Of a DNA stretch of 54,183 nucleotides, positions 1 through 54,183 are shown one piece after another. This DNA is from a virus. Numbering within the stretch: position 1 is the first letter of the stretch; each line of letters starts with the position of its first letter. Made by a program: the position numbers and the translations under genes. The notes under the pieces were generated by a model. That model saw only the letters and a list, made by a program, of their open reading frames with translations, was not told where the DNA came from and ran no database searches. The stretch spans positions 1 to 54,183 of the IMG/VR virus record IMGVR_UViG_3300048906_000028; one strand, 5' to 3'.

Positions 1-127
1 AGCTGTACGAGGAACTGGGCGAAGTGATCAAGAACCCGTCCGACCCCCTGGAATGGGCAGACGTTTTTATCATGCTGCTGGACCTGTCGAAGATGAACAA
101 CATCGATGTGGTGTCCGCGATCCTGCA
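1..127. repeat. Terminal overlap, copy 1 (identical to 54057..54183); signature of a circular assembly
   Basis: agctgtacgaggaactggg...gtgtccgcgatcctgca occurs at both contig ends, 127 bp. No mismatch was seen by eye. Confidence 0.9.
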
Positions 128-278
128 CAAAATGCAGATCAACCAAGAGCGCGTCTGGACCGAGACTCCCACCGGCACCTACCAGCATGTGGTACCTAGC
201 ACCAGCACGATCCCCGCCCCCTCGGTGGGTTGGTCGGCCGACCCCCTTTCCGCCGCAGTGGCACAGGGAGCAACGTGA
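3..278 (+). CDS. mazZ: MazG-like all-alpha NTP pyrophosphohydrolase, 3' part of a gene that wraps the contig junction (5' part 53927..54183); MazZ candidate
   Basis: The frame of ORF 24..278 is open back to nt 3. Through the 127-bp overlap it is in phase with ATG 53927. The joined product is 135 aa and has LYEELGEV (ExxE) and EWADVFI motifs typical of MazG-type enzymes. Confidence 0.7.
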   Translation: MYEELGEVIKNPSDPLEWADVFIMLLDLSKMNNIDVVSAILHKMQINQERVWTETPTGTYQHVVPSTSTIPAPSVGWSADPLSAAVAQGAT

Positions 279-307
279 AGGCCGCCCCACAACACGGCAT
301 CCGCCGC

Positions 308-466
308 ATGACGCAACCCGAAGAGGTGGCCTACGCCCAAGGGTCCCGGGACGCGGAAGAAGGCCAGCCCTTGGCCACACGCAGCCACGGCTTCAAGACG
401 CATGATGAAATGTCGGCGTACGAGCGTGGCTATTACAACTACGCAGGGGAGGCCGTAAATGGCTGA
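308..466 (+). CDS. Small hypothetical protein (52 aa)
   Basis: ATG 308 lies inside ORF 230..466. The stop overlaps the next gene's start by 8 nt. No recognisable domain. Confidence 0.35.
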   Translation: MTQPEEVAYAQGSRDAEEGQPLATRSHGFKTHDEMSAYERGYYNYAGEAVNG

Positions 467-1007
467 ATTGAGTTTGGAAGAGCGCCTCCGCACGGCGCAT
501 GTACATCGCTGGCAAATCGTGCGGGTGGCCCGCGAGCAGACCTTGGCCGAACATCTGTACCTGGTTCGCGTCATTTCACTCGCTTTCGCCGAGGCGGCCG
601 GTTTCTCGGTGGCCGAAACTTGCGTGGCTGAACAATGGGCGCTGGAACACGACGTTCCGGAAGTTCGAACCGGCGATCTGGCCACCCCTATCAAGGCCGC
701 GATGCGGGAAGCGATTCCCCATGATGACCCGGTGCGCCGCATCGAACTGTCGATTTCGCAGAAATATTGCGACCTCTACACGGAAGTCAAGACCAAGTAC
801 CCACAAGTCCAGTTGTTGGTAAAGCTCGCCGACCTGACGGAGGCCGTCAACTTCCTGAACGTAGAAGGCATGGGCACGCACGCCGACACGGTCAAACGCC
901 GGTTGTGGAAGGCCTTCTTCGACCTGATTTCCACCGCCCCGAAGCGCTTTCCTGATTACACCTGGGCGAAGGTATACGATGTCGCCAAGCGGCAGACCGG
1001 GGCGTGA
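459..1007 (+). CDS. datZ: HD-domain (YfbR-like) phosphohydrolase; DatZ (dATP triphosphohydrolase) candidate
   Basis: 182 aa with an H...HD...D ligand pattern (LAEHLY, EHDVPEVRTGD). It sits next to the MazG-like and PurA-like genes across the circular junction. Confidence 0.7.
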   Translation: MAELSLEERLRTAHVHRWQIVRVAREQTLAEHLYLVRVISLAFAEAAGFSVAETCVAEQWALEHDVPEVRTGDLATPIKAAMREAIPHDDPVRRIELSISQKYCDLYTEVKTKYPQVQLLVKLADLTEAVNFLNVEGMGTHADTVKRRLWKAFFDLISTAPKRFPDYTWAKVYDVAKRQTGA

Positions 1008-1375
1008 TCATGCAGCATTCCTTACCACTCGACGGGGGTTTCCACGCAGGGCCGCTGTTCATCCCTCGCTTGCTCCGGCCGGTGGTAAGGCCTCTCGGGA
1101 AGGCGGGCATGGTACATCGTGCCCAAACTCGCCGTGCCACACCCCCGTGGGCTGACCTGGAAGCCATTGAGAAATTCTACGAAGAGGCCCGCCACAAGAC
1201 CGCCGAAACTGGTGAATTGCATGTGGTGGATCACATCGTGCCGAAGATCGGTAAGATCGTGTGCGGCCTGCATGTGCACTGGAATTTGCGGGTGATCCAC
1301 TGGTTGGAAAACTCTCGCAAAGGGGCATGGGAGTGGCCAGGCATGCCTATGGAACAATTGACCCTCATTAATTAA
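1004..1375 (+). CDS. HNH endonuclease
   Basis: VDHIVP...GLHVHWNLRVIHWLENSRKG fits the H-N-H motif. GTG 1004 overlaps the upstream stop (GTGA). ATG 1010 or 1109 are alternative starts. Confidence 0.7.
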   Translation: MIMQHSLPLDGGFHAGPLFIPRLLRPVVRPLGKAGMVHRAQTRRATPPWADLEAIEKFYEEARHKTAETGELHVVDHIVPKIGKIVCGLHVHWNLRVIHWLENSRKGAWEWPGMPMEQLTLIN

Positions 1376-1384
1376 GGAAGTATC

Positions 1385-1726
1385 GTGCGCAAATCGGATT
1401 TCAAACTGCTTATTAACAGGACTTTCGAGTCAATCAAGGCCCTGACTTCATCGAAGGGTGAAGAGTACGCCAACAACGCGGCGGACGGTAACGCCGACCA
1501 ACACGCCAATTTCAAGCGCCAGGCTGAGCAACTCGGCATGAAGCCGGAGCAAGTACTGTCGGTATATATGTCCAAGCATCTAGATGCGATTTCGTCCTAC
1601 ATCCGCACCGGCCGCGAGTTCTCGGAACCCATCGACGGCCGTATCGACGATGCCATCCTGTACCTGATCTTGCTGAAAGGTCTGGTGACCGATTCCCGCC
1701 GCGCCGCCGAGGTGTCCCCTACCTGA
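1385..1726 (+). CDS. Small all-alpha protein, DUF1599/MazG-like fold (tentative)
   Basis: 113 aa with a GTG start. The pattern KGEEYA...ANF...LG...SKHLDAISSY...DDAILYLILL resembles the nucleotide-modification-associated MazG-like domain. This rests on memory of the family only. Confidence 0.5.
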   Translation: MRKSDFKLLINRTFESIKALTSSKGEEYANNAADGNADQHANFKRQAEQLGMKPEQVLSVYMSKHLDAISSYIRTGREFSEPIDGRIDDAILYLILLKGLVTDSRRAAEVSPT

Positions 1727-1761
1727 TTGTTGCAAAGGCACAACCCCGCACGCGGCAATAC

Positions 1762-1790
1762 TTGCAAAGGTGAAAACCGCGTGTTTTAAT
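1762..1790 (+). promoter_or_regulatory. Class I sigma70-like promoter, TTGCAA-N17-TTTAAT
   Basis: -35 at 1762-1767 and -10 at 1785-1790. The inverted repeat CACGCGG/CCGCGTG (1749-1755 and 1777-1783) brackets the -35. A second TTGCAAAGG box lies at 1730-1738. Confidence 0.6.
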
Positions 1791-1836
1791 AGAGGTTCGG
1801 GCAATCCCGCCCGTTATAGAGAATAGAGGAAATACC

Positions 1837-2103
1837 ATGAAAATCTTCCAAGTCGCAGTAGTTTCCGGCGAGCCAATGGATTTCGACGACGTGATGCATG
1901 CGGCTACCAACCCTAACCCGATGTTCTTTACAGCGGAGCGTGCCCAAAACTACGTAAATGATGATCTCAACGCCTGCACGGACGAAATGGGCGTGGACCG
2001 CGAAGTGTTGGAGTGGTACCACACCGACGAAACCACCTGGCAGGCCCGCTCCGAGCAAACCGGCACTTGGTACGTGATCACGCAATCGACCGTTCAGGAA
2101 TAA
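1837..2103 (+). CDS. Hypothetical protein (88 aa)
   Basis: ORF preceded by the ATAGAGAATAGAGG leader box and followed by a terminator. Confidence 0.7.
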   Translation: MKIFQVAVVSGEPMDFDDVMHAATNPNPMFFTAERAQNYVNDDLNACTDEMGVDREVLEWYHTDETTWQARSEQTGTWYVITQSTVQE

Positions 2104-2110
2104 CCAAACT

Positions 2111-2135
2111 GGCCCGCTTCGGCGGGCCTCTCTTT
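2111..2135 (+). terminator. Intrinsic terminator
   Basis: GGCCCGC-TTCG-GCGGGCC stem-loop followed by TCTCTTT. Confidence 0.7.
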
Positions 2136-2158
2136 AGCCACCTTTAAGGACGTTCACC

Positions 2159-2413
2159 ATGGCAAAGCGCAACATCGAAACCAAGTACTTCATCGGCCGC
2201 ACTGAATCCAAAATCACCCGATCGGTGGACCCCCACCGCGCCGTGGCCAAGTGCGTGCTTAACATGCAACGCAATGAGTACGGCGCGGACTTCGCTGAGG
2301 TCTGGGACCTGGAGACCGGCAAGGTCTACGCCCAGATCAAATTCTTCAAACGGGGTCATATCGACATCATCTACGCCCGCAACCCGCGCCCCGCGCTGCC
2401 CCGCATAGCGTAG
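2159..2413 (+). CDS. Hypothetical protein (84 aa)
   Basis: ORF with an AAGGA ribosome-binding site upstream. No recognisable domain. Confidence 0.65.
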   Translation: MAKRNIETKYFIGRTESKITRSVDPHRAVAKCVLNMQRNEYGADFAEVWDLETGKVYAQIKFFKRGHIDIIYARNPRPALPRIA

Positions 2414-2441
2414 CGCCTTTGCAACGCGCGCACGGGGGTAC

Positions 2442-2470
2442 TTGCAAAGGCGAGTCCCCCGTGTTTTAAT
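2442..2470 (+). promoter_or_regulatory. Class I promoter, TTGCAA-N17-TTTAAT
   Basis: -35 at 2442-2447 and -10 at 2465-2470. Inverted-repeat arms CACGGGGGTACT (2431-2442) and AGTCCCCCGTG (2453-2463). Upstream CCTTTGCAA box at 2416-2424. Confidence 0.6.
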
Positions 2471-2516
2471 AGAGGTTCCGGCGCGCTGCGCCCCCATAGA
2501 GAATAGAGAGAACGCC

Positions 2517-2705
2517 ATGACCAAGACCCAACTCAAGAACAAAGTCGACGCGATTTTCGCCGAGATTGACGTCCACACCGACCTAACCCCCGCGCAGCGC
2601 GCCGCGTACCGCCGCGAGGTGGCCGCCCTCCTGGCCAACGCCCTGGAAGTGGTGCACAACGCCGTCCCGGCCGTCAGCAAAAAATTCCGCAAGACCGCCA
2701 AGTAA
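2517..2705 (+). CDS. Hypothetical protein (62 aa)
   Basis: The internal ATG of ORF 2442..2705 lies just after the ATAGAGAATAGAGAG leader box. Confidence 0.6.
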   Translation: MTKTQLKNKVDAIFAEIDVHTDLTPAQRAAYRREVAALLANALEVVHNAVPAVSKKFRKTAK

Positions 2706-2706
2706 A

Positions 2707-2758
2707 CCATTCTGATGATGGCCAGCGGGGGCTGGCCGAAACGCTCCGGCGTCAATGG
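2707..2758 (+). ncRNA. Hammerhead ribozyme, type I (candidate)
   Basis: CCAUU-CUGAUGA-(U)-GGCCAGC[GGGG]GCUGGCC-GAA-ACGC[UCCG]GCGU-C/AAUGG. All core nucleotides are present. The predicted cut follows C2753 (GUC). Confidence 0.75.
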
Positions 2759-2779
2759 ACCCTAACTTTGGAGAATAGA

Positions 2780-3517
2780 ATGAACAACGCATCCGAGAAA
2801 ATCATCGAGCGCATCCGCCAACTTCTGGCCATGGCCGCCGATGTGTCCTCCCCGCACGAGGCGTCGATTGCCGCAGGCCGCGCCCGCAAGCTGATGGACC
2901 AGCACCAAATCGCGCTGGAGGACATCAAGGACGAATCTACCGGATTCGGTTACGTGAAGGTCGACAAGGCCTACCGCTTCATGCCTAAATGGAAGGACAT
3001 TTTGTGCGTGGCCATCGCCAAGCTGAATGATTGCAAAAGCATCAAAGCGCACGAGTACAAAGTACAGGGCAGTAAGTCCTACGCTTACCGCCTGATGTTC
3101 CAGGGGTTCGAAACTGATGTGGCCCTGGCCGCCCACATGTACAACTACCTGATCGGAACCATTGAGCGGTTGTGCGCCGCCCACATGCGCTCCCTGAACC
3201 TGGGTGCATCGCTTACCAAGGTGTCCGACGCCTACAAGAAGGGCGCGGCCGTGGAAATGTGCGCCAGACTGCGCGCCATTCTGGCCGCCAGGACTGCAGA
3301 GGTCAAGACCTCAACCGGTTCATCGTTGGTTGTATTCAAAATGGCGCAGGTTGAGGCCGAATTCGGCGCGGCCAAATATACCAACACCAAGCTGGTTACG
3401 CGCAAGGACGCACTGACCCTCCAGGCACAGGCCAAGGGCCGCGAGGACGCCAAGAAAATCGGCCTCGATACCCAAATCGGTGATCCTGACCGCGACCCGG
3501 CCGCCCAGGTGGCCTAA
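2780..3517 (+). CDS. DUF2786-like protein (245 aa)
   Basis: The N-terminus KIIERIRQLLAMAADVSSPHEASIAAGRARKLMDQHQI matches the DUF2786 signature from memory. ATG 2780 follows GGAGAATAGA. Confidence 0.65.
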   Translation: MNNASEKIIERIRQLLAMAADVSSPHEASIAAGRARKLMDQHQIALEDIKDESTGFGYVKVDKAYRFMPKWKDILCVAIAKLNDCKSIKAHEYKVQGSKSYAYRLMFQGFETDVALAAHMYNYLIGTIERLCAAHMRSLNLGASLTKVSDAYKKGAAVEMCARLRAILAARTAEVKTSTGSSLVVFKMAQVEAEFGAAKYTNTKLVTRKDALTLQAQAKGREDAKKIGLDTQIGDPDRDPAAQVA

Positions 3518-3539
3518 CCCGTATCAACCCGCGCTCCCC

Positions 3540-3568
3540 TTGCACCGGGGGCGCGGCCGTGTTCTAAT
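3540..3568 (+). promoter_or_regulatory. Class I promoter variant, TTGCAC-N17-TCTAAT
   Basis: Arms CCGCGCTCCCC (3529-3539) and GGGGGCGCGG (3547-3556) form a hairpin. Its 7-nt loop is TTGCACC. CCGTGTTCTAAT follows. Confidence 0.5.
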
Positions 3569-3612
3569 AGCAATATCGCGCTCGGGAGTCGGGTGCGAAC
3601 CCCATAGAGGAT

Positions 3613-3915
3613 ATGATGAAGACCTTAACCTACGCCGCCACCACCTGGGATTCCACCACGGGTGAAGCACACCCGGCCAGTGTGACCATTCTCACGGCCC
3701 CCGGCCCCATCATGATGGAACTGGTGGCCTATACCACCCACGCAGGGCTGTGCATCGAGGCCGATGAAAACCCATCTGATTGGCAGTTGATCGCCGTGCA
3801 CGGTGACTCGCAGGCCTTCGTGTCGGTGTGGAGGCATGTCGACAGCCAGACCCTGTCGACCGAGAATTGCGTACTGATCCCATCCGCCGAGGACATCGGG
3901 TTCAAGAAGTCCTAA
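3613..3915 (+). CDS. Hypothetical protein (100 aa)
   Basis: ORF after the CCCATAGAGGATATG leader, with tandem ATGs at 3613 and 3616. Confidence 0.65.
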   Translation: MMKTLTYAATTWDSTTGEAHPASVTILTAPGPIMMELVAYTTHAGLCIEADENPSDWQLIAVHGDSQAFVSVWRHVDSQTLSTENCVLIPSAEDIGFKKS

Positions 3916-3917
3916 CC

Positions 3918-4349
3918 ATGCCTACCTACTCGCTCCGCTGCCGCCTGAACGCCTGCCGCCATCGTCGGGTGGCCACCACCCACCCCGATGACTTGACGCG
4001 CCGCGTGCGCTGCCCGTCCTGCAAGGGCTTCCACGGGTGGCGGATCGAGCAACGCCATTACAACCGCCGCCAACTTTGTAACTGCAGCGGCCCCGAAATG
4101 ACCCAGGCGCAGGGCAAGAATTTCCCGCACCGTAGGCACCACCCACTTTGCGACAATAACCCCTGGTCCCATTATAACAAGGCTGTAGTCCTGGGCGTTC
4201 CGCCCGGGTATGCTCTGGGATTGCGCCAGGAGCGCCGAACTGTCGATCGACCCGTACTTATTGAAAGGAGAAAACCCGCCATCCTGGTTTGGCCTACCGA
4301 CATCTTTGGGGGTCGGCGCATGTTGCCCGATGAACCCTGCCCATTTTAA
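3918..4349 (+). CDS. Cys/His-rich (zinc-ribbon-like) hypothetical protein (143 aa)
   Basis: ATG 3918 lies 2 nt after the upstream stop. Motifs CRLNACRH, CPSCKG and CNCSG. The 5' extension to 3828 overlaps the previous gene. Confidence 0.6.
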   Translation: MPTYSLRCRLNACRHRRVATTHPDDLTRRVRCPSCKGFHGWRIEQRHYNRRQLCNCSGPEMTQAQGKNFPHRRHHPLCDNNPWSHYNKAVVLGVPPGYALGLRQERRTVDRPVLIERRKPAILVWPTDIFGGRRMLPDEPCPF

Positions 4350-4351
4350 CT
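4323..4351 (+). promoter_or_regulatory. Possible weak class I promoter, TTGCCC-N16/17-TTTAAC
   Basis: It lies at the 3' end of the upstream gene, directly before the TATAGAGAATAGAGG leader of gene 4373. Confidence 0.3.
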
Positions 4352-4372
4352 TATAGAGAATAGAGGTATATC

Positions 4373-4744
4373 ATGAAGACCAACACTTTTACCGAGGTAC
4401 TGTCCACCATCAACGACGCCGAAGACGCAGCTTCCCGCGCCTCTAGCGCCCTCCAGATGGCCCGTGAAGAAATGGTCGAACGCTTTTCGCCCTGGCAGGT
4501 GGGCGAGACCGCTACCCAAACGATTGGCGGGGTTAAGGTGACCATTAAAGTAACGAATGTCCAGGTGGCCAAGTCCGGCCGTCACGGGCACAAATTCGTG
4601 GCCACTGGCGACCGCATTACCGACGATGGTGTCGAAACCGCTGAACGCATGACCCTGGAAGCGGAAATCAATGAATCCTTGGCCGACCGCGCCGCCCCCG
4701 CCACCCGCAAGGGTACAAAGGGGGCTGCCAGCAAGGCTAAGTAA
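4373..4744 (+). CDS. Hypothetical protein (123 aa)
   Basis: ORF after the leader box. No recognisable domain. Confidence 0.7.
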   Translation: MKTNTFTEVLSTINDAEDAASRASSALQMAREEMVERFSPWQVGETATQTIGGVKVTIKVTNVQVAKSGRHGHKFVATGDRITDDGVETAERMTLEAEINESLADRAAPATRKGTKGAASKAK

Positions 4745-4776
4745 GCCCTCGGGGGCCTTCGGACGCGCTCGCCGCT

Positions 4777-5043
4777 ATGTTGGCCCCTACTGACCCTCAA
4801 GAAAGTCACGGAGATACCCTCCGTGCAGCCGGAGACCCCTTGAAAGCACGTACCCTCAAGCGCCAGCGCGACCGCAACGTCGCCGAAACCGCCCGCCGCA
4901 TGTTCCCGCCCTATCGCGAGTTCCACGAAGTGTCCGGTGAGACCTACTGCGCCAAAATCTCCATGCACCTGCGCGACTCTTTGGCGATGCTGGCTACCAC
5001 CAAATCCCTCGCAGCCCATATCCGAAACCACCTGAAAGCCTGA
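4777..5043 (+). CDS. Doubtful ORF (88 aa). If real, the true start may be TTG near 4840.
   Basis: The 5' half overlaps a degenerate GTACC-box repeat. The 3' half (KRQRDRNVAETARRMFPPYREFHEV...) looks protein-like and ends 1 nt before the next ATG. Confidence 0.3.
   Translation: MLAPTDPQESHGDTLRAAGDPLKARTLKRQRDRNVAETARRMFPPYREFHEVSGETYCAKISMHLRDSLAMLATTKSLAAHIRNHLKA
4798..4836 (+). repeat. Degenerate copy of the GTACC box
   Basis: caagaaagtCACGGAGataccCTCCGTGcagccggagac shares the ...CTCCGTGCAGCCGGAG end with the other copies and has a 7-bp internal inverted repeat. Confidence 0.4.
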
Positions 5044-5044
5044 A

Positions 5045-5743
5045 ATGAAAGCAATCATTTTTGACACCGAAACCACCGGCCGCGAATCGTCGACCGTCAT
5101 CGAAGCCGCCCACATGTATGTGCACCTGGACGGCGGCACCCTGGTCCGCGCCCTTCCCCCCTACCTGCAACGCTTCGACCCGGCCCCGATCCAGATCGAA
5201 TGGGGCGCACTGGCTACGCATCACATCTTGCCGCATGAACTGGAACATATGCCAGCATCGGCTGACTTCCAGATCCCTGACGATGTCAAATTCATTATCG
5301 GCCACAACGTCGATTTCGATTGGACAGTCGCGGGTTCCCCCGATGTGCAGCGCATCTGTACGCTGGCGCTGTCCCGCTGGCTCTGGCCGGACCTGGACGC
5401 GCACAACCAGTCGGCCCTGTACTACTGGATCAAGCAAGATGATCTGGCTGGCGCTCGCGAAGTTCTGCGCAACGCCCACTCCGCCGCCGTCGATATTCAA
5501 ATTTGCGCCGATATCCTTTTGTACGAAATTGCCACGATCCGCCAGCGTGGTTATGTATGTGACACATGGGCGCAGTTGTGGCTGCTGTCCGAAAAGGCCC
5601 GCATCCCGACCGTTATGGGCTTCGGCAAGCACAAAGGCGAGAAGATCGCGGACATCCCGGCCAGTTACAAGTCCTGGATGCTCAAACAAGAAGAAGTGGA
5701 CCCGTACTTGCGAATCGCACTGCAGGGCGGGGTGATGAAATGA
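5045..5743 (+). CDS. DnaQ-like DEDDh 3'-5' exonuclease (ExoX-like)
   Basis: FDTETTG (Exo I), IGHNVDFDW (Exo II) and HSAAVDIQICAD (Exo III, H-x4-D). The C-terminal KHKGEKIADIPASYKSWML resembles the ExoX-like C-terminal motif. Confidence 0.8.
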   Translation: MKAIIFDTETTGRESSTVIEAAHMYVHLDGGTLVRALPPYLQRFDPAPIQIEWGALATHHILPHELEHMPASADFQIPDDVKFIIGHNVDFDWTVAGSPDVQRICTLALSRWLWPDLDAHNQSALYYWIKQDDLAGAREVLRNAHSAAVDIQICADILLYEIATIRQRGYVCDTWAQLWLLSEKARIPTVMGFGKHKGEKIADIPASYKSWMLKQEEVDPYLRIALQGGVMK

Positions 5744-6177
5744 CCAAATTGGAAACGCGCACCAAATCCAAAGTCGCGAACCGCCTGTACGACAGCCCCG
5801 CACGCAACGAGGTCATCGCAGTCCTGCGGGAACACAAACGGATGACCTCGCAAGAAATCGCGGACCTGTTGGGCCGCAAGGCCTGCACGGTGAACCAAAC
5901 GATCATGCGCACCCGCGCCGCGAAGCCGGGCGGCCGGAAATGGTTCCGCATCGCTGCCTGGGGGCGTAACGTCGACTCCAATATGGGCCACATTGCAATG
6001 ATTTGGGAAATTTCGGAGCTTGCCGACAAGCGACGGCCGCCGCCAGCCGGTCCCAAGGTGATCCAGGCCCGGTATTACCAGAAGCGCAAGGCCGTACTCA
6101 ACCTGCGCCACAAGGCCCGATCCGGCCAGCCTATCAATCACTGGCTTGTGGCCCTGGCCCCGGGAGCGCGATTGTGA
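5740..6177 (+). CDS. Winged-helix DNA-binding protein (145 aa)
   Basis: ATG 5740 overlaps the upstream stop (ATGA). VIAVLREHKRMTSQEIADLLGRKACTVNQTIMR looks like a helix-turn-helix. Confidence 0.6.
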   Translation: MTKLETRTKSKVANRLYDSPARNEVIAVLREHKRMTSQEIADLLGRKACTVNQTIMRTRAAKPGGRKWFRIAAWGRNVDSNMGHIAMIWEISELADKRRPPPAGPKVIQARYYQKRKAVLNLRHKARSGQPINHWLVALAPGARL

Positions 6178-6422
6178 ATTTTAATCATATCGCCTACGTG
6201 CATGAACTGTCGACCCGCCTGCGGGAGGTCAACAAGCAATCCAGGCGGGTTTATTTGGTATGTCTATCGGACTCGGCCAAAACGGAGTTCAGTTCTTCCG
6301 CCTCCGATGCTGGCTTGCAGGCGGCGCGCAAGGCCATTAGCGCCCATCTCATGGCCGAGCGTATCCTGATTATCGAACGCCTGGCACAGTACGGCGTAAC
6401 TTTTGACGAGGAGGAAGGGTGA
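6174..6422 (+). CDS. Hypothetical protein (82 aa)
   Basis: GTG 6174 overlaps the upstream stop (GTGA). Confidence 0.5.
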   Translation: MNFNHIAYVHELSTRLREVNKQSRRVYLVCLSDSAKTEFSSSASDAGLQAARKAISAHLMAERILIIERLAQYGVTFDEEEG

Positions 6423-6655
6423 GCAACATTAAAGAGGTGGACTTCTCGCAGAAGCCTGATGTGTCGTTGATAACCACTCTCCGCAATATGCTAGCGCTGG
6501 CTGAACGCGGCCAATTAGTTAAGCTGGTGGCCATTTACCAGGCCAGCGATAAAAACGTTATCGTGCGCAACGCCAGCCTCAACGACAGCCTTGTCATGAG
6601 CAGCCTTTTAAAAGAACAAATTTTACGGGAGTTTTTCGATGGCGACCAAGCCTGA
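6419..6655 (+). CDS. Hypothetical protein (78 aa)
   Basis: GTG 6419 overlaps the upstream stop (GTGA). Confidence 0.55.
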   Translation: MSNIKEVDFSQKPDVSLITTLRNMLALAERGQLVKLVAIYQASDKNVIVRNASLNDSLVMSSLLKEQILREFFDGDQA

Positions 6656-7076
6656 ACAGAAGATGTGGGATTACATATCCGATAAGATGCGCGGCCGGTG
6701 GAATGCGCAGCGCCACGAAGATGAACTATCCAACTCGGTCCCGGATGTATCGTACGGCATACGCGGCCGTGATGGGTGGATCGAGTTGAAGACCATTGAA
6801 GCCTGGCCCAAGCGCGAATCCACCAAGATCAACCTGCCGCACCTCCGGCCGGGACAGGTTAACTGGATCGAAGACCGCGCCAGGAATGGCAACGGCCGTT
6901 GCTGGTTGCTGCTGATGGTGGGCGCAACTCCGGGCGACGCCGAGTGGCTCCTGTTTCCACCCGACCACGTGCGGGCGGTTTACAACCGGGCCTGGAACCG
7001 CGAGCAAATGTTGGGCAATTGCCTCCATTGTCGGTCCAGCGCCAGCCTGGAGCATTTTCTGATGGCCAACCTGTGA
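6639..7076 (+). CDS. PD-(D/E)xK nuclease, VRR-NUC-like (tentative)
   Basis: VPDVSY...GWIELKT fits a D...E-x-K core. 145 aa. Confidence 0.55.
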   Translation: MATKPEQKMWDYISDKMRGRWNAQRHEDELSNSVPDVSYGIRGRDGWIELKTIEAWPKRESTKINLPHLRPGQVNWIEDRARNGNGRCWLLLMVGATPGDAEWLLFPPDHVRAVYNRAWNREQMLGNCLHCRSSASLEHFLMANL

Positions 7077-7121
7077 TTGTTGTGCCTTTGCAACGCCACG
7101 CGCCCGCGACAAAGGTAATTA

Positions 7122-7150
7122 TTGCAAAGGCGGGCGCGGCGTGTTTTAAT
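7122..7150 (+). promoter_or_regulatory. Class I promoter, TTGCAA-N17-TTTAAT
   Basis: -35 at 7122-7127 and -10 at 7145-7150. Arms 7097-7107 and 7130-7143 are complementary. GTGCCTTTGCAAC box at 7082-7094. Confidence 0.6.
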
Positions 7151-7197
7151 ATAGGTTCGGTAGTTCCGAAGAACCCATAGAGAATAGAGAGAATACC

Positions 7198-7470
7198 ATG
7201 ATCAACGCAAACGGCCAACACACCAACCCTGACTTCAACATCGTCCAGGCCCCAGGCAACTGCAACCCCAAATTCATCGTGATTCGCGGCCAGCGCACCA
7301 ATTCGGGCCACGCCGCTCCAGGCAGCGAGGCAATCTCGGTCCCGATGTCCCGTGACGAGGCAATCACCCACGCCGACCAACTGCAGGCCGACCACGACCG
7401 CAAAGCCGCCCGCCAAGCGGCAGTCAAGAGGATGGCTGCGGGTGTGGCCGGTAAGGCTTTTAACAAGTGA
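7198..7470 (+). CDS. Hypothetical protein (90 aa)
   Basis: ORF after the CCCATAGAGAATAGAGAG leader. Confidence 0.65.
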   Translation: MINANGQHTNPDFNIVQAPGNCNPKFIVIRGQRTNSGHAAPGSEAISVPMSRDEAITHADQLQADHDRKAARQAAVKRMAAGVAGKAFNK

Positions 7471-7523
7471 CCATTCTGACGAGGCCAGCGGGGGCTGGCC
7501 GAAACGCCCAAGGGCGTCAATGG
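7471..7523 (+). ncRNA. Hammerhead ribozyme, type I (candidate), second copy
   Basis: CCAUU-CUGACGA-GGCCAGC[GGGG]GCUGGCC-GAA-ACGCC[CAAG]GGCGU-C/AAUGG. The predicted cut follows C7518. Stem III co-varies with the copy at 2707. Confidence 0.75.
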
Positions 7524-7545
7524 ACCCTAACTTATGGAGAACGCC

Positions 7546-7866
7546 ATGACCCGTACTACCGAAGAACTGAAATTCGCTGCGAGCGCCGCGCTCGACAAGT
7601 GGATTGACAGCAACGATGACGCCGACTTCCAAGCATGGGAAGCCATCATCCGCGAACTGCGCGATACGCTGATGATCACGAACCGCGTGTACGAGGTCGA
7701 CGGCCGCCGCTGGCTGATCGAAACGGCCGTGAACCTGGCCAAGGCCGAAGAGGCTATCGCGATGGCCCGCTGCACAGGCTCCATTGGCGCTACCCTCCAG
7801 GAGACGCGGGATGGCGTCACGCACACCCTGGCGGTGGTGTCGCGCCTGCCAGGGGACGAATCGTGA
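7546..7866 (+). CDS. Hypothetical protein (106 aa)
   Basis: ATG 7546 was chosen by analogy with gene 2780 (same spacing after the ribozyme). ATG 7534 is an alternative. Confidence 0.6.
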   Translation: MTRTTEELKFAASAALDKWIDSNDDADFQAWEAIIRELRDTLMITNRVYEVDGRRWLIETAVNLAKAEEAIAMARCTGSIGATLQETRDGVTHTLAVVSRLPGDES

Positions 7867-8009
7867 TGCCCTTCAAGCCGGTCGACATCGCACTGTTGCT
7901 GGCGCTGGCCTTGCTGGCCGCCTGCATCGTGGACCCTGATGGCCTGCGGGATACCCTGCGCCCCGCCCTGCAGTGGGCGGCCGCCTTCATCCCGCACTCG
8001 GCAAACTGA
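7866..8009 (+). CDS. Possible small membrane protein (47 aa)
   Basis: ATG 7866 shares a base with the upstream TGA. Hydrophobic segment IALLLALALLAACIV. Confidence 0.35.
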   Translation: MPFKPVDIALLLALALLAACIVDPDGLRDTLRPALQWAAAFIPHSAN

Positions 8010-8032
8010 CGATTTCCCCGAGGAACGGCCCA

Positions 8033-8041
8033 TGGTATAAT
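8033..8041 (+). promoter_or_regulatory. Extended -10 promoter element, TGGTATAAT
   Basis: catGGTATAAT lies 47 nt upstream of ATG 8088. No good -35 was seen. Confidence 0.45.
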
Positions 8042-8087
8042 GCCGGTGGGTCCACTCCCCACACATAGCGAATATAGGAAAAGAACA

Positions 8088-8330
8088 ATGAAGAAGCTGC
8101 AAAAGCTGTCCCGCCGCATCCGCGCCGCCTATCATAACCTCCAGGCCCGCGCTTACCTGCGCGCTGCCCGTGCCGCCCGCCAGAATTCCATGGACTGGTT
8201 CAGCAAATCGTCCGATGCACAACAACGCTTCCGTGCCCTGACCGCCTGGAACGCCGCCCGCGACCTGGAAGAGGTGGCCCGCGACCACATGAACCGCGCC
8301 GAATTCCTCAGCCGCCCCACCTGGAACTGA
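8088..8330 (+). CDS. Hypothetical basic protein (80 aa)
   Basis: Internal ATG after the CATAGCGAATATAGG leader variant. Confidence 0.6.
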   Translation: MKKLQKLSRRIRAAYHNLQARAYLRAARAARQNSMDWFSKSSDAQQRFRALTAWNAARDLEEVARDHMNRAEFLSRPTWN

Positions 8331-8332
8331 CC

Positions 8333-8908
8333 ATGGTCAAGATTCTGAAATGCAACCTGGAATACCTGTATTGGTACGCGCCGAAAGAAGGCGAAGAAGA
8401 GGCGGAGTCTTATCGTGAAATGCGCCTCAAGGCTGCGGCCCGCTGGCAGCTGCTGCAGGAAATGGGTGTGGATGTCAGTGATCACGCCGATACTGGTCAC
8501 ATCCGCAATATCCTACTGTCCGAGCAGCAAGCAATGCAACTGATGGTGGCTGGTTACACGTTAGAGGTTAAGTCCACGGTTAATGTCGATCCCTCCGGCC
8601 CCGATGGCATGATCGAGGTGATGGCTAACTTCAACATGATGGCGAACAAGCTGCTGGCGCTGCCCGCCGCCGACCGTGCTTACAACTCCAAGTGCGAGGT
8701 ACACATGCCGGGCCAAGCGCTGTCGACCTACAACGAGGTGATGCTGCTGGAGAACACGTGCAGTGACGAGTTGCAGACCCACATAGATCACGGCTGGCGC
8801 ATGATTGCCGCTTGCCCGCAGCCCGATCAGCGGCGGCCTGACTACATCCTGGGCCGCTACAACCCGAACCGCTCGATTCCCTCCACCTACGCCGAAAGAG
8901 GCCGATAA
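8333..8908 (+). CDS. Hypothetical protein (191 aa)
   Basis: ORF starting 3 nt after the upstream stop. No recognisable domain. Confidence 0.7.
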   Translation: MVKILKCNLEYLYWYAPKEGEEEAESYREMRLKAAARWQLLQEMGVDVSDHADTGHIRNILLSEQQAMQLMVAGYTLEVKSTVNVDPSGPDGMIEVMANFNMMANKLLALPAADRAYNSKCEVHMPGQALSTYNEVMLLENTCSDELQTHIDHGWRMIAACPQPDQRRPDYILGRYNPNRSIPSTYAERGR

Positions 8909-9106
8909 ATGACCCAAATTCAATCCGCTCCAATCGAAACGAGTGATGCCGCCCTGACCCTGGCCCGCGCAGAGTTCGTGGCGGAAGTCCGCAAGCGCTA
9001 TCCTTACATGGTGATCGATTCCGACCTCGGTGCGGGCCGCCGCACCGGCAAACAGGCCCTGGAATTGATGTGGATCGGCTTCAAGATGGCTAAGGGGCTG
9101 GCATGA
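8909..9106 (+). CDS. Hypothetical protein (65 aa)
   Basis: ATG immediately follows the upstream TAA. Confidence 0.55.
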   Translation: MTQIQSAPIETSDAALTLARAEFVAEVRKRYPYMVIDSDLGAGRRTGKQALELMWIGFKMAKGLA

Positions 9107-9285
9107 AGAAGCCCTTTCCTATCACCGCTGGACTCGGGGCAACAGCTTTCGAAATCCAGGTAGGCCGCGTGGTTGTGCGCCTTCTACGACCCCGATGCTG
9201 GTTCTGGCCCCGTCGACACATAGCAAACCGGGACTCTATAGTCTGGCCGCGTTACGTCTCCATCCGGGTAACGGAGAAAGAATAA
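9103..9285 (+). CDS. Hypothetical protein (60 aa)
   Basis: ATGA overlap with the upstream stop. The composition is not very protein-like. Confidence 0.4.
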   Translation: MKKPFPITAGLGATAFEIQVGRVVVRLLRPRCWFWPRRHIANRDSIVWPRYVSIRVTEKE

Positions 9286-9543
9286 ATGGTAGACAAGACC
9301 GCCGCCCGCGCCGCGCTGACCAAAATGCTCGAATTTTGCAAGGAGGAAGAATCCGCTGACTGGTACCCGAATTTCCGCACCCTGATGGACTTCATCAACG
9401 GTGCGGGGCCTGCAGTACCGGACCTGGCCCACCCGTCCTTACCCAATGCCCCTATCGTCAAACCTAAGGAACGCTATGAAATCGACCGAAGAAAACCAAG
9501 AACCGTCAACCGCTCTGGATGGCTCGGCCCCCGAGAAGGTTGA
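9286..9543 (+). CDS. Hypothetical protein (85 aa)
   Basis: ATG immediately follows the upstream TAA. Confidence 0.55.
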   Translation: MVDKTAARAALTKMLEFCKEEESADWYPNFRTLMDFINGAGPAVPDLAHPSLPNAPIVKPKERYEIDRRKPRTVNRSGWLGPREG

Positions 9544-9544
9544 A

Positions 9545-10684
9545 GTGCCGCTGCACCTGGCCCATAAACTGCACAAAACGGGTGACTACGATAACCCGCA
9601 CCAAATTACCGACGCCAACGGCCAGGTAGTGCTGGCGCTGTGCCGCAAGTGCGGTCGTGGCGAGGCCGAATTGGACCTGGACGAGGGCGTCTGCCCGAAA
9701 GCCCTGGAAATCCACAACCGCATGGTTGAAGGCCGCTGGCGCGTCGAGTGCTACGAGTTGAACGACGGCCGTACCTATCTGTCGATCCTCGCGCCCGATG
9801 GCCGGGGAACCCGCTCCTCTTGCCTGACCCTGCAGAATGGCAACCTCGGCCCAACCGCTGAACTGTTCCGCGGATTCGCTGATCACTTCAAGGGCAAGGC
9901 CGATGTCCGTTTCAACTCCGCCATGGAACTGGCCGATTGGCTGTCCAAGTTGGTGGTGATGGATGAAAGCGGAATGGCGTTCTCCAACCTGGTTTGGGAA
10001 CCCGCCGCTGACGCCGCGCTCTACCTGCGCTTCCTGGAAAAGGTCAGCCATCGCGAACTGCAGGTCAACACGGAGCAAGAGGGATTCGCACTGGAGTGTG
10101 CGATGCAAAACGGCTTCGAATCGATCCAGGGTGACGGCAACGTCTACGCGGTCCATAGTAACGACCTGATCGATTTTATCTTGACGCAGCGCCGCCTGGC
10201 TGTGCAGCACGCATTGCGGGAACCTAAGCATGACTGCGCCAAGCGGTTGCGCGAACTGGCGGCCGGTTTTGCACAGCAGGGGGCTGTGTATAAAACCTTG
10301 ATCAACGCCGCCGAGCAGGTGGAAATTCTCTACCAGGGAATGCTTAACTGGAAGGCCACGGCGGAAGCGAAGGACATGATCTACACCGAGTTATCCAACA
10401 AAGGTCCGGAAAGCCGTTGCGAAGTTCCCCCGGAAGGATGGACTTGCACCCGTGAGGCGGGCCATGACGGTCCGTGCGCGGCCCTCCCCTCCGACCGCGC
10501 GCAATTCCGTGACCTCCCCAAGGGTGCGCGGTTTCGTTATCTGGGCGCCGACAGTGAAACTTTCGTGGTGCTTAGCACTGCAGGCCGGGGTGAAGTGGCC
10601 CAGGCCGGGGTGCGCGGCCCGCTGCAGGGTATCTACTCTTTCGGGGATGATTGCACCCAGGTGGTGGAAGTGGTTCAGTGGTAG
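9545..10684 (+). CDS. Hypothetical protein (about 379 aa; start uncertain)
   Basis: Long ORF 9401..10684. GTG 9545 lies 1 nt after the upstream stop with GAGAAGG 5 nt upstream. ATG 9476 is an alternative. Confidence 0.65.
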   Translation: MPLHLAHKLHKTGDYDNPHQITDANGQVVLALCRKCGRGEAELDLDEGVCPKALEIHNRMVEGRWRVECYELNDGRTYLSILAPDGRGTRSSCLTLQNGNLGPTAELFRGFADHFKGKADVRFNSAMELADWLSKLVVMDESGMAFSNLVWEPAADAALYLRFLEKVSHRELQVNTEQEGFALECAMQNGFESIQGDGNVYAVHSNDLIDFILTQRRLAVQHALREPKHDCAKRLRELAAGFAQQGAVYKTLINAAEQVEILYQGMLNWKATAEAKDMIYTELSNKGPESRCEVPPEGWTCTREAGHDGPCAALPSDRAQFRDLPKGARFRYLGADSETFVVLSTAGRGEVAQAGVRGPLQGIYSFGDDCTQVVEVVQW

Positions 10685-10752
10685 TCTAAGCGTTTAACGT
10701 CTCCGAGGCCTTCGGATGGTCCTAGGCTATACAAGCCCGTGCTGAACCGTCC

Positions 10753-10786
10753 GAAGGCCAGGAAAGTACCTCCCGTGCAGCCGGGA
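10753..10786 (+). repeat. GTACC box copy
   Basis: gaaggccaGGAAAGTACCTCCCGTGCAGCCGGGA, 19 nt upstream of ATG 10805. Confidence 0.7.
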
Positions 10787-10804
10787 ATACCTAGAAAGGA
10801 TATC

Positions 10805-11050
10805 ATGGGCAAGCTAGCCGTCATCTACGTAGAAACTGGCATCATCGCCCGCCACGGGCGCAAAGCCTTTGTTTACGAGGATTCCAAATACCTGGCGCGG
10901 GAAGCGCACAACAAGGCCCGTGTCATGAACAGTGTGCGCGGCAAGACAGTGTTTGAAGTCCGGCCCGTGACCGACGAGCAGATCGCAGCGGGCCGCCTGT
11001 TCGATGTAAACCAACGAAAGAACATCCATGGACTACCAATCACTAGTTGA
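10805..11050 (+). CDS. Hypothetical protein (81 aa)
   Basis: Internal ATG with an AAAGGA ribosome-binding site. Confidence 0.6.
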   Translation: MGKLAVIYVETGIIARHGRKAFVYEDSKYLAREAHNKARVMNSVRGKTVFEVRPVTDEQIAAGRLFDVNQRKNIHGLPITS

Positions 11051-12068
11051 CTGGCACGCATCCCAGGCCGCGAGCAATCGCAAGCTGGAAGAAAAATTCC
11101 TGGAGCGGGCCGCCAAGGCAGGGGACTTGCGCCCGGGTGGCCACACCCAACGGGTTAACGAAGGCCACGCCCGCCGCCACCGGAAGGTCTGGCAGTTTCA
11201 CCAGGAAGCGGTTGAATGTGCGCGGGGAACCACTCCTGCCAGCGCTACTAGCGTGGATAGGAATAGCGTCAAATATCAGGTTTTGCTCAATGAATTAGCA
11301 ATCATCATTGGCTGTGATGACCGCCGTACCGCCGCCCAAAAAGCTGCCGCTGTGCTTCGGTGGGTCGAACGTAATGCGAAGCCGATATTCACCGCGCCTC
11401 ATCCGGTCGCTGCTGCACCGTCCGATTACATCGGGAAGTTGCGCTCTGCCCTCTACGCGATTGCCTTTACCATGAACGAAGACGAATTGCGCCCAACTGC
11501 TTATGAGGCCTATAAACTTGCCGTTCCGGTCGCTGCTGCACAGGCAGTGCCGACCAAAATTCACAGCGCTTGGGAATCCATGTGCCGCAAGGCTGTTGCA
11601 GTCTTAAATCGGCATATCGTGCCCGATGGCATTTCGGATTTTGCCACACTTAGCGAGCTTTATGGAATCTTCGACAGTGAAGAATATCGCTCCACTAACA
11701 CGATAGAGCAGGACCGATGCGAACAGCGGCAGGCCGAGGCGATGTCAATGGCCCGAATTGTTGATGGCATCGCCTCCCCATCTCCAGCAGCACCAAAAGA
11801 TGCACAAGGGGTGGTGCCGGAATGGTTTAGCGTCAACAATAGCCTGCCGGAAGTCGAAACAGATGTGCTGGTGTTCGGAAAACGTGGCGATGCGATTTGC
11901 TATTCAGTGGCCGGCATCTTCACTGGCGACACGCATGTGCCTCTAGGATCGCTTACGGGCCGTGAATGGCTGGCACAGAACAGCGAAGAAGAATTGCGCT
12001 TTATTGTCTCTCACTGGATGCCCTTGCCCTCCGCCCCGCAGCCAACCGACACCAATAAGGGGGCGTGA
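11028..12068 (+). CDS. Hypothetical protein with a C-terminal DUF551-like domain
   Basis: 346 aa. The C-terminus WFSVNNSLPEVETDVLVFGKRGD...SHWMPLPSAP matches the DUF551 pattern from memory. Confidence 0.65.
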   Translation: MDYQSLVDWHASQAASNRKLEEKFLERAAKAGDLRPGGHTQRVNEGHARRHRKVWQFHQEAVECARGTTPASATSVDRNSVKYQVLLNELAIIIGCDDRRTAAQKAAAVLRWVERNAKPIFTAPHPVAAAPSDYIGKLRSALYAIAFTMNEDELRPTAYEAYKLAVPVAAAQAVPTKIHSAWESMCRKAVAVLNRHIVPDGISDFATLSELYGIFDSEEYRSTNTIEQDRCEQRQAEAMSMARIVDGIASPSPAAPKDAQGVVPEWFSVNNSLPEVETDVLVFGKRGDAICYSVAGIFTGDTHVPLGSLTGREWLAQNSEEELRFIVSHWMPLPSAPQPTDTNKGA

Positions 12069-12265
12069 TGTTTGCCATCAGCCGATTGAAACTTAAAGCA
12101 CGTGGCCACTACATCGCTTATCAGCAAACCCTGGCCGGGCTTGATTGCGGTAGTTCGCTTGGCGAAGTTATCCGCCCCCAGGCCGCGATTCACCGCGAAG
12201 CATTTAATCGAACAATGGACGATCTGGCAAAGATCGATCCCAACGCACCTACACAACGACTTTAA
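12065..12265 (+). CDS. Hypothetical protein (66 aa)
   Basis: GTG 12065 or ATG 12068 overlaps the upstream stop. Confidence 0.45.
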   Translation: MMFAISRLKLKARGHYIAYQQTLAGLDCGSSLGEVIRPQAAIHREAFNRTMDDLAKIDPNAPTQRL

Positions 12266-12274
12266 GGACGCACA

Positions 12275-12967
12275 ATGAACAACAGCCGCGCCCCTGGCGC
12301 TGACGCAGAGCGCAGGCACGTCGAGCAAGAATATACGCGGACGGCATTCGACTACACCCAACAGCCCGTCGGCAGCCGCGATTGGTGCTTATTTTGGGAT
12401 GGATGGCAAGCCGCCCGCGCTGCCACCCCGGCAGGCACTGATGGCGCGGTCCTGTCACTCAATGACCAAGGCATTGCATGGCCTATCAAACCGCGGCCTG
12501 ATGGCTTGTGGGAGTTCGTTCCCTCAGTTTCCGGCGCAATGCCTACCATCGCTGCTGGTGCGCCAGCCGAGACGCCGAAGTTAGGCTTTGAGGCATGGTG
12601 GACTGGCCGTGCATTGCCCGACGACCTGAAACCTGCGTTCTTCATGGTTTGGCAGGCAGCATTGGAAGACGGCGAGCCGGGGCCATTCCCTGCCGCCCAA
12701 GCTGCGCCAGTACAGCCTGCCACTGGGGCGGATGGGCAGGATGCGGGGGTGGCCGGCGCGTTACATGACGCTCTCACGCTTGCTGCGAAGGACATGCCAG
12801 ATGGCTTTGAAATCCGGATATGCATCGAGCGTGGGTCGGGCTGGGTGGAGTGGTCTGGGATCGACGGTGAGGCGCACCATATCGAGGGCGAGGGCTATCT
12901 GTCGGATGACGTTCACGAGGCCATCGCCGCCATGCTCGCCCCTGCTAATTCGGAGAAGCCGCTGTGA
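12275..12967 (+). CDS. Hypothetical protein (230 aa)
   Basis: ORF with an AAGGA ribosome-binding site. Confidence 0.65.
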   Translation: MNNSRAPGADAERRHVEQEYTRTAFDYTQQPVGSRDWCLFWDGWQAARAATPAGTDGAVLSLNDQGIAWPIKPRPDGLWEFVPSVSGAMPTIAAGAPAETPKLGFEAWWTGRALPDDLKPAFFMVWQAALEDGEPGPFPAAQAAPVQPATGADGQDAGVAGALHDALTLAAKDMPDGFEIRICIERGSGWVEWSGIDGEAHHIEGEGYLSDDVHEAIAAMLAPANSEKPL

Positions 12968-13344
12968 GCGCCGAGCAACTATTCGACCAGATCGCGCATG
13001 ACATGGGCTGGAACGACCACAACATGCAGCGGAACAGGCCTTACACGGGCCAGCCTCACACCGACACAGGTGAACGCGGGCGCACGGAAGTCAAGGGCGT
13101 TACTTTCCGCGATCTGCGCGACTGCTTTATACGTGCCTTCTTGCTGTCTAACGGCACGAAAATGCCAGCGCAATACGCGGAAGCGTGCAAGGGCGAAGCG
13201 GCGGCGCTCTGCGAAAACGACCTTTACGGATGGGATTTGAACCAGATTGACCCAAATGCAGTCTTTCAGAACTTCTCCTGCGAGGTTGAAAAAATGATGG
13301 GCATCTATCCAAACGTGCCAGCCCTATCGAAAGGACAACCATGA
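12964..13344 (+). CDS. Hypothetical protein (126 aa)
   Basis: GTGA overlap with the upstream stop. Confidence 0.65.
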   Translation: MSAEQLFDQIAHDMGWNDHNMQRNRPYTGQPHTDTGERGRTEVKGVTFRDLRDCFIRAFLLSNGTKMPAQYAEACKGEAAALCENDLYGWDLNQIDPNAVFQNFSCEVEKMMGIYPNVPALSKGQP

Positions 13345-13460
13345 ATCACCACCAAGCAAATGAACTGCTGCCGTGCCCGTTTTGCGGCGGCCAGGCACAA
13401 TTGACAGACACCGGTACAGGCTCGTGGCGTGTCGGATGCCGGCCGGAATGGGTTCGATAA
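13341..13460 (+). pseudogene. Lar-like zinc-ribbon ORF, apparently truncated (39 aa)
   Basis: MNHHQANELLPCPFCGGQAQL...WRVGC. It has the LxPCPFCGG start typical of Lar-family proteins but stops before a second Cys pair. ATGA overlap with the upstream gene. Confidence 0.4.
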
Positions 13461-13514
13461 GCAAGCCCAGGCTTGGATGTTGTGATGTCGTAGGCATTCC
13501 CTGATAAAGCCTAA

Positions 13515-13543
13515 TTGCCACGGAGAACCGGCCGTGGTCTAAT
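13515..13543 (+). promoter_or_regulatory. Class I-like promoter, TTGCCA-N17-TCTAAT
   Basis: -35 at 13515-13520 and -10 at 13538-13543. Hairpin CCACGG/CCGTGG lies in the spacer. It points into a region with no credible ORF. Confidence 0.45.
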
Positions 13544-13580
13544 GGGGGCCTTCATTCGGTGTCTCCAACGCTGATCTTGC

Positions 13581-13622
13581 GGCCCGCCCAGGTTTCCACG
13601 ACCTCGGCGGGCCGAATTTTAT
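13581..13622 (+). terminator. Terminator-like hairpin
   Basis: GGCCCGCC (13581-13588) pairs with GGCGGGCC (13606-13613), with an inner AGG/CCT pairing, followed by GAATTTTAT. Confidence 0.45.
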
Positions 13623-13721
13623 CCCCCGTTCATGTAACAGGCGTAACAGGCCTATATACACGCATATATACACGGAAGAACGCCCGTCCTTACGGGGCTT
13701 CTTGCCCTCTGTGTGGTCTTC

Positions 13722-13985
13722 ATTTACGCGTAAGGGGGACGAACCTGTCGCTGCAGCGACACATTAGCGCCGGAGAGGGGTACACGACTACACACGAAAT
13801 ATTCGACTCCAAAGAACGCCCGTAAGGACGGTACTTCCCTTGAAGCTTGGGCCGTGTATATCGATATACACAAAATAGCCCTCAGACTGTCACACCTACA
13901 CGCGCACTACACAAAATGCAACCCACTCCACCCCTAACGTGTGCTAACGGAGAGGAGGTTGTCAAGGGTGGTAGGCTTTTCGGGC
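13722..13985 (+). repeat. Noncoding paralog A (homologous to 43085..43309)
   Basis: Shared blocks: TTACGCGTA, CGGAG(A)GGGGTACACGACTACACACG, AGAACGCCCGT, GTGTATATYGATATACAC, CTAACGTGTGCT and GTTGTCAAGRGTGGTMGGCTTT. Confidence 0.75.
13854..13871. promoter_or_regulatory. Perfect 18-bp palindrome GTGTATATCGATATACAC (operator- or iteron-like)
   Basis: Read directly. The paralogous copy at 43216..43233 differs only at the centre. Confidence 0.6.
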
Positions 13986-14147
13986 GCTTACGCGTAAACC
14001 GGGGCTGTATATACAGGTGGGGGAGGGGCGCGGGCAGGTGGCGGAGAGTGCGGCGGTCTTGCCTTTGAAGGTCCTCGCGCAAGCGCATACGCCCGATGGT
14101 CGGCGGTCAAATGTGGCGATCCTTGCCTTGACCCAACTGCCCATGGT

Positions 14148-14699
14148 GTGGTTTACTCGGGCCTTGATTCCTGGTTGGATGGCCAGGTAACTACCGACCC
14201 CGCGATAATGCCAACTCCCAAAGACAAAAAACCTGCGCCAAAGGCTAAAGCCAAGGCCGCGTCCAAACGTTCTGTCGCCAAGGTGGCCGAGCCTGACCCC
14301 CGCGAGACCGCAATGGGCAAGTGCGTCGCATTCGGGGTCGAGAATTTGGTGGACCAGATTTTGGCGGGCAATACGCTGACCGGCATTTCAACCATCATCG
14401 GTGTGTCGCTGCCGACGCTGATCCGGTGGATCGCCAGCGATGCGGCCGTTGCCGAGCGGTCCCGCGAAGCGCGCCTGGCGGCCGTCCGTACGTGGGACGA
14501 GCGGGCCGAGGAGTTGGTGGCGACCGCCCGCGACCCGTTCCAACTGGCTAAAGCCAAAGAACTGGCCCATCATTACCGGTGGCGCTCCTCCTGCATTGCC
14601 CCGGCTGACTACAACCCAAACCGGGGCGGCACAACCCCGTCCGAACCGATCGACCAAACCGCCCTGTTAAGTCAAATCGCGGACCAACTACCGAATTAG
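14148..14699 (+). CDS. terS: Terminase small subunit (HTH type)
   Basis: ILAGNTLTGISTIIGVSLPTLIRWIASDAAVAERSREAR matches the HTH small-terminase pattern, and it lies upstream of terL. The start is GTG 14148 or ATG 14208. Confidence 0.65.
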   Translation: MVYSGLDSWLDGQVTTDPAIMPTPKDKKPAPKAKAKAASKRSVAKVAEPDPRETAMGKCVAFGVENLVDQILAGNTLTGISTIIGVSLPTLIRWIASDAAVAERSREARLAAVRTWDERAEELVATARDPFQLAKAKELAHHYRWRSSCIAPADYNPNRGGTTPSEPIDQTALLSQIADQLPN

Positions 14700-14704
14700 C
14701 TATC

Positions 14705-14947
14705 ATGACCGACCTCGCCAAAAGCCTTACGGAAGCCCTGTGGGAATCACCGGAAGAAGTGCGGGAGGTCATGAAGAAGATACGAAAGAATCATGAAGAC
14801 CTCGAATCCTGCATTCGCCATGACTTCGACGTTGTGCTACTTGATGGCCCTATCCGCCGTGAGTATCGCTGCCGTATTTGTGGCGGGATCGTCAACCACG
14901 CTGCCTACCAGTGGTACACTCGCGGTCGGGTGCACGGGGGTTCGTAA
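14705..14947 (+). CDS. Hypothetical protein (80 aa)
   Basis: ORF between the terminase subunits, with a CRICGG motif. Confidence 0.5.
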   Translation: MTDLAKSLTEALWESPEEVREVMKKIRKNHEDLESCIRHDFDVVLLDGPIRREYRCRICGGIVNHAAYQWYTRGRVHGGS

Positions 14948-16267
14948 GTGGAGTTAGGTCTCGCCACCAAGCGTGAATTGGCCCGGTGGTACAAGCTCAT
15001 CGACCACGATGTCCAGACCCGCCTTATCCAGGCCGTAGCCAACGGCATCCGCTTCCCGGTGGTCCCTGCGGGCCGCCGATCCGGTAAGACCGAGCGCGCC
15101 AAGCGGTTCGTGGCCAAGACTGCCATGAAGAACGCGGGCGAAAAATACTTCATCGCGGCCCCCACCCGCGACCAGGTGAAAAAGATTTACTGGTCCGACA
15201 TGAAGTTGCTGACCCTGATGTCCCTGCAGGACAAGCAGCCGTCCGAGACCGACCTGATTATCTACCTGAACAACGGTACCGAAATCCACCTGATCGGCCT
15301 AGACCGCCCGGAGCGGATCGAGGGCATTTTGTGGACAGGCGGCGTGATCGATGAGATTGCCGACATCAAGGCCGAGGCATGGGAAGCAAATATCCGCCCT
15401 GCCCTGGACACGTTCAACCCGACGCGGCCGGATTACCTGGCCTGGTGCTGGCTGATCGGTGTGCCTGATGGTCTGAACCACTACTACGACATGGCCAAGT
15501 ACGCCGAGACCTCCGGCGATCCCGATTGGGGGCTGTTCGCCTGGAAGTCCAGCGAAATCCTACCGGCCCGGACCATCGAGGCGGCCAAGCGTCAGATGTC
15601 GGCCAAACAGTACAGGCAAGAATACGAGGCTACCTTTGAAGGGGTCAGCGGCCGCATTTACGAGGACTATTCTAAAGACAATCATACCAAAGAGACCATC
15701 CAGCCCCATGAGCAACTGCTCTGGATGCATGATCAAAACTTCACGCCGCTGTCCTCGGCCGTGGGCGTACGCCGGGACGATAAACTGTTCCTGCTGGATG
15801 AAATCGTACTGACCAGCGCCATTTCCAAACAGTCCGCCGTGGAATTTGTAGATAAATTCAAAGACCATAAAAACAAACATGTCCTGATATATGGGGACCC
15901 TGCAGGCAGGGCGGGTGAGAAACATGGGCACGCATCGGACTATCTTGACATCGAGGCCGTCTTGAGGTCTAATGGCTGGACTTTTACACGCAAAGTGAAA
16001 CCCGCAGCACCCTCAATCAAGGACAGACAAAATGCAGTAAGGGCGATGACATGCACGGCGGACGGGGTTAGAACACTATTCGTGAACCCGGTCACCGCCA
16101 AGTGGTGCGATAAGGGTCTGTCGACGGTCCAAGTAAAGGAGGGGTCAACCTTCCAAGAGGACCAGAAGAACAAGTACCAACACATCACCACTGCCATCGG
16201 TTACTGCGTAGATGTTGAATGGCCGATCGCCAAGAGAATCGCCCAGGTTGAGAATTACAGGGCATAA
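14948..16267 (+). CDS. terL: Terminase large subunit
   Basis: 439 aa with Walker A-like PAGRRSGKTE and an IDEIADI (Walker B-like) motif. Positioned before the portal. Confidence 0.85.
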   Translation: MELGLATKRELARWYKLIDHDVQTRLIQAVANGIRFPVVPAGRRSGKTERAKRFVAKTAMKNAGEKYFIAAPTRDQVKKIYWSDMKLLTLMSLQDKQPSETDLIIYLNNGTEIHLIGLDRPERIEGILWTGGVIDEIADIKAEAWEANIRPALDTFNPTRPDYLAWCWLIGVPDGLNHYYDMAKYAETSGDPDWGLFAWKSSEILPARTIEAAKRQMSAKQYRQEYEATFEGVSGRIYEDYSKDNHTKETIQPHEQLLWMHDQNFTPLSSAVGVRRDDKLFLLDEIVLTSAISKQSAVEFVDKFKDHKNKHVLIYGDPAGRAGEKHGHASDYLDIEAVLRSNGWTFTRKVKPAAPSIKDRQNAVRAMTCTADGVRTLFVNPVTAKWCDKGLSTVQVKEGSTFQEDQKNKYQHITTAIGYCVDVEWPIAKRIAQVENYRA

Positions 16268-16280
16268 AGGAACAAAACTA

Positions 16281-17735
16281 ATGTCAGTCCGCGATAAAAG
16301 CAAAGCAGTCGAAGCGATGGCCCAGGATTGGGGCCTCATTTGCGCTTTGTTGGGCGGCACCTCCGGCATGCGGGCCGCAGGCCCTGCCTTCCTGACCCGC
16401 TGGCCGAACGAGGACCAGGAATCCTACGATGCGCGCCTCAAGGCCGCGACTCTGTTTCCCGCCTTCGGCCGTACCATCGAGGTCCTGGCAGGTAAGCCAT
16501 TCTCCAAGCCCATTACCTTGGGTGACGATGTCCCCTCCCGCATCCAGGAATGGACCGAGGACATCGACCTGTCCGGCCGCAACCTGCACGCCTTTGGCGG
16601 GTCAATGCTGGAAGAGGTCCTGGCCTTCGGCATCGGCGGCATCCTGGTCGATTTCCCCGTCACCAAGACCGAAGATGGCAAACCGCCCCGCACTGTCGCC
16701 GAGGAAGCCGCAGCCGGGGTGCGCCCTTACTTCATCCAGATTCACCCGCAAAACATCCTCGGATGGAAGCATACGCGGGTCAATGGCAGTGATGTCCTGA
16801 CCCAACTGCGCATCCTGGAGATTGTGAACGATGACGCGGGTGACTTCAACGAGGTCCAGGTTGAGCAGGTGCGCGTTCTGGAGCCTGGCGTGTGGTCGGT
16901 GTGGCGTGAAAGCAACGAAGTTGGCCCTGATGGGAAAAAGGTGTGGAAGATCGTTGATCAAGGCACCACCAGCTACCAGGGTGTACCATTCTCCCCCGCC
17001 TATGGCAAGCGCAAAGGCTTCATGAACGCCGTGCCCCCGCTGCTGGAAATGGCGCACATGAACCGGAAGCATTGGAATTCGCAGAGCGACCAGGACACCC
17101 TGCTCCACGTGGCCCGCGTGCCCATCCTGGCGGTCACCGGCATCGAAGACGACAAATGGAAGCTGACCATCGGTGCGGCAGCGGCCGTAAAGCTCCCCCT
17201 GGACTCCACCCTGGAGTACGTCGAGCATTCCGGCGCGGCCATCAAGGCGGGTGCGGACTCCCTGCTGGCCCTGGAAGATCAAATGCGCCAGGCTGGCGCT
17301 GAACTGCTGATTATCACCCCTGGCGGCACGACCGTCGCCCAGACGGAAGCAGATAACGAGCAAAGCACCTGCGTACTCCAGCGGGTGGCCTCAGACCTGG
17401 AAGATTGCATCGATAACGCTTTGCAGATCATGGCCGAGTGGGTAGGTGAGGCCGAAGGCGGCCACGTTACCATCTACAAAGACTTCGGTGCTGCGAGCCT
17501 GGCCGAGGCGACCGCCGACCTGCTGCTCAAGATGAACATGGCAGGCAAGCTGTCCGACGAGACCCTGTTTGAGGAAGCACAACGCCGGGGCATTATCGGC
17601 CCAGATGTCAAGTGGACCGAAGAGAAGGATCGAATTGACACCCAGGGTCCAGCACTGGGCACACCGCCCGCTGGTGGTGACGCGCCTTCCGCCAAAACCA
17701 CGCTCGACCCCGCCAACCCTGACGACGCCCTGTAA
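16281..17735 (+). CDS. Portal protein
   Basis: 484 aa from ATG 16281, just after the terL stop. Size and position match a portal. The N-terminus resembles DUF4055-type portals. Confidence 0.8.
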   Translation: MSVRDKSKAVEAMAQDWGLICALLGGTSGMRAAGPAFLTRWPNEDQESYDARLKAATLFPAFGRTIEVLAGKPFSKPITLGDDVPSRIQEWTEDIDLSGRNLHAFGGSMLEEVLAFGIGGILVDFPVTKTEDGKPPRTVAEEAAAGVRPYFIQIHPQNILGWKHTRVNGSDVLTQLRILEIVNDDAGDFNEVQVEQVRVLEPGVWSVWRESNEVGPDGKKVWKIVDQGTTSYQGVPFSPAYGKRKGFMNAVPPLLEMAHMNRKHWNSQSDQDTLLHVARVPILAVTGIEDDKWKLTIGAAAAVKLPLDSTLEYVEHSGAAIKAGADSLLALEDQMRQAGAELLIITPGGTTVAQTEADNEQSTCVLQRVASDLEDCIDNALQIMAEWVGEAEGGHVTIYKDFGAASLAEATADLLLKMNMAGKLSDETLFEEAQRRGIIGPDVKWTEEKDRIDTQGPALGTPPAGGDAPSAKTTLDPANPDDAL

Positions 17736-18853
17736 TGCCTAAGACCGCAAACGAGGCTTTGCTCGACGAAGCCATCCGCCACCAAATCGAGTTACAAAAG
17801 TACTCGAACCATGTCGTTCGCCAGATGGTATCCATCTTGAACGCCGTGGATGCGGATATGTTTGCACAGCTGTCCTCGGCCCTGGAGTCGATGTCGCCCG
17901 AACAGTTCACCGTCCAACGCCTGCAGGCTATGTTGGGTTCGTTCCGCGCTACGAATGCCTCGGCCTACGCCCAGGTGTCGAAGGAACTGACCAAAGAATT
18001 GCGCGACTTTACCGAATTCGAATCGCAGTACCAAAAGATGTCGCTGGAACATGCCTTCCCCTTCGAATTCAACGTCGCCAGTGTCTCGGTAGATCAGGTA
18101 TATGCGGCCGCGATGGCCAAGCCCTTCCAGGGCGCGCTGCTGTCCTCGGCCCTGGAAGGGCTGTCGGCGGCCCGTGCGCAGCGCGTCGAGCGCGCCATCG
18201 CCCACGGGTATGTTGAAGGCAAGACGTCCAGCGCCATCGTCCGCGAACTGCGCGGCACCAAGTCCTCGCACTACGCCGATGGTGTGACCGAGATTGACCG
18301 CCGCAACCTGCAATCGATCGTGCAGACTGCCATCGCCCACACGGCCGCCGTCACCCGCGACGCTGTGCACAAGGAGAACGCCGATGTGCTTGATGGGGAA
18401 ATGTGGTCTTCCACGCTGGATAACAAGACCACTAGCCTTTGCCGCATTCGTGATCATCTGCTATACACTGTTGATGACCATACGCCCATCGGGCACGATG
18501 TGCCGTGGCTTGCGGGACCCGGCGAGTTGCATTACAATTGCCGATCTTGTTCAGTGCCGGTACTTAAAAGCTGGTCCGAACTGCTCGGCGTCGACGGCAT
18601 CAACGAATCCGATTTCCTCGAAGGCACCCGCGCCAGTATGGATGGCCAGGTACCACGGCAAACTACCTATAATGAGTGGCTGTCGAAGCAATCGGCCGAA
18701 CGCCAGGACGAGGTGTTGGGGCCAGTTCGGGGCAAGCTGCTGCGTGAGGGTAAGCTAGCCCCCGAGAAAATGTACACGAACAGAGGCGAATATATGACCC
18801 TGCTTCAACTGCGCGCCAAGTATCCAGGCGCGTTCAGGAAGGCCGGTCTGTAA
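17735..18853 (+). CDS. Head morphogenesis / minor head protein (SPP1 gp7 / Mu F-like)
   Basis: 372 aa. TAATG overlap with the portal gene; this is the canonical position. Confidence 0.7.
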   Translation: MPKTANEALLDEAIRHQIELQKYSNHVVRQMVSILNAVDADMFAQLSSALESMSPEQFTVQRLQAMLGSFRATNASAYAQVSKELTKELRDFTEFESQYQKMSLEHAFPFEFNVASVSVDQVYAAAMAKPFQGALLSSALEGLSAARAQRVERAIAHGYVEGKTSSAIVRELRGTKSSHYADGVTEIDRRNLQSIVQTAIAHTAAVTRDAVHKENADVLDGEMWSSTLDNKTTSLCRIRDHLLYTVDDHTPIGHDVPWLAGPGELHYNCRSCSVPVLKSWSELLGVDGINESDFLEGTRASMDGQVPRQTTYNEWLSKQSAERQDEVLGPVRGKLLREGKLAPEKMYTNRGEYMTLLQLRAKYPGAFRKAGL

Positions 18854-18893
18854 TCGCGAAGCTACTGATATAGCCGAGGGCTTATCAGAGCGC

Positions 18894-18920
18894 AAGGAAA
18901 GTACCTCCCGTGCGGCAGGA
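18894..18920 (+). repeat. GTACC box copy
   Basis: AAGGAAAGTACCTCCCGTGCGGCAGGA lies in the gap before the scaffold gene. Confidence 0.7.
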
Positions 18921-19026
18921 ATGGCATGGAAGGTACCGAAGCTGACCCCGATGGATGTCGGACAGCGCATATTGGGTCGGATGACCCTCCCCGCAAACTA
19001 AGGCTGGATGGCCGGAAAGTACTACC

Positions 19027-19782
19027 ATGAAACTGAAACTCGACGCGAACGGCAATGTTGTACTGCAAGATGGCAAACCTGTCTATATCAAGGATGACGG
19101 CACCGAAGTCGCCTTCGATGTGGTCGGCACCACCAACACCATCGCCAACTTGAACCGCGAGGCGAAAACGCACCGCGAAGCCAAGGAAGCTGCAGAAGGC
19201 AAGCTGGCCGCTTACACCGGCATCACCGATCCAGCCGCCGCCCTGGCAGCCTTGGATACGCTGTCCAAGATCGATCAGAAAAAGTTGATCGACGCCGGGG
19301 AAATCGATCGCGTCCGCAACGAAATCGGCAAAAGTTTCGAAACCAAGCTGAGCGATGTGACCACCCGGGCGCAAGCCCTGGAGAATCAGCTGTTCGCCGA
19401 GAAGGTCGGCGGCGCGTTCACCCGTTCCAAGTTCATCGCCGAGAAGATGGCCATCCCGGCCGACTTGGCGGAAGCACGCTTTGGCAAACACTTCACGCTG
19501 GAAGACGGCAAGGTGGTGGCCAAAGACGCGAACGGCAACAAGCTGTATTCGCAGGCGAACCCTGGCGTATATGCTGATTTCGATGAAGCCATCGGCATGC
19601 TGGTGGACCAGTACCCCCACAAGGATCATATCCTCAAGGGTTCGGGTGCAAGTGGTTCGGGTGCAAGTTCCAGTGTCGCGGCAGGCGGCGGCAAACGTTC
19701 CATCACACGTGCGCAGTTCGACGCTCTTGATCCGCAGTCCAAAGCTTCGGAAATCAAGGGCGGGACCGTCGTTACGGACTAA
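19027..19782 (+). CDS. Scaffolding protein
   Basis: 251 aa, charged and helical, directly upstream of the capsid gene. Confidence 0.7.
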   Translation: MKLKLDANGNVVLQDGKPVYIKDDGTEVAFDVVGTTNTIANLNREAKTHREAKEAAEGKLAAYTGITDPAAALAALDTLSKIDQKKLIDAGEIDRVRNEIGKSFETKLSDVTTRAQALENQLFAEKVGGAFTRSKFIAEKMAIPADLAEARFGKHFTLEDGKVVAKDANGNKLYSQANPGVYADFDEAIGMLVDQYPHKDHILKGSGASGSGASSSVAAGGGKRSITRAQFDALDPQSKASEIKGGTVVTD

Positions 19783-19826
19783 GCAGTTAAACGTAACAAA
19801 ATCCTATCCACTTTGAAAGGTAACAA

Positions 19827-20990
19827 ATGGGCGCTCTTACTCTCACCGGCCTGATCCCGACCATCTACAACGCGATGAACGTCGTCGCCCGCGAGCGTGT
19901 CGGTTTCATCCCCGCAGTTTCCCGTGACTCCCGCGCCGAACAGGCAGCCGTGGGCCAGACCGTGATGTCGCCAGTCGTCGGCGTGATGACGGCTGAAGAC
20001 CTGGCCCCCGCGCCCTACGCCGCCGATACGCCGAACCAGACCATCGACAACGTGCAGATGACCATCACCAAAGCACGCTCGGTACCGTTCGGCATTACCG
20101 GCGAGGAAACCCGCGCACTGCAAAACGCGGGCACCTACGGCAACATCAACGAGCAGCGCATCACGCAGGCTTTGCGCACGCTGTGCAACGAAATGGAAGG
20201 CGACCTGGCCGCAATGGCCAACAAGCTGTCCCGTGGCTACGGCACCCCCGGCACCGTCCCCTTCGGCACGGCGGGCGACCTGTCCGACTTCGCCCAACCG
20301 ATGAAAATCCTCAAGGACAACGGTGCACCCACCGGTGACAACCACCTGGTCCTGGGTACTGGCGCGATGGCCAACATGGCGGGCAAACAGTCCGTCCTGT
20401 TCAAGGTCAACGAAGCCAATTCGGAAGACCTGCTGCGCAACGGCATCATCGCCCGCGTCCAGGGCTTTGACCTGCATGAATCGGCACAGATCGTGACCCC
20501 CGTGGCCGGTACCGGCGCGACCGCCACGACCAATGCCGCAGGCTACGCCAAAGGCACCCGTACCATCACGCTGGCTGCTGCTGGTACGGGTACGGTCGTG
20601 GCGGGCGACCTGATCAAGTTCGCTGGCGACACGAACATGTACATGATCGAAGTCGGCAACGGCAACGTGTCGGCGGGCGGTACCATCAAGCTGGCGGCAC
20701 CCGGCCTGATGCAAGCCCTGCCTGCCTCGGCCCAGGGCATCACCATCGTGGCCGCCGCCCCGCGCAATGCGTTCTTCAACCGCGCAGCCATCCAGCTGGC
20801 CACCCGCGCCCCCGCCATGCCCGAAGGTGGTGACTCGGCCGACGACATCATGTACGTCACCGATCCGGTCTCCGGCATCACCTTCGAGTTCGCGGTTTAC
20901 CGCCAGAAGCGCCAGGTGCGTTACGAAGTCAACCTGGCCTGGGGCGTCGCCGCGCCGAACCCGCACTTGGGCGGCGTGCTGCTCGGCTAA
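19827..20990 (+). CDS. Major capsid protein
   Basis: 387 aa after the scaffold gene and followed by a strong hairpin. Probably related to P22-coat-like capsid proteins (judged from memory). Confidence 0.8.
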   Translation: MGALTLTGLIPTIYNAMNVVARERVGFIPAVSRDSRAEQAAVGQTVMSPVVGVMTAEDLAPAPYAADTPNQTIDNVQMTITKARSVPFGITGEETRALQNAGTYGNINEQRITQALRTLCNEMEGDLAAMANKLSRGYGTPGTVPFGTAGDLSDFAQPMKILKDNGAPTGDNHLVLGTGAMANMAGKQSVLFKVNEANSEDLLRNGIIARVQGFDLHESAQIVTPVAGTGATATTNAAGYAKGTRTITLAAAGTGTVVAGDLIKFAGDTNMYMIEVGNGNVSAGGTIKLAAPGLMQALPASAQGITIVAAAPRNAFFNRAAIQLATRAPAMPEGGDSADDIMYVTDPVSGITFEFAVYRQKRQVRYEVNLAWGVAAPNPHLGGVLLG

Positions 20991-21007
20991 TCACCTGCAG
21001 TGAACCT

Positions 21008-21029
21008 GGCGGGGACTTCGGTCCCCGCC
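21008..21029 (+). terminator. Stem-loop after the capsid gene
   Basis: GGCGGGGAC-TTCG-GTCCCCGCC, a perfect 9-bp stem. The tail TCCTCG is not T-rich. Confidence 0.55.
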
Positions 21030-21064
21030 TCCTCGCAATTCCAATTAAATTTACGGAGCAAGAT

Positions 21065-21223
21065 ATGAAAAAAGTTCAACCCTGGGGCGACGATCAAGGC
21101 GATTTCGTGATGATCGATGACGACCAATTCGATCCCGACTTCCATGTCGAAATCGTCGACCCTGCCCCCGCCAAGCCCCCCAAGGGCAAGAGCAAATCCG
21201 ACGCTGGCGCTTCGGCCCAGTAA
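21065..21223 (+). CDS. Small acidic/basic hypothetical protein (52 aa)
   Basis: ATG 21065 has GGAG 8 nt upstream. It falls below the ORF-track length cut-off. Confidence 0.4.
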   Translation: MKKVQPWGDDQGDFVMIDDDQFDPDFHVEIVDPAPAKPPKGKSKSDAGASAQ

Positions 21224-21249
21224 TCTCCAAACTCTATACGGAGTCAAAT

Positions 21250-21834
21250 ATGCGGGGTTTTCTCGAAAAGGTCAAGGCGCTCATGGTGGCGACCTTGGCT
21301 ACCCTGTTCCCGGTCGGCATGACGGAACAGATGCAGGCAGCGGGCGTGTTCACCGCCGTGTGCCGCGATAAAGACGGCAACATCAAGTGGACCGACACTT
21401 TCCACAATGTTGTCACCACGGTCGGCGCAAATGACATGCTGGACAAGTATTTCGCGGGTTCCGCGTATACCGGTGCATTCTACCTGGGCGTGATATCGGC
21501 CGTCAGTTATACCGGCGTGCCGGTGATTGGCGATACGATGTCCTCGCACCCCACCTGGACGGAAGCGGGCGCTACCAATGCACCCACCTACAGCCAAGGT
21601 TCCCGACCGTCCGCTGTTTGGTCGGCGGCGGCCGCCAAGAGCAAAGCCCTGTCCGGTGTCGGCTGCACGTTCAACATTACGTCGGCTGGTACACTCAAGG
21701 GCGCTTTCTTGTCGACCGTCGCAACCAAGGACGGCACCACCGGCATCTTGTTCAGCGCTGGCCTGTTCCAGGGCGGTGACAAGGTGGTGGCCAACACCGA
21801 CGTTATCACTGTCTCGTACAGTCTCGGCGTCTAA
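21250..21834 (+). CDS. Virion-module hypothetical protein (194 aa)
   Basis: ORF with a GGAG ribosome-binding site and a hydrophobic N-terminus. No domain recognised. Confidence 0.65.
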   Translation: MRGFLEKVKALMVATLATLFPVGMTEQMQAAGVFTAVCRDKDGNIKWTDTFHNVVTTVGANDMLDKYFAGSAYTGAFYLGVISAVSYTGVPVIGDTMSSHPTWTEAGATNAPTYSQGSRPSAVWSAAAAKSKALSGVGCTFNITSAGTLKGAFLSTVATKDGTTGILFSAGLFQGGDKVVANTDVITVSYSLGV

Positions 21835-21845
21835 GGAGAAGCAAC

Positions 21846-22031
21846 ATGGGCTTGAAATACAAGAAGGGTGAAGCGGTTGTGCAGAAGATCACGCCAATCT
21901 CCGGCGTGATTACCGACGCACATATCGTGGATTCCGATGTGGTGTACGAAGTCGAATTCGATGGTCCGGATGGCGAGAAACACTCGCGCACCTTCACCGA
22001 AGACGAAATCGAGGCGGCCGTGGCCGCGTAG
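21846..22031 (+). CDS. Hypothetical protein (61 aa)
   Basis: ORF with an AAGGAGAAG ribosome-binding site. Confidence 0.55.
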   Translation: MGLKYKKGEAVVQKITPISGVITDAHIVDSDVVYEVEFDGPDGEKHSRTFTEDEIEAAVAA

Positions 22032-22039
22032 TAAACCCC

Positions 22040-22059
22040 GGGCCGCCTCCGTGCGGCCC
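22040..22059 (+). terminator. Stem-loop
   Basis: GGGCCGC-CTCCGT-GCGGCCC, with no T-tract. Confidence 0.35.
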
Positions 22060-22080
22060 TAAGAATTCAGAAGGACTACC

Positions 22081-22530
22081 ATGACCCCGAATCAGAAGGC
22101 AGCGATTGAAGGCGCGATGCAGCGCGCAATGACCCCGAATGAAGAGGCCATGTGCGCCGCTTCCATTGCGGACCCGGAGGCACGCGTGACCCATCCAATC
22201 GCCACCCTGATTTCGAGTTGCCGCACGCGCCCATCATCCGCGATCATCGGTAATGGTACCGTCCTGGAAGTCCTCGGCATTGACGTCGGAAACGCGTTCC
22301 TTGATACGATCAACAATGCGGCCGCCTACCGGTATGTGAAACCGCTCGTGACCGATGGCCGCCTGCAGATCGCAAAGCCGCTGGTCCAGGCATCCATCCA
22401 GGCTATGGTCCCCGCCGTCCTGACCCAGGCCCAGGCCGACCAATTGTGCGCCCTTGGTAAAGAACCCTGGCCAATCACCGATGCCGAAGTCGTCGGCATG
22501 ATCTTCAATTTTGATGGGAGCGATATTTAA
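22081..22530 (+). CDS. Hypothetical protein (149 aa)
   Basis: ORF with an AGAAGGA ribosome-binding site. Confidence 0.65.
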   Translation: MTPNQKAAIEGAMQRAMTPNEEAMCAASIADPEARVTHPIATLISSCRTRPSSAIIGNGTVLEVLGIDVGNAFLDTINNAAAYRYVKPLVTDGRLQIAKPLVQASIQAMVPAVLTQAQADQLCALGKEPWPITDAEVVGMIFNFDGSDI

Positions 22531-22886
22531 TGGCCGCCACTAAAACCCCAAGACAGCTGCTAGCGTCGCAAACCCTGGCGGCGGGGGCATCGGTCAACGT
22601 CGCTGAGTGGAACCTGTCCACCGCGTATGGCGGTAAGCTCTGCATTCGAATCACCAACGGCTCGTCGCCGCCAGCTTCCGCCCCTGTTGTTACGTTTTTC
22701 TCCGGCGATGCCACCGGCAAGAAATATAAGCAATATTCCGCGGCTGGCGATGTGGTAGCATCGAGCCAGAATGACATTTACTTCACTTACGGTTTGGAAG
22801 ATATGTTCGCCAATGCTACCATTCAAAACGGCGGCGGTAACAGCATCACCGTAGAAGCGTACGGTCAAGAAGCAACCACCATCTGA
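22530..22886 (+). CDS. Hypothetical protein (118 aa)
   Basis: TAATG overlap with the upstream gene. Confidence 0.65.
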   Translation: MAATKTPRQLLASQTLAAGASVNVAEWNLSTAYGGKLCIRITNGSSPPASAPVVTFFSGDATGKKYKQYSAAGDVVASSQNDIYFTYGLEDMFANATIQNGGGNSITVEAYGQEATTI

Positions 22887-22895
22887 CGCCGCGCA

Positions 22896-25013
22896 ATGAG
22901 ATATCTTCAACCCCAGGACCAAACCCCCGACATCGATTGGAGCAATCCCATCACAAGGGGGATGATTAGCTGCATCTGGACTGGCCCTGGGATCAAGGGC
23001 GATATCTTAAAATTCAGGAATAAGAATTATTACGTAGCAAACCAGAACTCCACTTTGACCTTAGATAAACCGGGTCCTTATGGGGTAGGCATGTATCACA
23101 GCACACCCGATGCTTCGGGGCTGATTTCCGACCGAACGCCAATTGAGGCGGACCTTACTACTTCCCCGCAACCCCCCTTGACAATCCATCTTGCAGGCGA
23201 TTTTCCGCTCAGTGGATGGAGTGCGGGTTCAGGGTTGGAGTTGGCCGGATTTGGTGGCGAGGGCGGTTATACCGGTGTGGCTCTGGGCAGCGCTTATGGT
23301 TATTTGGGGGTATTCGCGTGCGATTCAACAGGGGTGCGTTTCTACACCCAAGAATCCAACCCGCTGTCCGCTTCGTTCAGGTCCTGTACCGGTGTGGTTG
23401 TCCCTTCCGGATTCACACTGTACCGGGACGGCGTGCAAACCGCCCAGTCCTCCTGGTCAAATAATAAAATTTTGTATGGCGGTGATTATGCTCGTACTCG
23501 TATTTTCGGGGGCGACAATAATGACGGTGTAGCAGGCCAGCCGGGAACGGTTTTTTATTTCGCTGCATGGACCCGCGCTCTGTCCAAGGATGAAGTTAAA
23601 AGTTTAAGCGACAACCCTTGGCAAATCTTCAGGAAAAAACGCTTCATCGTCAAGGCCAGCGCCCCTACAGGTCCTTACGCCGTAACCTACTCCGAAACGC
23701 TCGCCGCTCTTGAATCCTGCGCAGTCATGGTCACATCGGCCGGTGCGATGTCGGAGACCGGTAACGCGGTGGACTCGCGCCTGGCTTCCTGGAACACGGC
23801 CGCGATGCTGACCGAGGCGGGGGCCGCGCTCGACAGTAACGGGGCTGTCCAGAACCGCACGGCCGTGCAGGTCGAAACCGGTTCGGCCGCCGAATCCGCC
23901 GACTCCGCCGACACGCGCTCTGCATCCCAAGCCGAGACCGGCGCGGCGGCCGACTCGCAAAACTCCATCGATACCCGGGCGGCAACTCAAGCCGAGACCG
24001 GCGCGGCGGCCGATTCCCTTGATTCCGTGGATACGCGCACGGCCGCCCAAACCGAGACCGGCGCGGCCCTGGATTCCCAGTCCTCCGCCAACAATACCAG
24101 CACCAGCCAGGCGGAGACCGGGGGCGCAGCCGAATCTTCAGCTTCGTCGGTTGGCGGTACCTTGAATGTGGTCGACGCATCCAACGCCGCTGACCAGGTG
24201 GCGGGTTCCAACTCCACTACGGCCGCACAAGCCGAACTGGCTAATGGCCTGGAATCGCAATCCGGTTCCAACTCCACCACGGCCGCCCAAACCGAGTCCG
24301 GGGCGGCCGTCGACGCCGGTACCCCTGTCAACTCCACGACAGCCAGCGCCAGCGATACCCTGGCCGCCGCAGAAGTGCAAGCCAACTCGGCCGGGGCCAG
24401 CATCCAGGTGGCCGAGAGCCTGGCCGCCATTGAATCAATCCTGGCCACTGGCGCATTCTCGGCTGCACTTGCGGAGTCCGGATACGCCGCCGAGGCCTCC
24501 CTTGGTATTCTCCTTGGTATCGCGAACCTGGCCGAATACTTGAATAGCCTGGATAGTTCCTCGCCCTCTCTCTTGGCCTCCGTTAACCTCGTCGACGGCC
24601 TGAACGCGGCGGACCAGTCATACAGCCTGGGAGCATCCCAAATCCTCCAATCGGAGAGCCTGGCCGCCGCCGACCAGGCAACCGGTTCCGGCACGTTCTC
24701 GGTGAACCTTGCCGAGGCCGTGGCTGCCCTGGACAGCGCTATCGGATCGATGTCGACAATGGCCGCGATGGCAGAATCGTCGGCAGCGGCCGAAAACCTG
24801 GTAACGACCCTGGCCACTACCGCAATGATGGGCGAAACCGCTGTATTGGTGGAGGCCGTGGCGGGGTTCCTGGTAGGCAAAACCAACTATGACAATGTCC
24901 ACTCCTCCCTGGCCCGGACCCTCTTGGTAAAGGCACAGGAACGAACCCTCGCATTGACAGCGCAAGACCGCCGTGCGATAATCACCGCTGAAAATCGCGG
25001 GTTGAATTCCTAA
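22896..25013 (+). CDS. LamG/concanavalin-like N-terminal domain fused to a long Ala/Ser/Thr-rich repetitive tail (705 aa)
   Basis: FYFAAWTRALSKDEVKSLSDNPWQIF is typical of LamG-type jelly-rolls. The C-terminal 450 aa is low-complexity with 20-aa repeats. Confidence 0.7.
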   Translation: MRYLQPQDQTPDIDWSNPITRGMISCIWTGPGIKGDILKFRNKNYYVANQNSTLTLDKPGPYGVGMYHSTPDASGLISDRTPIEADLTTSPQPPLTIHLAGDFPLSGWSAGSGLELAGFGGEGGYTGVALGSAYGYLGVFACDSTGVRFYTQESNPLSASFRSCTGVVVPSGFTLYRDGVQTAQSSWSNNKILYGGDYARTRIFGGDNNDGVAGQPGTVFYFAAWTRALSKDEVKSLSDNPWQIFRKKRFIVKASAPTGPYAVTYSETLAALESCAVMVTSAGAMSETGNAVDSRLASWNTAAMLTEAGAALDSNGAVQNRTAVQVETGSAAESADSADTRSASQAETGAAADSQNSIDTRAATQAETGAAADSLDSVDTRTAAQTETGAALDSQSSANNTSTSQAETGGAAESSASSVGGTLNVVDASNAADQVAGSNSTTAAQAELANGLESQSGSNSTTAAQTESGAAVDAGTPVNSTTASASDTLAAAEVQANSAGASIQVAESLAAIESILATGAFSAALAESGYAAEASLGILLGIANLAEYLNSLDSSSPSLLASVNLVDGLNAADQSYSLGASQILQSESLAAADQATGSGTFSVNLAEAVAALDSAIGSMSTMAAMAESSAAAENLVTTLATTAMMGETAVLVEAVAGFLVGKTNYDNVHSSLARTLLVKAQERTLALTAQDRRAIITAENRGLNS
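23868..24167 (+). repeat. Tandem 60-bp repeats, about 5 copies, in frame
   Basis: Units start at 23868, 23928, 23988, 24048 and 24108 (CARGCCGAGACCGGCGCGGC...). They encode Q-x-E-T-G-A-A-x-D-S-x-x-S-x-D-T-R-x-A-x. Confidence 0.8.
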
Positions 25014-25021
25014 AGGCAATC

Positions 25022-25348
25022 ATGACTGCAGCCACCTACACCTATGACTCCAAAGGCCACGCCATTATCCCCAAAGGCCCCAATGATGTCCTCGACTATC
25101 CATTCGACTGGACCGATTGGCTGGCGTCGATTTCGGATACGATCGCTACCTCGGTAAGCAATGTTACCGATGCGACCAGCCAGGCGGTTGTGGCGTCCGA
25201 GTCACATACTTACACAAAGGCGGTGGTGTGGGTCGGGGGCGGCATCGACGGCAAAACCGCAGCCGTTACCAACCGTATTACCACCACTGGCGGCCGCACT
25301 GCGGAGCGCACCATCTATATCAAAATCCAGAAAGGCCTGTCCCAATGA
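25022..25348 (+). CDS. Hypothetical virion-module protein (108 aa)
   Basis: ORF with the motif VLDYPFDWTDWL...VWVGGGIDGK. Confidence 0.65.
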   Translation: MTAATYTYDSKGHAIIPKGPNDVLDYPFDWTDWLASISDTIATSVSNVTDATSQAVVASESHTYTKAVVWVGGGIDGKTAAVTNRITTTGGRTAERTIYIKIQKGLSQ

Positions 25349-25842
25349 GCCTGATCGTTGAAACCGGCGCGGGGCTGGCCAACGCCGAATCGCTTTGCTC
25401 GATCGATGACGCCGACGCCTACCACTTATCGATGGGTAATGATGCCTGGTCCAACCTGGACGATGATGGCAAGGAGGTACACCTCCGCCGCGCCACCATG
25501 TACATGCAGCAAGAATACCACGACGAATGGATGGGCTTGCGGGCGCAATTCACCCAAGCCCTGGACTGGCCGCGCCAGGGAATTGTCCTGTGCGATGAAA
25601 TCATCCAGTTCAATGTGATCCCGAAGGAAGTCAAGGCGGCCTGCTGCGAACTGGCCCTGCGTTCGATTTCCGGCCCCCTGCGGGCCGACCTAACCCAGGG
25701 TGTGGTGCGCAAGCAGATCGGCCCAATCCGGATCGACTACGACAAAACCAGCCCTTTGGCAAAGCGTTACCCATTTATCGACGCCATGGTGCAAAAGTTC
25801 TTCGGCCGGGGCGGAAACTCGTTAAAGATTGGCCGGTGCTGA
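25345..25842 (+). CDS. Head-tail connector (gp6-like) protein
   Basis: ATG 25345 overlaps the upstream stop (ATGA). SLCSIDDADAYH...RRATMYM resembles gp6-like adaptors. Confidence 0.6.
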   Translation: MSLIVETGAGLANAESLCSIDDADAYHLSMGNDAWSNLDDDGKEVHLRRATMYMQQEYHDEWMGLRAQFTQALDWPRQGIVLCDEIIQFNVIPKEVKAACCELALRSISGPLRADLTQGVVRKQIGPIRIDYDKTSPLAKRYPFIDAMVQKFFGRGGNSLKIGRC

Positions 25843-25873
25843 ACTACAAACTCTAGACGCCGCCCGCCCCCTG

Positions 25874-25882
25874 TGGTATACT
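25874..25882 (+). promoter_or_regulatory. Extended -10-like element, TGGTATACT
   Basis: ctgTGGTATACT is followed by the hairpin GGGGAACC/GGTTCCCC and ATG 25917. Confidence 0.35.
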
Positions 25883-25916
25883 GCGGGGAACCCTTGACCA
25901 GAATGGTTCCCCCTAA

Positions 25917-26285
25917 ATGTCGAACGCCCTTTACAATGATGTGGCACAAATTGCCGATGACCTTTTTACCGAGTTCGGTCAAAAGGTAACCATTGTTAGC
26001 AAAGGTAAGCGGGATTACGATCCGGCCATCGGCGGCGCGGCTCCATCCAGTACCACCACGCAAACCACGCAAGGTTTCGAAATGTCGTACGCCTCGCACG
26101 AGGTAAATGGGACCAGCGTGCTGGCCACCGACATCAAGGTGTACCTCTCCCCCGTAGGCATCACCGAACCGCTTCACGGTGATCAACTGTCCCTGGAGGA
26201 CGGCCGAAAATTCAAAGTCCAGCACGTGATGGCCACCCGTCCCGCAGGTCAAACGGTCCTATACGAAGTCCAGGCGCGGGTATGA
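25917..26285 (+). CDS. Head closure / head-tail joining protein
   Basis: 122 aa. Assigned from position and a C-terminal pattern (GDQLSLEDGRKFKVQHV...LYEVQAR) like SPP1 gp16-type proteins. Confidence 0.55.
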   Translation: MSNALYNDVAQIADDLFTEFGQKVTIVSKGKRDYDPAIGGAAPSSTTTQTTQGFEMSYASHEVNGTSVLATDIKVYLSPVGITEPLHGDQLSLEDGRKFKVQHVMATRPAGQTVLYEVQARV

Positions 26286-26743
26286 CGGTCGACAACGCCA
26301 AATTCCAAGAGGACTTCGCAAAGATTCTCCGCAAAGCCCAATCCAAAGGCGACCGCCTGGTGGCGGCTTGCGCCATGGACGTTCTTGGCAAACTGGTTGA
26401 ACGAAGCCCCGTAGGTAACCCTGCGATTTGGAAGAATCCTGCTTCGGCCCCGCCAGGCTATGTGGGTGGTCGGTTCAAAGCCAACTGGCAGGTGGGAGTA
26501 GGTCTGATCAACACCGACACCAGCGCCCAACCTGATGCAAGCGGCAAAGATGCCCTGGGCCGTGGTCAAGGCGTGGTTAACAGTTGGAAAATCCAGGGCA
26601 AGCTGTACCTCACCAATTCAATGCCGTACGCCAAGCGGATCGAGTATGAACATTGGTCACAACAGGCCCCGGCAGGTGTGTCCCGGCTGGCGGCTATGGA
26701 GTTCATGCAGACCATCACCAGGCTGGCGGCCCAAATCCAATGA
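26282..26743 (+). CDS. Neck / tail-completion protein (HK97 gp10-like)
   Basis: ATGA overlap with the upstream gene. 153 aa. Assigned mainly by position. Confidence 0.55.
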   Translation: MTVDNAKFQEDFAKILRKAQSKGDRLVAACAMDVLGKLVERSPVGNPAIWKNPASAPPGYVGGRFKANWQVGVGLINTDTSAQPDASGKDALGRGQGVVNSWKIQGKLYLTNSMPYAKRIEYEHWSQQAPAGVSRLAAMEFMQTITRLAAQIQ

Positions 26744-27156
26744 CCATTTCCGCAGAAACCGCTATCCGGAGGGCCTTCGAGACGCGCTTGGCAGCGATGG
26801 CTACTAATATAGCCATCGCCTACGAAGCGTTCGACTTCACCCCCGTCGATGGCGTTCCTTACCAGTATTGCGCTATCCTGCGGGCAGCTGACGAGAAGCC
26901 GGAAATGTCGCGGAAGATGACCATCCTTCGCGGAATCTTCCAGGTCACCTTGATGTACCCCCTGGGGGACGGTGCAGCCGATGCCGAGACCCAGGCGGGT
27001 GTGGTCAAAGAATGGTTCAAACCGGTCCTTACGATGAATCAGGATGGTTTCAAGGTCCAGGTCATTGACGCCATTTCAGTTTCCTCCGGGTTCAGGTCCG
27101 AGAGTAGGTGGGCTATCCCGATTTCAATCCCGTACGTCGTTCAGGTGAACGGCTGA
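26740..27156 (+). CDS. Tail terminator-like protein
   Basis: ATG 26740 overlaps the upstream stop. 138 aa, immediately before the tail tube gene. Confidence 0.55.
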   Translation: MTISAETAIRRAFETRLAAMATNIAIAYEAFDFTPVDGVPYQYCAILRAADEKPEMSRKMTILRGIFQVTLMYPLGDGAADAETQAGVVKEWFKPVLTMNQDGFKVQVIDAISVSSGFRSESRWAIPISIPYVVQVNG

Positions 27157-27223
27157 CAGGTGAAGCGCCCGCAAGGGTTTAATTAACGCCTACCATCGTG
27201 TGGGCATAAGATGAAAGCAAAAT

Positions 27224-28453
27224 ATGCCGAACGTAAATGCACAAGGCGTCTTTAAACAAACGCGGATCAAGCGCCAAACCGCTCGCGGTGTTACCGCAAC
27301 TGCCGCCGCTGGTGGCCAGATCATGCGCCGTGAAACGTCCGTCTTCGAAATGCAGAAGGACACCTTCACGACCGAATCCGAAATCACCTCGACCCAACAG
27401 ATCACTGCCAACCGCCACGGCGCGAAGCAGATCGCGGGCAAGCTGACCGGCCTGCTGTCCCCTGGCACCTACAGCGACCCCCTGGGCGCACTGCTGCGCC
27501 GCGACTTCGCAGCCGTCACGGCCGTTACCGGCGCGTCGATCACGGTGGCCGGTGCTGGCCCCACCTACACGATCACCCGCGCCGCAGGTTCCTGGCTGAC
27601 CGATGGTTTCAAAGTCGGCATGGTGACCCGCCTGACGGCCGGTGCATTCAACGCCGCCAACCTGAACAAAAACCTGTTCATTGTCGGCGCAACCGCCTTG
27701 GTCCTAAGCGTCCTGACCCTGGACGGCTCCTCCCTGGTGGCTGAAGGCCCGATCGCCGCTGCAACCGCGTCGATCCCCGGCAAGGTCACCTACACGCCCG
27801 TCACCGGCCAGACGGTGACCTATTACACGGTCGAAGAATGGATGCCCGATGCCGGTGTGTCCGAACTGAACACTGATGTTAAATTCACCCAGGCCGCCCT
27901 GTCGCTGCCAGGCACCGGCAACGCCAAGATCGATTTCACGGCGATGGGCCTGAACCAGACTTCCGGCGTGGCCGCCTACTTCCAGGCGCCTACCGTCGAA
28001 ACCACCACTTCGCCGTGCGTGGCTGCCTCGGGTGCGCTGCTGGTCAATGGCGTGGCGCAGGCCACCGTAACCGACCTGTCCTTCACCATCGACGGTTCCG
28101 GCGCGATGGCCAATGCGGTGGTGGGCACCACGGTCCGCCCGGACGTTTTCTCCGGCAAGGTCAAGGTGTCGGGCCAGTTCACCGCCTACTTCCAGGACAG
28201 CACGTTCCACACGGCATTCCTGAATGAATCGGTGTTGTCGATCCTGTCGGCCCTGGCCGCCGACTCCTCGGCAAACGCTGACTTCATCACCTTCGCCATG
28301 TCGTCGGTCAACATCAACAGTTCGACGCCGGAAGACGTTGAAACCGGCTTCAAGCGCACGTACAAGTTCCAAGCGGAACTGAACGCTGCAGGCGGCGCAG
28401 GTACCGCCACCGAAAAGACCACGCTGCAAATCCACGATTCGCAAGCGACCTAA
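27224..28453 (+). CDS. Major tail (tube) protein
   Basis: 409 aa, positioned before the chaperone pair and the tape measure. Confidence 0.7.
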   Translation: MPNVNAQGVFKQTRIKRQTARGVTATAAAGGQIMRRETSVFEMQKDTFTTESEITSTQQITANRHGAKQIAGKLTGLLSPGTYSDPLGALLRRDFAAVTAVTGASITVAGAGPTYTITRAAGSWLTDGFKVGMVTRLTAGAFNAANLNKNLFIVGATALVLSVLTLDGSSLVAEGPIAAATASIPGKVTYTPVTGQTVTYYTVEEWMPDAGVSELNTDVKFTQAALSLPGTGNAKIDFTAMGLNQTSGVAAYFQAPTVETTTSPCVAASGALLVNGVAQATVTDLSFTIDGSGAMANAVVGTTVRPDVFSGKVKVSGQFTAYFQDSTFHTAFLNESVLSILSALAADSSANADFITFAMSSVNINSSTPEDVETGFKRTYKFQAELNAAGGAGTATEKTTLQIHDSQAT

Positions 28454-28563
28454 GTTTTGGGGCTTCGGCCCTTTCACCGTGCACGGGCCGTGTCCGCTGT
28501 CTCCTTCGCGGGAGCAGCGGGCCGGAACCGGCAATAAGTTAAACCCCGCGAAAAGGAAATATC

Positions 28564-29040
28564 ATGCAAGACATTGACGCTATGAACGGCATCAAGGCCG
28601 AAACCCCCAAGGTTGTTGTCCTCGACCTGGCTACCATCGACACCCCGAAAACGTCGGAAGAGGGCGTGGAGTTGGAATTAATGTATGAAGGCAAGCCATG
28701 CGGCTACATGGTGCGCGTGCGTGGTGACCACTCCCCCACCATCAAAAAATGGCAACTGGGCCTGGGCAACAAGTTCCGCCTGAAAGATTGGCAGGAAAAG
28801 CGCAAGAAGCAATCCGAGCAAGGTCCGGCGCTGATGACCGAAGAAGATGTCGAACTGGGCCTGCGCGGCGCGGCCGTGCGTCTGTGCGGTTTCCGTAACA
28901 TCCCGTTCAACGGCCAGGACTTCCCGTTCACGCCGGATAACGCTTACGAGTTGGTGCGCCGTTACCCGCCCTTCGCGGACCAAATCCTGGAATTCTCGGC
29001 TGAAATCGCAAATTTTTCCAAACCGCAACCGAAAGTCTGA
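28564..29040 (+). CDS. Tail assembly chaperone (gpG-like)
   Basis: 158 aa, immediately upstream of the T-frame ORF and the tape measure. Confidence 0.7.
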   Translation: MQDIDAMNGIKAETPKVVVLDLATIDTPKTSEEGVELELMYEGKPCGYMVRVRGDHSPTIKKWQLGLGNKFRLKDWQEKRKKQSEQGPALMTEEDVELGLRGAAVRLCGFRNIPFNGQDFPFTPDNAYELVRRYPPFADQILEFSAEIANFSKPQPKV

Positions 29041-29369
29041 TCGAGTACGCGGCGCATGAATTCCGTCTTAGCAAAATTGGCGAGGACGGAAAGACGCTCC
29101 GCGAGACCCTGGAAGTAGCAAGCAGAATGTCCGGGAGGATTTACCCGGAAAGCATCAACCCGGTGGAGTTTCCCGACATTCTGACAGACGTTTGGTTGTG
29201 GTACCTGGCGGCTGCAAGAACTAGAAACAAATCGATGGGGCTGGAAACCATCAAGTACACGGAATTGGAAAGCTATTTCAGACTAATGAGGATAGACCCC
29301 GAACCGTGGCACATTGAAATAATCCTAAGCCTGGACAAGGCCTGGATTGACGCACAGAAGAAAGAGTAA
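28564..29369 (+). CDS. Tail assembly chaperone GT fusion (via -1 frameshift at 29010-29016)
   Basis: The T part (ORF 29127..29369 in the track) has no stop back to 29004 and overlaps the end of G in the -1 frame. Confidence 0.55.
29010..29016 (+). other. -1 programmed frameshift slippery heptamer, A_AAT_TTT
   Basis: In the G frame the codons are gcA AAT TTT. The -1 frame is open from 29004 to 29369. Confidence 0.6.
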
Positions 29370-29372
29370 AAT

Positions 29373-32300
29373 ATGTCAATTGACCTCGCAACTATCGGTG
29401 TAGTTTTTGACGCATCCGGCCTGGAGCGAGGCCAAAAGGCATTCAGCGACACGGAACGGGCCGCCAACAGTGCGGCCCAGGCCGCTACCCAGGCGGGCCA
29501 ATCCTTCGCATCATCCTCCGAGAAAGTAGCCACGGCCGCACGGTCGACGAACGCATCGTTCGACAAGCTGACCCTCGGCCAAACGCAATTCATTGAAAAG
29601 CTGCGCGAGCAAGCCACCACGGCGGGCATGTCGCGCACTCAATTGCTGGCTTATCAGGCGGCGGAGCTTGGGGTTACCGAGCAAACGAAAGCCATGATCA
29701 AGCAGATCGAAGAGGCGACCAAAGCCCAAGGCGCGCACGGCGCTGGCATGGGTTCCTCGCTGGTCAAAATGGAATCGCTGCGCGTGGCCCACGACATCAT
29801 GATTGGCGCTTATACGCGGATGGCCTCGGCACTGTTCGTCATTGCAGGGGCCACGAACGCATTCTCACTCCTGCTCAACCCGTTAGCACTGGGCATCGTG
29901 GCCGTCACCGGCACGTTGGCGGCGTTCGCCGTGGCGGCGTCGCAGGGGCACGACCAAATGGTCAAGATGAACAACGCATTGGCCATGACCAGCAATTATG
30001 CTGGCATGACCCGGAGCGATATGGCCAACCTGGCCAACAGTATGACCCAAACCAAGGAGGTGACAATTGGCGCTGCAAATGAAATCGTCCTTGCGCTGGT
30101 GGCTTCGGGCCGTGTGGGTGGCGAATCGATCAACAAGATCGGAAAATTCATTTCGGACTTCGCGAAGGCCTCCGGCGAAGATATCGATAAAGTCACCCCG
30201 AAAATGATCGCTCTGTTCCAGGACCCGCAGAAAGGGGCCGAGGAACTGAATAAATCGATGCACTTTCTCACTGCCACGCAACTGGAACACATTGCAGCGC
30301 TGGAGCGAACCGGACAGGTGCAGCAGGCACAACTGGCCCTGGCCGATGCACTGGCGGCCAAAGTGCCGAAACAGGTCGAAAATATCAGCAACATGACGCG
30401 GCTGATTAATGAGCAAAAGGATGCCTGGACGAAGTTGTGGGCCGCGATGCAGAAGCCCAACGACTCGCAACTGAAAGGTGAGGCCCTGGCACAGAGCCTG
30501 CGCGATCAAATTTCCGAATACCTGGCTTCCGGCCTCACCCGCAAGGACCCCGCAGTCGAGCGCGTACAAAAACAACTGGATGCGCTGACCCCTGCCATCA
30601 AAGCGCAGAAGGAATTGACTGCAGCGGAGAAAGAAGCCGCTGCCGCGAATGAATTGCAATCCAAGTCATGGGACGCTGTCAAAGCCAGTTCGTCGGCTTA
30701 CCATGTGCAGGAATTGCGGGATCGGCTGAAACTGGCCGAGTCCTTCAAGCCCGAAGCGGGTCCGGATTTCGCCGCACAGAAGACGGCCCAAGCTGACGCT
30801 ATCCGCAAGATTAATGAAGAGATTGAATCGGCCACCCGATCGATGACGGCTGCCGATCGCCAGATGTACACGCAGCGGCTGGCCGCCGAAGAATCGCTGC
30901 GCCAGGTAAAGTTGAAGTCGACCGAGGATGACCTGTCCACCATGCTTAAAATCGGTGCGATGGGCAAGGAGGAATTTGACCGCCGCATGCTCAACAACTC
31001 ACTGGAGCAAAATCAGTCGAAGCAGACCTACGAGGAGGCCATGATACACGTGGCGGGCCTCACTGCAGCCGAGCGCCAGGCGCACCAGCAAAAACTGGCA
31101 CTGCTGAAAGCGGAACAGGATGCTATCGAATCCAAGGGTGTGAATTCGCAGCGGGTCGATGCGTTCAACGTGACCTCGGCCAGCACCGACATGATGAACA
31201 AGTATATCTCCAGCCTCACGGCCGAGGCTCAAAAGCTGGAGGAGGCTAACGCCAATCGCGAAAAGACCCGTGACACGATCGAACTGGAAAACATCGCCCG
31301 CCTGGACACTGCAATTGCCCTGCAGAAGCAATTCATGGCCGAGCAGGAAAAGAACGGGGCCACCCAATCTGAACTGGAAAACTCTCCCCGGGTCCTGAAA
31401 TTCCTGGAAGACGAGCGTGATGCCCGCGAGCGTATCGCCAAGGCCCTGAACCAAGAGGATGTCGACAAAGCCAATAAGACTGCCGCGCAGAACGCGCAGC
31501 GCGAGTGGAAGCGCTCTTCGGAAAAGATCGCGGACGACCTGGCGAACGCCATTATCGACGGCGGCGGCAACGGTTTGAAGAAGATGTTACACGACATCGA
31601 AATGGGATTCGCCCGTCTGATCCTGCGGCCAGTCATCCAGCCGATCGCGGACGGATTCGCCAGCATCTTCAATCCAGGCGCTGCATCCGCCTCCGGAGTC
31701 ACGGGAGGCACTTCCGGGGCGTCCGGACTGATCGGAGCGGCCAATACAGCGGCAACCGCCTACAAGGCCATTTCTGGTGGCTTCGCTGGCATCGGAAGCA
31801 GTATCGGTGGCGTGGTGTCCGGGTTCGGCAACATGGTAGGTTCCTCTTCGATTTCGGCCTTCGGTTCGGGTATGGGTATGTCGGCCGCTCAAGCAAGTGA
31901 AGCGGCTGCCCTGTACAACGGCGCTGGCATGGCGGGGACGGGATCGGCCCTGACTGCCGGTTCAATGGCCGGATCGGCTGCGGGAATCGGTGCGGGTATC
32001 TTCGGCGGCATCAAGGTGGGCGGCGCAATTTCGGGTGATTACGGCTCCCGCTCTACGGTAAACGCGGGAACCGCGATCGGTACCGGCATCGGCGCAGTGG
32101 TGGCGGGACCAATCGGCGCGGCCATTGGTGCGTTCCTGGGCGGTACGGTGGGCGGCCTCCTTAACCGTGCTTTCGGCATGGGTGATAAAAAAGTCACTTC
32201 GCAAGGAATCTCCGGCACGATTTCGGAGTCGGGCACCACCGGCACCGGCTACAGCAACTGGCACCAGGATGGTGGCTGGTTCCGTAGCGATAAAAACGGG

Positions 32301-33848
32301 ACCGACAAGAGCGCGCTTGATCCATCAGTGGTGAACAGCTTCTCGGCGGGCCTCAGCCAATTGAAGACGGCTTCCACCTCCTTTGCATCGAACATTGGTG
32401 TGACCTCCAATGCACTGGCTGGCTATTCCAAATCGTTCGATATCGCAATGACGAGCGACGCGGCCACCAACCAGAAGAACATCACTGACTTTTTCACGAC
32501 GATGGCCGATGATATGGCCAGTAAACTGGTCCCCAACCTGGCCCAGTTCACCCGTTCGGGGGAGACGGCATCCACCACACTGCAGCGCCTGTCGGACGAA
32601 TTCAAGGCAACTGACGGCATCGCGCAGGCACTGGGCAAGACCGCTACTGACATGTTTAAAGGGGCGGGGATTGAGACCACCAAAGCGAGGGAGCGGGTGC
32701 TCGATGCCCTGGGCGGTACCAGCAGCGCCAGCACGATCATGGCCAACTATGCGCAGAATTACCTGACGGAAGCGCAGAAACTGGAACCGGCGCTGAAAGC
32801 GGTCAATGCCGCAATGGCATCCCTGGGTTATCAGGGTGTGGACACTCGCGAGAAATTTGCGGGCCTGGTTAACGGCCTGGTCGACTCCGGCGCTATCCTT
32901 ACTGATGCCGGGGCTAAACAGTTTGCCGATTTGATGTCCCTGTCCGATGCATTCGCGGCCACTCATGCCGCAATCAGCCAGGCTGCAGACGGGGTTAAAT
33001 CGCTGGCCGACGCCGCCAACGAGCGCCAGCAGCTGCAGGACCAGCTGGACCAGTTGACGATGACCTCGACCCAACTATTGATGAAGCAGCGCAACGCCCT
33101 GGATGCGTCGAATCGCGCCCTGTTTGACCAGGTTACGCAGGCGCAGAAGTTGAAGGATGCCCAGGACGCCAGCAAAAAGAGCCTGACCGACCTGATTTCC
33201 GGCCTTGGGTCGTTCCGTGACTCGGCAAAATCGGCGCATGATGGCCTGGCCACCAGCAGCCTGTCCACGCTGACCCCTGAACAGCAGTATGAAGAACTGC
33301 GCCGCCAGTACGAAGCAACCAAGAGCGCGGCAATGGGGGGCGATGCGTCGGCCCAATCTTCGTACGCATCGGTCATGAACGCATTCCTCACAATGTCGCA
33401 AAAGCTCAATGCAGGCGATGCCCGATATGCCGCGGATTATAACATGGCGGAGCAGGATTCGGCAAATGCGGAGGAATGGGCCAAGACCGGCATCGAGGTG
33501 GCCCAATCGCAACTGGATGCCCTGAATAATCAGGTGGTCTACCTGGCCGACCTGGCGGTGACTGCGCACCAAATCGCATCTGCCGTTCCCGAGGCCTCGG
33601 CAAATTCTGATGCAAACATGGCCAGTGTTGTGGTAGAATTGAGGGCGTTACGTGACAGCAACGCCGATTTGGTGGCACAGCTTGCGGCCCTCCGGGACGA
33701 GCAGAACCGCCAGACGGCCGACATGATTGTCCAGAACGCGAAGGCCCAGGAAAATACCGCCGAAGCCGTCGTACAGGGTGTCTCGGATGCAGTAAGCCAA
33801 AACGGCAAAGCAGTATGGGTTTCTAACGATGGGTGGCTTGACCAATGA
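29373..33848 (+). CDS. Tape measure protein
   Basis: 1491 aa, coiled-coil rich, with a Gly-rich hydrophobic central block, in the canonical position. Confidence 0.9.
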   Translation: MSIDLATIGVVFDASGLERGQKAFSDTERAANSAAQAATQAGQSFASSSEKVATAARSTNASFDKLTLGQTQFIEKLREQATTAGMSRTQLLAYQAAELGVTEQTKAMIKQIEEATKAQGAHGAGMGSSLVKMESLRVAHDIMIGAYTRMASALFVIAGATNAFSLLLNPLALGIVAVTGTLAAFAVAASQGHDQMVKMNNALAMTSNYAGMTRSDMANLANSMTQTKEVTIGAANEIVLALVASGRVGGESINKIGKFISDFAKASGEDIDKVTPKMIALFQDPQKGAEELNKSMHFLTATQLEHIAALERTGQVQQAQLALADALAAKVPKQVENISNMTRLINEQKDAWTKLWAAMQKPNDSQLKGEALAQSLRDQISEYLASGLTRKDPAVERVQKQLDALTPAIKAQKELTAAEKEAAAANELQSKSWDAVKASSSAYHVQELRDRLKLAESFKPEAGPDFAAQKTAQADAIRKINEEIESATRSMTAADRQMYTQRLAAEESLRQVKLKSTEDDLSTMLKIGAMGKEEFDRRMLNNSLEQNQSKQTYEEAMIHVAGLTAAERQAHQQKLALLKAEQDAIESKGVNSQRVDAFNVTSASTDMMNKYISSLTAEAQKLEEANANREKTRDTIELENIARLDTAIALQKQFMAEQEKNGATQSELENSPRVLKFLEDERDARERIAKALNQEDVDKANKTAAQNAQREWKRSSEKIADDLANAIIDGGGNGLKKMLHDIEMGFARLILRPVIQPIADGFASIFNPGAASASGVTGGTSGASGLIGAANTAATAYKAISGGFAGIGSSIGGVVSGFGNMVGSSSISAFGSGMGMSAAQASEAAALYNGAGMAGTGSALTAGSMAGSAAGIGAGIFGGIKVGGAISGDYGSRSTVNAGTAIGTGIGAVVAGPIGAAIGAFLGGTVGGLLNRAFGMGDKKVTSQGISGTISESGTTGTGYSNWHQDGGWFRSDKNGTDKSALDPSVVNSFSAGLSQLKTASTSFASNIGVTSNALAGYSKSFDIAMTSDAATNQKNITDFFTTMADDMASKLVPNLAQFTRSGETASTTLQRLSDEFKATDGIAQALGKTATDMFKGAGIETTKARERVLDALGGTSSASTIMANYAQNYLTEAQKLEPALKAVNAAMASLGYQGVDTREKFAGLVNGLVDSGAILTDAGAKQFADLMSLSDAFAATHAAISQAADGVKSLADAANERQQLQDQLDQLTMTSTQLLMKQRNALDASNRALFDQVTQAQKLKDAQDASKKSLTDLISGLGSFRDSAKSAHDGLATSSLSTLTPEQQYEELRRQYEATKSAAMGGDASAQSSYASVMNAFLTMSQKLNAGDARYAADYNMAEQDSANAEEWAKTGIEVAQSQLDALNNQVVYLADLAVTAHQIASAVPEASANSDANMASVVVELRALRDSNADLVAQLAALRDEQNRQTADMIVQNAKAQENTAEAVVQGVSDAVSQNGKAVWVSNDGWLDQ

Positions 33849-35308
33849 TAAGTGATCAGCAATACTCCGACTGGCTGGATGATGATTCGGCTCGTCGGGT
33901 CACCCTGTATAACATCAACTGCATTTCGGGCGGAACCGCGGTTACGCGGTACCTGTCGAACAAGCCGTACGCGGGTGGCCCTGCAACTGCTCCCTATTTG
34001 CCCGTGATCGGCCAGGACCTCGAAATCAGTCAGGCCATCACAATCGACGGGTCCCCACAAATTACCCTCGGGGAGTTGGTGGTTGAAAACTTTAACGGCG
34101 AATTCGATTCCTGGTTCGATGATGTGTTCGACAACCAGGCGGTACAGGTTTTAGTGGGCGATATCACGTGGCCTTTGTCAGATTTCCGGGTTCAATTCAA
34201 TGGAACCCTGGCAACAATCAAACCCGGCAGCAATGAGAACAGCATCGCCCTGCAAATGCGGGACATCATGCAGAACCTCAATTACCCGATTCTTGAGGAT
34301 AAGCTGACAAATGATGTGCTATACCCAGTAACCTTTGGAGAAGTGCCAAACATAACCCCGGTATACGACCCCGCCACGGATCGTTGGTATTATAACCGGT
34401 CGGCCGCCGAGGGGGTCATCGAAGTAAGAACAGATGGCAAACCACGGGTGGCGGGCACTGAAATCATCGATACCCCGGCGAGCGGGTATTTCAAATTCTC
34501 GGTGGCAGTCGGCCCGGGTGCGGTTACAGCCAGCGTGCAGGGTGACAAAACCGGGGGAACGTACAACAACACGATCGCACCATTGATTCAACTACTGGTC
34601 ACCTCGTATGGCCGCACAACTTCCCGTTTGACCACGGCCGACATCGACACCGTCAACTTCGCAGCCTTCGGCACGGCCAACCCGCAGCCGGTGGGCTTGA
34701 TGCCGGAAGGGCGTACGAACGTGCTTACCGCATGCGCCCAACTGGCCGCCAGCAAGGGTGCGCAGATGCTGCCGTCGCGCCTGGGCAAGCTGCAACTGAT
34801 TCAGTACGCCATTCCAACTGTGTCGACGATGGATATCCCATTGAGCATGCAGGTGAATGATGCGCCGCTGGCGCTGGTCGACATCATGCCGGTGAAGGCG
34901 GCAGTGAGTATCGCTTATTGCCACAACATGACCGCGCAACCGAGCCTGCAGACCTCCCTGCCGCTCGACCATAAAAAACTGTTCGCGGATGAATGGAGTA
35001 CCTACACCGAGACCGATGCAGCCGTCAAGGCCGCATACCAGTTGACCGCCGACCCGGTGAACGAGGAAACATGCCTCCTGACCCTGGCTGATGCCACCGT
35101 CGAGGCGCAACGCCGTCTGGCCATCAAGAAAGTCCCGCGCAAGACCTACCGAGTACCCCTGCATCCGCCAGGTATGGTTGTGCAAGTGGGCATGGCAGTT
35201 AAACTTTTCAATCCACGCTATAACATGTCGGCAGGTAAAGTTGGCCTGGTTACCAAAGCTACCCTAAACTTCGGCACTTACCGTTCACTTATTGAGGTAA
35301 CCTTATAA
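33845..35308 (+). CDS. Minor/distal tail protein
   Basis: 487 aa. ATGA overlap with the tape measure gene. Confidence 0.65.
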   Translation: MISDQQYSDWLDDDSARRVTLYNINCISGGTAVTRYLSNKPYAGGPATAPYLPVIGQDLEISQAITIDGSPQITLGELVVENFNGEFDSWFDDVFDNQAVQVLVGDITWPLSDFRVQFNGTLATIKPGSNENSIALQMRDIMQNLNYPILEDKLTNDVLYPVTFGEVPNITPVYDPATDRWYYNRSAAEGVIEVRTDGKPRVAGTEIIDTPASGYFKFSVAVGPGAVTASVQGDKTGGTYNNTIAPLIQLLVTSYGRTTSRLTTADIDTVNFAAFGTANPQPVGLMPEGRTNVLTACAQLAASKGAQMLPSRLGKLQLIQYAIPTVSTMDIPLSMQVNDAPLALVDIMPVKAAVSIAYCHNMTAQPSLQTSLPLDHKKLFADEWSTYTETDAAVKAAYQLTADPVNEETCLLTLADATVEAQRRLAIKKVPRKTYRVPLHPPGMVVQVGMAVKLFNPRYNMSAGKVGLVTKATLNFGTYRSLIEVTL

Positions 35309-38058
35309 TGGCTGCGATCGTAAACCGCATTGATACGACTCTGCAGGCCGCCGCGACCCGCACCACACTGGCCCCATCGGCCGCGCTGGTCCTGGTCCCA
35401 AGCGTCAATTCATTCCTTCTCGATGCTGGCGGAACGCCGCAAGTGGCCGCCATTACGTTCACAGCTGCCAAGATCAACGTCGATGGCGTGATCTCGTTCA
35501 CGTGCACGGGCGGTACCGTTACCGTGAACGGCAATGTGGCCACGCTGGCCTACGCTAATATGACGGCCTCGTCGGCCGTGGTGACGGCCACAATTACTGT
35601 GAACGGCTCCCCGGTTTCGGCCTCGGCAACCGTGATTAAATTCACTGACCCCGCCGTGGCCAAGGCTGCGGCTGATAATGCATCCACGCAAGCGGCCCTG
35701 GCCAATACCGCGCTGACCCAAATCGCTTCCGACAGCATTCTGTCGCCAGGTGAAAAGCCGGAGGCCAACGCCAAGTGGAACGCGATTTACAATGAGTACA
35801 CCGCGTATTATACGCAGGGCACTACGTACAGCCAGACCACACAGCGCGACGCTTACGCCACGGCCTATTCGAACCTGAACACCTACATCACTGGTCTTGG
35901 TACTGAATTCACCAACATCCCTGGTAACAACATCGCCATCAATGGCGCGACCTTCCGGTCCACATTCCAGGCTTACTACGACGCACGCCAGACACTGCTT
36001 AATGCCATCACCGTGGAAGTAGGTAAGCGCGCTGCATGGTCGAGTGTGGCCAACCGGCCCGCAAACATCGCGGCGCTGACCGGTACCGAGGCAATTCAAA
36101 ACAGCCTCATTACGCTTACCGGCCTGGGTCAGACCAATTACCGCGCCCGCGCTCGCGGCGGCTTAACCTCGGCTACGTATTCCTCGCAGATGTGGAAGGA
36201 TGGGGCGGCGTATGGGGCAGTAGACCAAATTCCAGCAGGGGAGCAGCGCAGTTATTCGGTGTACGTGTTCAATCGTAGTGACGGTTCCCTGGCGGGGGCA
36301 CGCTGGTATGACGTTTATGGGAATGCGGCTAACGCTACGTCCATGGCGCAATATCTGAATCAGCTTGGCCCCAACTATGTGGTAGTGGTGATCACCTACG
36401 ATGAACCTAAAACTAATCGGTTAGCAGGTGGCCTTGACGCTGCAATGTATCGCTGTGGCGCGAGCCGGGCCGTTTATGGGTCTAGCCAATTCATGTACCG
36501 TTCGGCCTATATATTAGTAGGTGTGCCCGGGTGCGGTGAGGGTAACGGTGCGGAGGCTTATCAAGGGGCTGCAGACGGTGATACCAACGCGTGGTGCGAT
36601 GTCGGCTTCAATATCCTCAATGGCGCACTTACAGGGGTGTCGGGCAGTTACCAGCCTAAGTCACTGCAGGATTATGGGTATACCGGTGATCTTAATGCCA
36701 CCACGGCGGTAAGCCTGGTGGGCCGTAGCGTTACGGTTCAGGGTAGCACTCTTTCTAAAAATGGGGGGACTAGCGGCCAGTGGGATGCAGATGCTTATAG
36801 CAAGCAAAGCTATCCATGCGCATATGCCACAGCCACTTCATCTGGGATTTGCGACATCTTTTTCGGAATTAACGCAGACCCTCTATACGACGCGAGCTTC
36901 GGGAGTATTGACTTCGCATGGTATTTGCGCGGGGATGGCCTGGCGTTTTTCTACACTGGGGGTTACAACCAGGGTAACACCAACTATACGGCCGGGGATA
37001 CCTTCACTGTATCATATGATGGGGTTTACGCCCGCTGGCTCAAGAATGGAGTGGCGGCGTTCACTTTACGAGTTAACCCCCCGCAAGGTCCTTTATACTT
37101 CGATTCATCTTTCGCATACCAAGGGCAACCCCTTCTAGGTGTTCAATTCGGCCCGATGGCCAACGTGTATCAGGCACCGCGAGGCGATGCCACGACCCCG
37201 GATAATGTATTCCCCGATCCAAGATTTAAAGACCTCGTGTGGTGGAACATGCTTGGGCTGGTTAACATTGGGGACTGGCAAGATATCTCAACCTCCTGGA
37301 GGACAGCAGCATCCTGCTATTTACCTCCGTCGACCTATCGCACAATTCACACGGGATGGTTCCCAATGACACCGGGAGCCACTTACCGAACAACCTTACA
37401 GGTGAGCAAGCCTTCGGACCTTAACGCTTACGCTTCGTTCTTTCTGGAATTCGGGGACGGTACAGTTTGCTACTTTGGTCAGCCGCAGGCGGGAGTGTGG
37501 GGGGGCAGTTCACCCGACTATCCCGGTGTGCAAATCAATTATTACCCAGGGAGCCAGAACGGGTTTATAGATTGGGTAAATTCGCATACAGTTAATAACG
37601 ACACCCGCGCCAATAAAGCACGCTTTGTGATTATCCAAAACAACACGGCCGGAACCATTGAATTCGGGGGCATTACGCTAACCCGTATGGCTGATGCTGC
37701 ACTGGTGGCCCCCGGTGCTGTCACCAATTCGTCACTGGCCCTCACCGCTGCCACCATCAGTGGCCTGCCAGGGTATGTGGGCGGTGGCTCAGGTCGTCCT
37801 GCGATTACCGTTGCCGACATCTATTTGTCCGGTAGCGGCGGTAAAGCGCCTTACACTTTTGATTACAACCTGGAAATTACCACCCAACAGACCCCGACCG
37901 TCACCCTGTTGCTGGATTCCACCAACAACGCCCACGTTAAAATTAAAGGGTTCCAAATCGGCAGCGACGGCACCACGACATCGGGAAACCTTAAAGTCGC
38001 CATGACAGACGGTAATGGATTAACTACTTACGGTATTTGCGCTTTTGATGTGAGCTAA
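35308..38058 (+). CDS. Tail fibre / host-specificity protein
   Basis: 916 aa. Contains the SILSPGEKPEANAKWNAIYNEY motif common in tail fibre/J-like proteins, plus an internal FAM3/ILEI-like segment. Confidence 0.7.
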   Translation: MAAIVNRIDTTLQAAATRTTLAPSAALVLVPSVNSFLLDAGGTPQVAAITFTAAKINVDGVISFTCTGGTVTVNGNVATLAYANMTASSAVVTATITVNGSPVSASATVIKFTDPAVAKAAADNASTQAALANTALTQIASDSILSPGEKPEANAKWNAIYNEYTAYYTQGTTYSQTTQRDAYATAYSNLNTYITGLGTEFTNIPGNNIAINGATFRSTFQAYYDARQTLLNAITVEVGKRAAWSSVANRPANIAALTGTEAIQNSLITLTGLGQTNYRARARGGLTSATYSSQMWKDGAAYGAVDQIPAGEQRSYSVYVFNRSDGSLAGARWYDVYGNAANATSMAQYLNQLGPNYVVVVITYDEPKTNRLAGGLDAAMYRCGASRAVYGSSQFMYRSAYILVGVPGCGEGNGAEAYQGAADGDTNAWCDVGFNILNGALTGVSGSYQPKSLQDYGYTGDLNATTAVSLVGRSVTVQGSTLSKNGGTSGQWDADAYSKQSYPCAYATATSSGICDIFFGINADPLYDASFGSIDFAWYLRGDGLAFFYTGGYNQGNTNYTAGDTFTVSYDGVYARWLKNGVAAFTLRVNPPQGPLYFDSSFAYQGQPLLGVQFGPMANVYQAPRGDATTPDNVFPDPRFKDLVWWNMLGLVNIGDWQDISTSWRTAASCYLPPSTYRTIHTGWFPMTPGATYRTTLQVSKPSDLNAYASFFLEFGDGTVCYFGQPQAGVWGGSSPDYPGVQINYYPGSQNGFIDWVNSHTVNNDTRANKARFVIIQNNTAGTIEFGGITLTRMADAALVAPGAVTNSSLALTAATISGLPGYVGGGSGRPAITVADIYLSGSGGKAPYTFDYNLEITTQQTPTVTLLLDSTNNAHVKIKGFQIGSDGTTTSGNLKVAMTDGNGLTTYGICAFDVS

Positions 38059-38059
38059 T

Positions 38060-38683
38060 ATGACAATCTATGCAGCCATCGACCACGCGGGTATCGTGGT
38101 TACCTACCTGGAAGATAAACAAGACCCCGACTACGAAGGACCCCCTACCGTGCCCCCGGTGGTGGCCGGAGACGATTACGCATCGGTGCAGGTGGTGTCA
38201 TCCAAGGTGCCCCGCCCCCTGGCCGCATCTGAAACTACTTTCCTGTTCTGGAATGACGGAAACCCCGAATGGCGCGAGTCTTTGGACCTGGATGGCGTTA
38301 AATCGGCGGTGATCGCTAAAATTGACTACGCATGCGACAAAGCCAGGGCCTTGGTTGTAGGCGACCCCGTGCGGGTGGTTGAGTATGAGCGTGCACAAAA
38401 GCATGCTGAAATGTATCAGGAATCCAACTGGACCCTTGACCCCGTGCCAGAGGCCGTGTTATCATACCAGCAAGCAATGTACCGCGAAAATTGGACCGCA
38501 CGCCAGGCCGCCGAAGACATCCTCGCCGCACGTGATCGCTGGTTAAATGCTCTGGATTTCATCCGCCGTCTTCGCCTCAAAACCAAGGCAGATGTGAGAG
38601 CAGCGATAAACACGGATCAGCCTTATCTTACTTTAGCAGTAGTGGAGCAGAGTCTTAATCAGGCAATGCAGGGAGTGGTTTAA
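38060..38683 (+). CDS. Tail-module hypothetical protein (207 aa)
   Basis: ORF 1 nt after the upstream stop. Confidence 0.65.
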   Translation: MTIYAAIDHAGIVVTYLEDKQDPDYEGPPTVPPVVAGDDYASVQVVSSKVPRPLAASETTFLFWNDGNPEWRESLDLDGVKSAVIAKIDYACDKARALVVGDPVRVVEYERAQKHAEMYQESNWTLDPVPEAVLSYQQAMYRENWTARQAAEDILAARDRWLNALDFIRRLRLKTKADVRAAINTDQPYLTLAVVEQSLNQAMQGVV

Positions 38684-39508
38684 ATGGCGGCAAACACCCG
38701 TATCATGTATGACAACATTGCCGAACGTGGTACCATTACCGCTTCCACCTACGCGGGCGTGCTGGTCCCCGCCAACTTGGTGGCCTCGCGCAAGTCCAAA
38801 GTGTGGCGGTCGACAGGGACATCCGCCACCCTGTCGGTGGTCCTGGCCGCCGCCGAAGTGGCCTCGATGGTGGCCCTTCCCTTCTGCGACCTGACCAGCG
38901 CCTCCACCATCCGCGTGCGCCTGTATTCTGACGCGGCCGGTGCCAACCTGGTGCTGGACACCGCCGCCCAATCAGCTTGCCCCGCCCAATCGTTACAGCC
39001 TCGCGGATTCACTACCGCCCAGGCAGCCAACGCTTACGCATACGGTGGCGGGGCCTATGCCCGCATTTGGTTCACTCCTACCTCTTTCATGAAAGCCGTG
39101 ATCGATATCGCGGACGCGGGCAACCCTCTCGGCTTCATCGAATCTTCCTACCTCTGGATTTCCAACTATTGGGAAGTCCCTTACAACCCTTCATCCAGCC
39201 CAGTGGGTTGGATTGATGACAGTTCGATGTCGTCCAGCCGAGCGGGTGACCAGATGGTGACCTCAAGCTGGCTCCGCCGCCGCCTGTCCATCGACCTTAC
39301 ACAATTCCCTGCCACCGACCGCACCAAAATGGTAACGCTGCTGCGGAACAGCCGTGCATATCCAATCCTGATTTCCGTGTTCCCTGGCTCCACCGACCTT
39401 GAGCTTGAACGTGATTATTTCATCCTTGGCCGCCGACCCAGGGACTCGGACATCGCTATTGAAATGTCCTCCTACTACTCGGTCAACATACCAATAGAAG
39501 AGGTATAA
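38684..39508 (+). CDS. Tail-module hypothetical protein (274 aa)
   Basis: ORF adjacent to the upstream stop. Confidence 0.65.
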   Translation: MAANTRIMYDNIAERGTITASTYAGVLVPANLVASRKSKVWRSTGTSATLSVVLAAAEVASMVALPFCDLTSASTIRVRLYSDAAGANLVLDTAAQSACPAQSLQPRGFTTAQAANAYAYGGGAYARIWFTPTSFMKAVIDIADAGNPLGFIESSYLWISNYWEVPYNPSSSPVGWIDDSSMSSSRAGDQMVTSSWLRRRLSIDLTQFPATDRTKMVTLLRNSRAYPILISVFPGSTDLELERDYFILGRRPRDSDIAIEMSSYYSVNIPIEEV

Positions 39509-40015
39509 ATGCAAACGATCCGCGTGCATTTCACGAAGCGCCCCTGGAACCCAGTGTCCTGGCTGATCCGGCACACCTTGCCAAGGTCGATCCTGGCCGC
39601 CGCGCTGTCCTCGCACGCGATCATCGACTTGTGTGATGGCACGGCCGTCGAAGCTTCCATGATCCACGGGGTGCGCCGTGCACCGCTGGCCGACGTTCTC
39701 AAAGGATCGGAAATTGTAGCTACCCGAGAATTTGGTGTCCCCGACCGCGCTGCGGCCGTCGAGTGGCTTCAATCCCAGGTGGGTACCCGGTATGACTTCG
39801 CGGGGGCTTTCGGCCTGCTGGAACCTGACCGCGATTGGCAGCGCGAGGACGCGTGGTTCTGCTATGAACTGGCCGCCGCCGCTCTCACTAAAGCCGGTCT
39901 CAACCTATTCAATCGACTCGGTAGTATAACCGAGCGTGAATTACTAGGCATAAATCCTGAAATCTTGACAACCTTTAAGGCTATCCCATGTGTGGAAAAC
40001 CACAAACCATCATGA
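39509..40015 (+). CDS. Papain-like (NlpC/P60 or YiiX-type) hydrolase, tentative
   Basis: 168 aa. The motifs SHAIID, GTRYDFAG and WFCYELAA suggest a Cys-His peptidase/amidase fold. Confidence 0.5.
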   Translation: MQTIRVHFTKRPWNPVSWLIRHTLPRSILAAALSSHAIIDLCDGTAVEASMIHGVRRAPLADVLKGSEIVATREFGVPDRAAAVEWLQSQVGTRYDFAGAFGLLEPDRDWQREDAWFCYELAAAALTKAGLNLFNRLGSITERELLGINPEILTTFKAIPCVENHKPS

Positions 40016-40428
40016 ATCGACTCTTCACTTGTGAGGTGTTGTTACGCATATACACTATGTTAATGGCCGGATTATACGGTCTTACAATGTCTTTCCAGTC
40101 GCAATCATTGATTTACCAAGTGGCGCACGCTTCCGACAGTTCCCGGGTGGCCGCCTACCTGATGGTCGCCTTTGCCGTCCTGGGATTGCTCGACGTCATC
40201 ATAAATGATATCCTTCCGGAGTCGTACAGTTTAGCAAGAGCGCTCCACGACCGTCATTTAGTGAGCATGGGCCTTTCCCTATGTTTCGGCGTAGAGGTTT
40301 TTACAGAAGTCAAATACAATCTTTCGTATGCGGCTTTGCCTTTCTTCATCATTTACGCGGTCCTAATCCCCGCCACAGCGTTTGTCGATGTAGTTAAAAG
40401 GTACAAAACCGAGGAAACCCCTGCATGA
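40012..40428 (+). CDS. Multi-pass membrane protein (holin candidate)
   Basis: ATG 40012 overlaps the upstream stop (ATGA). It has several hydrophobic spans and is AT-richer than its surroundings. Confidence 0.55.
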   Translation: MNRLFTCEVLLRIYTMLMAGLYGLTMSFQSQSLIYQVAHASDSSRVAAYLMVAFAVLGLLDVIINDILPESYSLARALHDRHLVSMGLSLCFGVEVFTEVKYNLSYAALPFFIIYAVLIPATAFVDVVKRYKTEETPA

Positions 40429-40838
40429 AGCGCGAATTACGCACAATCTTTGCCCTCAAGGTAGCGCTTTGCATAATGTGGCCGATAACCGCCACAGCCG
40501 CATCGATCACTTTCGGCGAAAAACTCACCTCAATCCCGGCACTGTCGATCCTGATGACGCTGCTGCTGTCGACGCTGTCGGGTGTCACCTCGCTGCTCAA
40601 CGCGATGAAGCGCGAATATGAGCAGAACAAGACCATCGACCGGTTATGGCTGTTCATTTCCAGCAAGCTCCTGGGTTCCAACCTGGCGGGCCTGCTGGCC
40701 TTCCTGGGTTCCGAGTATTGGGGCGTGCCAGACACAGCCATCGCGATAGCCATCATCCTGGCGGCGTTCGGCGGCGGCCCGCTGATCGAGCGCGGTCTTA
40801 ACAAATACGCCGACAAATACCTACCTGGGAGTACCTGA
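40425..40838 (+). CDS. Multi-pass membrane protein (holin/antiholin candidate)
   Basis: ATGA overlap. Hydrophobic spans. Directly upstream of the endolysin. Confidence 0.55.
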   Translation: MKRELRTIFALKVALCIMWPITATAASITFGEKLTSIPALSILMTLLLSTLSGVTSLLNAMKREYEQNKTIDRLWLFISSKLLGSNLAGLLAFLGSEYWGVPDTAIAIAIILAAFGGGPLIERGLNKYADKYLPGST

Positions 40839-41383
40839 TGAACTGCGTGCGAATCCTCACCTCGGCCGAATTCCTGCGGGTGGTTCCGCTGGCCCGCAAC
40901 AAGGTGGGGACGGTGTTACCCTGCCTGAACTCCGCCATGGGCGAGTTCGAAATCAACACCAAAATGCGCCAGGCCCACTTCCTGTCCCAAACCGCGCATG
41001 AATCCGGATCGTTCGTTTACGTCAAAGAGCTTGCATCCGGCCAGGCTTATGAAGGCCGCCACGACCTCGGCAACACTGAACCGGGCGACGGGGTGAGATT
41101 CAAAGGGCGGGGCTACATTCAAATCACCGGCCGAGCGAATTACTTGCAATGCTCGATGGAGCTTCTCGGGGATGATCGCCTGATCCAATTCCCCGAGTTG
41201 CTGGAGACGCCAGAATTGGCTGCACGGTCGGCCGCCTGGTGGTGGGCCAAGCACGGTCTCAATGAGCTTGCTGATGCTGGCGCGGGGTCGGTATACGCGA
41301 TCACCCGCCGAATCAACGGCGGTACCAACGGACTGGCCGAGCGTGAACATTTCTTCGGCCTGGCCAATGCGGAGCTTGCATGA
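40838..41383 (+). CDS. Endolysin, glycoside hydrolase family 19 (chitinase-like)
   Basis: AHFLSQTAHESG...FKGRGYIQITGRANY are hallmark GH19 motifs. Confidence 0.85.
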   Translation: MNCVRILTSAEFLRVVPLARNKVGTVLPCLNSAMGEFEINTKMRQAHFLSQTAHESGSFVYVKELASGQAYEGRHDLGNTEPGDGVRFKGRGYIQITGRANYLQCSMELLGDDRLIQFPELLETPELAARSAAWWWAKHGLNELADAGAGSVYAITRRINGGTNGLAEREHFFGLANAELA

Positions 41384-41910
41384 TTAACAAAATCGGAATC
41401 GAAACCCTTATCGCGGTGGTGATGGGGATCATCTTGTTTGCCTTGGGCGCGACCCTGGGCAGCCGTCACGTACAGTCGAAATGGGACCATGAAAAGTTGG
41501 TACAGTCCCAGGCCATCAATCAGGCAGTGGGCAATCGCCTGCAGGAGAACGCCAACCTAGCCGCCGAGCAAGGCGCTGCCAAGGAATTGAACCGCAAGGA
41601 GATTAAAGATGAAAACGCTGCAATTGATGCTGTTACTCATGATTCTGCAAGGCTGCGCATCCCCGCAAGTGCTTGTCCAGGACCTACCCCCGCCACCAAA
41701 ACCGCAAGCGCCAGCGGAGGCGTTCATATCCCTGCCGGAGCCTGGCCACTTCTCGAAGTGCCTGCGGCAAATCCTATCGGGGAATCAAGCATCGAACTGC
41801 CCACCGACATCGACGCCGCCCTGAAAAACAAGGCTGAATTCTCGGACAGGATCGTGGCATCATGCCGGGGCCTCCAAAAGTTCGTCCGGGACAACGGAAT
41901 GGCCCCGTAG
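41380..41910 (+). CDS. i-spanin (Rz-like)
   Basis: N-terminal transmembrane segment, coiled-coil body, follows the endolysin, and contains the embedded lipoprotein ORF. Confidence 0.7.
   Translation: MINKIGIETLIAVVMGIILFALGATLGSRHVQSKWDHEKLVQSQAINQAVGNRLQENANLAAEQGAAKELNRKEIKDENAAIDAVTHDSARLRIPASACPGPTPATKTASASGGVHIPAGAWPLLEVPAANPIGESSIELPTDIDAALKNKAEFSDRIVASCRGLQKFVRDNGMAP
41609..41824 (+). CDS. o-spanin (Rz1-like lipoprotein), embedded in the +1 frame
   Basis: MKTLQLMLLLMILQGC has a lipobox (LQGC). The mature part is Pro-rich. The ORF lies wholly inside 41380..41910. Confidence 0.7.
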   Translation: MKTLQLMLLLMILQGCASPQVLVQDLPPPPKPQAPAEAFISLPEPGHFSKCLRQILSGNQASNCPPTSTPP

Positions 41911-41939
41911 TGCCTTTGCAACGCCAGTAAGCGCGATTA

Positions 41940-41969
41940 TTGACAAACCTTTTCGCCTTATGTTTTAAT
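41940..41969 (+). promoter_or_regulatory. Class I promoter, TTGACA-N18-TTTAAT
   Basis: -35 at 41940-41945 and -10 at 41964-41969. GTGCCTTTGCAAC box at 41910-41922. A strong leader hairpin GGTCTCG...CGAGACC follows. Confidence 0.55.
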
Positions 41970-42034
41970 AGGTCTCGGTCGTCACGACGAGACCTAAACC
42001 CCATAGAGAATAAACCCGCGAAAAGGAATTTAAA

Positions 42035-42874
42035 ATGAACATCACCCTGAAAGCTATCATCGCTTCCGGCGCAATTGTTTCTGTTCAATCCGTCAATGGT
42101 GGCTGGTCGACCGTGGCGGAGCAAGTACCCTCCGGCCCGGATGCGGGCACCTTCGGCAAACCGATGAAGGTGCGCAATTCGACGCTGCGCGACCTGACCG
42201 AAGTGGAAATGGCTATCCAAAACGCCCCCGCTCCGAAACCCGGCAAAAAGCCGAACCGGGCGGCAGCATCGGCAGCCCGCAAAACCGAGACCCAAGCCAA
42301 AGAGCAGCTGCGCAAGCTCCTGAACCCCGGCAAACCCGCCAAGGCCGAGAAGCCCGTCAAGGCCCCTAAGGTCACGAAGCCCGCCAAGACGCGCCGCGAC
42401 CCGGTATCCGCCCGCCCCGAATCGGACGATGTTCTCAACCCCGATGGCTCCGCCTTCGTGGCATCCGACAAGCTGGTGAAGCCCGATTATGACCGCTACA
42501 CCAAGCACGAAATCAAGTCCCCGTCCGGCCGCAAAGCCCTGGATGTCAACGATGAAGCGGCCAACCTGTTGCGCGGCCAGGATATCGCGGACTGCTATTT
42601 CATCACCGCCAAGAATATCGCCAAGACCTCCGGCGAGAACCCGGAAGATGTTGAAGCGGCGCTCAAGGAGAAGTACAAAAACTTGAACGTGGGCATGCAG
42701 CGCATGAATCTGGGCAACCGCCTGCGCAAGGCTCTGGGCACCTACGGCAACCGCAATGCCCACAAAGGTGAACGCTCGACCGACACCGGGGATGGCGCAT
42801 CGGCTCCCAAGTACGGTAAGCGTGCTGGCGAGCAATTGAAGCGTGCCAGCGACCCCGCGCAACCAGCAGCGTGA
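42035..42874 (+). CDS. Lys/Pro/Ala-rich basic protein (279 aa), possibly DNA-binding
   Basis: Central KPGKKPNR...GKPAKAEKPVKAPKVTKPAKT tract. It has its own promoter and a terminator. Confidence 0.7.
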   Translation: MNITLKAIIASGAIVSVQSVNGGWSTVAEQVPSGPDAGTFGKPMKVRNSTLRDLTEVEMAIQNAPAPKPGKKPNRAAASAARKTETQAKEQLRKLLNPGKPAKAEKPVKAPKVTKPAKTRRDPVSARPESDDVLNPDGSAFVASDKLVKPDYDRYTKHEIKSPSGRKALDVNDEAANLLRGQDIADCYFITAKNIAKTSGENPEDVEAALKEKYKNLNVGMQRMNLGNRLRKALGTYGNRNAHKGERSTDTGDGASAPKYGKRAGEQLKRASDPAQPAA

Positions 42875-42925
42875 CACCCCGTGTAGGTGTAACAGTCCAG
42901 GGGGCCTGTCACGGCCTGCCTGGAG

Positions 42926-42948
42926 AGAAGGCCCTTCGCGGGCCTTCT
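42926..42948 (+). terminator. Stem-loop terminator
   Basis: AGAAGGCCC-TTCGC-GGGCCTTCT, a perfect 9-bp stem. Confidence 0.55.
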
Positions 42949-42986
42949 GGCTATTTCCCGCTACTTACATAGCCAGCGCATCGTCG

Positions 42987-43020
42987 GAAGGCCAGGAGAG
43001 TACCTCCCGTGCGGCCGGAG
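42987..43020 (+). repeat. GTACC box copy
   Basis: gaaggccaGGAGAGTACCTCCCGTGCGGCCGGAG. Confidence 0.7.
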
Positions 43021-43084
43021 ACACATTCCCGTAATATCACCTCACCTGCAGCCACACACGCGCCCTCGCGTACACGTATGCGCG

Positions 43085-43309
43085 GATTACGCGTACGGAC
43101 ACGCGGACAGTCCTAGCGACAAGCGACAATATCCCGGAGGGGGTACACGACTACACACGGCCCACACTCCAGGCCAGAACGCCCGTCCTTGCGGGGCTTC
43201 TTGGTAGTCGAACCCGTGTATATTGATATACACAGAACACTACACGGCTGTCACATCACCTAACGTGTGCTGATCTCTCAGATGTTGTCAAGAGTGGTCG
43301 GCTTTCGGG
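43085..43309 (+). repeat. Noncoding paralog B (homologous to 13722..13985)
   Basis: Carries the same ordered blocks as region A (see feature 13722..13985). Confidence 0.75.
43216..43233. promoter_or_regulatory. Near-palindrome GTGTATATTGATATACAC
   Basis: Paralog of 13854..13871. Only the 2 central bases break the symmetry. Confidence 0.6.
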
Positions 43310-43329
43310 TGTCTCGTGCGCAAGTCAGG

Positions 43330-43359
43330 TTGACCCGTGGAAACGCCGAGTGGTATAAT
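43330..43359 (+). promoter_or_regulatory. Class II promoter, TTGACC-N18-TATAAT with a TGG extension
   Basis: TTGACCCGTGGAAACGCCGAGTGGTATAAT is nearly identical to 52420..52448. It lies 29 nt upstream of GTG 43388. Confidence 0.65.
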
Positions 43360-43387
43360 GATGCCATAGACAATAGCGGAGGATTAG

Positions 43388-44947
43388 GTGAATCAAACAA
43401 GCTTGCAGCGTTTCATGGCTTTATTTCGTGGCAATCCGAGGTCTTTCGGGCAGTGGAACCCAAGGGAACCTGACCCCAACCGCTCCTCGGTTACGGAGAA
43501 GAGCGCATACACCACCCGGGAATTCGAGCGGCATCTTAAAGGCATCTTCGGCATCGGTATCGTCCCTATTCTGGATGATGCCTCGTGTTTATGGGGCGCA
43601 ATTGATATCGACAATCATGGCCAGTCGGAAGATTCCGACATTGCGGCCATCGAGCAGCGGGTGCTGGCGTTAAATTTGCCGCTGGTACCATGTCGATCGA
43701 AGTCGGGTGGCGTGCACCTGTTCTTGTTCGGCCGGGAACCCTTGCGTGCGGCACAGGTGCATTCAGTGTTGAAGAAGTGGGCGAAGGACTTGAAGGTCGA
43801 AGGTGTGGACTGCATCTTCCCCAAACAATCCAGGCTTGAATTCAATAATGAGGGCGGGCGCGCACTCGGCAACTGGATTAACCTTCCATACTTCGATGCT
43901 GAGAAAACCAAGCGTTACGCGGTCATCAACAATGAGCCGCAGCCGCTTGAATTGTTCTTGACCGAGGCCGAGTCCAAAGCAGTTACTGCGCACCAGTTGG
44001 ATCAGCTGTACAACAACGAACATTCGGAAGCGCCGCCATGCATCGCGGCGATGATCACCGATGGCGTAGATTCGGGATCGCGCAACGACGCCGCATATAA
44101 CGTCACAATTTATATGAAGAAGAAGTTCCCGGAGGACTACCGGGACCGGCTTTACGATATGAATGGCCAGATTTTCAAGGAACCACTGCCATTTAATGAA
44201 ATGAAAAAGGTAGTAATGTCGGCCTCGCGGCGTGACTACCGTTACCGCTGCAGCACTGAGCCTTGTAAATCGCTTTGTGACCGCAAAACCTGCCTCACCC
44301 GCAAATTCGGCATCACCCAGGACCAGTCCGACGAAATGGACATGGAATTCGAGGTACCGGCACTTACTGACCTGGTGAAGTACAACACTAATCCGGTGCG
44401 GTGGGAAATGACCTGCGAGGGCATCCGCATCGTCGTGTCGACCGAAGAATTGTTTGAGTGGCGCGTGCTGCGATTGAAATTGGCCGAGCGCCTGCTGCGC
44501 GTGCCGCCGATGATTAAGAATGATAAGTGGCAGAAAATCCTTAAAACGATGATGGCCACGTGCCGTATTGAAGAAGCGCCAGAAGATGCATCCGTGGATG
44601 GTATCATCAAGGGCCAGCTTATTGACTTCCTGCGCAAGTGCGACCTCAACTCGCCCGGTACCGACACGGCCGAGCGCAAGGCTCTGTACCGTGGCATCCC
44701 GGTGGTACAGGTGGACGACACCGACACGCGGCATGTATATTTCCGTGGCGCGGACTTCGTGCAGCACCTCAAGCGAAACAAGACCGAAGAAATGAAGGGC
44801 GTCAATTTGTGGTTCGTGCTTAAGCAGTTGGGCGTCAACCACGGCCGCTTCCGCGTAGAAGACAAAACCCCTTCTGTGTGGTCGGTTGAGCTTACCGATG
44901 AACACCAACTTAAAATGTCAGTCCCCGACTTCACCCCGGAAATCTAA
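43388..44947 (+). CDS. Primase-polymerase (Prim-Pol) with a PriCT-like C-terminal region
   Basis: WGAIDIDNHG and SKSGGVHLFLF match the AEP catalytic motifs. GSRNDAAYNVTIY matches PriCT. GTG start lies after GGAGG. Confidence 0.75.
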   Translation: MNQTSLQRFMALFRGNPRSFGQWNPREPDPNRSSVTEKSAYTTREFERHLKGIFGIGIVPILDDASCLWGAIDIDNHGQSEDSDIAAIEQRVLALNLPLVPCRSKSGGVHLFLFGREPLRAAQVHSVLKKWAKDLKVEGVDCIFPKQSRLEFNNEGGRALGNWINLPYFDAEKTKRYAVINNEPQPLELFLTEAESKAVTAHQLDQLYNNEHSEAPPCIAAMITDGVDSGSRNDAAYNVTIYMKKKFPEDYRDRLYDMNGQIFKEPLPFNEMKKVVMSASRRDYRYRCSTEPCKSLCDRKTCLTRKFGITQDQSDEMDMEFEVPALTDLVKYNTNPVRWEMTCEGIRIVVSTEELFEWRVLRLKLAERLLRVPPMIKNDKWQKILKTMMATCRIEEAPEDASVDGIIKGQLIDFLRKCDLNSPGTDTAERKALYRGIPVVQVDDTDTRHVYFRGADFVQHLKRNKTEEMKGVNLWFVLKQLGVNHGRFRVEDKTPSVWSVELTDEHQLKMSVPDFTPEI

Positions 44948-44950
44948 ACC

Positions 44951-46732
44951 ATGTCCCACACCACCATTGACTACGACCCAACCAAAGGCATGTTCTCGAT
45001 CAGCACACCACCCTGGAACACCAACAAGGTCCGCGACATCCCAAGCCGCCGATTCTGTAACCGAACCAAGACCTGGAAAGCACCCGCCACCCGCGTCAAC
45101 GCCCAATACATTGAAATGACCTTCCGCGATGCTGATTGGTCCCGCCTGGCGCTGGCCAAGCTGGCCGAGACTCGCGACTCAGTGGGCAAGATGGTAGCAC
45201 CCGCTCTACCGCTGCCGATTGGGTACAAGTTCAAGACGGAGCCTATGCGCACGCAGAAAACCGCCCTGGAACGCGCCTTCGGCCGTAAGGCCTTCGCCTA
45301 CTTCAAGGACATGGGCACCGGCAAGTCCAAGACTTTCATCGACCTGGCCTGCATGTCCAGGATGCACCCGCTGATTGAAACTGTCATTATGGTGTGCCCG
45401 GTGGCGCTGCGCAAGAACTGGATTCGGGAACTGGCCCTTCATTGCCCGCTGCCGTATGACATCTACATCATGAATTCGGACAAGCCGAAAGAGTTCGAAG
45501 AATGGCTCAATAAGAAGCACGACTTCAAGTGGCTGATCGTCGGTGTTGAGTCCTTGGGCATTTCGGCACGGCCTTACGAAATGATGCTGGAGTTCTTGCG
45601 CCGATTCCCGAAGACCATCATGGGCGTCGACGAGGCTACCAAGATCAAGAACCACAAAGCTCTACGCTCTCAGCGAATGCAGGCGGCCGCCCGCCACGCG
45701 GCTATCCGGATCGTCATGACCGGCACTCCTATCGCCAAGGGCGTGATGGACCTGTATGGTTATTTCGAATTTCTAGACCCGGATATCTTGGGCGTTGGTG
45801 ATTTTTATTCATTCCGCAACCGCTATGCTGAAATGGGCGGCTACGAGAACAAGGAGATCGTGGGCTACAAGAACATGGACGAGTTGATGGAAATCACCGC
45901 ACCGTTCATTTACCAGGTGCGCAAGGAAGAGGCGCTGCCGGACTTGCCGCCGAAGGTCTACACGATGCGCTACGTGGCGCTGTCGGCCGAGCAGACCAAG
46001 CACTACAAGACGATGGCCCGGGACCAGATCGTGCGAGCCACGGACGGCCGCGAGAAGCGCGTAGCCAACACCCTGGAGAAGGCGCTGCGCCTGCGCCAGA
46101 TCACATCCAACTTCCTGGCACTGGAAGACATCGACGAGGACGTTATTACCGGCAAGCGCTACATCCGCACCGAGCCTATCTGCAAGGTGTCTCCCAAGGT
46201 GGCTGATTTGATGGACTTCCTAGAGGAATTCGACAAGCCCATGATCATTTGGTGCGCATTCCGGGCCGAGCTTGACGAGGTCACCCGATCCCTGCGCGCG
46301 AAGTTTGGCGATGACCAGGTGGTGGAGTTGCATGGCGGTGTGGAAGAGAGCCAGCGCGACCTGAATGTCAACGTTCTGTTCCAGGGCGGCCAGGCCCGCT
46401 TCGTGGTGGCGATGGCTGCAGTTGGTGCGATGGGCCTCACCATGACCCGCGCCGAATGCGAGTTCTACATGTCCAACACCCACTCATTCATCGACCGCGA
46501 GCAATCCGAAGACCGCGCCCACCGCAAAGGGCAGAAGAATTCGGTGCTGTACGTCGACCAAATCGCACAAATTGAAGTAGGTAAGGGCGTGATGATGGAC
46601 ACGATTGATATGCACGTGTACAACTCCAACATGCAAAAGAAAGACCTGTCCGAGTACATCCGCGACGAAATTGAGCGGTTGGAGCGTGAAGGGCATAAGG
46701 ATTTGGCCGCGCTTTTCGGTCTCGTTGGTTGA
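44951..46732 (+). CDS. SNF2-family helicase
   Basis: DMGTGKSKT (motif I), VDEATKIKN (motif II) and QSEDRAHRKGQ (motif VI). Confidence 0.85.
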   Translation: MSHTTIDYDPTKGMFSISTPPWNTNKVRDIPSRRFCNRTKTWKAPATRVNAQYIEMTFRDADWSRLALAKLAETRDSVGKMVAPALPLPIGYKFKTEPMRTQKTALERAFGRKAFAYFKDMGTGKSKTFIDLACMSRMHPLIETVIMVCPVALRKNWIRELALHCPLPYDIYIMNSDKPKEFEEWLNKKHDFKWLIVGVESLGISARPYEMMLEFLRRFPKTIMGVDEATKIKNHKALRSQRMQAAARHAAIRIVMTGTPIAKGVMDLYGYFEFLDPDILGVGDFYSFRNRYAEMGGYENKEIVGYKNMDELMEITAPFIYQVRKEEALPDLPPKVYTMRYVALSAEQTKHYKTMARDQIVRATDGREKRVANTLEKALRLRQITSNFLALEDIDEDVITGKRYIRTEPICKVSPKVADLMDFLEEFDKPMIIWCAFRAELDEVTRSLRAKFGDDQVVELHGGVEESQRDLNVNVLFQGGQARFVVAMAAVGAMGLTMTRAECEFYMSNTHSFIDREQSEDRAHRKGQKNSVLYVDQIAQIEVGKGVMMDTIDMHVYNSNMQKKDLSEYIRDEIERLEREGHKDLAALFGLVG

Positions 46733-46739
46733 CGGAAAT

Positions 46740-46766
46740 GACCCCGCCTGGTATAATGGCGGGGTC
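46740..46766 (+). promoter_or_regulatory. TGGTATAAT flanked by a perfect 9-bp inverted repeat
   Basis: GACCCCGCC-TGGTATAAT-GGCGGGGTC. The -10 (46752-46757) sits in the loop. Confidence 0.5.
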
Positions 46767-46798
46767 GTATGAACAACACCGAATAGAGGATAACTAAG

Positions 46799-47125
46799 AT
46801 GTCGAAAGTTTTCGTTACGCAAGAGGTTTGCAACCCTCGCCAGAACATCGATTATGCGCCCGCCCGCAAGTTTGGCGAGGTCAACTTTTTGACCATCATG
46901 GATTTTTCGTCCGAGGACAACTCGCTGTCGAATCAGGTCCTGGTGGAAGAACTGCGCGCAAAGCTGCTCGACTTCGTACCAACCGAGGATTACATCGTCA
47001 TCACTGGCTCCCCCATCGTGGCGGCCGTGGTGTTCATGATCCTGCGTGAAAGAACTGCCAGCGTGAATTTCCTGCGCTGGTCCAACCGCGATCACTGCTA
47101 CCAACCAGTGACCATCAAGCTGTAA
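46799..47125 (+). CDS. Hypothetical protein (108 aa)
   Basis: ORF after the GAATAGAGGATAAC leader. Confidence 0.65.
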   Translation: MSKVFVTQEVCNPRQNIDYAPARKFGEVNFLTIMDFSSEDNSLSNQVLVEELRAKLLDFVPTEDYIVITGSPIVAAVVFMILRERTASVNFLRWSNRDHCYQPVTIKL

Positions 47126-47146
47126 TTTATCAATAGAGGATAGAGC

Positions 47147-47581
47147 ATGACCGAAGAATTTCAAAACGCGTACTCCAAGTACGATTCGATGACCGCCGTG
47201 GAACTGGTTCGCGCCATGGCCGAAGTGCGCGCCGTTAAAGATGCGCACGAAGAAGCTGGCAAGAAGATTACCGCGGAATTCGATTTCCTGCGCAACATCA
47301 AGATTCCGCAGGTCTTCGAAGACCAGGGCCTGCAGATTGTCAAGGTCGAAGGCGTCGGCCGCTGCAATCTGACCGGCGACCTCCAGGTCACCATCCCCGC
47401 CGCCAACAAGGACGAGGCTTACACCTGGCTGCGCGACACCGGTCGTGGCGACCTGATCACCGAAACCATCAACTCTTCCACCCTCAAGGCGATGACGAAA
47501 GCCCTGATGCAGGCTGGAGAAGAAGTGCCCGAGTGCTTCCGCGTCCACACCTTCACCCGCGCCTCCATCACGAAGGGCTGA
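47147..47581 (+). CDS. Hypothetical protein (144 aa)
   Basis: ORF after the CAATAGAGGATAGAG leader. Confidence 0.65.
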   Translation: MTEEFQNAYSKYDSMTAVELVRAMAEVRAVKDAHEEAGKKITAEFDFLRNIKIPQVFEDQGLQIVKVEGVGRCNLTGDLQVTIPAANKDEAYTWLRDTGRGDLITETINSSTLKAMTKALMQAGEEVPECFRVHTFTRASITKG

Positions 47582-47732
47582 CCCGAGCAGCGTGTAGAGT
47601 CTCCTCACAGCGTGAGTTCCGCCCATACTGGAGCGCTCCGGTCAAGCGGCGCAAGCAATAGCGCACAATGCAGACTTGGCCAGCCGGAAAAGTAGCGGCA
47701 CCCCCTAAAACTTAAATCGAAAGCAAGTAACC

Positions 47733-48557
47733 ATGGCAACGAAACCAGCAGCAAAAACCGCAGTGAAGAAAAACGAAGTCGCCAACGAACTGGTCGACGC
47801 GGCCCCCGGTGGCGCTCTCCAGACCATCGGCGATCCAAGCCTGCCAGCGTTCTTGCAGGGCAAGAGCGGCCCCGCCCGTGGCGCAGAAAACGTATCCATG
47901 GATGATCTGGTCATCCCGCGCCTGGAATTGGTGCAGGCCCTGTCGCCCTGCCTCAAGGAAAAGGACCCTGGTTACATCGACGGCGCGAAGCCCGGCATGC
48001 TGTTCAACAACGTAACCCGCGAACTGTACGGCAATTCGGTCATTGTGATCCCGGTGTACTTCAAGAAAGAGTATATCGTGTGGAAGGACCGCAAGAAGGG
48101 CGGCGGCTTCGTGGGCGCGTTCTCGTCGCCGGATGAAGCCGAACAAGTCCTGGCCGCGCAGGAGGTACCAGACGACCACCGCGTCAACGATACCGCCAAT
48201 CATTTCTGCCTGCTGCGCAACCCCGCCACCGGCAAGCTGGAAGAAATCGTCGTGTCGATGGCTGTCACCAAGCTCAAGGTGTCGCGCCAGTGGAATTCAC
48301 TGATCCGCATTAACGGCGGTGATTCCTTCACCCGCGCCTACATGCTGTCCGGCGTCGAAGACAAGAACAAAGCTGGTGAAGAATACAACAACTTCGCCGT
48401 GAAGAACGTTCCTGGCTTCGTGGCCGAAATCGAGTACCGTCAGGCGGAAGCTCTGTACGATACCGTGAAGCAGGGCCTGGTGGTCATCAACCGTGATGAA
48501 GAAGGCGACGATGTTGGCGGCCCTGGCCCCGGCACGGGCGGCAACCCCGAGTATTAA
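47733..48557 (+). CDS. Possible ssDNA-binding/annealing protein (274 aa)
   Basis: It lies in the replication module and has an acidic C-terminal tail ending in an aromatic residue (DEEGDDVGG...NPEY). The function is inferred only. Confidence 0.5.
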   Translation: MATKPAAKTAVKKNEVANELVDAAPGGALQTIGDPSLPAFLQGKSGPARGAENVSMDDLVIPRLELVQALSPCLKEKDPGYIDGAKPGMLFNNVTRELYGNSVIVIPVYFKKEYIVWKDRKKGGGFVGAFSSPDEAEQVLAAQEVPDDHRVNDTANHFCLLRNPATGKLEEIVVSMAVTKLKVSRQWNSLIRINGGDSFTRAYMLSGVEDKNKAGEEYNNFAVKNVPGFVAEIEYRQAEALYDTVKQGLVVINRDEEGDDVGGPGPGTGGNPEY

Positions 48558-48574
48558 TCAGCACTAGCAGTCGG

Positions 48575-48596
48575 CGGGGGCTTCGGCCCCCGTTTT
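48575..48596 (+). terminator. Intrinsic terminator
   Basis: CGGGGGC-TTCG-GCCCCCG followed by TTTT. Confidence 0.7.
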
Positions 48597-48618
48597 CACA
48601 TAGAGAATAAGGAGCAGT

Positions 48619-48750
48619 ATGAGCAAGTACCAATTCAGTATCCTGATGACTGCGATTTGGATATCGCCCCTCGGCCCAAGTTGGGTTAACATCGTCGGCG
48701 GTTTGCTTTATGTCATGATCAGCTTCATCAACTACCGGAACAGCAAGTGA
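48619..48750 (+). CDS. Small hydrophobic peptide (43 aa)
   Basis: ATG follows the ATAGAGAATAAGGAG leader. The stop overlaps the helicase GTG (GTGA). Two hydrophobic segments. Confidence 0.45.
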   Translation: MSKYQFSILMTAIWISPLGPSWVNIVGGLLYVMISFINYRNSK

Positions 48751-50171
48751 AGCAAGCGTACGCTATCTACGGGCCGCCTGGGTGCGGTAAGACCACCAAA
48801 ATCATCCAGATGATCGGAGATTTCGTGGAATTTGGCTACGATATGAACGACATTGCACTGATGTCCCACACCCGCGCCGCCGCCAAAGAGGCGCTGGAGC
48901 GCACTGACCTGGAGCGCTCCGATAAGTTCTCCACGATCCACTCACAAGCCTACCGCATGCTCAATCTGTCGTCCAATCAGTTGGTCGACAATAAACGGCT
49001 GCTTGAATTCTCAAACGTAATCGGCGTGCCCATTAAAAATGGTTCCGTGGACTCGGAAGAGGGTATCGAAGTAGGCGACGAATTCCTCGGTATTCTGAAC
49101 AAGGCCCGTAATCGCCTGGTCGACCCGATGGAAGAATACTACGATTCCGATCGGCCGGGATCGCTGCCGCAGTTCGAAATGTTCATCAAGGGTTACCACG
49201 ACTGGAAACGCGCCAACGGATTCATCGACTTCACTGACATGCTGGAGCGCTTCGTATCCCGCGCCGATTTGATGGACTTCCGCGCCAAGGTCGTTTTCAT
49301 CGACGAGGCGCAAGACCTGTCGGCCCTGCAGTGGCGGGCCATTCGTGTTCTCACTAAGCACGCCGAGCGGGTAGTGGTAGCAGGCGACGACGACCAAGCC
49401 ATTTACGTGTGGGGTGGCGCTGACCCCACCGGCATGGTGCAATTTGAAGAAGAATACAACTCCAAGCGCAAGGTGCTGGAGCAGTCTTACCGAATCCCGT
49501 CCTCGGTGCACGCCGTGGCCAGGGGCATCATCGATCAAGTGTCCTCCCGTGTCGAAAAGGTGTACCATCCTCGCGATGAAGTGGGTAGTGTGACGCGCTA
49601 CGGGTACCTCCACGCGATCGACTTCAAGCACGGCGAAGACACGCTGGCGCTGTGCCGCACTGGCGCGCAGAAGAAAGAGGTCGAGAAGCATTTCATCGAC
49701 CTGGGTATCCCGTACTTGACCGATAACGGCAAGCCGGGCCTGTACCAGACCAAGACGGCCCGAGCCATCCGCGCCCTCAACAAAGCGGCTCGTGGCGAAA
49801 GCATGACCCCGGCCGAGCACGATGTCCTGACCCAAACCGCGCTGCCAAAATTCCGCGACCAGTTCAAGAACCGTAACTACAAGGATGGTATCAAAGCCGG
49901 TCACATGCGGGCGCTGCAGATTCCAGTGTGGGCGTACGACTTCTACCGCGAGGCCAACATGGACGTATCGCCCACCATCCGTCTGTCCTCCATTCACGGT
50001 TCCAAGGGCCGCGAAGCCGACCGCGTGATACTGCATACCGGAATGACTGACCGCACCGCCATGGGTTTTGAAAAGGACCCCGATTCCGAGCATCGCGTGT
50101 TCTATGTCGGGGCCACCCGCGCCCGCCATCGCCTGGACATCCTCGACGGCAACAACGGGTACCCATTGTGA
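48747..50171 (+). CDS. SF1 (UvrD/Rep-like) DNA helicase
   Basis: YGPPGCGKTT, FIDEAQD, VVAGDDDQAIY, QSYR, IHGSKGREAD and YVGATRAR. Confidence 0.8.
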   Translation: MKQAYAIYGPPGCGKTTKIIQMIGDFVEFGYDMNDIALMSHTRAAAKEALERTDLERSDKFSTIHSQAYRMLNLSSNQLVDNKRLLEFSNVIGVPIKNGSVDSEEGIEVGDEFLGILNKARNRLVDPMEEYYDSDRPGSLPQFEMFIKGYHDWKRANGFIDFTDMLERFVSRADLMDFRAKVVFIDEAQDLSALQWRAIRVLTKHAERVVVAGDDDQAIYVWGGADPTGMVQFEEEYNSKRKVLEQSYRIPSSVHAVARGIIDQVSSRVEKVYHPRDEVGSVTRYGYLHAIDFKHGEDTLALCRTGAQKKEVEKHFIDLGIPYLTDNGKPGLYQTKTARAIRALNKAARGESMTPAEHDVLTQTALPKFRDQFKNRNYKDGIKAGHMRALQIPVWAYDFYREANMDVSPTIRLSSIHGSKGREADRVILHTGMTDRTAMGFEKDPDSEHRVFYVGATRARHRLDILDGNNGYPL

Positions 50172-50299
50172 TTGCGCTGGCGCTGGTCATCTACTTATTC
50201 ATTTACGCTATTTTAAGAAAGCCAAGGCCTCCTATGCTATTCATAATAAGCTTCCTCCTGGTTGTAGTGGTCATGCTGGCCCTGGAGCGCCACCAATGA
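50168..50299 (+). CDS. Small two-span hydrophobic peptide (43 aa)
   Basis: GTGA overlap with the helicase stop and ATGA overlap with the polymerase start. Sequence VIALALVIYLFIYAILRKPRPPMLFIISFLLVVVVMLALERHQ. AT-rich codons. Confidence 0.4.
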   Translation: MIALALVIYLFIYAILRKPRPPMLFIISFLLVVVVMLALERHQ

Positions 50300-52146
50300 G
50301 CTTCCCTAAATTCGCACATTTCCCGCACTTTGCGATGGACTTCGAGACCACCGGGTTGGATTGGTGGTCATCAAAGATTTTCGGCGTAGCCCTATCCACC
50401 CCGGATGATAAGGACTACTATTTCGACACCCGTTCAGACTCCGGTGTGATTGAATGGCTGAAAGCTGAAATGCCCAAGGTGCGCGGATTGTGGGTAAACC
50501 ACAACATCAAATTCGATGCACTGTTCGCACTGGCGGCCGGGGTCAATGTCGACCTCAACATGATCGATTGCACGATGATCCGCGCCGCGCTGATTGATGA
50601 ACACCGCCTCACCTACGACCTGGACTCACTCGGCAAGTCCTGCATCGGCGTCGGCAAGGATGATTCCATCTATGGCATTCTGGCGGGCTTGTTCGGTGGC
50701 GCAGCCACCAAGAATGCACAGATGCCGAACCTGCACCGGGCACCGAAAGCGATAGCGGGTAAGTACGCAAAGCAAGATACTCGAACGGCATTGAAGTTAT
50801 GGCAGTGGCAGGAGCGCGAGATTGAAGAGCAAAGCTTGCGCCGAGTAGCTGAGCTTGAGCGGCAGTTGATCCCGGTAATCGTGCGCATCGAGCGCGGCGG
50901 CGTGCGCGTGGACCTGGAGGCGTCCGAGAAGGCCGCCAAAGCCATCGATAAGATGGTCGGGGCCACGCAGAAGGAACTGAACACCATCGCAGGTTTCGAG
51001 GTCAACCCGAACCCATCCAGTTCTATCCATAAGTTGTTCGACCCCAAGAAAAACGCAGAGGGTTTATGGGTTCTGAATGACGGCACGATTGCCGAGGCTA
51101 CCGAAGCGGGCAAGGCCTCAATCTCGGCCGACTGCCTGCGCTCGATGAAGCATCCAGCCGCCCCGTTGATTTTGAAACTGCGGAAAGCCATCAAGACCCG
51201 CGACACTTTCATCCGTGGCCATATCCTATCCTACCACAACAACGGCATGATTCACGCCAACTACAATCAGGCAAAATCGGAGAATGACCGTGGAACCGGT
51301 ACCGGCCGCCTGTCAGTGAATTCACCAGCACTGCAGCAGATTCCGGCCAGGGATAAGGATATCGCGGAGGTTGTGCGTGCGCTGTTCATGCCTGATGAAG
51401 GCCAGGATTGGGGCTGTTGGGATTGGGCGCAGATGGACTTCCGGATGATGGCCCACTACGTCAACAACCCGGTGATCAACAAGGCATATGCAGACGACCC
51501 GGCCGTGGACTTCCACAAGCTGGCTGCCAACCTTACCGGCCTGCCACGCTCGCCGCGATTCGCGGGGGATGCCAATGCCAAGCAAATTAACCTGGGATTG
51601 GTGTTCGGAATGGGTATGGGGACGCTGGCTTGGGAAATGGGTTTGCCGTTCACCATTGAGAAGTACCGGTCTCGCGGCGTCGACAAGGTGTGGAAGAAGC
51701 CTGGCCCCGAGGCCGAGGCGGTTTTCGAAAACTACCACTCCAACATCCCCGGCATACAGTCAATGCTGTCGAAAGCATCAGCGCTAGCCAAGGATCGGGG
51801 CTACGTGCTGACCATCATGGGGCGGCGCATCCGGTTCCCTGGCGGCCGTGCCACCCACAAGGCTGGCGGCCTGATTTTCCAGGGTTCGGCGGCCGATGCC
51901 CTTAAACAAAAGTTGATTGAGGTGGACCGCGAGGTGCGCGGAACCGATGCACGAATCCTGATGAACGTGCACGATGAATTCGATTTGTCGGTACCCCCTA
52001 CCATCAACGGTAACCGGCCGCCGATTCTCGATCGAATCTCCGAAATCATCACAACCTTTGATGGTGTCAGTACTCCCATTAAATTCCGCGTCCCGATCCG
52101 CTGTGATCAACAGACCGGCCCCAACTGGTGGATAGCCTCGAAATGA
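50296..52146 (+). CDS. Family-A DNA polymerase with a 3'-5' exonuclease domain; DpoZ candidate
   Basis: DFETTGL, NHNIKFD and YAKQDT (Exo I-III). DWAQMDFRMMAH (motif A), AKQINLGLVFGMG (motif B) and NVHDE (motif C). ATG 50296 was chosen over the 5' extension. Confidence 0.85.
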   Translation: MSFPKFAHFPHFAMDFETTGLDWWSSKIFGVALSTPDDKDYYFDTRSDSGVIEWLKAEMPKVRGLWVNHNIKFDALFALAAGVNVDLNMIDCTMIRAALIDEHRLTYDLDSLGKSCIGVGKDDSIYGILAGLFGGAATKNAQMPNLHRAPKAIAGKYAKQDTRTALKLWQWQEREIEEQSLRRVAELERQLIPVIVRIERGGVRVDLEASEKAAKAIDKMVGATQKELNTIAGFEVNPNPSSSIHKLFDPKKNAEGLWVLNDGTIAEATEAGKASISADCLRSMKHPAAPLILKLRKAIKTRDTFIRGHILSYHNNGMIHANYNQAKSENDRGTGTGRLSVNSPALQQIPARDKDIAEVVRALFMPDEGQDWGCWDWAQMDFRMMAHYVNNPVINKAYADDPAVDFHKLAANLTGLPRSPRFAGDANAKQINLGLVFGMGMGTLAWEMGLPFTIEKYRSRGVDKVWKKPGPEAEAVFENYHSNIPGIQSMLSKASALAKDRGYVLTIMGRRIRFPGGRATHKAGGLIFQGSAADALKQKLIEVDREVRGTDARILMNVHDEFDLSVPPTINGNRPPILDRISEIITTFDGVSTPIKFRVPIRCDQQTGPNWWIASK

Positions 52147-52403
52147 TACCTAAACGAATTCAAAACGCCACCCGGGTCCTGGGCGCTCCGGCCGACTGGA
52201 AGGATGAAGGCGGCCCCTGCGCGGGCATCCCAGTGGCCGATGTGTCAACCCCCGAAGGCCCCTTCATGGTGTCAGCATGGGAAATGACCCCGGCCGAGGT
52301 CCAGGCCGTAATCAACGGGGCTAGTGTCCGCTTGTGGATTCGCGGCATTTCCCATCCGGTGGTTGTCCTGGACGTATCACCGGTCGACAACTCTGCTACT
52401 TGA
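52143..52403 (+). CDS. Hypothetical protein (86 aa)
   Basis: ATG 52143 overlaps the polymerase stop (ATGA). Confidence 0.6.
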   Translation: MIPKRIQNATRVLGAPADWKDEGGPCAGIPVADVSTPEGPFMVSAWEMTPAEVQAVINGASVRLWIRGISHPVVVLDVSPVDNSAT

Positions 52404-52419
52404 GGCACCACAACGCCCG

Positions 52420-52448
52420 TTGACCGGTGGAAACCGGTATGGTATCAT
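52420..52448 (+). promoter_or_regulatory. Class II promoter, TTGACC-N17-TATCAT with a TGG extension
   Basis: TTGACCGGTGGAAACCGGTATGGTATCAT is a near-copy of 43330..43359. Confidence 0.6.
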
Positions 52449-52488
52449 AACGGGGGTCGATCCAGACCCCGATAGCGAAGAGAGAGAA

Positions 52489-52740
52489 ATGAATACTAAA
52501 GCTAATGAAATGAGCGTCGTCACCGGCCGGTCTCGCGAGCCGATCATGGGCTACAAAGCCACCCCGTTAAAGCGGGTTGTGGCCAACGTCATCCTGGCCC
52601 TCGGTGACATGTACGGCGGTCGTGCCCTGCGCCACCTGCCGGTGCACATCATGAATCCAGTTACCAAAAGCACCATCCGCACCGAAGGCCTGGTAAAGGC
52701 CGAAGGGTATAATAAAGTTTTCACCAAAATCAAGGAATAA
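52489..52740 (+). CDS. Hypothetical protein (83 aa)
   Basis: Internal ATG after the GATAGCGAAGAGAGAG leader. Confidence 0.6.
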   Translation: MNTKANEMSVVTGRSREPIMGYKATPLKRVVANVILALGDMYGGRALRHLPVHIMNPVTKSTIRTEGLVKAEGYNKVFTKIKE

Positions 52741-52744
52741 TGTA

Positions 52745-53854
52745 ATGATCAACAAGCGCCAAATTTTCATGGTGGTAGACCTGCAGTTCGGCTCAACCGG
52801 CAAAGGCCTGATAGCGGGCCTCCTGGCCGAGAATCATCAACCCGATACCGTGGTGACCGCCTGGGCCGCCAATGCTGGTCACACCTACATCAACGCTGAT
52901 GGCCGCAAATTCGTCCACACGATGCTGGCCAATGGCGTGGTGTCGAAGAACCTCAAGCGCGTTCTTCTCGGCCCGGGTTCTTTGATCAACCCTGATGCCC
53001 TGGCCGCCGAAATTGAATCGTGCGCCGACCTGCTCCAGAACGCCGTCATCATGATCCACCCGCATGCCGCCATCATCACTCAAAAGCATATCGATGAAGA
53101 AGCCGGGCCGATGACCAAGATCGGTTCGACCAAGAAGGGCGTCGGCGCGGCAATGATCGAGCGCATTCGCCGCAATCCTGACGAGAACAATATCGCGGCC
53201 AATGCCCTGGACGGCCACCCGATGGGCCGTCATGTCGTCACGATCGAAGCCTACAACGCCGCCCTAGACGAGTCCAAGGTCATGCTGGTAGAAGGTGCAC
53301 AGGGCTACAGCCTGTCGATGTACCACGGCATGTACCCCTACACCACCTCCCGCGATGTGACCCCGGCCCAAATTTTCGCCGATTGCGCGATTCCGCTGTC
53401 CTGGTACCCGTCGACCGAAGTCATCGGAACCGCCCGCACCTTCCCCATCCGCGTGGCCAATCGCTTCGATTCGAATGGCGTCCAGGTGGGTTATTCGGGC
53501 GGCCATTACCCAGACCAGGAAGAAATTAGCTTCGAAAGCCTGGGTATGCCGGTGGAACTGACGACCGTTACCAAGCTGCCGCGCCGCATCTTCACCCTGT
53601 CCAAAATCCAGCTGCGCGAAGCTTTACGTCAGTGTTCGGTGGACTCGCTGTTCCTGAATTTCGCCAATTACCTGCGGACGGAAGACGAATTGCGCGAGAC
53701 CCTGACCACCGTGCAGGATGCCCTGATCGAATCGGGCGCCACCTCCGGTCTTTGCTGGATCGGCTTCGGCCCCACCGTCAATGATGTGCTGGAAATCACC
53801 CCCGGCACCTCCGTCGAAGTAGTGTTGGCCGCCTGGCATAAATCCCGGGGCTGA
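52745..53854 (+). CDS. purZ: Adenylosuccinate synthetase (PurA) homolog with PurZ features (N6-succino-2-amino-2'-deoxyadenylate synthase candidate)
   Basis: 369 aa. QFGSTGKG (PurA QWGDEGKG, Asp to Ser), ANAGHT, IGSTKKGVG, VEGAQGYSL...YPYTTS and TTVTKLPRR align to PurA motifs. Shorter than PurA. Clustered with MazG-like, HD and PolA genes. Confidence 0.8.
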   Translation: MINKRQIFMVVDLQFGSTGKGLIAGLLAENHQPDTVVTAWAANAGHTYINADGRKFVHTMLANGVVSKNLKRVLLGPGSLINPDALAAEIESCADLLQNAVIMIHPHAAIITQKHIDEEAGPMTKIGSTKKGVGAAMIERIRRNPDENNIAANALDGHPMGRHVVTIEAYNAALDESKVMLVEGAQGYSLSMYHGMYPYTTSRDVTPAQIFADCAIPLSWYPSTEVIGTARTFPIRVANRFDSNGVQVGYSGGHYPDQEEISFESLGMPVELTTVTKLPRRIFTLSKIQLREALRQCSVDSLFLNFANYLRTEDELRETLTTVQDALIESGATSGLCWIGFGPTVNDVLEITPGTSVEVVLAAWHKSRG

Positions 53855-53874
53855 CAGACCGCCTCCCGATATGG

Positions 53875-53902
53875 CTCCGGCCGCACGGGAGGTACTTTCC
53901 TT
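53875..53902 (-). repeat. GTACC box copy, inverted orientation
   Basis: ctccggccgcacgggaggtactttcctt is the reverse complement of AAGGAAAGTACCTCCCGTGCGGCCGGAG. It lies between purZ and the MazG-like gene. Confidence 0.7.
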
Positions 53903-53926
53903 ACATTCGAGACTATCAACCGCTAT

Positions 53927-54183
53927 ATGAGCATCGACCAACGAAGCGAAGCCCGCGAAGACGTTAAATCCGTAACCCTCGCACGCCTGCAGTCCCTGGT
54001 GTTCGGCCAGGCCAACGTGCTTTTCCCGAAACGCACCCAGTCCAAAGCCTTTCTCAAGCTGTACGAGGAACTGGGCGAAGTGATCAAGAACCCGTCCGAC
54101 CCCCTGGAATGGGCAGACGTTTTTATCATGCTGCTGGACCTGTCGAAGATGAACAACATCGATGTGGTGTCCGCGATCCTGCA
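53927..54183 (+). CDS. mazZ: MazG-like NTP pyrophosphohydrolase, 5' part (continues at nt 128 of the window after removal of the 127-bp overlap; ends at 278)
   Basis: ATG 53927. The frame is open to the contig end and in phase with ORF 24..278. Confidence 0.7.
   Translation, partial: MSIDQRSEAREDVKSVTLARLQSLVFGQANVLFPKRTQSKAFLKLYEELGEVIKNPSDPLEWADVFIMLLDLSKMNNIDVVSAIL
54057..54183. repeat. Terminal overlap, copy 2
   Basis: Identical to 1..127. Confidence 0.9.

Follow-up and report, generated by a model that had tools for sequence, protein, structure and literature searches.

The window, by which we mean the whole 54,183-nt stretch of DNA that was analysed, was found to be a circularly assembled phage genome of 54,056 nt with an exact 127-nt end overlap, nt 1-127 being identical to nt 54057-54183 when its two ends are compared. 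The assembly break point falls inside the Z operon, within mazZ. The 5' part of this gene (53927..54183, + strand) comprises codons 1-85 plus 2 nt and resumes at nt 128, and its 3' part (1..278, + strand) is read in the frame from nt 3, which opens codon 45 of the ORF starting at ATG 53927, up to a stop codon at 276-278. The initial annotation had proposed that the frame at nt 3-278 is continuous with ATG 53927, and this was confirmed: across the overlap, the two parts form a single ORF of 135 aa. The product does contain the announced ExxE and E-W-A-D motifs, as E48-L-G-E51 and E61-W-A-D64, and is colinear with the uninterrupted mazZ of the related contigs L004, L005 and L006, which supports the junction.

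The joined protein scores 38.9 bits against PF04447 (cut-off 23) and matches the structure of S-2L MazZ (PDB 7ODY) with an E-value of 2.9e-14. Its residues E47, E48, E51, E61, D64 and R94 align with the metal-site residues E34, E35, E38, E50 and D53 and with R83 of the S-2L enzyme, and I67 and D71 align with I56 and D60, which contact the guanine. By homology, the protein is MazZ-1, a predicted (d)GTP-type all-alpha NTP pyrophosphohydrolase of the S-2L/DUF550 type.

Three further genes upstream of mazZ belong to the same module. The first, at 48747..50171 (+ strand), is a 474-aa ORF encoding a UvrD-type helicase, which opens the conserved replication/Z module; PF00580 helicases hold the same slot in Salmonella phage PMBT28 and in loci L004-L006, L171 and L173. 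The second, at 50296..52146 (+ strand, start inferred at ATG 50296), encodes DpoZ, an aminoadenine-incorporating family A DNA polymerase, which covers the full NCBIfam profile NF038380 (phage_DpoZ_1) with 840 bits for a cut-off of 500. The third, at 52745..53854 (+ strand), encodes PurZ, the succino-amino-deoxyadenylate synthase, with 358 bits against NF038379 (cut-off 300), an E-value of 1e-88 against phrog_1211 and 53% identity to PMBT28 PurZ.

On the other side of mazZ lies datZ (459..1007, + strand), which encodes a predicted HD-domain dATP triphosphohydrolase of 182 aa. The YfbR-type HD pattern noticed initially at this position was recovered, since the protein scores 41.4 bits against PF12917 (cut-off 25.9) and contains both motifs, A30-E-H32 and E63-H-D-V-P-E-V-R-T-G-D73. 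It also matches phrog_7076, annotated as dATP triphosphohydrolase (1.3e-25), and the DatZ structure PDB 6ZPA (E 2e-17). All 13 key residues of S-2L DatZ are kept: the HD metal site H32, H64, D65 and D125 (H34, H66, D67 and D119 in S-2L), the phosphate contacts R17, K79 and K122 (R19, K81 and K116), the specificity residues W18, I20 and P77 (W20, I22 and P79), and Q27, A30 and G72, which align with Q29, A32 and G74. The W20-I22 pair (S-2L numbering), a reported signature of Z contigs, is among the residues kept. The match to 6ZPA and the intact dATP-specificity residues indicate that the initial DatZ candidate is an orthologue.

A small ORF of 52 aa (308..466, + strand) is located between mazZ and datZ, its stop overlapping the datZ start (ATGGCTGA). 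It is 56% identical over all 52 aa to a 61-aa gene in the same position of L004 (E 5e-11), and family searches with it gave no match. This ORF had been absent from the initial annotation. A 78-aa ORF with a TTG start at 230-466 was dropped in favour of the ATG-initiated one, which matches the conserved L004 gene.

The genes purZ, mazZ and datZ follow one another in this order on the + strand, and the gene order is common to the window, PMBT28 and six metagenomic relatives. Given that PurZ and DpoZ exceed their NCBIfam cut-offs just upstream of MazZ and DatZ, the region is predicted to be a canonical Z-genome cluster, the known set of genes with which some phages put 2-aminoadenine (Z) in the place of adenine in their DNA, with the dNTP-pool-editing island being the downstream half of the operon. 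The initial reading of the region as such an island is therefore borne out. Similarly to S-2L and the DpoZ-type siphoviruses, in which datZ, mazZ and purZ are found together, with dpoZ in some of them (Czernecki et al. 2021, PMC8342488, PMC8065100), the window encodes PurZ, MazZ-1 and DatZ with conserved catalytic and specificity residues. As in PMBT28, DpoZ and the UvrD helicase are encoded upstream. In contrast with the known Z-clusters, the window adds an HNH gene, the 52-aa ORF and a gene for a 113-aa protein. Megablast of its nucleotide sequence against the phage collection gave no match, and its proteins are about 53% or less identical to those of isolates.

The full operon would consist of the genes for the helicase, DpoZ, PurZ, MazZ-1, the small ORF, DatZ, the HNH protein and the 113-aa protein. 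A promoter-like repeat at 1747..1844 (+ strand), comprising TTGCAA, 17 nt and TTTAAT, then a conserved ribosome-binding site and ATG, is present in three copies (1747-1844, 2427-2524 and 7107-7205). As the first of these starts the next transcription unit, the Z operon ends before it. Homology to characterised enzymes and the conservation of active-site residues suggest the following roles: MazZ-1 would convert (d)GTP into (d)GMP, PurZ and host enzymes would convert dGMP into dZTP, DatZ would destroy dATP, and DpoZ would copy the genome with Z.

Family and fold of the 113-aa protein

The last gene of the operon (1385..1726, + strand) has a GTG start preceded by an AAGGAAG ribosome-binding site and encodes a four-helix protein of 113 aa, which belongs to a Z-associated clade of the phrog_6802 family. 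One search returned 227 homologues at E<=1e-3, and the family profile matches 7,390 cluster representatives. From these matches, the gene is judged to be real and highly conserved. Neither the protein nor its profile matched any Pfam or NCBIfam model, and the profile found nothing among PDB sequences at E<=10. With regard to PF07659 (DUF1599), none of 59 family members matched at E<=1 or reached the gathering score of 25 bits; the faint match of one non-Z member (13.9 bits, E 0.069), the best obtained, leaves the sequence similarity below every Pfam threshold. Twelve of the 59 members showed a weak Pfam match to DUF7645 (best E 0.0016), a candidate that was dropped as it is absent from the other members.

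No Pfam match to DUF5664 (PF18909) was obtained either, and a DUF5664 profile, built from a small alignment of ten phage records, found no family member. In hhalign, the family profile gave a probability below 1% (at most 0.3%) with DUF5664 and of 0.18% with MazZ-1. As the control pair of DUF5664 and MazZ-1, which are known to be related, fails as well, these hhalign negatives are without power here. Overall, HMM and profile-profile comparisons yielded no significant link of the family to MazG, DUF550, DUF5664 or DUF1599.

The AlphaFold2 model of the protein is a confident four-helix structure (pLDDT 88.5, pTM 0.79). Foldseek searches of BFVD with this model returned Nmad1/DUF1599 proteins (PF07659, 'nucleotide modification associated domain 1') with a probability of 1.00, the best annotated match being the Nmad of Streptomyces phage FlowerPower (E 9.4e-4, TM 0.71), together with an archaeal-virus DUF1599 protein (E 8.3e-3, TM 0.70) and further Nmad1 proteins lower in the list. 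These matches support a shared Nmad1/DUF1599 fold for the modelled protein. Both families are also found beside nucleotide-metabolism genes. The searchable literature holds no demonstrated activity for Nmad1.

The resemblance to MazG/HisE enzymes (DCTPP1, iMazG, YpjD, E. coli tandem MazG) is weak. These are likewise small all-helical proteins, and they are over-represented among the PDB Foldseek matches of the model; these matches are non-significant (E 0.56-5, TM 0.30-0.37). In a relaxed alignment, the segment S-E-P-I-x-G-R-I-D-D-A-I-L-Y-L-I-L-L resembles the metal-binding helix S-D-P-L-E-W-A-D-V-F-I-M-L-L-D-L of MazZ-1. Nevertheless, the 113-aa protein lacks the EExxE motif and has no significant structural or profile match to these enzymes. 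A MazG fold is only weakly supported by the model and is not demonstrated. Thus, of the DUF1599/MazG-like pattern described initially, the DUF1599/Nmad1 part stands at the level of the fold but not of HMMs, and the MazG part is weak.

The Z and the non-Z clade each show 90% or higher conservation at the same 16 positions, most of which hold charged or polar residues and which include three acidic residues in helix 3 and at the start of helix 4. The invariant acidic, basic and other residues (K24, E27, Y28, N42, F43, R45, K64, H65, D67, E81, R86 and D89) would form a nucleotide-binding site. The Z and non-Z clades differ by switches at position 39 (Q versus R) and at position 92 (L versus N).

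Genomic context and possible roles of the 113-aa protein

The association of the family with Z clusters depends on its similarity to the window protein. Homologues with at least 50% identity lie in Z clusters in all 31 assessable loci, those with 45-50% identity in 12 Z and 3 non-Z loci, and those below 45% in 4 Z and 22 non-Z loci. In a neighbour-joining tree, the Z clade is set apart from the non-Z clade with few exceptions. The Z-clade gene adjoins datZ or mazZ in 47 of the 72 assessable loci, and PurZ is encoded within 6 kb in 41 of the 77 loci carrying the 113-aa gene. For comparison, PurZ is rare among the 2.9 million contigs of IMG/VR, with at least 574 confirmed loci. The 113-aa gene is kept with purZ-mazZ-datZ even where DpoZ and the helicase are missing.

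The closest tie is to mazZ itself. Of the 33 family members examined with a length of 200 aa or more, five (P0255, P0195, P0244, P0190 and P0125) carry a MazZ-1/PF04447 domain at their C-terminus, with the 113-aa domain fused N-terminally; in the tree, the MazZ-1 fusions fall inside the Z clade. P0255 and P0195 are encoded exactly between purZ and datZ, in the mazZ slot, and no separate 113-aa gene is present there. In two other loci (L028 and L062), the 113-aa gene is followed by mazZ, which is the same order as in the fusions. These fusions in sister phages support a functional tie between the 113-aa protein and MazZ-1, the window protein presumably being the stand-alone form of the fused domain.

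This arrangement recalls the two-domain DUF5664-DUF550 dATP/dGTP pyrophosphohydrolases of Acinetobacter phage SH-Ab 15497 and Salmonella phage PMBT28, and the stand-alone DUF5664 of Arthrobacter phage Wayne (PMC12884076). In both cases, a small helical domain of the Z cluster is either N-terminal to MazZ-1/DUF550 or separate, and P0255 and P0195 have the same architecture and the same genomic slot as the DUF5664-DUF550 proteins. However, the 113-aa domain falls outside DUF5664, and in the window it is a separate gene after datZ. The initial proposal of dNTP-pool editing wider than the minimal MazZ/DatZ pair was overstated, as two-domain DUF5664-DUF550 enzymes are already known (PMC12884076).

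Of 80 PurZ loci, 14 have the 113-aa gene, 14 have DUF5664, none has both and 52 have neither. The non-overlap between the two is not significant (Fisher p = 0.11), so their exclusivity is taken as a hint only. The 52 loci with neither domain imply that Z-DNA can be synthesised without the 113-aa protein. The majority of family members are probably encoded outside Z phages, so the function may be generic; the 23 non-Z loci that were examined are replication modules, in which the gene adjoins DNA methylase and UDG-PolA genes.

Taking the locus as a whole, we consider it fairly probable that it comprises a Z-genome operon, a selfish HNH insertion, and a 113-aa protein that acts as a nucleotide hydrolase or as a partner of MazZ-1. 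One clade of a large Nmad1/DUF1599-like replication-module family would have been recruited to Z clusters, and we infer that the protein serves there as a second nucleotide hydrolase or as a partner subunit working with MazZ-1. Most likely, it would hydrolyse a dNTP (dATP, dGTP or dUTP) to the dNMP, as does DUF5664, which acts on these three substrates when it stands alone and is fused to DUF550 in SH-Ab 15497 (PMC12884076). Such a hydrolase would add a dATP-removing or dGMP-supplying activity; alternatively, the protein would be a partner subunit of MazZ-1. A point against the hydrolase is that DatZ already removes dATP, which would make a further dATP hydrolase redundant. A more specific proposal can be put forward only tentatively: the Z clade of phrog_6802 could be a third, undescribed type of Z-cluster nucleotide hydrolase that replaces DUF5664/MazZ-2, with Q39 and L92 tuning the substrate (e.g., dATP or dADP), and metagenomic Z-phage lineages without a cultured representative could depend on it to replace A with Z completely.

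Rather unlikely, in our view, is that the 113-aa protein is a non-catalytic subunit, docking on MazZ-1 for oligomerisation, specificity or regulation. The fusions to MazZ-1 would fit such a module, as would the weak PDB similarity of the model to MazG enzymes and the fact that HMMs detected no canonical ExxE...ExxD MazG motif in the family; in tandem-domain MazG proteins, one domain is the dominant catalytic one. However, the 16 positions conserved in both clades form a pattern that is seen more often in active sites than in interfaces. Moreover, most family members have no MazZ-1 nearby and must therefore function alone, and DUF5664, the positional analogue, is active by itself (PMC12884076).

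We give a little less credence still to the view that this is a generic replication-module gene, encoding a house-cleaning or a DNA- or nucleotide-modification factor, whose place at the end of the operon reflects module order only. The very large size of the family is in keeping with this view, and so is the location of non-Z members, which have N6_N4 DNA methylase or AAA_24 genes on one side and UDG-PolA genes on the other. Also in its favour, one member (P0164) is fused to a Dam-type methyltransferase, and archaeal viruses encode the structurally similar Nmad1 next to dUTPase and ThyX, in a putative thymidylate operon (10.1101/2021.07.29.453957). Against it, the Z-associated members form a clade of their own with the switches at positions 39 and 92, they stay with purZ-mazZ-datZ even in clusters without DpoZ and the helicase, and fusion to MazZ-1 has occurred repeatedly within this clade.

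The HNH gene

The gene at 1004..1375 (+ strand, start at GTG 1004 or ATG 1010) encodes a free-standing HNH/HNN nuclease of 123 aa. The protein matches phrog_26577 (1.5e-40) and phrog_1035, annotated as endonuclease VII (1.6e-7), and exhibits an HNH/HNN pattern made up of D76-H77, N94 and N103-x-x-K106; no Pfam model, including those for HNH, and no NCBIfam model was matched. The phrog_1035 match and the motif agree with the initial identification of an HNH nuclease. Its nearest relatives in the phage database, from Achromobacter, Burkholderia and Bordetella phages, are 53-59% identical and annotated as HNH or homing endonucleases, and the neighbourhoods of the two that were inspected contain no Z genes.

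Only the window, L004, L005 and L006 have an HNH gene in the interval from datZ to the 113-aa gene; L007, L008, L112, L161 and L165 have it at other places in the cluster. Its positions are of three kinds: after datZ, in the dpoZ-purZ interval and upstream of dpoZ. The HNH gene occurs in 5 of the 77 loci with a 113-aa gene and in 3 of the 80 PurZ loci. This sporadic occurrence, the shifting position and the relatives without Z neighbours are characteristic of a mobile homing endonuclease gene, and the HNH gene is probably a selfish homing-type insertion outside the Z pathway. Like free-standing phage HNH homing endonucleases, it encodes a small protein with a ββα-Me motif and is a sporadic, variable insertion among conserved replication and nucleotide-metabolism genes. 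It differs from them in having N rather than H at the last motif position, and no target site, intron or intein was identified for it. A packaging role was rejected, as the location is a replication module with no adjoining terminase.

The initial suggestion that the enzyme is a working part of the system, which breaks down host DNA containing A but leaves the protected Z-DNA intact, could appeal to its place inside the operon and its overlap with the datZ stop codon, which imply co-expression, and to the finding that many nucleases are blocked by Z (PMC12944874), but it is highly improbable in view of the sparse distribution, the three positions and the closest relatives described above.

Significance for Z genomes

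The biosynthesis of Z genomes has so far been regarded as a closed system of three or four genes (purZ, mazZ, datZ and dpoZ), and recent work shows that the enzymes for pool editing, such as DutZ, DmtZ and DUF5664, vary between Z lineages. What is new here is a putative MazZ-1 partner that comes from another family, so far undescribed, and has a gene of its own. Families without a Pfam or NCBIfam model, such as this one, are invisible to Pfam-based association studies, and a search of PurZ-carrying phage isolates did not turn up the gene, which probably explains why the family has been overlooked. It may be another pool-editing component and a possible fourth component of Z clusters. The MazZ-1 fusions seen in sister phages provide a concrete biochemical hypothesis that is cheaply testable. 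When the S-2L triad was expressed in E. coli, the replacement of adenine reached only about 12% in plasmid DNA and 4% in the chromosome (PMC8342488). If the 113-aa protein is active, it could improve the heterologous production of Z-DNA, and its activity would be the first function for a very large family of phage replication-module proteins.

The Z cluster across the genome ends

Sequence comparison revealed that the first 127 nt of the window are identical to its last 127 nt, which indicates that the genome was assembled as a circle (54,056 nt, 58% G+C); assemblers using k=127 leave a 127-nt overlap on circular contigs. Codon 45 of the ORF starting at ATG 53927 begins at window nt 3, and the ORF joined across the ends encodes 135 aa, with its stop at 276-278 and with the motifs EELGE (E48, E51) and E61-W-A-D64. 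The mazZ homologues of three uninterrupted related contigs (L004, L005 and L006) align across this junction. The continuity of the frame at nt 3-278 with ATG 53927, its 135-aa product and its motifs, all proposed in the initial annotation, are thereby borne out, and the ORFs it described at 459-1007, 1004-1375 and 1385-1726 are present. The 135-aa protein matches PF04447 above threshold and the S-2L MazZ structure 7ODY with an E value of 2.9e-14. With a correction of 6 for the offset between the 7ODY chain numbering and that of the paper, E47, E48, E51, E61, D64, R94, I67 and D71 align with E34, E35, E38, E50, D53, R83, I56 and D60, which in S-2L serve as metal ligands, transition-state arginine and guanine contacts. 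By its sequence, the joined product is assigned to MazZ-1, the S-2L-type (DUF550) pyrophosphohydrolase.

The HD hydrolase at 459-1007 (+), previously put forward as a DatZ candidate, is confirmed as such by its matches to the S-2L DatZ structure 6ZPA (E 2e-17) and to phrog_7076, 'dATP triphosphohydrolase' (1.3e-25). All 13 residues highlighted in S-2L DatZ are kept (H34, H66, D67, D119, R19, K81, K116, W20, I22, P79, Q29, A32 and G74 in S-2L numbering), including the W20-I22 pair reported as a signature of Z contigs. PurZ (52745-53854, +) scores 358 bits against NF038379 (cut-off 300), and DpoZ (about 50296-52146, +) scores 840 bits against NF038380 (cut-off 500). At its longest, the dpoZ ORF begins at TTG 50068, which gives a 104-nt overlap with the helicase gene; as the match to the DpoZ family profile begins only near ATG 50296, the extension at 50068-50295 is probably not translated. 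This UvrD-type helicase gene lies upstream of dpoZ and purZ, and the helicase-DpoZ-PurZ order is the same in Salmonella phage PMBT28. By homology, and with the active sites conserved, MazZ-1 would make dGMP, PurZ would commit it to dZMP, DatZ would remove dATP, and DpoZ would polymerise with Z (2-aminoadenine, which replaces adenine). The island is a further member of the known kind of Z cluster, and its core pathway is unsurprising.

Accessory genes and repeated elements

The assignment of 1004-1375 (+) to an HNH-type nuclease holds, given its D-H...N...N motif and its matches to phrog_26577 and to phrog_1035, 'endonuclease VII'. Of 77 loci with a homologue of the 113-aa protein encoded at 1385-1726, 5 contain the gene, as do 3 of 80 PurZ-centred loci, and it occupies three different positions within the Z cluster. 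Its best relatives are from Achromobacter, Burkholderia and Bordetella phages, and no Z genes were present in the two neighbourhoods inspected. We infer a homing-type insertion.

A 52-aa ORF absent from the initial annotation (308-466, +) lies between mazZ and datZ, its stop overlapping the datZ start. It shows 56% identity (E 5e-11) to its positional counterpart in the nearest relative, the 54.2-kb contig L004, and a family search with it returned no match. The dpoZ-purZ gap (52128-52740) is filled by two overlapping ORFs of 91 and 138 aa; relatives carry small unannotated genes at this position, and BLAST found no similarity between the window's two ORFs and the PMBT28 'DNA-binding protein' located there.

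From purZ through the 113-aa gene, the genes are tightly packed on a single strand. An intergenic element of about 100 nt occurs three times (1747-1844, 2427-2524 and 7107-7205), the first copy directly after the Z operon, where the promoter-like repeat at 1747 starts the next unit. Each copy comprises TTGCAAAGG, 9 variable nt and CGTGTTTTAATAGAGGTTC, followed by a conserved ribosome-binding site and start, CCCATAGAGAATAGAGAGAA-N-CCATG. The TTGCAAAGG-9 nt-CGTGTTTTAATAGAGGTTC part contains TTGCAA-17 nt-TTTAAT, a sigma-70-like promoter pattern, and the three elements probably form a co-regulated set of early or middle promoters with a common 5' leader. Downstream of the island, 2768-3517 encodes a 249-aa DUF2786 and DUF7168 protein (phrog_421), whose gene is conserved in L004 and in the related contig L006, where its relative position is unchanged.

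Four copies of an 18-nt motif, AAGTACCTCCCGTGCGGC, are present in the window, where chance alone would give 0.05. Three + strand copies (10764-10781, 18899-18916 and 42998-43015) follow hairpins a short way before gene starts; the remaining copy is inverted (53880-53897, -), within the 72-nt purZ-mazZ gap inside the Z operon. The motif may serve as a phage-specific promoter or be bound by a protein.

Family, fold and context of the 113-aa protein

Searches with the 113-aa protein and its profile gave no Pfam, NCBIfam or PDB sequence match; the sole family match was phrog_6802, 'unknown function'. The family is very large (7,390 representatives at E<=1e-3), and K24, G25, Y28, N42, F43, R45, K64, H65, S80, E81, R86, D88, D89 and Y93 are invariant in its alignment. 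An association study built on Pfam necessarily misses this family. AlphaFold2 gave a confident four-helix model (pLDDT 88.5, pTM 0.79). The protein had been described as DUF1599/MazG-like, and the DUF1599-like label holds at the level of fold, because the first annotated BFVD matches of the model are Nmad1/DUF1599 proteins (E 9.4e-4 and 8.3e-3, TM 0.70-0.71) and one non-Z member of the family matches PF07659 faintly. In contrast, a MazG fold is not demonstrated: the model has no significant structural match in the PDB, although the MazG-like enzymes DCTPP1, AF1178, iMazG, YpjD, RS21-C6 and MazG recur among the weak matches (E 1-5, TM 0.30-0.37).

In all five contigs found by protein identity, the 113-aa gene comes after datZ within a DpoZ-PurZ-MazZ-DatZ cluster, and in clusters without DpoZ it still accompanies purZ-mazZ-datZ. 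Among the 77 loci with a homologue, DatZ is a neighbour in 45, MazZ in 42 and PurZ in 41. Z and non-Z contexts number 31 and 0 at identities to the window protein of at least 50%, 12 and 3 at 45-50%, and 4 and 22 below 45%. A neighbour-joining tree places the Z clade largely apart from the non-Z clade; sixteen core positions are common to both, and the clades switch at positions 39 (Q versus R) and 92 (L versus N). No homologue was found among phage isolates of PurZ-rich genera in the phage-database search, whose matches are mostly from Gordonia, Curtobacterium and Rhodococcus phages, and the one Gordonia locus inspected had no PurZ gene nearby.

In non-Z loci, members of the family have N6_N4 DNA methylase or AAA_24 genes on one side and UDG-PolA genes on the other. 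The family gene is immediately 3' of DNA methylase genes in Microcystis phage Mel-JY34 (L002, 3579-5390) and in 13 of the non-Z loci, and one member (P0164) is fused to a D12-class N6-adenine (Dam-type) DNA methyltransferase. This is a second, adenine-related association, outside the reach of the pool-editing hypothesis.

Fusion to MazZ-1 and proposed role

Five of the 33 analysed family proteins of at least 200 aa (P0255, P0244, P0195, P0125 and P0190) carry a C-terminal MazZ-1 domain. The P0255 and P0195 fusions occupy precisely the interval between purZ and datZ in syntenic phages, and these phages lack a separate copy of the 113-aa gene. Two loci, L028 (4892-7121) and L062 (6007-6788), have the alternative order purZ, 113-aa gene, mazZ, datZ, an order expected in the step directly preceding or following a gene fusion or fission.

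These fusions mirror the DUF5664-DUF550 domain arrangement found in SH-Ab 15497 and PMBT28. Among the 80 PurZ-centred loci, 14 have the 113-aa gene, another 14 have DUF5664, none has both and 52 have neither (Fisher p = 0.11 for the non-overlap). Stand-alone DUF5664 hydrolyses dATP, dGTP and dUTP (PMC12884076). The 113-aa protein is a putative nucleotide-binding protein, most likely a hydrolase, and probably acts together with MazZ-1 as a two-domain enzyme in split form. The island architecture is a variant of the Z cluster, since an undescribed helical family, encoded on its own or fused, replaces DUF5664. A literature search returned no description of this family in Z phages. As a candidate component of Z clusters, the 113-aa protein is new, concrete and open to testing.

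Follow-up and report, generated by a model that had tools for sequence, protein, structure and literature searches.

Two predicted type I hammerhead ribozymes in a metagenomic phage appear to belong to a widespread, pseudoknot-bearing phage subfamily

Introduction

Clusters of hammerhead ribozymes of types I, II and III have been reported from prophage and phage genomes (Perreault et al. 2011; PMC3088659). Those in prophages flank single genes, and self-cleavage of some members was demonstrated both in vitro and in E. coli (PMC3088659). The occurrence of hammerheads between phage genes is already well known. Candidates in that survey were passed through an acceptance filter in which core changes and mispairs at 10.1-11.1 were grounds for rejection, and in the available portion of its text no discussion of an extra U between A9 and G10.1 was found (PMC3088659). 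The biological role of bacterial and phage hammerheads has been described as open (PMC6765202; PMC6155905).

An insertion at this point of the core is known from the (+) hammerhead of the viroid CChMVd. The extra A naturally present there lowers activity moderately (PMC3705267, citing De la Pena and Flores 2001), a change of this A to U raises trans-cleavage 3-4 fold, and C and G are harmful (PMC3705267).

In this paper, two fresh examples of intergenic phage hammerheads are presented from one stretch of viral DNA, which was analysed at its full length of 54,183 nucleotides and is referred to below as the window. The window is a JGI metagenome contig (3300048905, Ga0496102_0000368), and nearly the same contig is present in a Logan assembly. 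The first of the two ribozymes had been proposed in a sequence-only reading of the window; the second, the relatives of both, their tertiary contact and their genomic setting are described here.

Materials and Methods

Type I hammerheads were searched on both strands with a descriptor consisting of CUGANGA, an optional one-base insertion, stem II, GAA, stem III, H17 and stem I. In a core-only pattern for viral contigs, the fixed elements were the core with its extra U, GUC-A, and two base pairs each of stem II (the closing ones) and stem III. The family model R2 was built with the nested hammerhead structure from an alignment (A2) of 49 sequences, all from other viral contigs and none from the window. 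The 144 matches of R2, corresponding to 122 distinct rows, made up alignment A3. For the counts of extra bases, otherwise identical patterns were run on IMG/VR, and a match was counted if each of its three stems had 4 bp or more; an extra G is indistinguishable in such counts from a stem II beginning with GGG.

Results

Hammerhead 1 is located at 2707-2758 on the + strand, and the sequence reported for it earlier was identical to that of the window, base for base. Stem I is formed by CCAUU (2707-2711) and AAUGG (2754-2758). It is followed by the core positions C3-A9 (CUGAUGA, 2712-2718), an extra U (U2719) between A9 and G10.1, stem II (GGCCAGC, 2720-2726, with GCUGGCC, 2731-2737) with its loop II GGGG (2727-2730), the G12 A13 A14 segment (GAA, 2738-2740), stem III (ACGC, 2741-2744, with GCGU, 2749-2752, around the loop UCCG) and C17 (C2753). 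Cleavage is predicted between C2753 and A2754. In this copy as in the second one all invariant positions are kept, i.e., C3 U4 G5 A6 N7 G8 A9, G12 A13 A14, A15.1-U16.1 and H17. The open stem I and the loop-capped stems II and III correspond to type I topology, both in the sequence and in the predicted fold of hammerhead 1, which is the hammerhead three-way junction.

Over 300 dinucleotide shuffles of the window, scanned on both strands, the descriptor had an expectation of 0.003 matches per shuffled window when stems of at least 5, 5 and 4 pairs were required, and of 0.12 when 3, 3 and 3 pairs were required. The real window contained two matches, at 2707-2758 and 7471-7523, and the match of hammerhead 1 is far above chance. 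The fold energy, compared with shuffled sequences, was unremarkable in both copies (z = -0.75 for copy 1 and z = -1.06 for copy 2), and thermodynamics alone would therefore not have flagged hammerhead 1; the energies are given no weight for or against the ribozymes.

Hammerhead 2 (7471-7523, + strand) is also of type I and is composed, from 5' to 3', of the segments CCAUU, CUGACGA, GGCCAGC, GGGG, GCUGGCC, GAA, ACGCC, CAAG, GGCGU, C and AAUGG. Its core is fully canonical, without the extra U, and the predicted cleavage site lies between C7518 and A7519. The two copies are 4.8 kb apart. Their differences are confined to N7 (U to C), the extra U, and the length and loop of stem III, none of which is constrained in a hammerhead. 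The sequence conserved between them begins at the stop codon and reaches as far as the ribosome-binding site (ACCCUAACUU.UGGAGAA). Because they are paralogs, the two copies are not independent evidence. No further hammerheads were detected in the window by two family models with filters off.

Relatives of the two copies were found among viral contigs. A pattern made from stem I and the core of the window led to an AT-rich viral contig (L001) with four copies, each of which follows a stop codon, precedes an AGGAGG ribosome-binding site and has the same extra U. With the core-only pattern at least 119 viral loci were recovered. All stems had at least 4 bp in 110 of the 122 core-only matches listed, although only 1, 2 and 2 pairs are enforced by the pattern, and the descriptor recognised 117 distinct type I hammerheads on the loci listed, often two to four per locus.

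Run with filters off, R2 matched the window at 2704-2775 (53.8 bits, E about 9e-13) and at 7468-7540 (50.8 bits, E about 7e-12), the E-values being rough owing to a shortened calibration, and there were no matches in the window beyond the two copies. Among the 122 distinct sequences of A3, 98.9% of stem I, 96.0% of stem II and 97.5% of stem III positions were paired, and double changes were present at 15 of the 17 stem pairs. The covariation score of A3 was 0.61, compared with 0.13 for shuffled columns and 0.05-0.09 when the partners were slid by 1-3 columns, and the observed value was reached by none of 500 shuffles. The same covariation picture was obtained with the family alignment A1. No invariant core base was lost in either copy or in over 100 relatives. 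Based on the score of hammerhead 1 under R2 and on the covariation of its three stems, the type I assignment and the predicted C2753/A2754 cleavage site of the sequence-only reading hold; what had been seen in the sequence is confirmed, and its main interpretation as a type I hammerhead, which rests on comparative data, is supported.

An Rfam hammerhead match, which had been suggested as the computational test of the ribozyme, was not obtained. No family matched anywhere in the window at the gathering score, and with E-values up to 10 no hammerhead match was returned for 2650-2820 (171 nt) or 7420-7580 (161 nt). Similarly, no hammerhead match was given by the four copies of L001, by the three copies in positions 2000-2700 of the viral contig L005, two of which have a canonical core, or by fourteen loci (121 kb) that contain at least 30 copies according to the family model. 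As the same models miss every relative tested, the negative result is uninformative on hammerhead identity, and it is read here as a sensitivity gap of those models for this group and not as counter-evidence.

In the larger subclass of the family, stem II has 5-7 bp, loop II reads nUGGnnA, and the tail just past stem I reads AAnnCCA. Loop II and tail vary in a matched manner (UGGAU/AUCCA, UGGUU/AACCA, CGGGC/GCCCG, UAGCU/AGCUA and AGGAC/GUCCU), and double changes were recorded at all five pairs of a pseudoknot between them in alignments A1 and A3. This helix was paired in 86.6% on A1 and in 79.2% on A3; the pairing on A3 was not fitted by the model, since the model behind A3 contained no pseudoknot. 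In alignment A1, the 3' tail CCCU of hammerhead 1 (2760-2763, + strand) pairs with the loop II GGGG (2727-2730) through G2727-U2763, a wobble pair, G2728-C2762, G2729-C2761 and G2730-C2760, and in hammerhead 2 the tail CCCU (7525-7528, + strand) is the partner of the loop II GGGG (7490-7493). Both window copies thus keep four of the five family pairs in the family register. Five base pairs in a 7-nt loop are the norm of the family, compared with four pairs in the window which take the whole GGGG loop, so that the closing pair of stem II, C2726-G2731, probably opens. To judge from the covariation, the true tertiary element of these ribozymes is this pseudoknot of loop II with the 3' tail, which had been missed in the earlier reading. 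Such pseudoknots have been documented in all three hammerhead types, and mutation showed that they are needed for fast cleavage (PMC3088659). With it, the two hammerheads of the window appear to be members of a widespread phage subfamily which bears this pseudoknot and usually has the extra U.

A different distal contact had been proposed earlier, namely an extension of stem I into the ribosome-binding site by pairing of CCAAG (2698-2702) with CUUUGG (2766-2771). It can be drawn for copy 1 and is absent from the predicted fold of copy 2. Across the family the mean longest helix of this kind was 4.16, compared with 4.15 in cross-paired controls, and the extension was rejected as having no comparative support.

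When structurally valid hammerheads were sorted by the base that separates A9 from G10.1, an extra U was present at no fewer than 115 loci of IMG/VR, no extra base at 50 loci, an extra A at 2 loci and an extra C at none. The extra U of hammerhead 1 is therefore the usual form in this phage group and no defect. The natural ranking, with U far above A and no C, parallels the in vitro data for CChMVd, in which U was the most active variant. The view that a single insertion is tolerated here, taken in the sequence-only reading, is borne out by the extra base at the same position of the CChMVd (+) hammerhead, where U is best tolerated (PMC3705267), and by U being the commonest such base in viral contigs.

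Both hammerheads have the orientation of the genes, all of which in this region are on the + strand, and each is flanked by two ORFs. Upstream of hammerhead 1 there is an ORF of 62 aa (2517-2705, + strand) without a Pfam match, and its UAA stop (2703-2705) ends 1 nt before stem I. Downstream are a ribosome-binding site, GGAG at 2770-2773, and the DUF2786/DUF7168 gene at 2780-3517 with its ATG at 2780 (2770-3517 together, + strand). Hammerhead 2 is preceded by an ORF of 90 aa (7198-7470, + strand), the UGA stop of which adjoins stem I, and followed by GGAG at 7536-7539 and an ORF of 106 aa with its ATG at 7546 (7536-7866 together, + strand). The gaps holding the hammerheads are 74-75 nt long, and each hammerhead is located 16-17 nt upstream of the next ribosome-binding site. 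No homology was found between the ORFs flanking copy 1 and those flanking copy 2, neither between the 90-aa ORF and that at 2517-2705 nor between the 106-aa ORF and the DUF2786 gene. The flanking ORFs are thus unrelated between the copies, whereas the module of ribozyme and ribosome-binding site is conserved.

Each upstream ORF is itself preceded by a promoter-like repeat and a leader. In the unit of hammerhead 1 these occupy 2427-2516 (+ strand; repeat families D3 and D5, alignment A4), with a putative -35 box TTGCAA (2442-2447), TG (2462-2463), a putative -10 box TTTAAT (2465-2470) and a conserved leader up to the ATG at 2517; in the unit of hammerhead 2 they occupy 7107-7197 (+ strand; repeat families, alignment A4). 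The repeat occurs three times, at 1747, 2427 and 7107, each time with TTGCAA, a 17-nt spacer containing TG, TTTAAT and a conserved leader after it. From these elements we infer that the three repeats are promoters; a simple promoter scan listed none of them. Two of the three units consist of the putative promoter, leader, small ORF, hammerhead, ribosome-binding site and next gene. In the third unit the small ORF ends in an intrinsic terminator (2111-2128) and not in a ribozyme, which suggests that ribozyme and terminator both define the 3' end of the small-ORF message.

The same layout was found in the family. Among the matches listed, 95 of 117 ribozymes started between -11 and +6 nt from a stop codon that ended an ORF of 40 or more codons, most of them between -3 and +1 nt. 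A ribosome-binding site and start codon followed within 70 nt past the cleavage site in 97 of the 117 listed, compared with 26% of random 70-mers, and among these matches they were mostly 10-30 nt past it. As in phage hammerhead clusters, several copies occur together, two in the window and two to four between small genes at related loci. Cleavage had been expected to separate the 62-aa ORF from the DUF2786 gene, and this fits the order of stop codon, ribozyme and ribosome-binding site in the family as well as the published view of clustered phage hammerheads (PMC3088659). The 3' product of cleavage was not predicted to be unusually stable (z = 0.33), and in its predicted fold GGAG and AUG are unpaired except for G2771.

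The phage encodes a PurZ-like adenylosuccinate synthetase, the best matches of which were in Salmonella phage PMBT28 (53% identity) and Vibrio phage phiVC8 (49%), and its genome is probably 2-aminoadenine (Z) DNA. In a BLAST search of 2400-3600 against GenBank phages, the sole match was 118 nt long and inside the DUF2786 gene; the DUF2786 protein had no matches in IMG/VR; and genome and metagenome scans with the stem I of the window yielded only AT-rich marine relatives of L001 and chance matches. Across these GenBank phage, IMG/VR, genome and metagenome searches, no close relatives of this phage carrying the ribozymes were found. R2 gave no hammerhead on the scanned parts of PMBT28, PSA28 and Kokobel2, which encode PurZ homologues, and the presence of the hammerhead is therefore patchy.

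Members of the family were identified in three cultured phages, Faecalibacterium phage FP_Brigit, Salisaeta phage SSIP-1 and Flavonifractor phage Castelnaud, with 44-72 bits. SSIP-1 has two copies flanking ORF 17, where the ribozyme is located between genes. The overlap in FP_Brigit is limited to the stop codon with which the preceding gene ends. In Castelnaud, the entire ribozyme site is covered by a predicted protein gene of the opposite strand. The records of the three phages have no ribozyme annotation at these sites.

Discussion

The hammerhead motif, its membership in the family, the covariation of four helices and the genomic layout are direct observations in the present data. With them, it is highly probable that both copies are active type I hammerheads in early phage messages, placed after the first small ORF of a promoter-like unit. 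Their most likely role would be the cutting of early phage transcripts into separate messages. The RNA would fold into stems I-III, the 4-bp pseudoknot of loop II GGGG with CCCU would align stems I and II, and the ribozyme would cut itself after C2753 in copy 1 and after C7518 in copy 2. Because of the type I topology, the whole ribozyme would stay on the upstream fragment, and the upstream message would end in structured RNA bearing a 2',3'-cyclic phosphate, 48 nt beyond the stop codon. Melting of the pseudoknot and of stem I, which has 5 bp, would free the downstream message. This message would begin with a 5'-OH, and its leader would be short (26-27 nt) and largely unstructured; in copy 1 the leader would start at A2754 and be 26 nt long. 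One transcript could in this way give two messages with uncoupled stability and translation, and the small-ORF message could gain a defined, structured 3' end while transcription runs on into the next genes. Cleavage in vivo, the function of the repeats as promoters and the effects on stability and translation are inferred from the features described above. The lack of an Rfam match, the unremarkable fold energy, the pseudoknot of only 4 bp, the paralogy of the two copies and the failure to find a close relative of this phage that would show the two sites conserved in position are the points that stand against active hammerheads in early messages.

A more far-reaching possibility, which is tentative and rather unlikely, is that type I hammerheads with extra U and pseudoknot represent a distinct and very widespread phage subfamily serving as a portable separator of stop codon, ribozyme and ribosome-binding site, in which cleavage is coupled to translation and sets the dosage of early proteins. 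In most members the stop codon adjoins stem I (-3 to +1 nt), so that ribosomes which terminate on the upstream small ORF would have to unfold the ribozyme; cleavage could then be coupled to the translation of that ORF or gated by it. If this proposal is true, the relative amounts of early phage proteins would be determined by translation-gated cleavage.

The cassette of ribozyme and ribosome-binding site could also be a selfish or freely exchanged module, spread by recombination, which cleaves without specific regulatory benefit. Such exchange would account for the near identity of the window copies amid flanking ORFs that are all unrelated, for the occurrence of the family in unrelated phages of widely differing GC content and hosts, and for the absence of a match in the scanned parts of the nearest cultured PurZ phages, PMBT28, PSA28 and Kokobel2; moreover, self-cleaving ribozymes have been linked to selfish elements (PMC3088659). 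However, a module without benefit would hardly be expected to follow a same-strand stop codon in 95 of 117 and to precede a ribosome-binding site and start codon in 97 of 117 of the matches listed. Both window copies occupy the same slot behind the first ORF of a promoter-led unit, and neither terminal repeats nor other signs of mobility were seen around either copy, and this explanation is considered improbable.

Explanations in which no cleavage takes place have still less in their favor. Hammerhead 1 is one inserted base away from the strict consensus and has no Rfam match, as would an inactive hammerhead-like relic whose core was disabled by the extra U and whose cluster of hairpins acts as a barrier to 3' exonucleases or as a spacer. 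This is very doubtful, as the form with extra U is the majority (at least 115 valid loci, compared with 50 without insertion), the core of hammerhead 2 is perfect, and the invariant core kept in both copies and over 100 relatives would not be needed by a mere hairpin; a U at this position is, moreover, compatible with high activity in another hammerhead (PMC3705267). The strong, GC-rich 7-bp hairpin of stem II (2720-2737), 15 nt past the stop codon, could also bring to mind an intrinsic terminator at the end of the 62-aa ORF. That reading is already contradicted by the sequence, is given practically no weight and was rejected, since the hairpin is followed by GAAACGC and not by a U run. In addition, the terminator scan that listed 2111-2128 listed neither 2720-2737 nor 7483-7500, and conservation of the flanking core goes far past the needs of a terminator.

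Based on these results, a genuine hammerhead was picked out by the reading of raw sequence, and two unannotated, predicted ribozymes are added to a metagenomic phage with an apparent Z-DNA genome. The modular arrangement of putative promoter, small ORF and ribozyme is present in a phage whose genome is probably Z-DNA. There is a gap in Rfam-based annotation, as a form present at more than 100 viral loci gave no Rfam match on those tested. At the insertion site, U is naturally preferred, in agreement with earlier results obtained in vitro. Given the constant order of stop codon, ribozyme and ribosome-binding site, an uncoupling of stability or translation of neighbouring genes becomes directly testable in the cultured hosts.

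Among known systems, the extended type I hammerhead of the Schistosoma type shares with the two copies of the window its catalytic core and its topology, in which loops cap stems II and III and stem I is open. Its tertiary contact is made by loop II with a bulge in a long stem I, whereas here stem I has only 5 bp and loop II is predicted to pair with the single-stranded tail past stem I. A pseudoknot helix that holds the active fold of a hammerhead has been seen in a crystal structure (PMC11300833), a likeness in principle only. The CChMVd (+) viroid hammerhead resembles hammerhead 1 in having one extra base at exactly the same position of the core (PMC3705267). It differs in being a type III hammerhead of a circular RNA replicon that processes rolling-circle multimers, in its loop-loop tertiary contact instead of a pseudoknot, and in its natural extra base, which is A and not U.

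The closest resemblance in setting is to the clusters of PMC3088659. Unlike the hammerheads accepted there, copy 1 and most members of the present group have an extra U, which in the filter of that paper would count as a departure of the core or as a mispair at 10.1-11.1. The present group is also set apart from those clusters in that it gave no Rfam match. In agreement with the clusters, the hammerheads of the window are intergenic, are located between small, non-conserved phage genes and occur in several copies per genome, and the role suggested here is like the one proposed for them (PMC3088659), in which long phage transcripts would be cut into single-gene messages.

Repeated elements in the window

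Each of the three promoter-led units in the window starts with a promoter-like repeat, a conserved leader and a small ORF. The promoter-like element (1747-1802, 2427-2482 and 7107-7162) contains TTGCAAAGG, followed by a spacer and then by GTGTTTTAATAGAGGTTC, and it reads as a -35 box TTGCAA and a -10 box TTTAAT, separated by 17 nt that include TG. An inverted repeat surrounds the -35 box and has a compensatory change between copies, being ACGGGGG/CCCCCGU in one form and ACGCGG/CCGCGU in the other. Additional TTGCAA boxes are located directly upstream of the element, at about 1729 and about 2419. These sequences may act as operator sites or fold into an RNA hairpin.

The conserved leader, CCCAUAGAGAAUAGAGAGAAyrCCAUG, lies 5' of the first ORF in every promoter-led unit (1813-1844, 2493-2524 and 7174-7205), and a weaker copy was found at 3601-3632. 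It has GAGAAUAGA in common with the leader that would remain after the predicted cleavage of the type I hammerhead ribozyme at 2707-2758.

Two other repeats were also found. The three copies of a 60-nt repeat (10726-10785, 18861-18920 and 42960-43019) are scattered across the genome with 60-75% identity, end in AAGGAAAGUACCUCCCGUGCGGC, and may represent a further class of regulatory or promoter element. A hairpin, AGAACGCCCGUCCUUACGGGGCUUCUUG, is repeated at 13676-13704, 13812-13837 and 43175-43203 (96% identity between 13677 and 43176) and looks like a terminator.

Variation within the hammerhead family

Several members of the hammerhead family in viral contigs differ in how A9 is joined to stem II (L072 4198-4274, L062 6427-6503 and 3748-3823, L071 1-68, and L053 2211-2289), e.g., CUGACGA-GA-GCCGG and CUGAUGA-GCC-GCUGG. 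Because of these variant junctions, the insertion may in some members also be longer, or stem II may be shifted. In a second subclass (L004, L007, L009, L011, L036, L087 and others), stem II has 4 bp, the loop is of the yUAAU type and stem I has 6 bp. This subclass is without the in-register pseudoknot between loop II and the 3' tail after stem I, and therefore must rely on another tertiary contact. The viral contig of L036, which holds two family hammerheads, also carries a Betaproteobacteria-1 RNA (RF02932, 97 bits) at L036 11640-11764.

Family members were also present in three cultured phages, with scores of 44-72 bits: FP_Brigit (L201 1501-1575, corresponding to 52971-53045 of the phage), SSIP-1 (L202 1075-1154 and 1498-1575) and Castelnaud (L203 1213-1291). 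No ribozyme is annotated at the hammerhead sites in the records of these phages. The Castelnaud site lies wholly under a predicted CDS of the opposite strand, the FP_Brigit hammerhead overlaps the CDS before it at the stop codon only, and both SSIP-1 hammerheads are intergenic, one on each side of ORF 17.

Genome completeness and a probable 2-aminoadenine gene cluster

Window positions 1-127 and 54057-54183 carry the same 127 nt, so the contig represents one complete phage genome of about 54,056 bp, with either circular permutation or terminal redundancy. The end-to-end junction is spanned by a gene whose product resembles dATP/dGTP pyrophosphohydrolase (PF04447), and this gene belongs to a cluster (50068-54183 plus 1-1007). 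Also in the cluster are genes for family A DNA polymerase at 50068-52146, for PurZ-like adenylosuccinate synthetase at 52745-53854 and for a YfbR-like hydrolase with an HD domain at 459-1007. The PurZ matches its counterpart in Salmonella phage PMBT28 at 53% identity and the one in Vibrio phage phiVC8 at 49%. The cluster is the gene set of phages in which 2-aminoadenine (Z) replaces adenine in DNA.

Follow-up and report, generated by a model that had tools for sequence, protein, structure and literature searches.

The element at positions 7471–7523 of the phage genome studied here is probably an active type I hammerhead ribozyme, stabilized by a pseudoknot between its loop II and a downstream CCCU, which processes the mRNA of an early operon. 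On sequence evidence, we put the probability of this reading at roughly three in four. The window (the whole stretch of DNA that was analyzed, 54,183 nt) corresponds to JGI contig Ga0496102_0000368 and is a complete phage genome, and its bases 1–127 are an exact repeat of bases 54057–54183. Its G+C content is ~58% and nearly all long ORFs lie on the + strand. No GenBank phage has a portal protein more than 53% identical to the one encoded here, and a near-DNA search of GenBank phages with the window returned no match. The element, hereafter copy 2, has a companion (copy 1) 4.76 kb away. Both are in coding-strand orientation, and the + strand genes that flank them on either side are coding-like in appearance. 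Both copies and their adjoining genes sit in the early region of the genome. The features of copy 2 are as follows.

7471..7523, + strand: hammerhead copy 2, type I (stem I open; loops cap stems II and III), from sequence, descriptor and covariance model R2
7471..7475, + strand: stem I 5′ strand, CCAUU, adjoining the stop codon, pairing with 7519–7523
7476..7482, + strand: core C3–A9, CUGACGA, with C at N7, fitting the consensus criteria of PMC3088659
7483–7489 / 7494–7500, + strand: stem II, 7 bp, GGCCAGC/GCUGGCC, from sequence and folding
7490–7493, + strand: loop II, GGGG
7501..7503, + strand: core G12, A13 and A14 (GAA), from sequence
7504–7508 / 7513–7517, + strand: stem III, 5 bp, ACGCC/GGCGU, from sequence and folding
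7509–7512, + strand: stem III loop, CAAG
7504/7517, + strand: A15.1–U16.1 pair, likewise present in copy 1
7518..7519, + strand: C17 followed by A1.1, predicted cleavage site, positioned from the hammerhead consensus
7519..7523, + strand: stem I 3′ strand AAUGG
7524–7533, + strand: conserved 3′ flank ACCCUAACUU
7525..7528, + strand: pseudoknot partner CCCU, inside ACCCUAACUU, pairing with loop II GGGG at 7490–7493

Copy 2 occupies 53 bases between two small genes and, at the level of sequence, has all the defining features of the hammerhead class. The pairs that adjoin the putative catalytic core (G7483–C7500 at 10.1–11.1, A7519–U7475 at 1.1–2.1 and A7504–U7517 at 15.1–16.1) include no mispair. 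Position 17, which may be any base other than G (H17), is C7518 in copy 2 and C2753 in copy 1, with A17 in some relatives. A preliminary description of this DNA had drawn the same architecture after the TGA of the ORF at 7198–7470, with every base and coordinate correct, and had expected the downstream product to begin at A7519, which is also the 5′ end predicted from the consensus.

Copy 1 is laid out in the same way.

2707..2758, + strand: hammerhead copy 1, near-identical to copy 2, from sequence, alignment, descriptor and model R2
2712–2718, + strand: core CUGAUGA, with U at N7, plus an extra U after A9
Within 2707..2758, + strand: stem III, ACGC/GCGU, with loop UCCG
2753/2754, + strand: predicted cut after C2753, from the consensus position
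2760–2763, + strand: pseudoknot partner CCCU

The two copies are paralogues, ~90% identical in alignment. They agree fully in stem I and in the flank, and the differences are confined to N7, the insertion site after A9, and the tip and loop of stem III. The extra U of copy 1, which we take to lie between A9 and G10.1, is also seen in most of the marine-phage copies described below. Alignment bears out the copy differences listed in the preliminary description, namely C instead of U at N7, the absence of the extra U and a different stem III loop. Its claim of a compensatory change in stem III fails: the four stem III pairs common to both copies are identical, and copy 2 differs by one added C–G pair and another loop, with no double substitution at a shared pair. 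Because only two paralogues (n = 2), ~90% identical, are compared and their shared pairs are unchanged, the two-copy comparison cannot show selection on structure. The selection on RNA structure that had been deduced from it finds no support in the two copies, and is shown only once the marine-phage relatives are included.

Chance occurrence was addressed with a hammerhead descriptor that demands CUGANGA, GAAA and H17, allows one extra base, and asks for at least 4 bp in stem II, at least 3 bp in stem III with a closing A–U pair, and 3–5 bp in stem I. Scanned over both strands of the window, it matches copies 1 and 2 and nothing else, both on the + strand. In 300 dinucleotide-preserving shuffles, again on both strands, it gave 0 matches, even with stem I relaxed to 3 bp. 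Minimum free energy (MFE) folding recovers stems I–III for copy 1, and stems I, II and most of III for copy 2. The fold z-scores are modest (−1.0 to −2.5), as is usual for a motif so small.

Searching the whole window against Rfam gave nothing at the gathering score and only chance-level matches at E up to 5, and no other ribozyme classes or tRNA were found in the window. The Rfam model RF00163 (Hammerhead_1) has the same topology as copy 2 and aligns to it at full length (model positions 1–45) with an identical core, but scores it at 13.9 bits (E 0.69) against a gathering score of 34, and reports it only in a search confined to 91 nt. RF00163 does not pick up copy 1 and misses all of the marine relatives. 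Since their scores fall below the Rfam cut-off, this pseudoknotted type I subgroup would go unreported in standard annotation.

Relatives were sought with pattern scans, in which stem I and the core were fixed and stems II and III were free, over IMG/VR, a metagenome collection and GTDB genomes. These gave a group of hammerheads in AT-rich marine phage contigs, with 2–5 copies per contig and ~18 distinct related hammerheads in all (IMG/VR contig L004; TARA and ENA metagenome contigs L014, L015, L017, L018, L022, L024, L026, L028 and L029). A covariance model then picked up further copies with differing stem I. The marine copies resemble those of the window in a 5-bp stem I, CCAUU/AAUGG (fixed in the retrieval pattern and so not independent), a frequent extra U after A9, a stem II of 6–7 bp, a pseudoknot that keeps the register, and a stop codon close by on the 5′ side and a ribosome-binding site close by on the 3′ side. 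They differ in their AT-rich genomes, in the sequences of stems II and III and of the pseudoknot, and in having no evident gene similarity to the window. Exact patterns made from stem II and the flank of the window copies had no match in IMG/VR, so no close relative of the two copies was found.

In an alignment of 20 distinct sequences, fitted to the model, 99.2% of the pair cells in stems I–III are standard pairs, and 11 of 19 pairs have changed on both sides. Sliding the 3′ partners by 1–3 columns as a control lowers pairing to 18–51%. Across the family, five of the six aligned stem II pairs and two of the four aligned stem III pairs covary, and one family member carries a compensatory change in stem I (CUAUU/AAUAG). 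The stems thus covary while the unpaired core does not. Model R2, built from the marine sequences only, scores copy 1 at 48.8 bits and copy 2 at 48.0 bits (E ~2–3e−8), with the next match in 54 kb at 11 bits; as the retrieval pattern was derived from the window with stem I and core fixed, the conservation of these two elements and part of the model score reflect ascertainment. A third model match, at 43556–43619 (9.5–11.3 bits, E 6–8), is without stem III and was rejected.

This pattern of change bears on whether the site might instead act at the DNA level or as RNA without catalysis, for example as a palindrome bound by a protein, a site of recombination, or stabilizing or terminating hairpins, and resemble a hammerhead only incidentally. 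The opposite strand folds about equally well (−28.2 vs −27.5 kcal/mol) and the fold z-scores are modest (−1.8 to −2.5), as such an element would allow. However, the asymmetric unpaired core (CUGANGA…GAAA…H) is conserved on the + strand only, which is the coding strand in every family member, and covarying stems around a non-covarying unpaired core are difficult to reconcile with it. We regard this explanation as hardly credible. An intrinsic terminator was rejected separately: GAAACG comes after stem II and CAAUGG after stem III, the T-run needed for termination is absent, and a terminator scan has no entry for this site.

The predicted pseudoknot joins loop II GGGG to the CCCU of the 3′ flank, and its partner is retained in both window copies. 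In marine copies, loop II is UGGUU and AACCA stands in the tail two bases after stem I; in contig L017, the loop is UGAUU and the tail AAUUA. In one alignment register, the window, marine and L017 loop–tail pairings comprise four pairs with 97.5% of cells paired, against 14–72% for slid controls, and three of the four pairs have changed on both sides, this covariation coming from two independent lineages only (the window and L017). The pseudoknot is absent from the covariance model, and its support is therefore independent of model fitting. Pairing of CCCU with loop II accounts for the conservation of the ACCCUAACUU flank. The preliminary description had seen that ACCCUAACUU is conserved, gave no reason for it and overlooked the pseudoknot. 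An AAGU/ACUU helix may in addition close the pseudoknot tail or extend stem I. This extension would take in the last codon and the stop codon of the upstream ORF; it is possible, and identical, in both copies, and is predicted by MFE folding for copy 1 alone.

The genes and signals around the two copies are arranged as follows.

7079..7197, + strand: promoter-like repeat P3, conserved leader CCCAUAGAGAAUAGAGAGAA, at the head of the copy 2 operon
7198..7470, + strand: small ORF upstream of copy 2, 90 aa, with TGA at 7468–7470 and genome-typical GC by codon position (0.62/0.47/0.76)
7536–7541 and 7546..7548, + strand: ribosome-binding site GGAGAA and likely start ATG 7546, from sequence
7546..7866, + strand: gene downstream of copy 2, 106 aa, an ORFan whose sole database match is itself
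2517..2705, + strand: small ORF upstream of copy 1, 62 aa, with coding-type codon-position G+C and agreed by the source gene caller
2770–2775, + strand: ribosome-binding site GGAGAA of copy 1, before ATG 2780
2780..3517, + strand: gene downstream of copy 1, DUF2786/DUF7168, phrog_421, from family matches

The spacing of these elements is nearly constant. In both window copies the stop codon lies 0–1 nt from stem I and the predicted cut lies 17–18 nt from the ribosome-binding site, and the leader after the predicted cut is 26–27 nt long (27 nt for copy 2). For the gene downstream of copy 2, the gene caller picked ATG 7534 rather than ATG 7546. Ribozyme and ribosome-binding site together form a duplicated module of 70 nt. 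The small ORFs that precede it show no protein similarity to one another (62 vs 90 aa), and the 90-aa ORF has no family matches. Each small ORF is itself preceded by a repeat of ~110 nt with the conserved order CCTTTGCAAC, TTGCAAAGG, TGTTTTAATAG, CCCATAGAGAATAGAGAGAA, ATG. The promoter-like element has four copies in the genome, at 1747, 2427, 7107 and 41907, the last with a perfect TTGACA. Its −10 region is without A at the second position, where the homologous elements of relatives vary, and a simple sigma-70 scan does not call it; from its sequence and placement we infer that the repeated element is a promoter. The recurring unit of the preliminary description, in which a promoter-like element, an unrelated small ORF, a ribozyme and a ribosome-binding site follow one another, is present at both sites with its flanking non-coding parts conserved. 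The notion of a reused cassette accordingly stands as an arrangement, that is, as conserved non-coding ends around unrelated ORFs, with a putative promoter part. IMG/VR locus searches seeded with both downstream proteins found nothing.

Four DUF2786 homologues, 61–72% identical, gave access to four further contigs (L036–L039), three of which (L036–L038) are syntenic with the window phage. No hammerhead was found in any of the four by the unfiltered model, by Rfam or by a CUGANGA…GAAA scan. In the place that copy 2 takes in the window, the relatives show a small ORF and, behind it, a further promoter-like element where the ribozyme would stand. As the syntenic relatives examined are without any hammerhead, the ribozymes are a lineage-specific addition, and the hammerhead is dispensable for this type of phage.

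That relatives manage without a hammerhead would suit an inactive or decaying motif, in which duplicated intergenic DNA carrying a ribosome-binding site still looks like a hammerhead and cleaves no longer or too slowly. The agreement between ~90% identical paralogues could then reflect recent duplication, and the extra U beside the core of copy 1 and the sub-threshold Rfam scores could be taken in the same sense. Against this, both copies retain all invariant core positions, the three stems and the pseudoknot partner, and their differences are limited to N7, the place after A9 where an insertion is tolerated, and the tip and loop of stem III. Many marine copies are built alike, down to the extra U, and the shuffles (0/300) leave little to chance. 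We therefore consider decay quite improbable.

Because the relatives carry a second promoter-like element after the first small ORF of the operon, it is also tempting to speculate that hammerhead and ribosome-binding site form a portable natural insulator, which phages would swap for a terminator-plus-promoter junction. On present sequences we give this idea a slim chance. In a stronger form, the excised RNA would be able to religate through its matching stem I and pseudoknot ends into a circular or spliced mRNA, an outcome that, to our knowledge, has so far been shown for no phage.

The preferred reading remains an active, pseudoknotted hammerhead, and its likely role, judged from the sequence arrangement, is constitutive processing of operon mRNA. 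We infer transcription through the site, cleavage and the consequences for mRNA fate as follows. The early-operon transcript would contain, in order, P3, the 90-aa ORF, the ribozyme, the 106-aa ORF and further genes. The ribozyme would fold co-transcriptionally and cut itself between C7518 and A7519. The 5′ product would be a short monocistronic mRNA for the 90-aa ORF, with the stop codon retained and, at its 3′ end, the hairpins of stems II and III and a 2′,3′-cyclic phosphate. The 3′ product would comprise the remaining operon, with a 5′-OH, a fixed 27-nt leader containing the ribosome-binding site, and the 106-aa gene as first cistron. Copy 1 (2707–2758) would act alike behind the 62-aa ORF. 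The promoter-proximal cistron would thereby be uncoupled from the downstream genes in stability and 5′-end chemistry, and the downstream genes would receive a defined leader. In proteobacteria, a 5′-OH end evades the RNase E decay that is stimulated by a 5′-monophosphate; in Bacillus, RNase J1 is attracted by a 5′-OH end. As RNases treat 5′-OH ends differently, the direction of any effect on stability would hinge on those of the host.

An effect of cleavage on translation was considered and is unsupported. The unpaired probability of the copy 2 ribosome-binding site is 0.46–0.47 before and 0.47 after cleavage; for copy 1 it is 0.44–0.77 before, depending on context, and 0.79 after. Unmasking of the ribosome-binding site was rejected for both copies, and a benefit to translation is not evident, because folding predicts unchanged accessibility.

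Translation might act on the ribozyme rather than the reverse. A ribosome that finishes the 90-aa ORF would sit on CCAUU and CUGACGA and unfold the ribozyme. Cleavage would then be regulated by the intensity of translation of that ORF, and the fate of the downstream mRNA would be coupled to upstream translation. Regulated cleavage has been raised for phage hammerheads (PMC3088659). The tight junction is what such coupling would call for: the stop codon lies 0–1 nt before stem I in the window and 1–4 nt before it in the four copies of L004, which have AGGAGG or GGAGG 11–27 nt after stem I, and aligned family members have TAA or TGA within a few bases of stem I (with the frame checked in L004 only). 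Tight packing of phage genes explains this spacing equally well, however. A pseudoknotted hammerhead is moreover expected to cut within seconds to minutes, probably before or between ribosome passages, and a ligand-binding or sensor element is absent. Regulated cleavage is in our view unlikely, and constitutive processing is retained as the preferred reading.

A different fate could follow if both copies cut the same RNA. Viroids and retrozymes cut and ligate circular RNA, and the 5′-OH and 2′,3′-cyclic phosphate ends of hammerhead products suit such ligation. The ends of an RNA spanning 2754–7518 (4,765 nt) would rebuild a hammerhead, and a circle could form by the reverse reaction or through an RtcB-type ligase. 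Stem I and flank are identical in both copies, as joining of the ends would ask for, and spliced or circular products have been named as a possibility for phage hammerheads (PMC3088659). Yet the authors of that study sought such products in their own systems and found none. Positions 7090–7165, between the two copies, moreover contain a hairpin resembling a terminator, T-run included, as well as another promoter-like element, which probably places the copies on different transcripts, and the two neighboring hammerheads of L017 differ in stem I sequence, so matching ends are no requirement in this family. Cutting and joining is thus very improbable here, and separate processing by each copy is the reading carried forward.

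Hammerheads associated with phage genes have been known since 2011, and what they do biologically is still given as undetermined (PMC6765202). Perreault et al. (2011; PMC3088659) reported clustered hammerheads in Agrobacterium tumefaciens, Azorhizobium caulinodans and Clostridium scindens and in the phages PaP3 and Bcep176, and several prophage hammerheads that flank single genes cut themselves both in vitro and in E. coli (PMC3088659). Constitutive co-transcriptional self-cleavage that cuts operon RNA is the general proposal for phage hammerheads (PMC3088659, PMC6765202). The window shows the arrangement described by Perreault et al., at least two hammerheads in the same orientation flanking single genes or short blocks. 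It shares with those loci several same-orientation hammerheads between short phage operon genes, a consensus core and the proposed cutting of long phage transcripts into gene- or operon-length mRNAs (PMC3088659). The loci are unrelated in sequence, and the window ribozymes differ in that each follows the first small ORF behind a repeated promoter-like element.

The role proposed for the window copies, generation of the 5′ end of a downstream early mRNA, is closest to that of HHphage in the haloviruses HF1 and HF2, where a hammerhead lies 13 nt upstream of an early-gene start codon and a mapped transcript 5′ end falls within 3 nt of the cleavage site (PMC3088659). Unlike the window copies with their consensus core, HHphage carries an unusual insertion in the core, needs high salt and belongs to archaeal viruses. 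Pseudoknots between stems I and II occur in ~40% of hammerheads and in all three types, and mutation and rescue have shown that they are needed for fast cleavage at 0.5 mM Mg2+ (PMC3088659). A crystal structure of a pseudoknotted hammerhead is available (PMC11300833). As in the hammerheads of both studies, which have stems I and II side by side, loop II of the window copies is predicted to pair with a sequence attached to stem I. In the crystallized form, the partner belongs to the loop that closes an additional hairpin, helix IV (PMC11300833), whereas in the window the predicted partner is an unpaired tail that begins 1 nt beyond an open stem I of 5 bp.

Phage-gene hammerhead clusters, the pseudoknot, and a hammerhead just before an early-gene start are all already in the literature, and the locus leaves the existing picture of the role of phage hammerheads unchanged. 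New here is a member of a subgroup missed by standard annotation, in a previously undescribed phage. The annotation gap concerns a pseudoknotted type I subgroup, including many marine-phage copies, that scores below threshold in Rfam. As a test case, the phage offers two consensus-core copies that split the first small ORF of early operons from the rest, and its ribozyme-less relatives provide a natural comparison with and without the ribozyme. The layout of stop codon, ribozyme and ribosome-binding site, with hardly any spare bases, makes the interplay of translation with the ribozyme and the fate of 5′-OH mRNA testable. The closest engineered counterpart may be RiboJ, said to have been described by Lou et al. 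(in 2012, in Nat Biotechnol), which is reportedly a hammerhead-type ribozyme from a satellite RNA with a designed hairpin behind it. Set ahead of a ribosome-binding site, it is said to strip off the upstream RNA context and to leave a fixed 5′-OH leader. Both systems have a self-cleaving ribozyme, predicted in the case of the phage, ahead of a ribosome-binding site; RiboJ is engineered, whereas the module in the window is natural.

The promoter-like element of the window phage is present in four copies, all with the conserved leader CCCATAGAGAATA:

1725-1842, promoter-like element, first copy
2405-2522, promoter-like element, second copy
7074-7203, promoter-like element, third copy
41902-42040, promoter-like element, fourth copy

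In the first three, the -35-like TTGCAA lies within the loop of a hairpin, and the surrounding stem covaries among them (CACGCGG/CCGCGTG, CACGGGGG/CCCCCGTG and CGCCACGCGCCCGC/GCGGGCGCGGCG). TTTT comes after this hairpin, so that the two together resemble a terminator superimposed on the promoter-like element. Another palindromic TTGCAA site lies upstream. A classic terminator-like structure follows the ORF of the first promoter-like cassette (1837-2103), where there is no hammerhead:

2111-2128, terminator-like hairpin, GGCCCGCTTCGGCGGGCC + TCTCTTT

A second promoter-like class, found in both the window and syntenic relatives without a hammerhead, has C(A/C)CATAG(C/A)GAA(T/C)A after one of the blocks TGGTATAAT, TGGTAGAAT and TGGTACAAT:

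Window 8020-8090, second promoter-like class
L036 13650-13730, second promoter-like class
L037 12780-12840, second promoter-like class

In the relatives, this element occupies the slot of the window's second hammerhead copy. In the public annotation, the gene 3′ of that copy starts at ATG 7534 (110 aa), which falls within the conserved flank of the ribozyme. ATG 7546 is preceded by the GGAGAA ribosome-binding site that it has in common with hammerhead copy 1, and is more likely than ATG 7534 to be the true start.

Two further repeat families, each of three copies, occur in the window:

10726-10785, repeat of approximately 60 nt
18861-18920, repeat of approximately 60 nt
42960-43019, repeat of approximately 60 nt
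13676-13701, AAGAACGCCCGTCCTTACGGGGCTTC hairpin element
13812-13837, AAGAACGCCCGTCCTTACGGGGCTTC hairpin element
43175-43200, AAGAACGCCCGTCCTTACGGGGCTTC hairpin element

The approximately 60-nt repeat contains an invariant AGTACCTCCCGTGC block with a GCTA...TAGC palindrome upstream of it. One of the AAGAACGCCCGTCCTTACGGGGCTTC hairpin elements is inverted; these elements may mark transcript ends.

An exact 127-bp repeat at both ends of the window (1-127 = 54057-54183) means that the genome is closed or terminally redundant, with a length of 54,056 bp. The window is contig Ga0496102_0000368 of JGI 3300048905, and the same phage also occurs in Logan SRR35925479. One of a trio of genes crosses from the window end into its start:

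52745-53854, PurZ-like adenylosuccinate synthetase (PF00709)
459-1007, dATP/dGTP pyrophosphohydrolase (PF04447)
~54000-54183 joined to 1-278, HD/YfbR-like phosphohydrolase

Such a combination typically marks phages in which 2-aminoadenine takes the place of adenine (Z genomes). The syntenic relatives (L036-L038) encode the same trio, together with PolA and a UvrD helicase.

Related hammerheads occur in marine-phage contigs (L004, L014, L015, L017, L018, L022, L024, L026, L028 and L029), each of which carries two to five pseudoknotted type I motifs between tiny genes. None of those in the contigs tested (L004, L015, L017 and L029) reaches an Rfam gathering score. Hammerheads of two other loci are arranged as identical copies:

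L012 7114-7777, tandem hammerhead motifs, archaeal Nitrosopumilus MAG CAXXLJ010000002.1
L031 363-1011, hammerhead pair

The three L012 motifs are spaced at 297 nt and adjoin eight tRNA-model matches of approximately 102 nt each, mostly approximately 225 nt apart, while the two L031 motifs lie 601 nt apart. The hammerheads of both loci look like repeat-type or satellite-like arrays.

Follow-up and report, generated by a model that had tools for sequence, protein, structure and literature searches.

The window, i.e., the whole 54,183-nt stretch of DNA that was analyzed, was found to carry on its plus strand a run of genes that extends across the contig junction. This run had been read in the original prediction as a 2-aminoadenine (Z-base) genome module, and each of the elements it listed (a PurA homologue, a MazG-like gene, an HD hydrolase, and a family-A polymerase) was located at the positions it gave. 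The functions named here were assigned by homology, at 30-54% identity to characterized enzymes. The features of the locus are:

48747..50171, plus strand: UvrD/PcrA-like helicase (PF00580, phrog_1967), a conserved neighbor 5′ of DpoZ in Z-phage replication modules
50296..52146, plus strand: predicted DpoZ, family-A DNA polymerase with 3′-5′ exonuclease of the phiVC8/SH-Ab 15497 type, 616 aa (NF038380, 7PBK, residues)
52143..52403, plus strand: orf86, a gene call in the JGI and Logan records
52489..52740, plus strand: orf83, directly 5′ of PurZ; same position in the uncultured relatives L007, L181, L182, and L183
52745..53854, plus strand: predicted PurZ, N6-succino-2-amino-2′-deoxyadenylate synthase, 369 aa (NF038379, phrog_1211, PDB, residues, tree)
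53927..54183, plus strand: predicted MazZ, MazG-like/DUF550 (d)NTP pyrophosphohydrolase, 5′ part (PF04447, 7ODY)
54057..54183 = 1..127, no strand: terminal direct repeat of 127 bp, exact match; circular-assembly overlap
128..278, plus strand: MazZ, 3′ part, joined to 53927..54183 to give 135 aa
275..466, plus strand: orf63, 63 aa, between MazZ and DatZ; overlapping the MazZ stop at its start and the DatZ start at its stop
459..1007, plus strand: predicted DatZ, HD-domain dATP triphosphohydrolase, 182 aa (6ZPA, phrog_7076, PF12917)

Circularity of the assembly

Two Logan assemblies of the same phage (SRR35925476 and SRR35925479) are 54,086 bp each, corresponding to 54,056 + 30 bp. In both of these, and in JGI record 3300048905 (Ga0496102_0000368), the circle was opened elsewhere and the Z cluster is contiguous; at least three independent assemblies yielded this circular sequence. 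In light of the 127-bp terminal overlap and the contiguous cluster in the other assemblies, the split of the cluster between contig ends, which had been put forward as the new aspect of this locus, is a linearization artifact of a circular assembly. The MazG-like gene starts (ATG at 53927, 72 nt past the PurZ stop) and runs off the contig end much as predicted, but because nt 1..127 duplicate 54057..54183, its ORF re-enters at nt 128 and not at nt 1.

Assignment of the four enzymes

The 369-aa protein contains the landmarks by which it had been recognized as a PurA homologue (QFGSTGKG, NAGHT, IGSTKKGVG, EGAQGYSLSMYHGMYPYTTS, and TTVTKLPRR), and the contrast drawn in length and P-loop with E. 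coli PurA (432 aa with QWGDEGKG) was borne out. It scored 358 bits against the curated NCBI PurZ model NF038379 (cut-off 300), matched phrog_1211 at 1e-88, and matched the structures of phiVC8 PurZ (6FM1, 9e-90) and S-2L PurZ (7ODX, 1e-78). Residues S17, F15, T273, F306, N308, Y309, and L278 fit PurZ: (i) F15 and T273 correspond to the residues that, in phiVC8, reportedly make room for dGMP's 2-amino group; and (ii) LNFANY, in place of the guanine-specific TKLD motif of PurA, points to an ATP-type pocket (PMC8342488; bioRxiv 10.1101/2025.10.22.683976). An insertion follows V237. In a neighbor-joining tree with a single PurA outgroup, the protein fell inside the clade bracketed by the phiVC8, S-2L, and SH-Ab 15497 PurZ proteins (bootstrap 96), apart from actinophage PurZ0 and E. 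coli PurA.

The 135-aa MazZ, a sequence identical to one on record from a JGI contig of 54,183 bp, scored 38.9 bits against PF04447 (gathering cut-off 23), and its best structure match was S-2L MazZ (PDB 7ODY, 3e-14). Alignment to S-2L MazZ, with the residue list of PMC8342488, revealed that all metal ligands are kept together with I67 and D71; the retained residues, with S-2L numbering in parentheses, are E47 (E34), E48 (E35), E51 (E38), E61 (E50), D64 (D53), I67 (I56), D71 (D60), K87 (K76), N91 (N80), R94 (R83), W96 (W85), and H106 (H95). The MazG-like and HD genes had been described as consecutive and both are present; they are, however, separated by orf63, which overlaps its two neighbors MazZ and DatZ by GTGA and ATGGCTGA. 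No Pfam or NCBIfam family was found for orf63, which is conserved in L007, L181, L182, and L183 and whose motif appears, fused to MazZ as its C-terminal domain, at six other PurZ loci.

The HD hydrolase was confirmed as a DatZ-like protein, with S-2L DatZ as its best structure match (PDB 6ZPA, 2e-17) and further matches to phrog_7076 ‘dATP triphosphohydrolase’ (1e-25) and PF12917 (YfbR-like). Residues R17, W18, I20, Q27, A30, H32, H64, D65, G72, P77, K79, K122, and D125 were kept, among them the W18/I20 pair as well as the residues that bind the metal and contact the phosphates (PMC8065100).

The polymerase scored 840 bits against the curated model NF038380 phage_DpoZ_1 (cut-off 500), while the PolA equivalog models remained under their cut-offs, and it matched phiVC8 DpoZ (PDB 7PBK) at 5e-138 compared with 6e-39 for Klenow. 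Its exonuclease motifs are intact, as had been noted (D15, E17, N70, D74, Y157, and D161), the polymerase residues D376/K429/H559/D560 are kept, and it has the E1/E2 exonuclease extension with insertions 1 and 3 (PMC8599892). By alignment, the phiVC8 insertion 117-127 is absent from this DpoZ and from that of SH-Ab 15497. The two small genes expected between polymerase and PurZ are orf86 and orf83, neither with a Pfam or PHROG match; among the relatives, only the closest two (L007 and L181) conserve orf86. A promoter-like site was noted at ~52420..52448, and such sites are not more common in the region than chance.

Gene order and relationship to known Z phages

The best PDB matches of PurZ, MazZ, DatZ, and DpoZ were the Z enzymes themselves. 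Profiles, solved structures, specificity residues, tree, and gene order together support the reading of the locus as a Z-base module, with all four proteins placed in Z-genome families. The order UvrD, DpoZ, small ORF(s), PurZ, MazZ, DatZ is that of Acinetobacter phage SH-Ab 15497 and Salmonella phage PMBT28, and matching order was also detected in about 80 IMG/VR contigs. When 85 PurZ loci were compared, DatZ was present in 82, MazZ in 81, and DpoZ in 79, with matching positions and orientation; the UvrD helicase lay upstream of DpoZ in 65 of the 85, SH-Ab 15497 and PMBT28 included. The pathway is already known, and the same gene set is found in hundreds of other uncultured phages. That standard annotation would hide it held for the source JGI names (‘adenylosuccinate synthase’, ‘hypothetical protein’, ‘5′-deoxynucleotidase’, and ‘DNA polymerase I-like protein’), but PurZ, DpoZ, and DatZ would be named correctly under the present NCBIfam and PHROG models.

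Z-DNA was reportedly shown in SH-Ab 15497 by Zhou et al. in 2021. The group of PurZ/DpoZ siphophages formed by this phage and PMBT28 shares with the window the module order SNF2 helicase, Pam3_gp32, DUF7307, Pam3_Gp34, UvrD helicase, DpoZ, small ORF, PurZ, MazZ (DUF550), and DatZ. Identity to this group is 51-54% for PurZ, about 47% for DpoZ, and 26-33% for DatZ, and no similarity to it was found at the DNA level. In the window, MazZ consists of a stand-alone DUF550 domain and is short (135 aa), whereas the proteins of the group are 290-385 aa with an N-terminal extension and a long C-terminal tail; the separate 63-aa ORF between MazZ and DatZ is likewise a difference. As for head and tail genes, those of the window bear no relation to the group and resemble those of the temperate Caulobacter phage DMCA.

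PurZ of Vibrio phage phiVC8 shares 49% identity with that of the window, including every substrate-pocket residue, but lacks the longer insertion after V237; its DpoZ, about 40% identical, likewise has the E1/E2 exonuclease extension with insertions 1 and 3 and carries the insertion 117-127 in addition. Unlike the window, phiVC8 has a primase gene between DpoZ and PurZ, and the 86-aa ORF in its MazZ position has no match to the window MazZ. Cyanophage S-2L has the contiguous purZ-mazZ-datZ triad found here; its MazZ belongs to the subfamily of the window MazZ (40% identity), with every ligand kept, and the W/I/P specificity residues of its DatZ are kept here. S-2L lacks DpoZ and replicates via a PrimPol indifferent to A versus Z (PMC8065100), whereas the window encodes DpoZ and a separate AEP-type primase (43388..44947).

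The uncultured relatives from metagenomes, among them L007 (Logan SRR30224795 contig, 54,202 bp), L181 (SRR13512917), and L182 (GCA_040384225.1), have PurZ proteins that are 66-72% identical and are separate species-level lineages. L007, the sole relative compared over a longer stretch, matches the window in the genes present and their order between the primase and DUF2786. The relatives have orf63 and orf83 in common, orf86 is found in L007 and L181, their MazZ proteins range from 118 to 217 aa, and L181 has an extra PF18909 dGTP_diPhyd_N gene 3′ of DatZ.

Proposed pathway and palindrome usage

The window very probably represents the complete circular genome of a tailed, uncultured phage from a metagenome; its 54,056 unique bp encode a canonical PurZ-type A→Z pathway. 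Based on the characterized homologues, MazZ would hydrolyze dGTP, and possibly dATP, to the monophosphate and in this way supply dGMP, which PurZ may, with use of ATP or dATP, condense with aspartate to N6-succino-2-amino-2′-deoxyadenylate. Host PurB, a host nucleoside-monophosphate kinase, and NDK would then yield dZTP; no phage genes for these three steps were found among the proteins scanned. DatZ is predicted to destroy dATP, giving dA and triphosphate, and the proofreading DpoZ would preferentially keep Z opposite T. We infer that the virion DNA contains Z; if so, the packaged ZTGC DNA would evade many restriction enzymes with A:T pairs in their sites.

Genome-wide, hexamer palindromes without A/T were depleted (O/E 0.52), whereas those with 2, 4, and 6 A/T positions were not (O/E 1.00, 0.93, and 1.04), and both genome halves showed this pattern. 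The comparator with canonical DNA, phage DMCA with its related head module, differed (A/T-containing palindromes depleted: 7% here versus 61% in DMCA). GC content and host partly confound this signal, which fits the Z-DNA model as indirect support and is in line with a report that dZ-rich sites are resistant and CCGG fully sensitive (PMC12944874). Between PurZ loci and controls the signal did not differ in the GC 0.60-0.66 bin, and the verified Z-phage S-2L displayed little avoidance of either palindrome class.

Alternative readings

A genuine PurZ-type cluster could also operate with partial substitution or with one inactive component, leaving mixed A/Z or canonical DNA in the virion. Certain A/T-containing sites would accord with this, as depletion persists for GATC (218 occurrences against 294 expected) and AAGCTT (7 against 19), and GGATCC is under-represented. 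Nonetheless, we consider it improbable: every residue checked for catalysis or specificity is intact in each of the four enzymes, the overlap of start and stop codons speaks for a module that is maintained and co-expressed, and A/T-containing palindromes show no avoidance as a class, unlike in the canonical comparator. PMC8065100 and PMC12884076, moreover, describe natural Z phages as replacing A by Z systematically (S-2L) or completely.

It is far less probable that the 369-aa protein is an ordinary PurA, an auxiliary metabolic gene boosting AMP, with the MazG-like and HD proteins as generic nucleotide house-cleaning and the DNA canonical. Pfam does report only PF00709 (Adenylsucc_synt), in line with the JGI name, and many catalytic residues are common to this protein and PurA. 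However, the PurA equivalog models of NCBIfam fell far under their cut-offs (143 versus 368, 113 versus 396, and 94 versus 402) where the PurZ model passed, and structure matches to PurA reached 1e-28 at best and 1e-11 for the E. coli enzyme, compared with 9e-90 for phiVC8 PurZ. In addition to the replaced TKLD motif, S17 stands where PurA has the catalytic Asp13 and L278 where it has R303, and the gene lies in tight linkage with DatZ, MazZ, and DpoZ, an arrangement shared with verified Z phages.

A PurZ0-type system, the GTP-dependent, PurA-like actinobacteriophage variant partnered by DutZ, DmtZ, and DUF5664 instead of DatZ and MazZ, shares the P-loop Ser and would fit a weak match (1e-19) to PDB 7VF6, deposited as ‘PurA-like adenylosuccinate synthetase’, but is scarcely credible here since (i) the P-loop reads GSTGKG and not GSEAKG; (ii) the guanine-motif Asp kept in PurZ0 (LTMLD, LSFAD) is Asn; (iii) identity is 29-33% to actinophage PurZ0 versus 49-54% to PurZ; (iv) dUTPase-like, NDT, and DUF5664 domains were found neither in the scanned proteins nor in the precomputed Pfam hits for gene calls at ~25.3-54.2 kb and 0-9.8 kb; and (v) PurZ0 forms a separate branch in the tree, and DatZ and MazZ are both present.

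The Z cluster lies unbroken on a circular phage genome

The window (54,183 bp, 58% GC) was found to carry an exact 127-bp direct repeat at its ends (nt 1..127 = nt 54057..54183), which identifies it as a circular assembly with 54,056 bases of unique sequence; the repeat is a k-mer overlap from circular assembly. The original prediction had described the Z cluster as divided by the contig junction and had taken this division to be its novelty. Two independent assemblies of the same phage were identified in Logan (SRR35925476 and SRR35925479, each of 54,086 bp = 54,056 + 30), in which the circle was opened at another point, and the cluster was read unbroken and away from contig ends in both of these as well as in JGI 3300048905/Ga0496102_0000368. 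Together with the end repeat, these assemblies reveal that the split is only the opening point of a circular copy, and the claimed novelty is thus an artefact. The genes themselves were present as predicted, including a 369-aa PurA homologue with its PurA landmark motifs and the P-loop QFGSTGKG, an HD protein, and a family-A polymerase separated from purZ by two small ORFs. The MazG-like gene required partial correction: it does start (ATG at nt 53927) 72 nt past the purZ stop codon and run off the end, but because of the terminal repeat it resumes at nt 128 and not at nt 1, giving a protein of 135 aa. This exact 135-aa sequence is also recorded from a JGI contig. All called genes were on the + strand (gene calls covering about 25.3-54.2 kb and 0-9.8 kb), and the cluster was composed of the following.

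50296..52146, + strand, family-A DNA polymerase (predicted DpoZ, aminoadenine-incorporating PolA of the phiVC8-like clade)
52143..52403, + strand, small ORF (orf86)
52489..52740, + strand, small ORF (orf83)
52745..53854, + strand, PurA homologue (predicted PurZ, succino-amino-deoxyadenylate synthase)
53927..54183 and 128..278, + strand, MazG-like protein (predicted MazZ, dGTP or dATP pyrophosphohydrolase)
275..466, + strand, small ORF of 63 aa between mazZ and datZ (orf63)
459..1007, + strand, HD protein (predicted DatZ, dATP triphosphohydrolase of the HD superfamily)

The expectation that standard annotation would assign generic names held for IMG, where the cluster appears as 'adenylosuccinate synthase', 'hypothetical protein', and "5'-deoxynucleotidase", but no longer applies to NCBIfam and PHROGs, whose models would name PurZ, DpoZ, and DatZ. 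In practice, generic names in the IMG annotation still hide Z clusters (PurZ, MazZ, and DatZ) like that of the window. Scans for promoters and terminators within the cluster returned counts that were not above shuffled expectation.

The PurA homologue has the profile, phylogeny, and residues of PurZ

The 369-aa protein was compared with curated profiles, solved structures, and verified enzymes. It passed the NCBI curated PurZ model NF038379 (358.4 bits, cut-off 300) and failed all PurA equivalog models (143 vs 368, 113 vs 396, and 94 vs 402 for score and cut-off, respectively). A match to PHROG 1211 was detected at 1e-88, and the solved structures of phiVC8 PurZ (9e-90) and S-2L PurZ (1e-78) were far closer than those of PurA, the best of which was archaeal (1e-28), with E. 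coli PurA at 1e-11. A bootstrapped neighbour-joining tree of 32 sequences with one PurA outgroup only placed the protein in a clade with the enzymes of phiVC8, S-2L, and SH-Ab 15497 (bootstrap 96), with PurZ0, the GTP-dependent PurA-like variant of actinobacteriophages, and E. coli PurA outside. The comparison with PurA and verified PurZ sequences that had been put forward as a check on this gene thus sided with PurZ.

When the protein was aligned with E. coli PurA and three verified PurZ enzymes, it was seen to have all PurZ-specific residues of PMC8342488 and bioRxiv 10.1101/2025.10.22.683976. In the P-loop, S17 was found where PurA has its catalytic Asp (Asp13). Residues F15, S17, and T273 align with S-2L Y21, S23, and T273 and with phiVC8 F12, S14, and T262, the latter reported to make room for dGMP's 2-amino group (PMC8342488; bioRxiv 10.1101/2025.10.22.683976); the corresponding residues of E. 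coli PurA are W, D, and G. L278 occupies the position of PurA R303 (R304 counting the initiator Met), which contacts the ribose 2'-OH and whose loss, together with a loop insertion after Val, is associated with deoxyribose selectivity (PMC8342488). The insertion was also detected, in that ANRFDSNGVQVGY comes after V237, a feature shared with S-2L and SH-Ab 15497. Thus, the residues expected to contact the 2-amino group and the deoxyribose were all of the PurZ type. The sequence LNFANY (F306, N308, and Y309; phiVC8 F295/N297/Y298), which aligns with the guanine-binding TKLD of E. coli PurA, is a predicted adenine/ATP-type NTP pocket instead of the guanine-binding [T/S]KxD motif. The enzyme is predicted from its sequence to catalyze dGMP + Asp + ATP -> dSMP and not to use IMP + GTP.

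A PurZ0-type system was considered as an alternative and judged very unlikely. The window protein has GSTGKG and LNFANY, compared with GSEAKG and a retained Asp (LTMLD or LSFAD) in PurZ0, which occupies a separate branch of the tree. Domains of the PurZ0 partners dutZ, dmtZ, and DUF5664 were not found among the proteins scanned and the gene calls retrieved.

DatZ, MazZ, and DpoZ retain the determinants of their characterized relatives

The remaining proteins of the predicted PurZ-type module were examined in the same manner. For the HD protein, the best solved relative was S-2L DatZ (2e-17), followed by YfbR (1.5e-5), and PHROG 7076 'dATP triphosphohydrolase' was matched at 1e-25. Its metal ligands H32, H64, D65, and D125 (S-2L H34, H66, D67, and D119) and phosphate contacts R17, K79, and K122 (S-2L R19, K81, and K116) were kept and found to be invariant in a five-sequence alignment. 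The specificity residues W18, I20, and P77 were likewise present, corresponding to S-2L W20, I22, and P79, of which W20 excludes the 2'-OH and I22 the purine 2-amino group (PMC8065100); the W-x-I pair has been seen only on dZ-enriched contigs (bioRxiv 10.1101/2025.10.22.683976). The identification of this protein as DatZ was in this way borne out by structure match, ligands, phosphate contacts, and specificity residues, and hydrolysis of dATP but not of dZTP or dGTP is predicted.

The MazG-like protein was found to be a short stand-alone protein of the DUF550/MazZ-1 type (PF04447, 38.9 bits vs a threshold of 23). S-2L MazZ (7ODY, 3e-14, 40% identity) was the only significant structure, the next PDB match being non-significant. 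Based on the residue list of PMC8342488, the protein keeps (i) the metal ligands E48, E51, E61, and D64 (S-2L E35, E38, E50, and D53), with E47 corresponding to E34; (ii) the transition-state residue R94 (S-2L R83); and (iii) the guanine determinants I67 and D71 (S-2L I56 and D60). The proposed relationship to MazZ agrees with the ligands and guanine determinants retained.

The polymerase passed the curated DpoZ model NF038380 (840.3 bits, cut-off 500) and scored below the cut-offs of generic PolA equivalog models; its match to the phiVC8 DpoZ structure (5e-138) was likewise stronger than that to Klenow (6e-39). Both the exonuclease residues (D15, E17, N70, D74, Y157, and D161) and the polymerase residues (D376, K429, H559, and D560) were present. 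In addition, K139 and M143 match R/K161 and M165 of the extended E1/E2 helices (features from PMC8599892), a segment of 35 aa in the window protein vs 26 aa in Klenow, and clade-specific insertions were detected (23 vs 17 residues for insertion 1 and 28 vs 10 for insertion 3). By contrast, insertion 117-127 is found in phiVC8 DpoZ only and is absent from the window protein and SH-Ab 15497. By homology, the window DpoZ would prefer Z over A opposite T.

Gene order is conserved on a mosaic genome

The purZ, datZ, mazZ, and dpoZ genes were all located within 4.9 kb on one strand. The wider order (SNF2 helicase, Pam3_gp32, DUF7307, Pam3_Gp34, UvrD, DpoZ, small ORFs, PurZ, MazZ, and DatZ) matches that of the Acinetobacter phage SH-Ab 15497 and the Salmonella phage PMBT28 from the SNF2 helicase through DatZ, and the order of the four Z genes also matches IMG/VR loci. 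A scan of IMG/VR identified at least 417 stretches encoding a PurZ relative. The comparison of 85 loci, made up of 80 from IMG/VR, four reference phages, and the uncultured relative L007, showed DatZ in 82, MazZ in 81, and DpoZ in 79, with matching positions and orientation; nearly all of the 80 IMG/VR loci examined had the same gene set. Among 5.8 billion protein clusters, the nearest PurZ shared 72% identity with that of the window, and the nearest one from a cultured phage shared 54%; no similarity of the cluster to deposited phages was detected at the DNA level by megablast of 50,697 phage records.

Between the SNF2 and UvrD helicases (window 44951..50171) sits a block of three genes.

46799..47125, + strand, Pam3_gp32, Pfam family without an assigned role
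47147..47581, + strand, DUF7307, Pfam family without an assigned role
47733..48557, + strand, Pam3_Gp34, Pfam family without an assigned role

Of the 85 PurZ loci compared, 53-63 carry this block with the Z cluster in the same order (L001, L011, and L019-L097). Since block and cluster are conserved together, the mobile unit seems to extend beyond the Z triad to a replication module of about 10 kb.

Elsewhere, the genome encodes head proteins of tailed phages (large terminase, portal, head-morphogenesis protein, and a P22-like major capsid protein), a tail tube protein, a 1,491-aa tape-measure protein, and replication proteins (AEP-type primase, SNF2 helicase, and UvrD-like helicase). The head and tail genes share 45-65% identity with their counterparts in the temperate Caulobacter phage DMCA, including the portal, head-morphogenesis, scaffold, major capsid, connector, and tail-tube genes (window 16212..28453 vs 2370..10655 of the DMCA locus L098). 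DMCA differs in having an integrase, a repressor, methyltransferases, canonical DNA, and no PurZ, and the replication module of the window has nothing in common with it. The combination of a DMCA-like head and tail with a Z replication module indicates that the genome is a mosaic, which fits the picture of canonical-type morphogenesis and Z replication modules in PMC12884076, and illustrates how modules travel between phage backbones. A search of 185,579 species genomes with the capsid protein gave just two matching contigs, one from a Nitrospinota MAG and one from a Devosia MAG, and no usable host call. A tRNA scan found none, and Pfam and PHROG searches of the larger proteins left unassigned elsewhere in the genome identified no further nucleotide-metabolism or DNA-modification genes. 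A 705-aa ORF in the head-tail region (22896..25013) had no Pfam or PHROG match, and a 346-aa protein (11028..12068) with a C-terminal DUF551 domain (3e-8) was located amid otherwise unassigned early genes.

Proposed route to Z-DNA

Based on homology to characterized enzymes, (i) MazZ would supply dGMP; (ii) PurZ would make succino-2-amino-deoxyadenylate with ATP or dATP; (iii) host PurB and host kinases would finish dZTP, with the scanned proteins containing no phage-encoded enzyme for these steps; (iv) DatZ would remove dATP; and (v) DpoZ would keep Z opposite T. The virion DNA would then carry 2-aminoadenine (Z) where adenine normally stands. Overall, profiles, structures, residues, tree, and gene order support the original reading of a Z-genome module, which is of the canonical PurZ type and lies in a new uncultured phage lineage. 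This genome leaves knowledge of the pathway unchanged; what it provides is a complete and circular example from an uncultured sub-clade. Phages with Z genomes replace one of DNA's four letters and matter for the biology of the phage-host arms race, and PurZ, DatZ, MazZ, and DpoZ serve in the preparation of Z-DNA for synthetic biology.

Palindromes composed of G/C only are depleted

Palindrome avoidance was examined as the observed/expected ratio (O/E) of hexamers, with expectation derived from a maximal-order Markov model. Within the window, palindromes of the G/C-only class were strongly under-represented (O/E 0.52, z = -11.8), as seen for CCGCGG (6/44 observed/expected), GGCGCC (3/36), GCCGGC (3/29), CGCGCG (3/28), and GGGCCC (0/15), while palindromes with 2, 4, or 6 A/T positions were not (O/E 1.00, 0.93, and 1.04, respectively). 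The pattern was the same in the structural and replication halves of the genome, and non-palindromic G/C-only hexamers were not depleted. Such a pattern would be expected if A:T-containing sites were shielded, and it agrees with the report of resistance to most restriction enzymes at sites with 4-6 dZ and of normal cleavage at CCGG (PMC12944874). In DMCA, with its canonical DNA, 61% of the A/T-containing palindromes had z < -2.5, compared with 7% in the window. For palindromes with 0, 2, 4, and 6 A/T positions, O/E was 0.53, 0.83, 0.89, and 1.00 in the 80 IMG/VR PurZ loci (926 kb; L018-L097) and 0.88, 0.74, 0.76, and 0.87 in 80 capsid-relative loci presumed to be canonical (L101-L180), the controls being structural regions from other hosts, with GC content and host as partial confounders of the signal. 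After matching for GC, the contrast between PurZ and control loci stayed in the 0.50-0.60 bins but was gone in the 0.60-0.66 bin, which weakens the signature as a clean discriminator. GATC and AAGCTT were still depleted in the window, and S-2L displayed little avoidance of either palindrome class. A limited literature search found no mention of palindrome or restriction-site avoidance. Graded avoidance may serve as a read-out of Z substitution from sequence alone, and for the window phage the pattern is supportive of probable Z-DNA but not decisive.

Small ORFs and neighboring genes of the Z cluster

The start of orf63 overlaps the mazZ stop codon and its own stop overlaps the datZ start. A stand-alone ORF was found at the same position in the uncultured relatives L007 (SRR30224795), L181 (SRR13512917), and L182 (GCA_040384225.1) and in L183, and stand-alone ORFs of this type (59-63 aa) occur in these four and the IMG/VR locus L090. 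The product has the motif E..AY..G..DA..G, followed after 10-20 residues by AY.RGY..AGE. In at least six other PurZ loci (L018, L020, L052, L055, L056, and L071), an iterated local profile identified this motif within the MazZ ORF, where it forms the C-terminal domain. No Pfam or NCBIfam family matched orf63. An RMF/CrpP-like domain was dismissed, with hhalign giving 1.6% probability against E. coli RMF, the only NCBIfam RMF match at E = 0.12, and nothing in Pfam. A profile search of the 5.8-billion-cluster protein collection returned only eight small proteins, of which the five that could be traced came from the window itself or from contigs already known to carry PurZ, and no wider distribution was apparent in that collection. 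Among relatives, orf63 occurs both separately and as a MazZ fusion, which gives a thin hint of a functional link with MazZ. That orf63 is an unrecognized accessory component of PurZ-type Z clusters, working with MazZ, is a speculative suggestion that we consider rather unlikely.

In the DpoZ-PurZ gap, orf83 was kept directly 5' of purZ in four relatives (26-32% identity) and orf86 only in the two closest; no homologues of either were detected outside the closest relatives. In SH-Ab 15497 and PMBT28, this position is taken by a gene whose annotation reads ssDNA-binding or DNA-binding protein, and tblastn (E <= 1e-4) of orf86 and orf83 against these two loci detected no similarity. On the other side of the cluster, L181 has an extra PF18909 dGTP_diPhyd_N gene (6786..7415) about 500 nt 3' of datZ that has no counterpart in the window, and the nucleotide-hydrolase complement thus varies within the sub-clade. 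Directly 3' of datZ, the window encodes a small protein (1004..1375; 1109..1375 in public records) that matched phrog_26577, annotated as of unknown function, at 1.5e-40 and, weakly, an endonuclease VII family at 1.6e-7, which suggests a possible homing-type or HNH-like nuclease.
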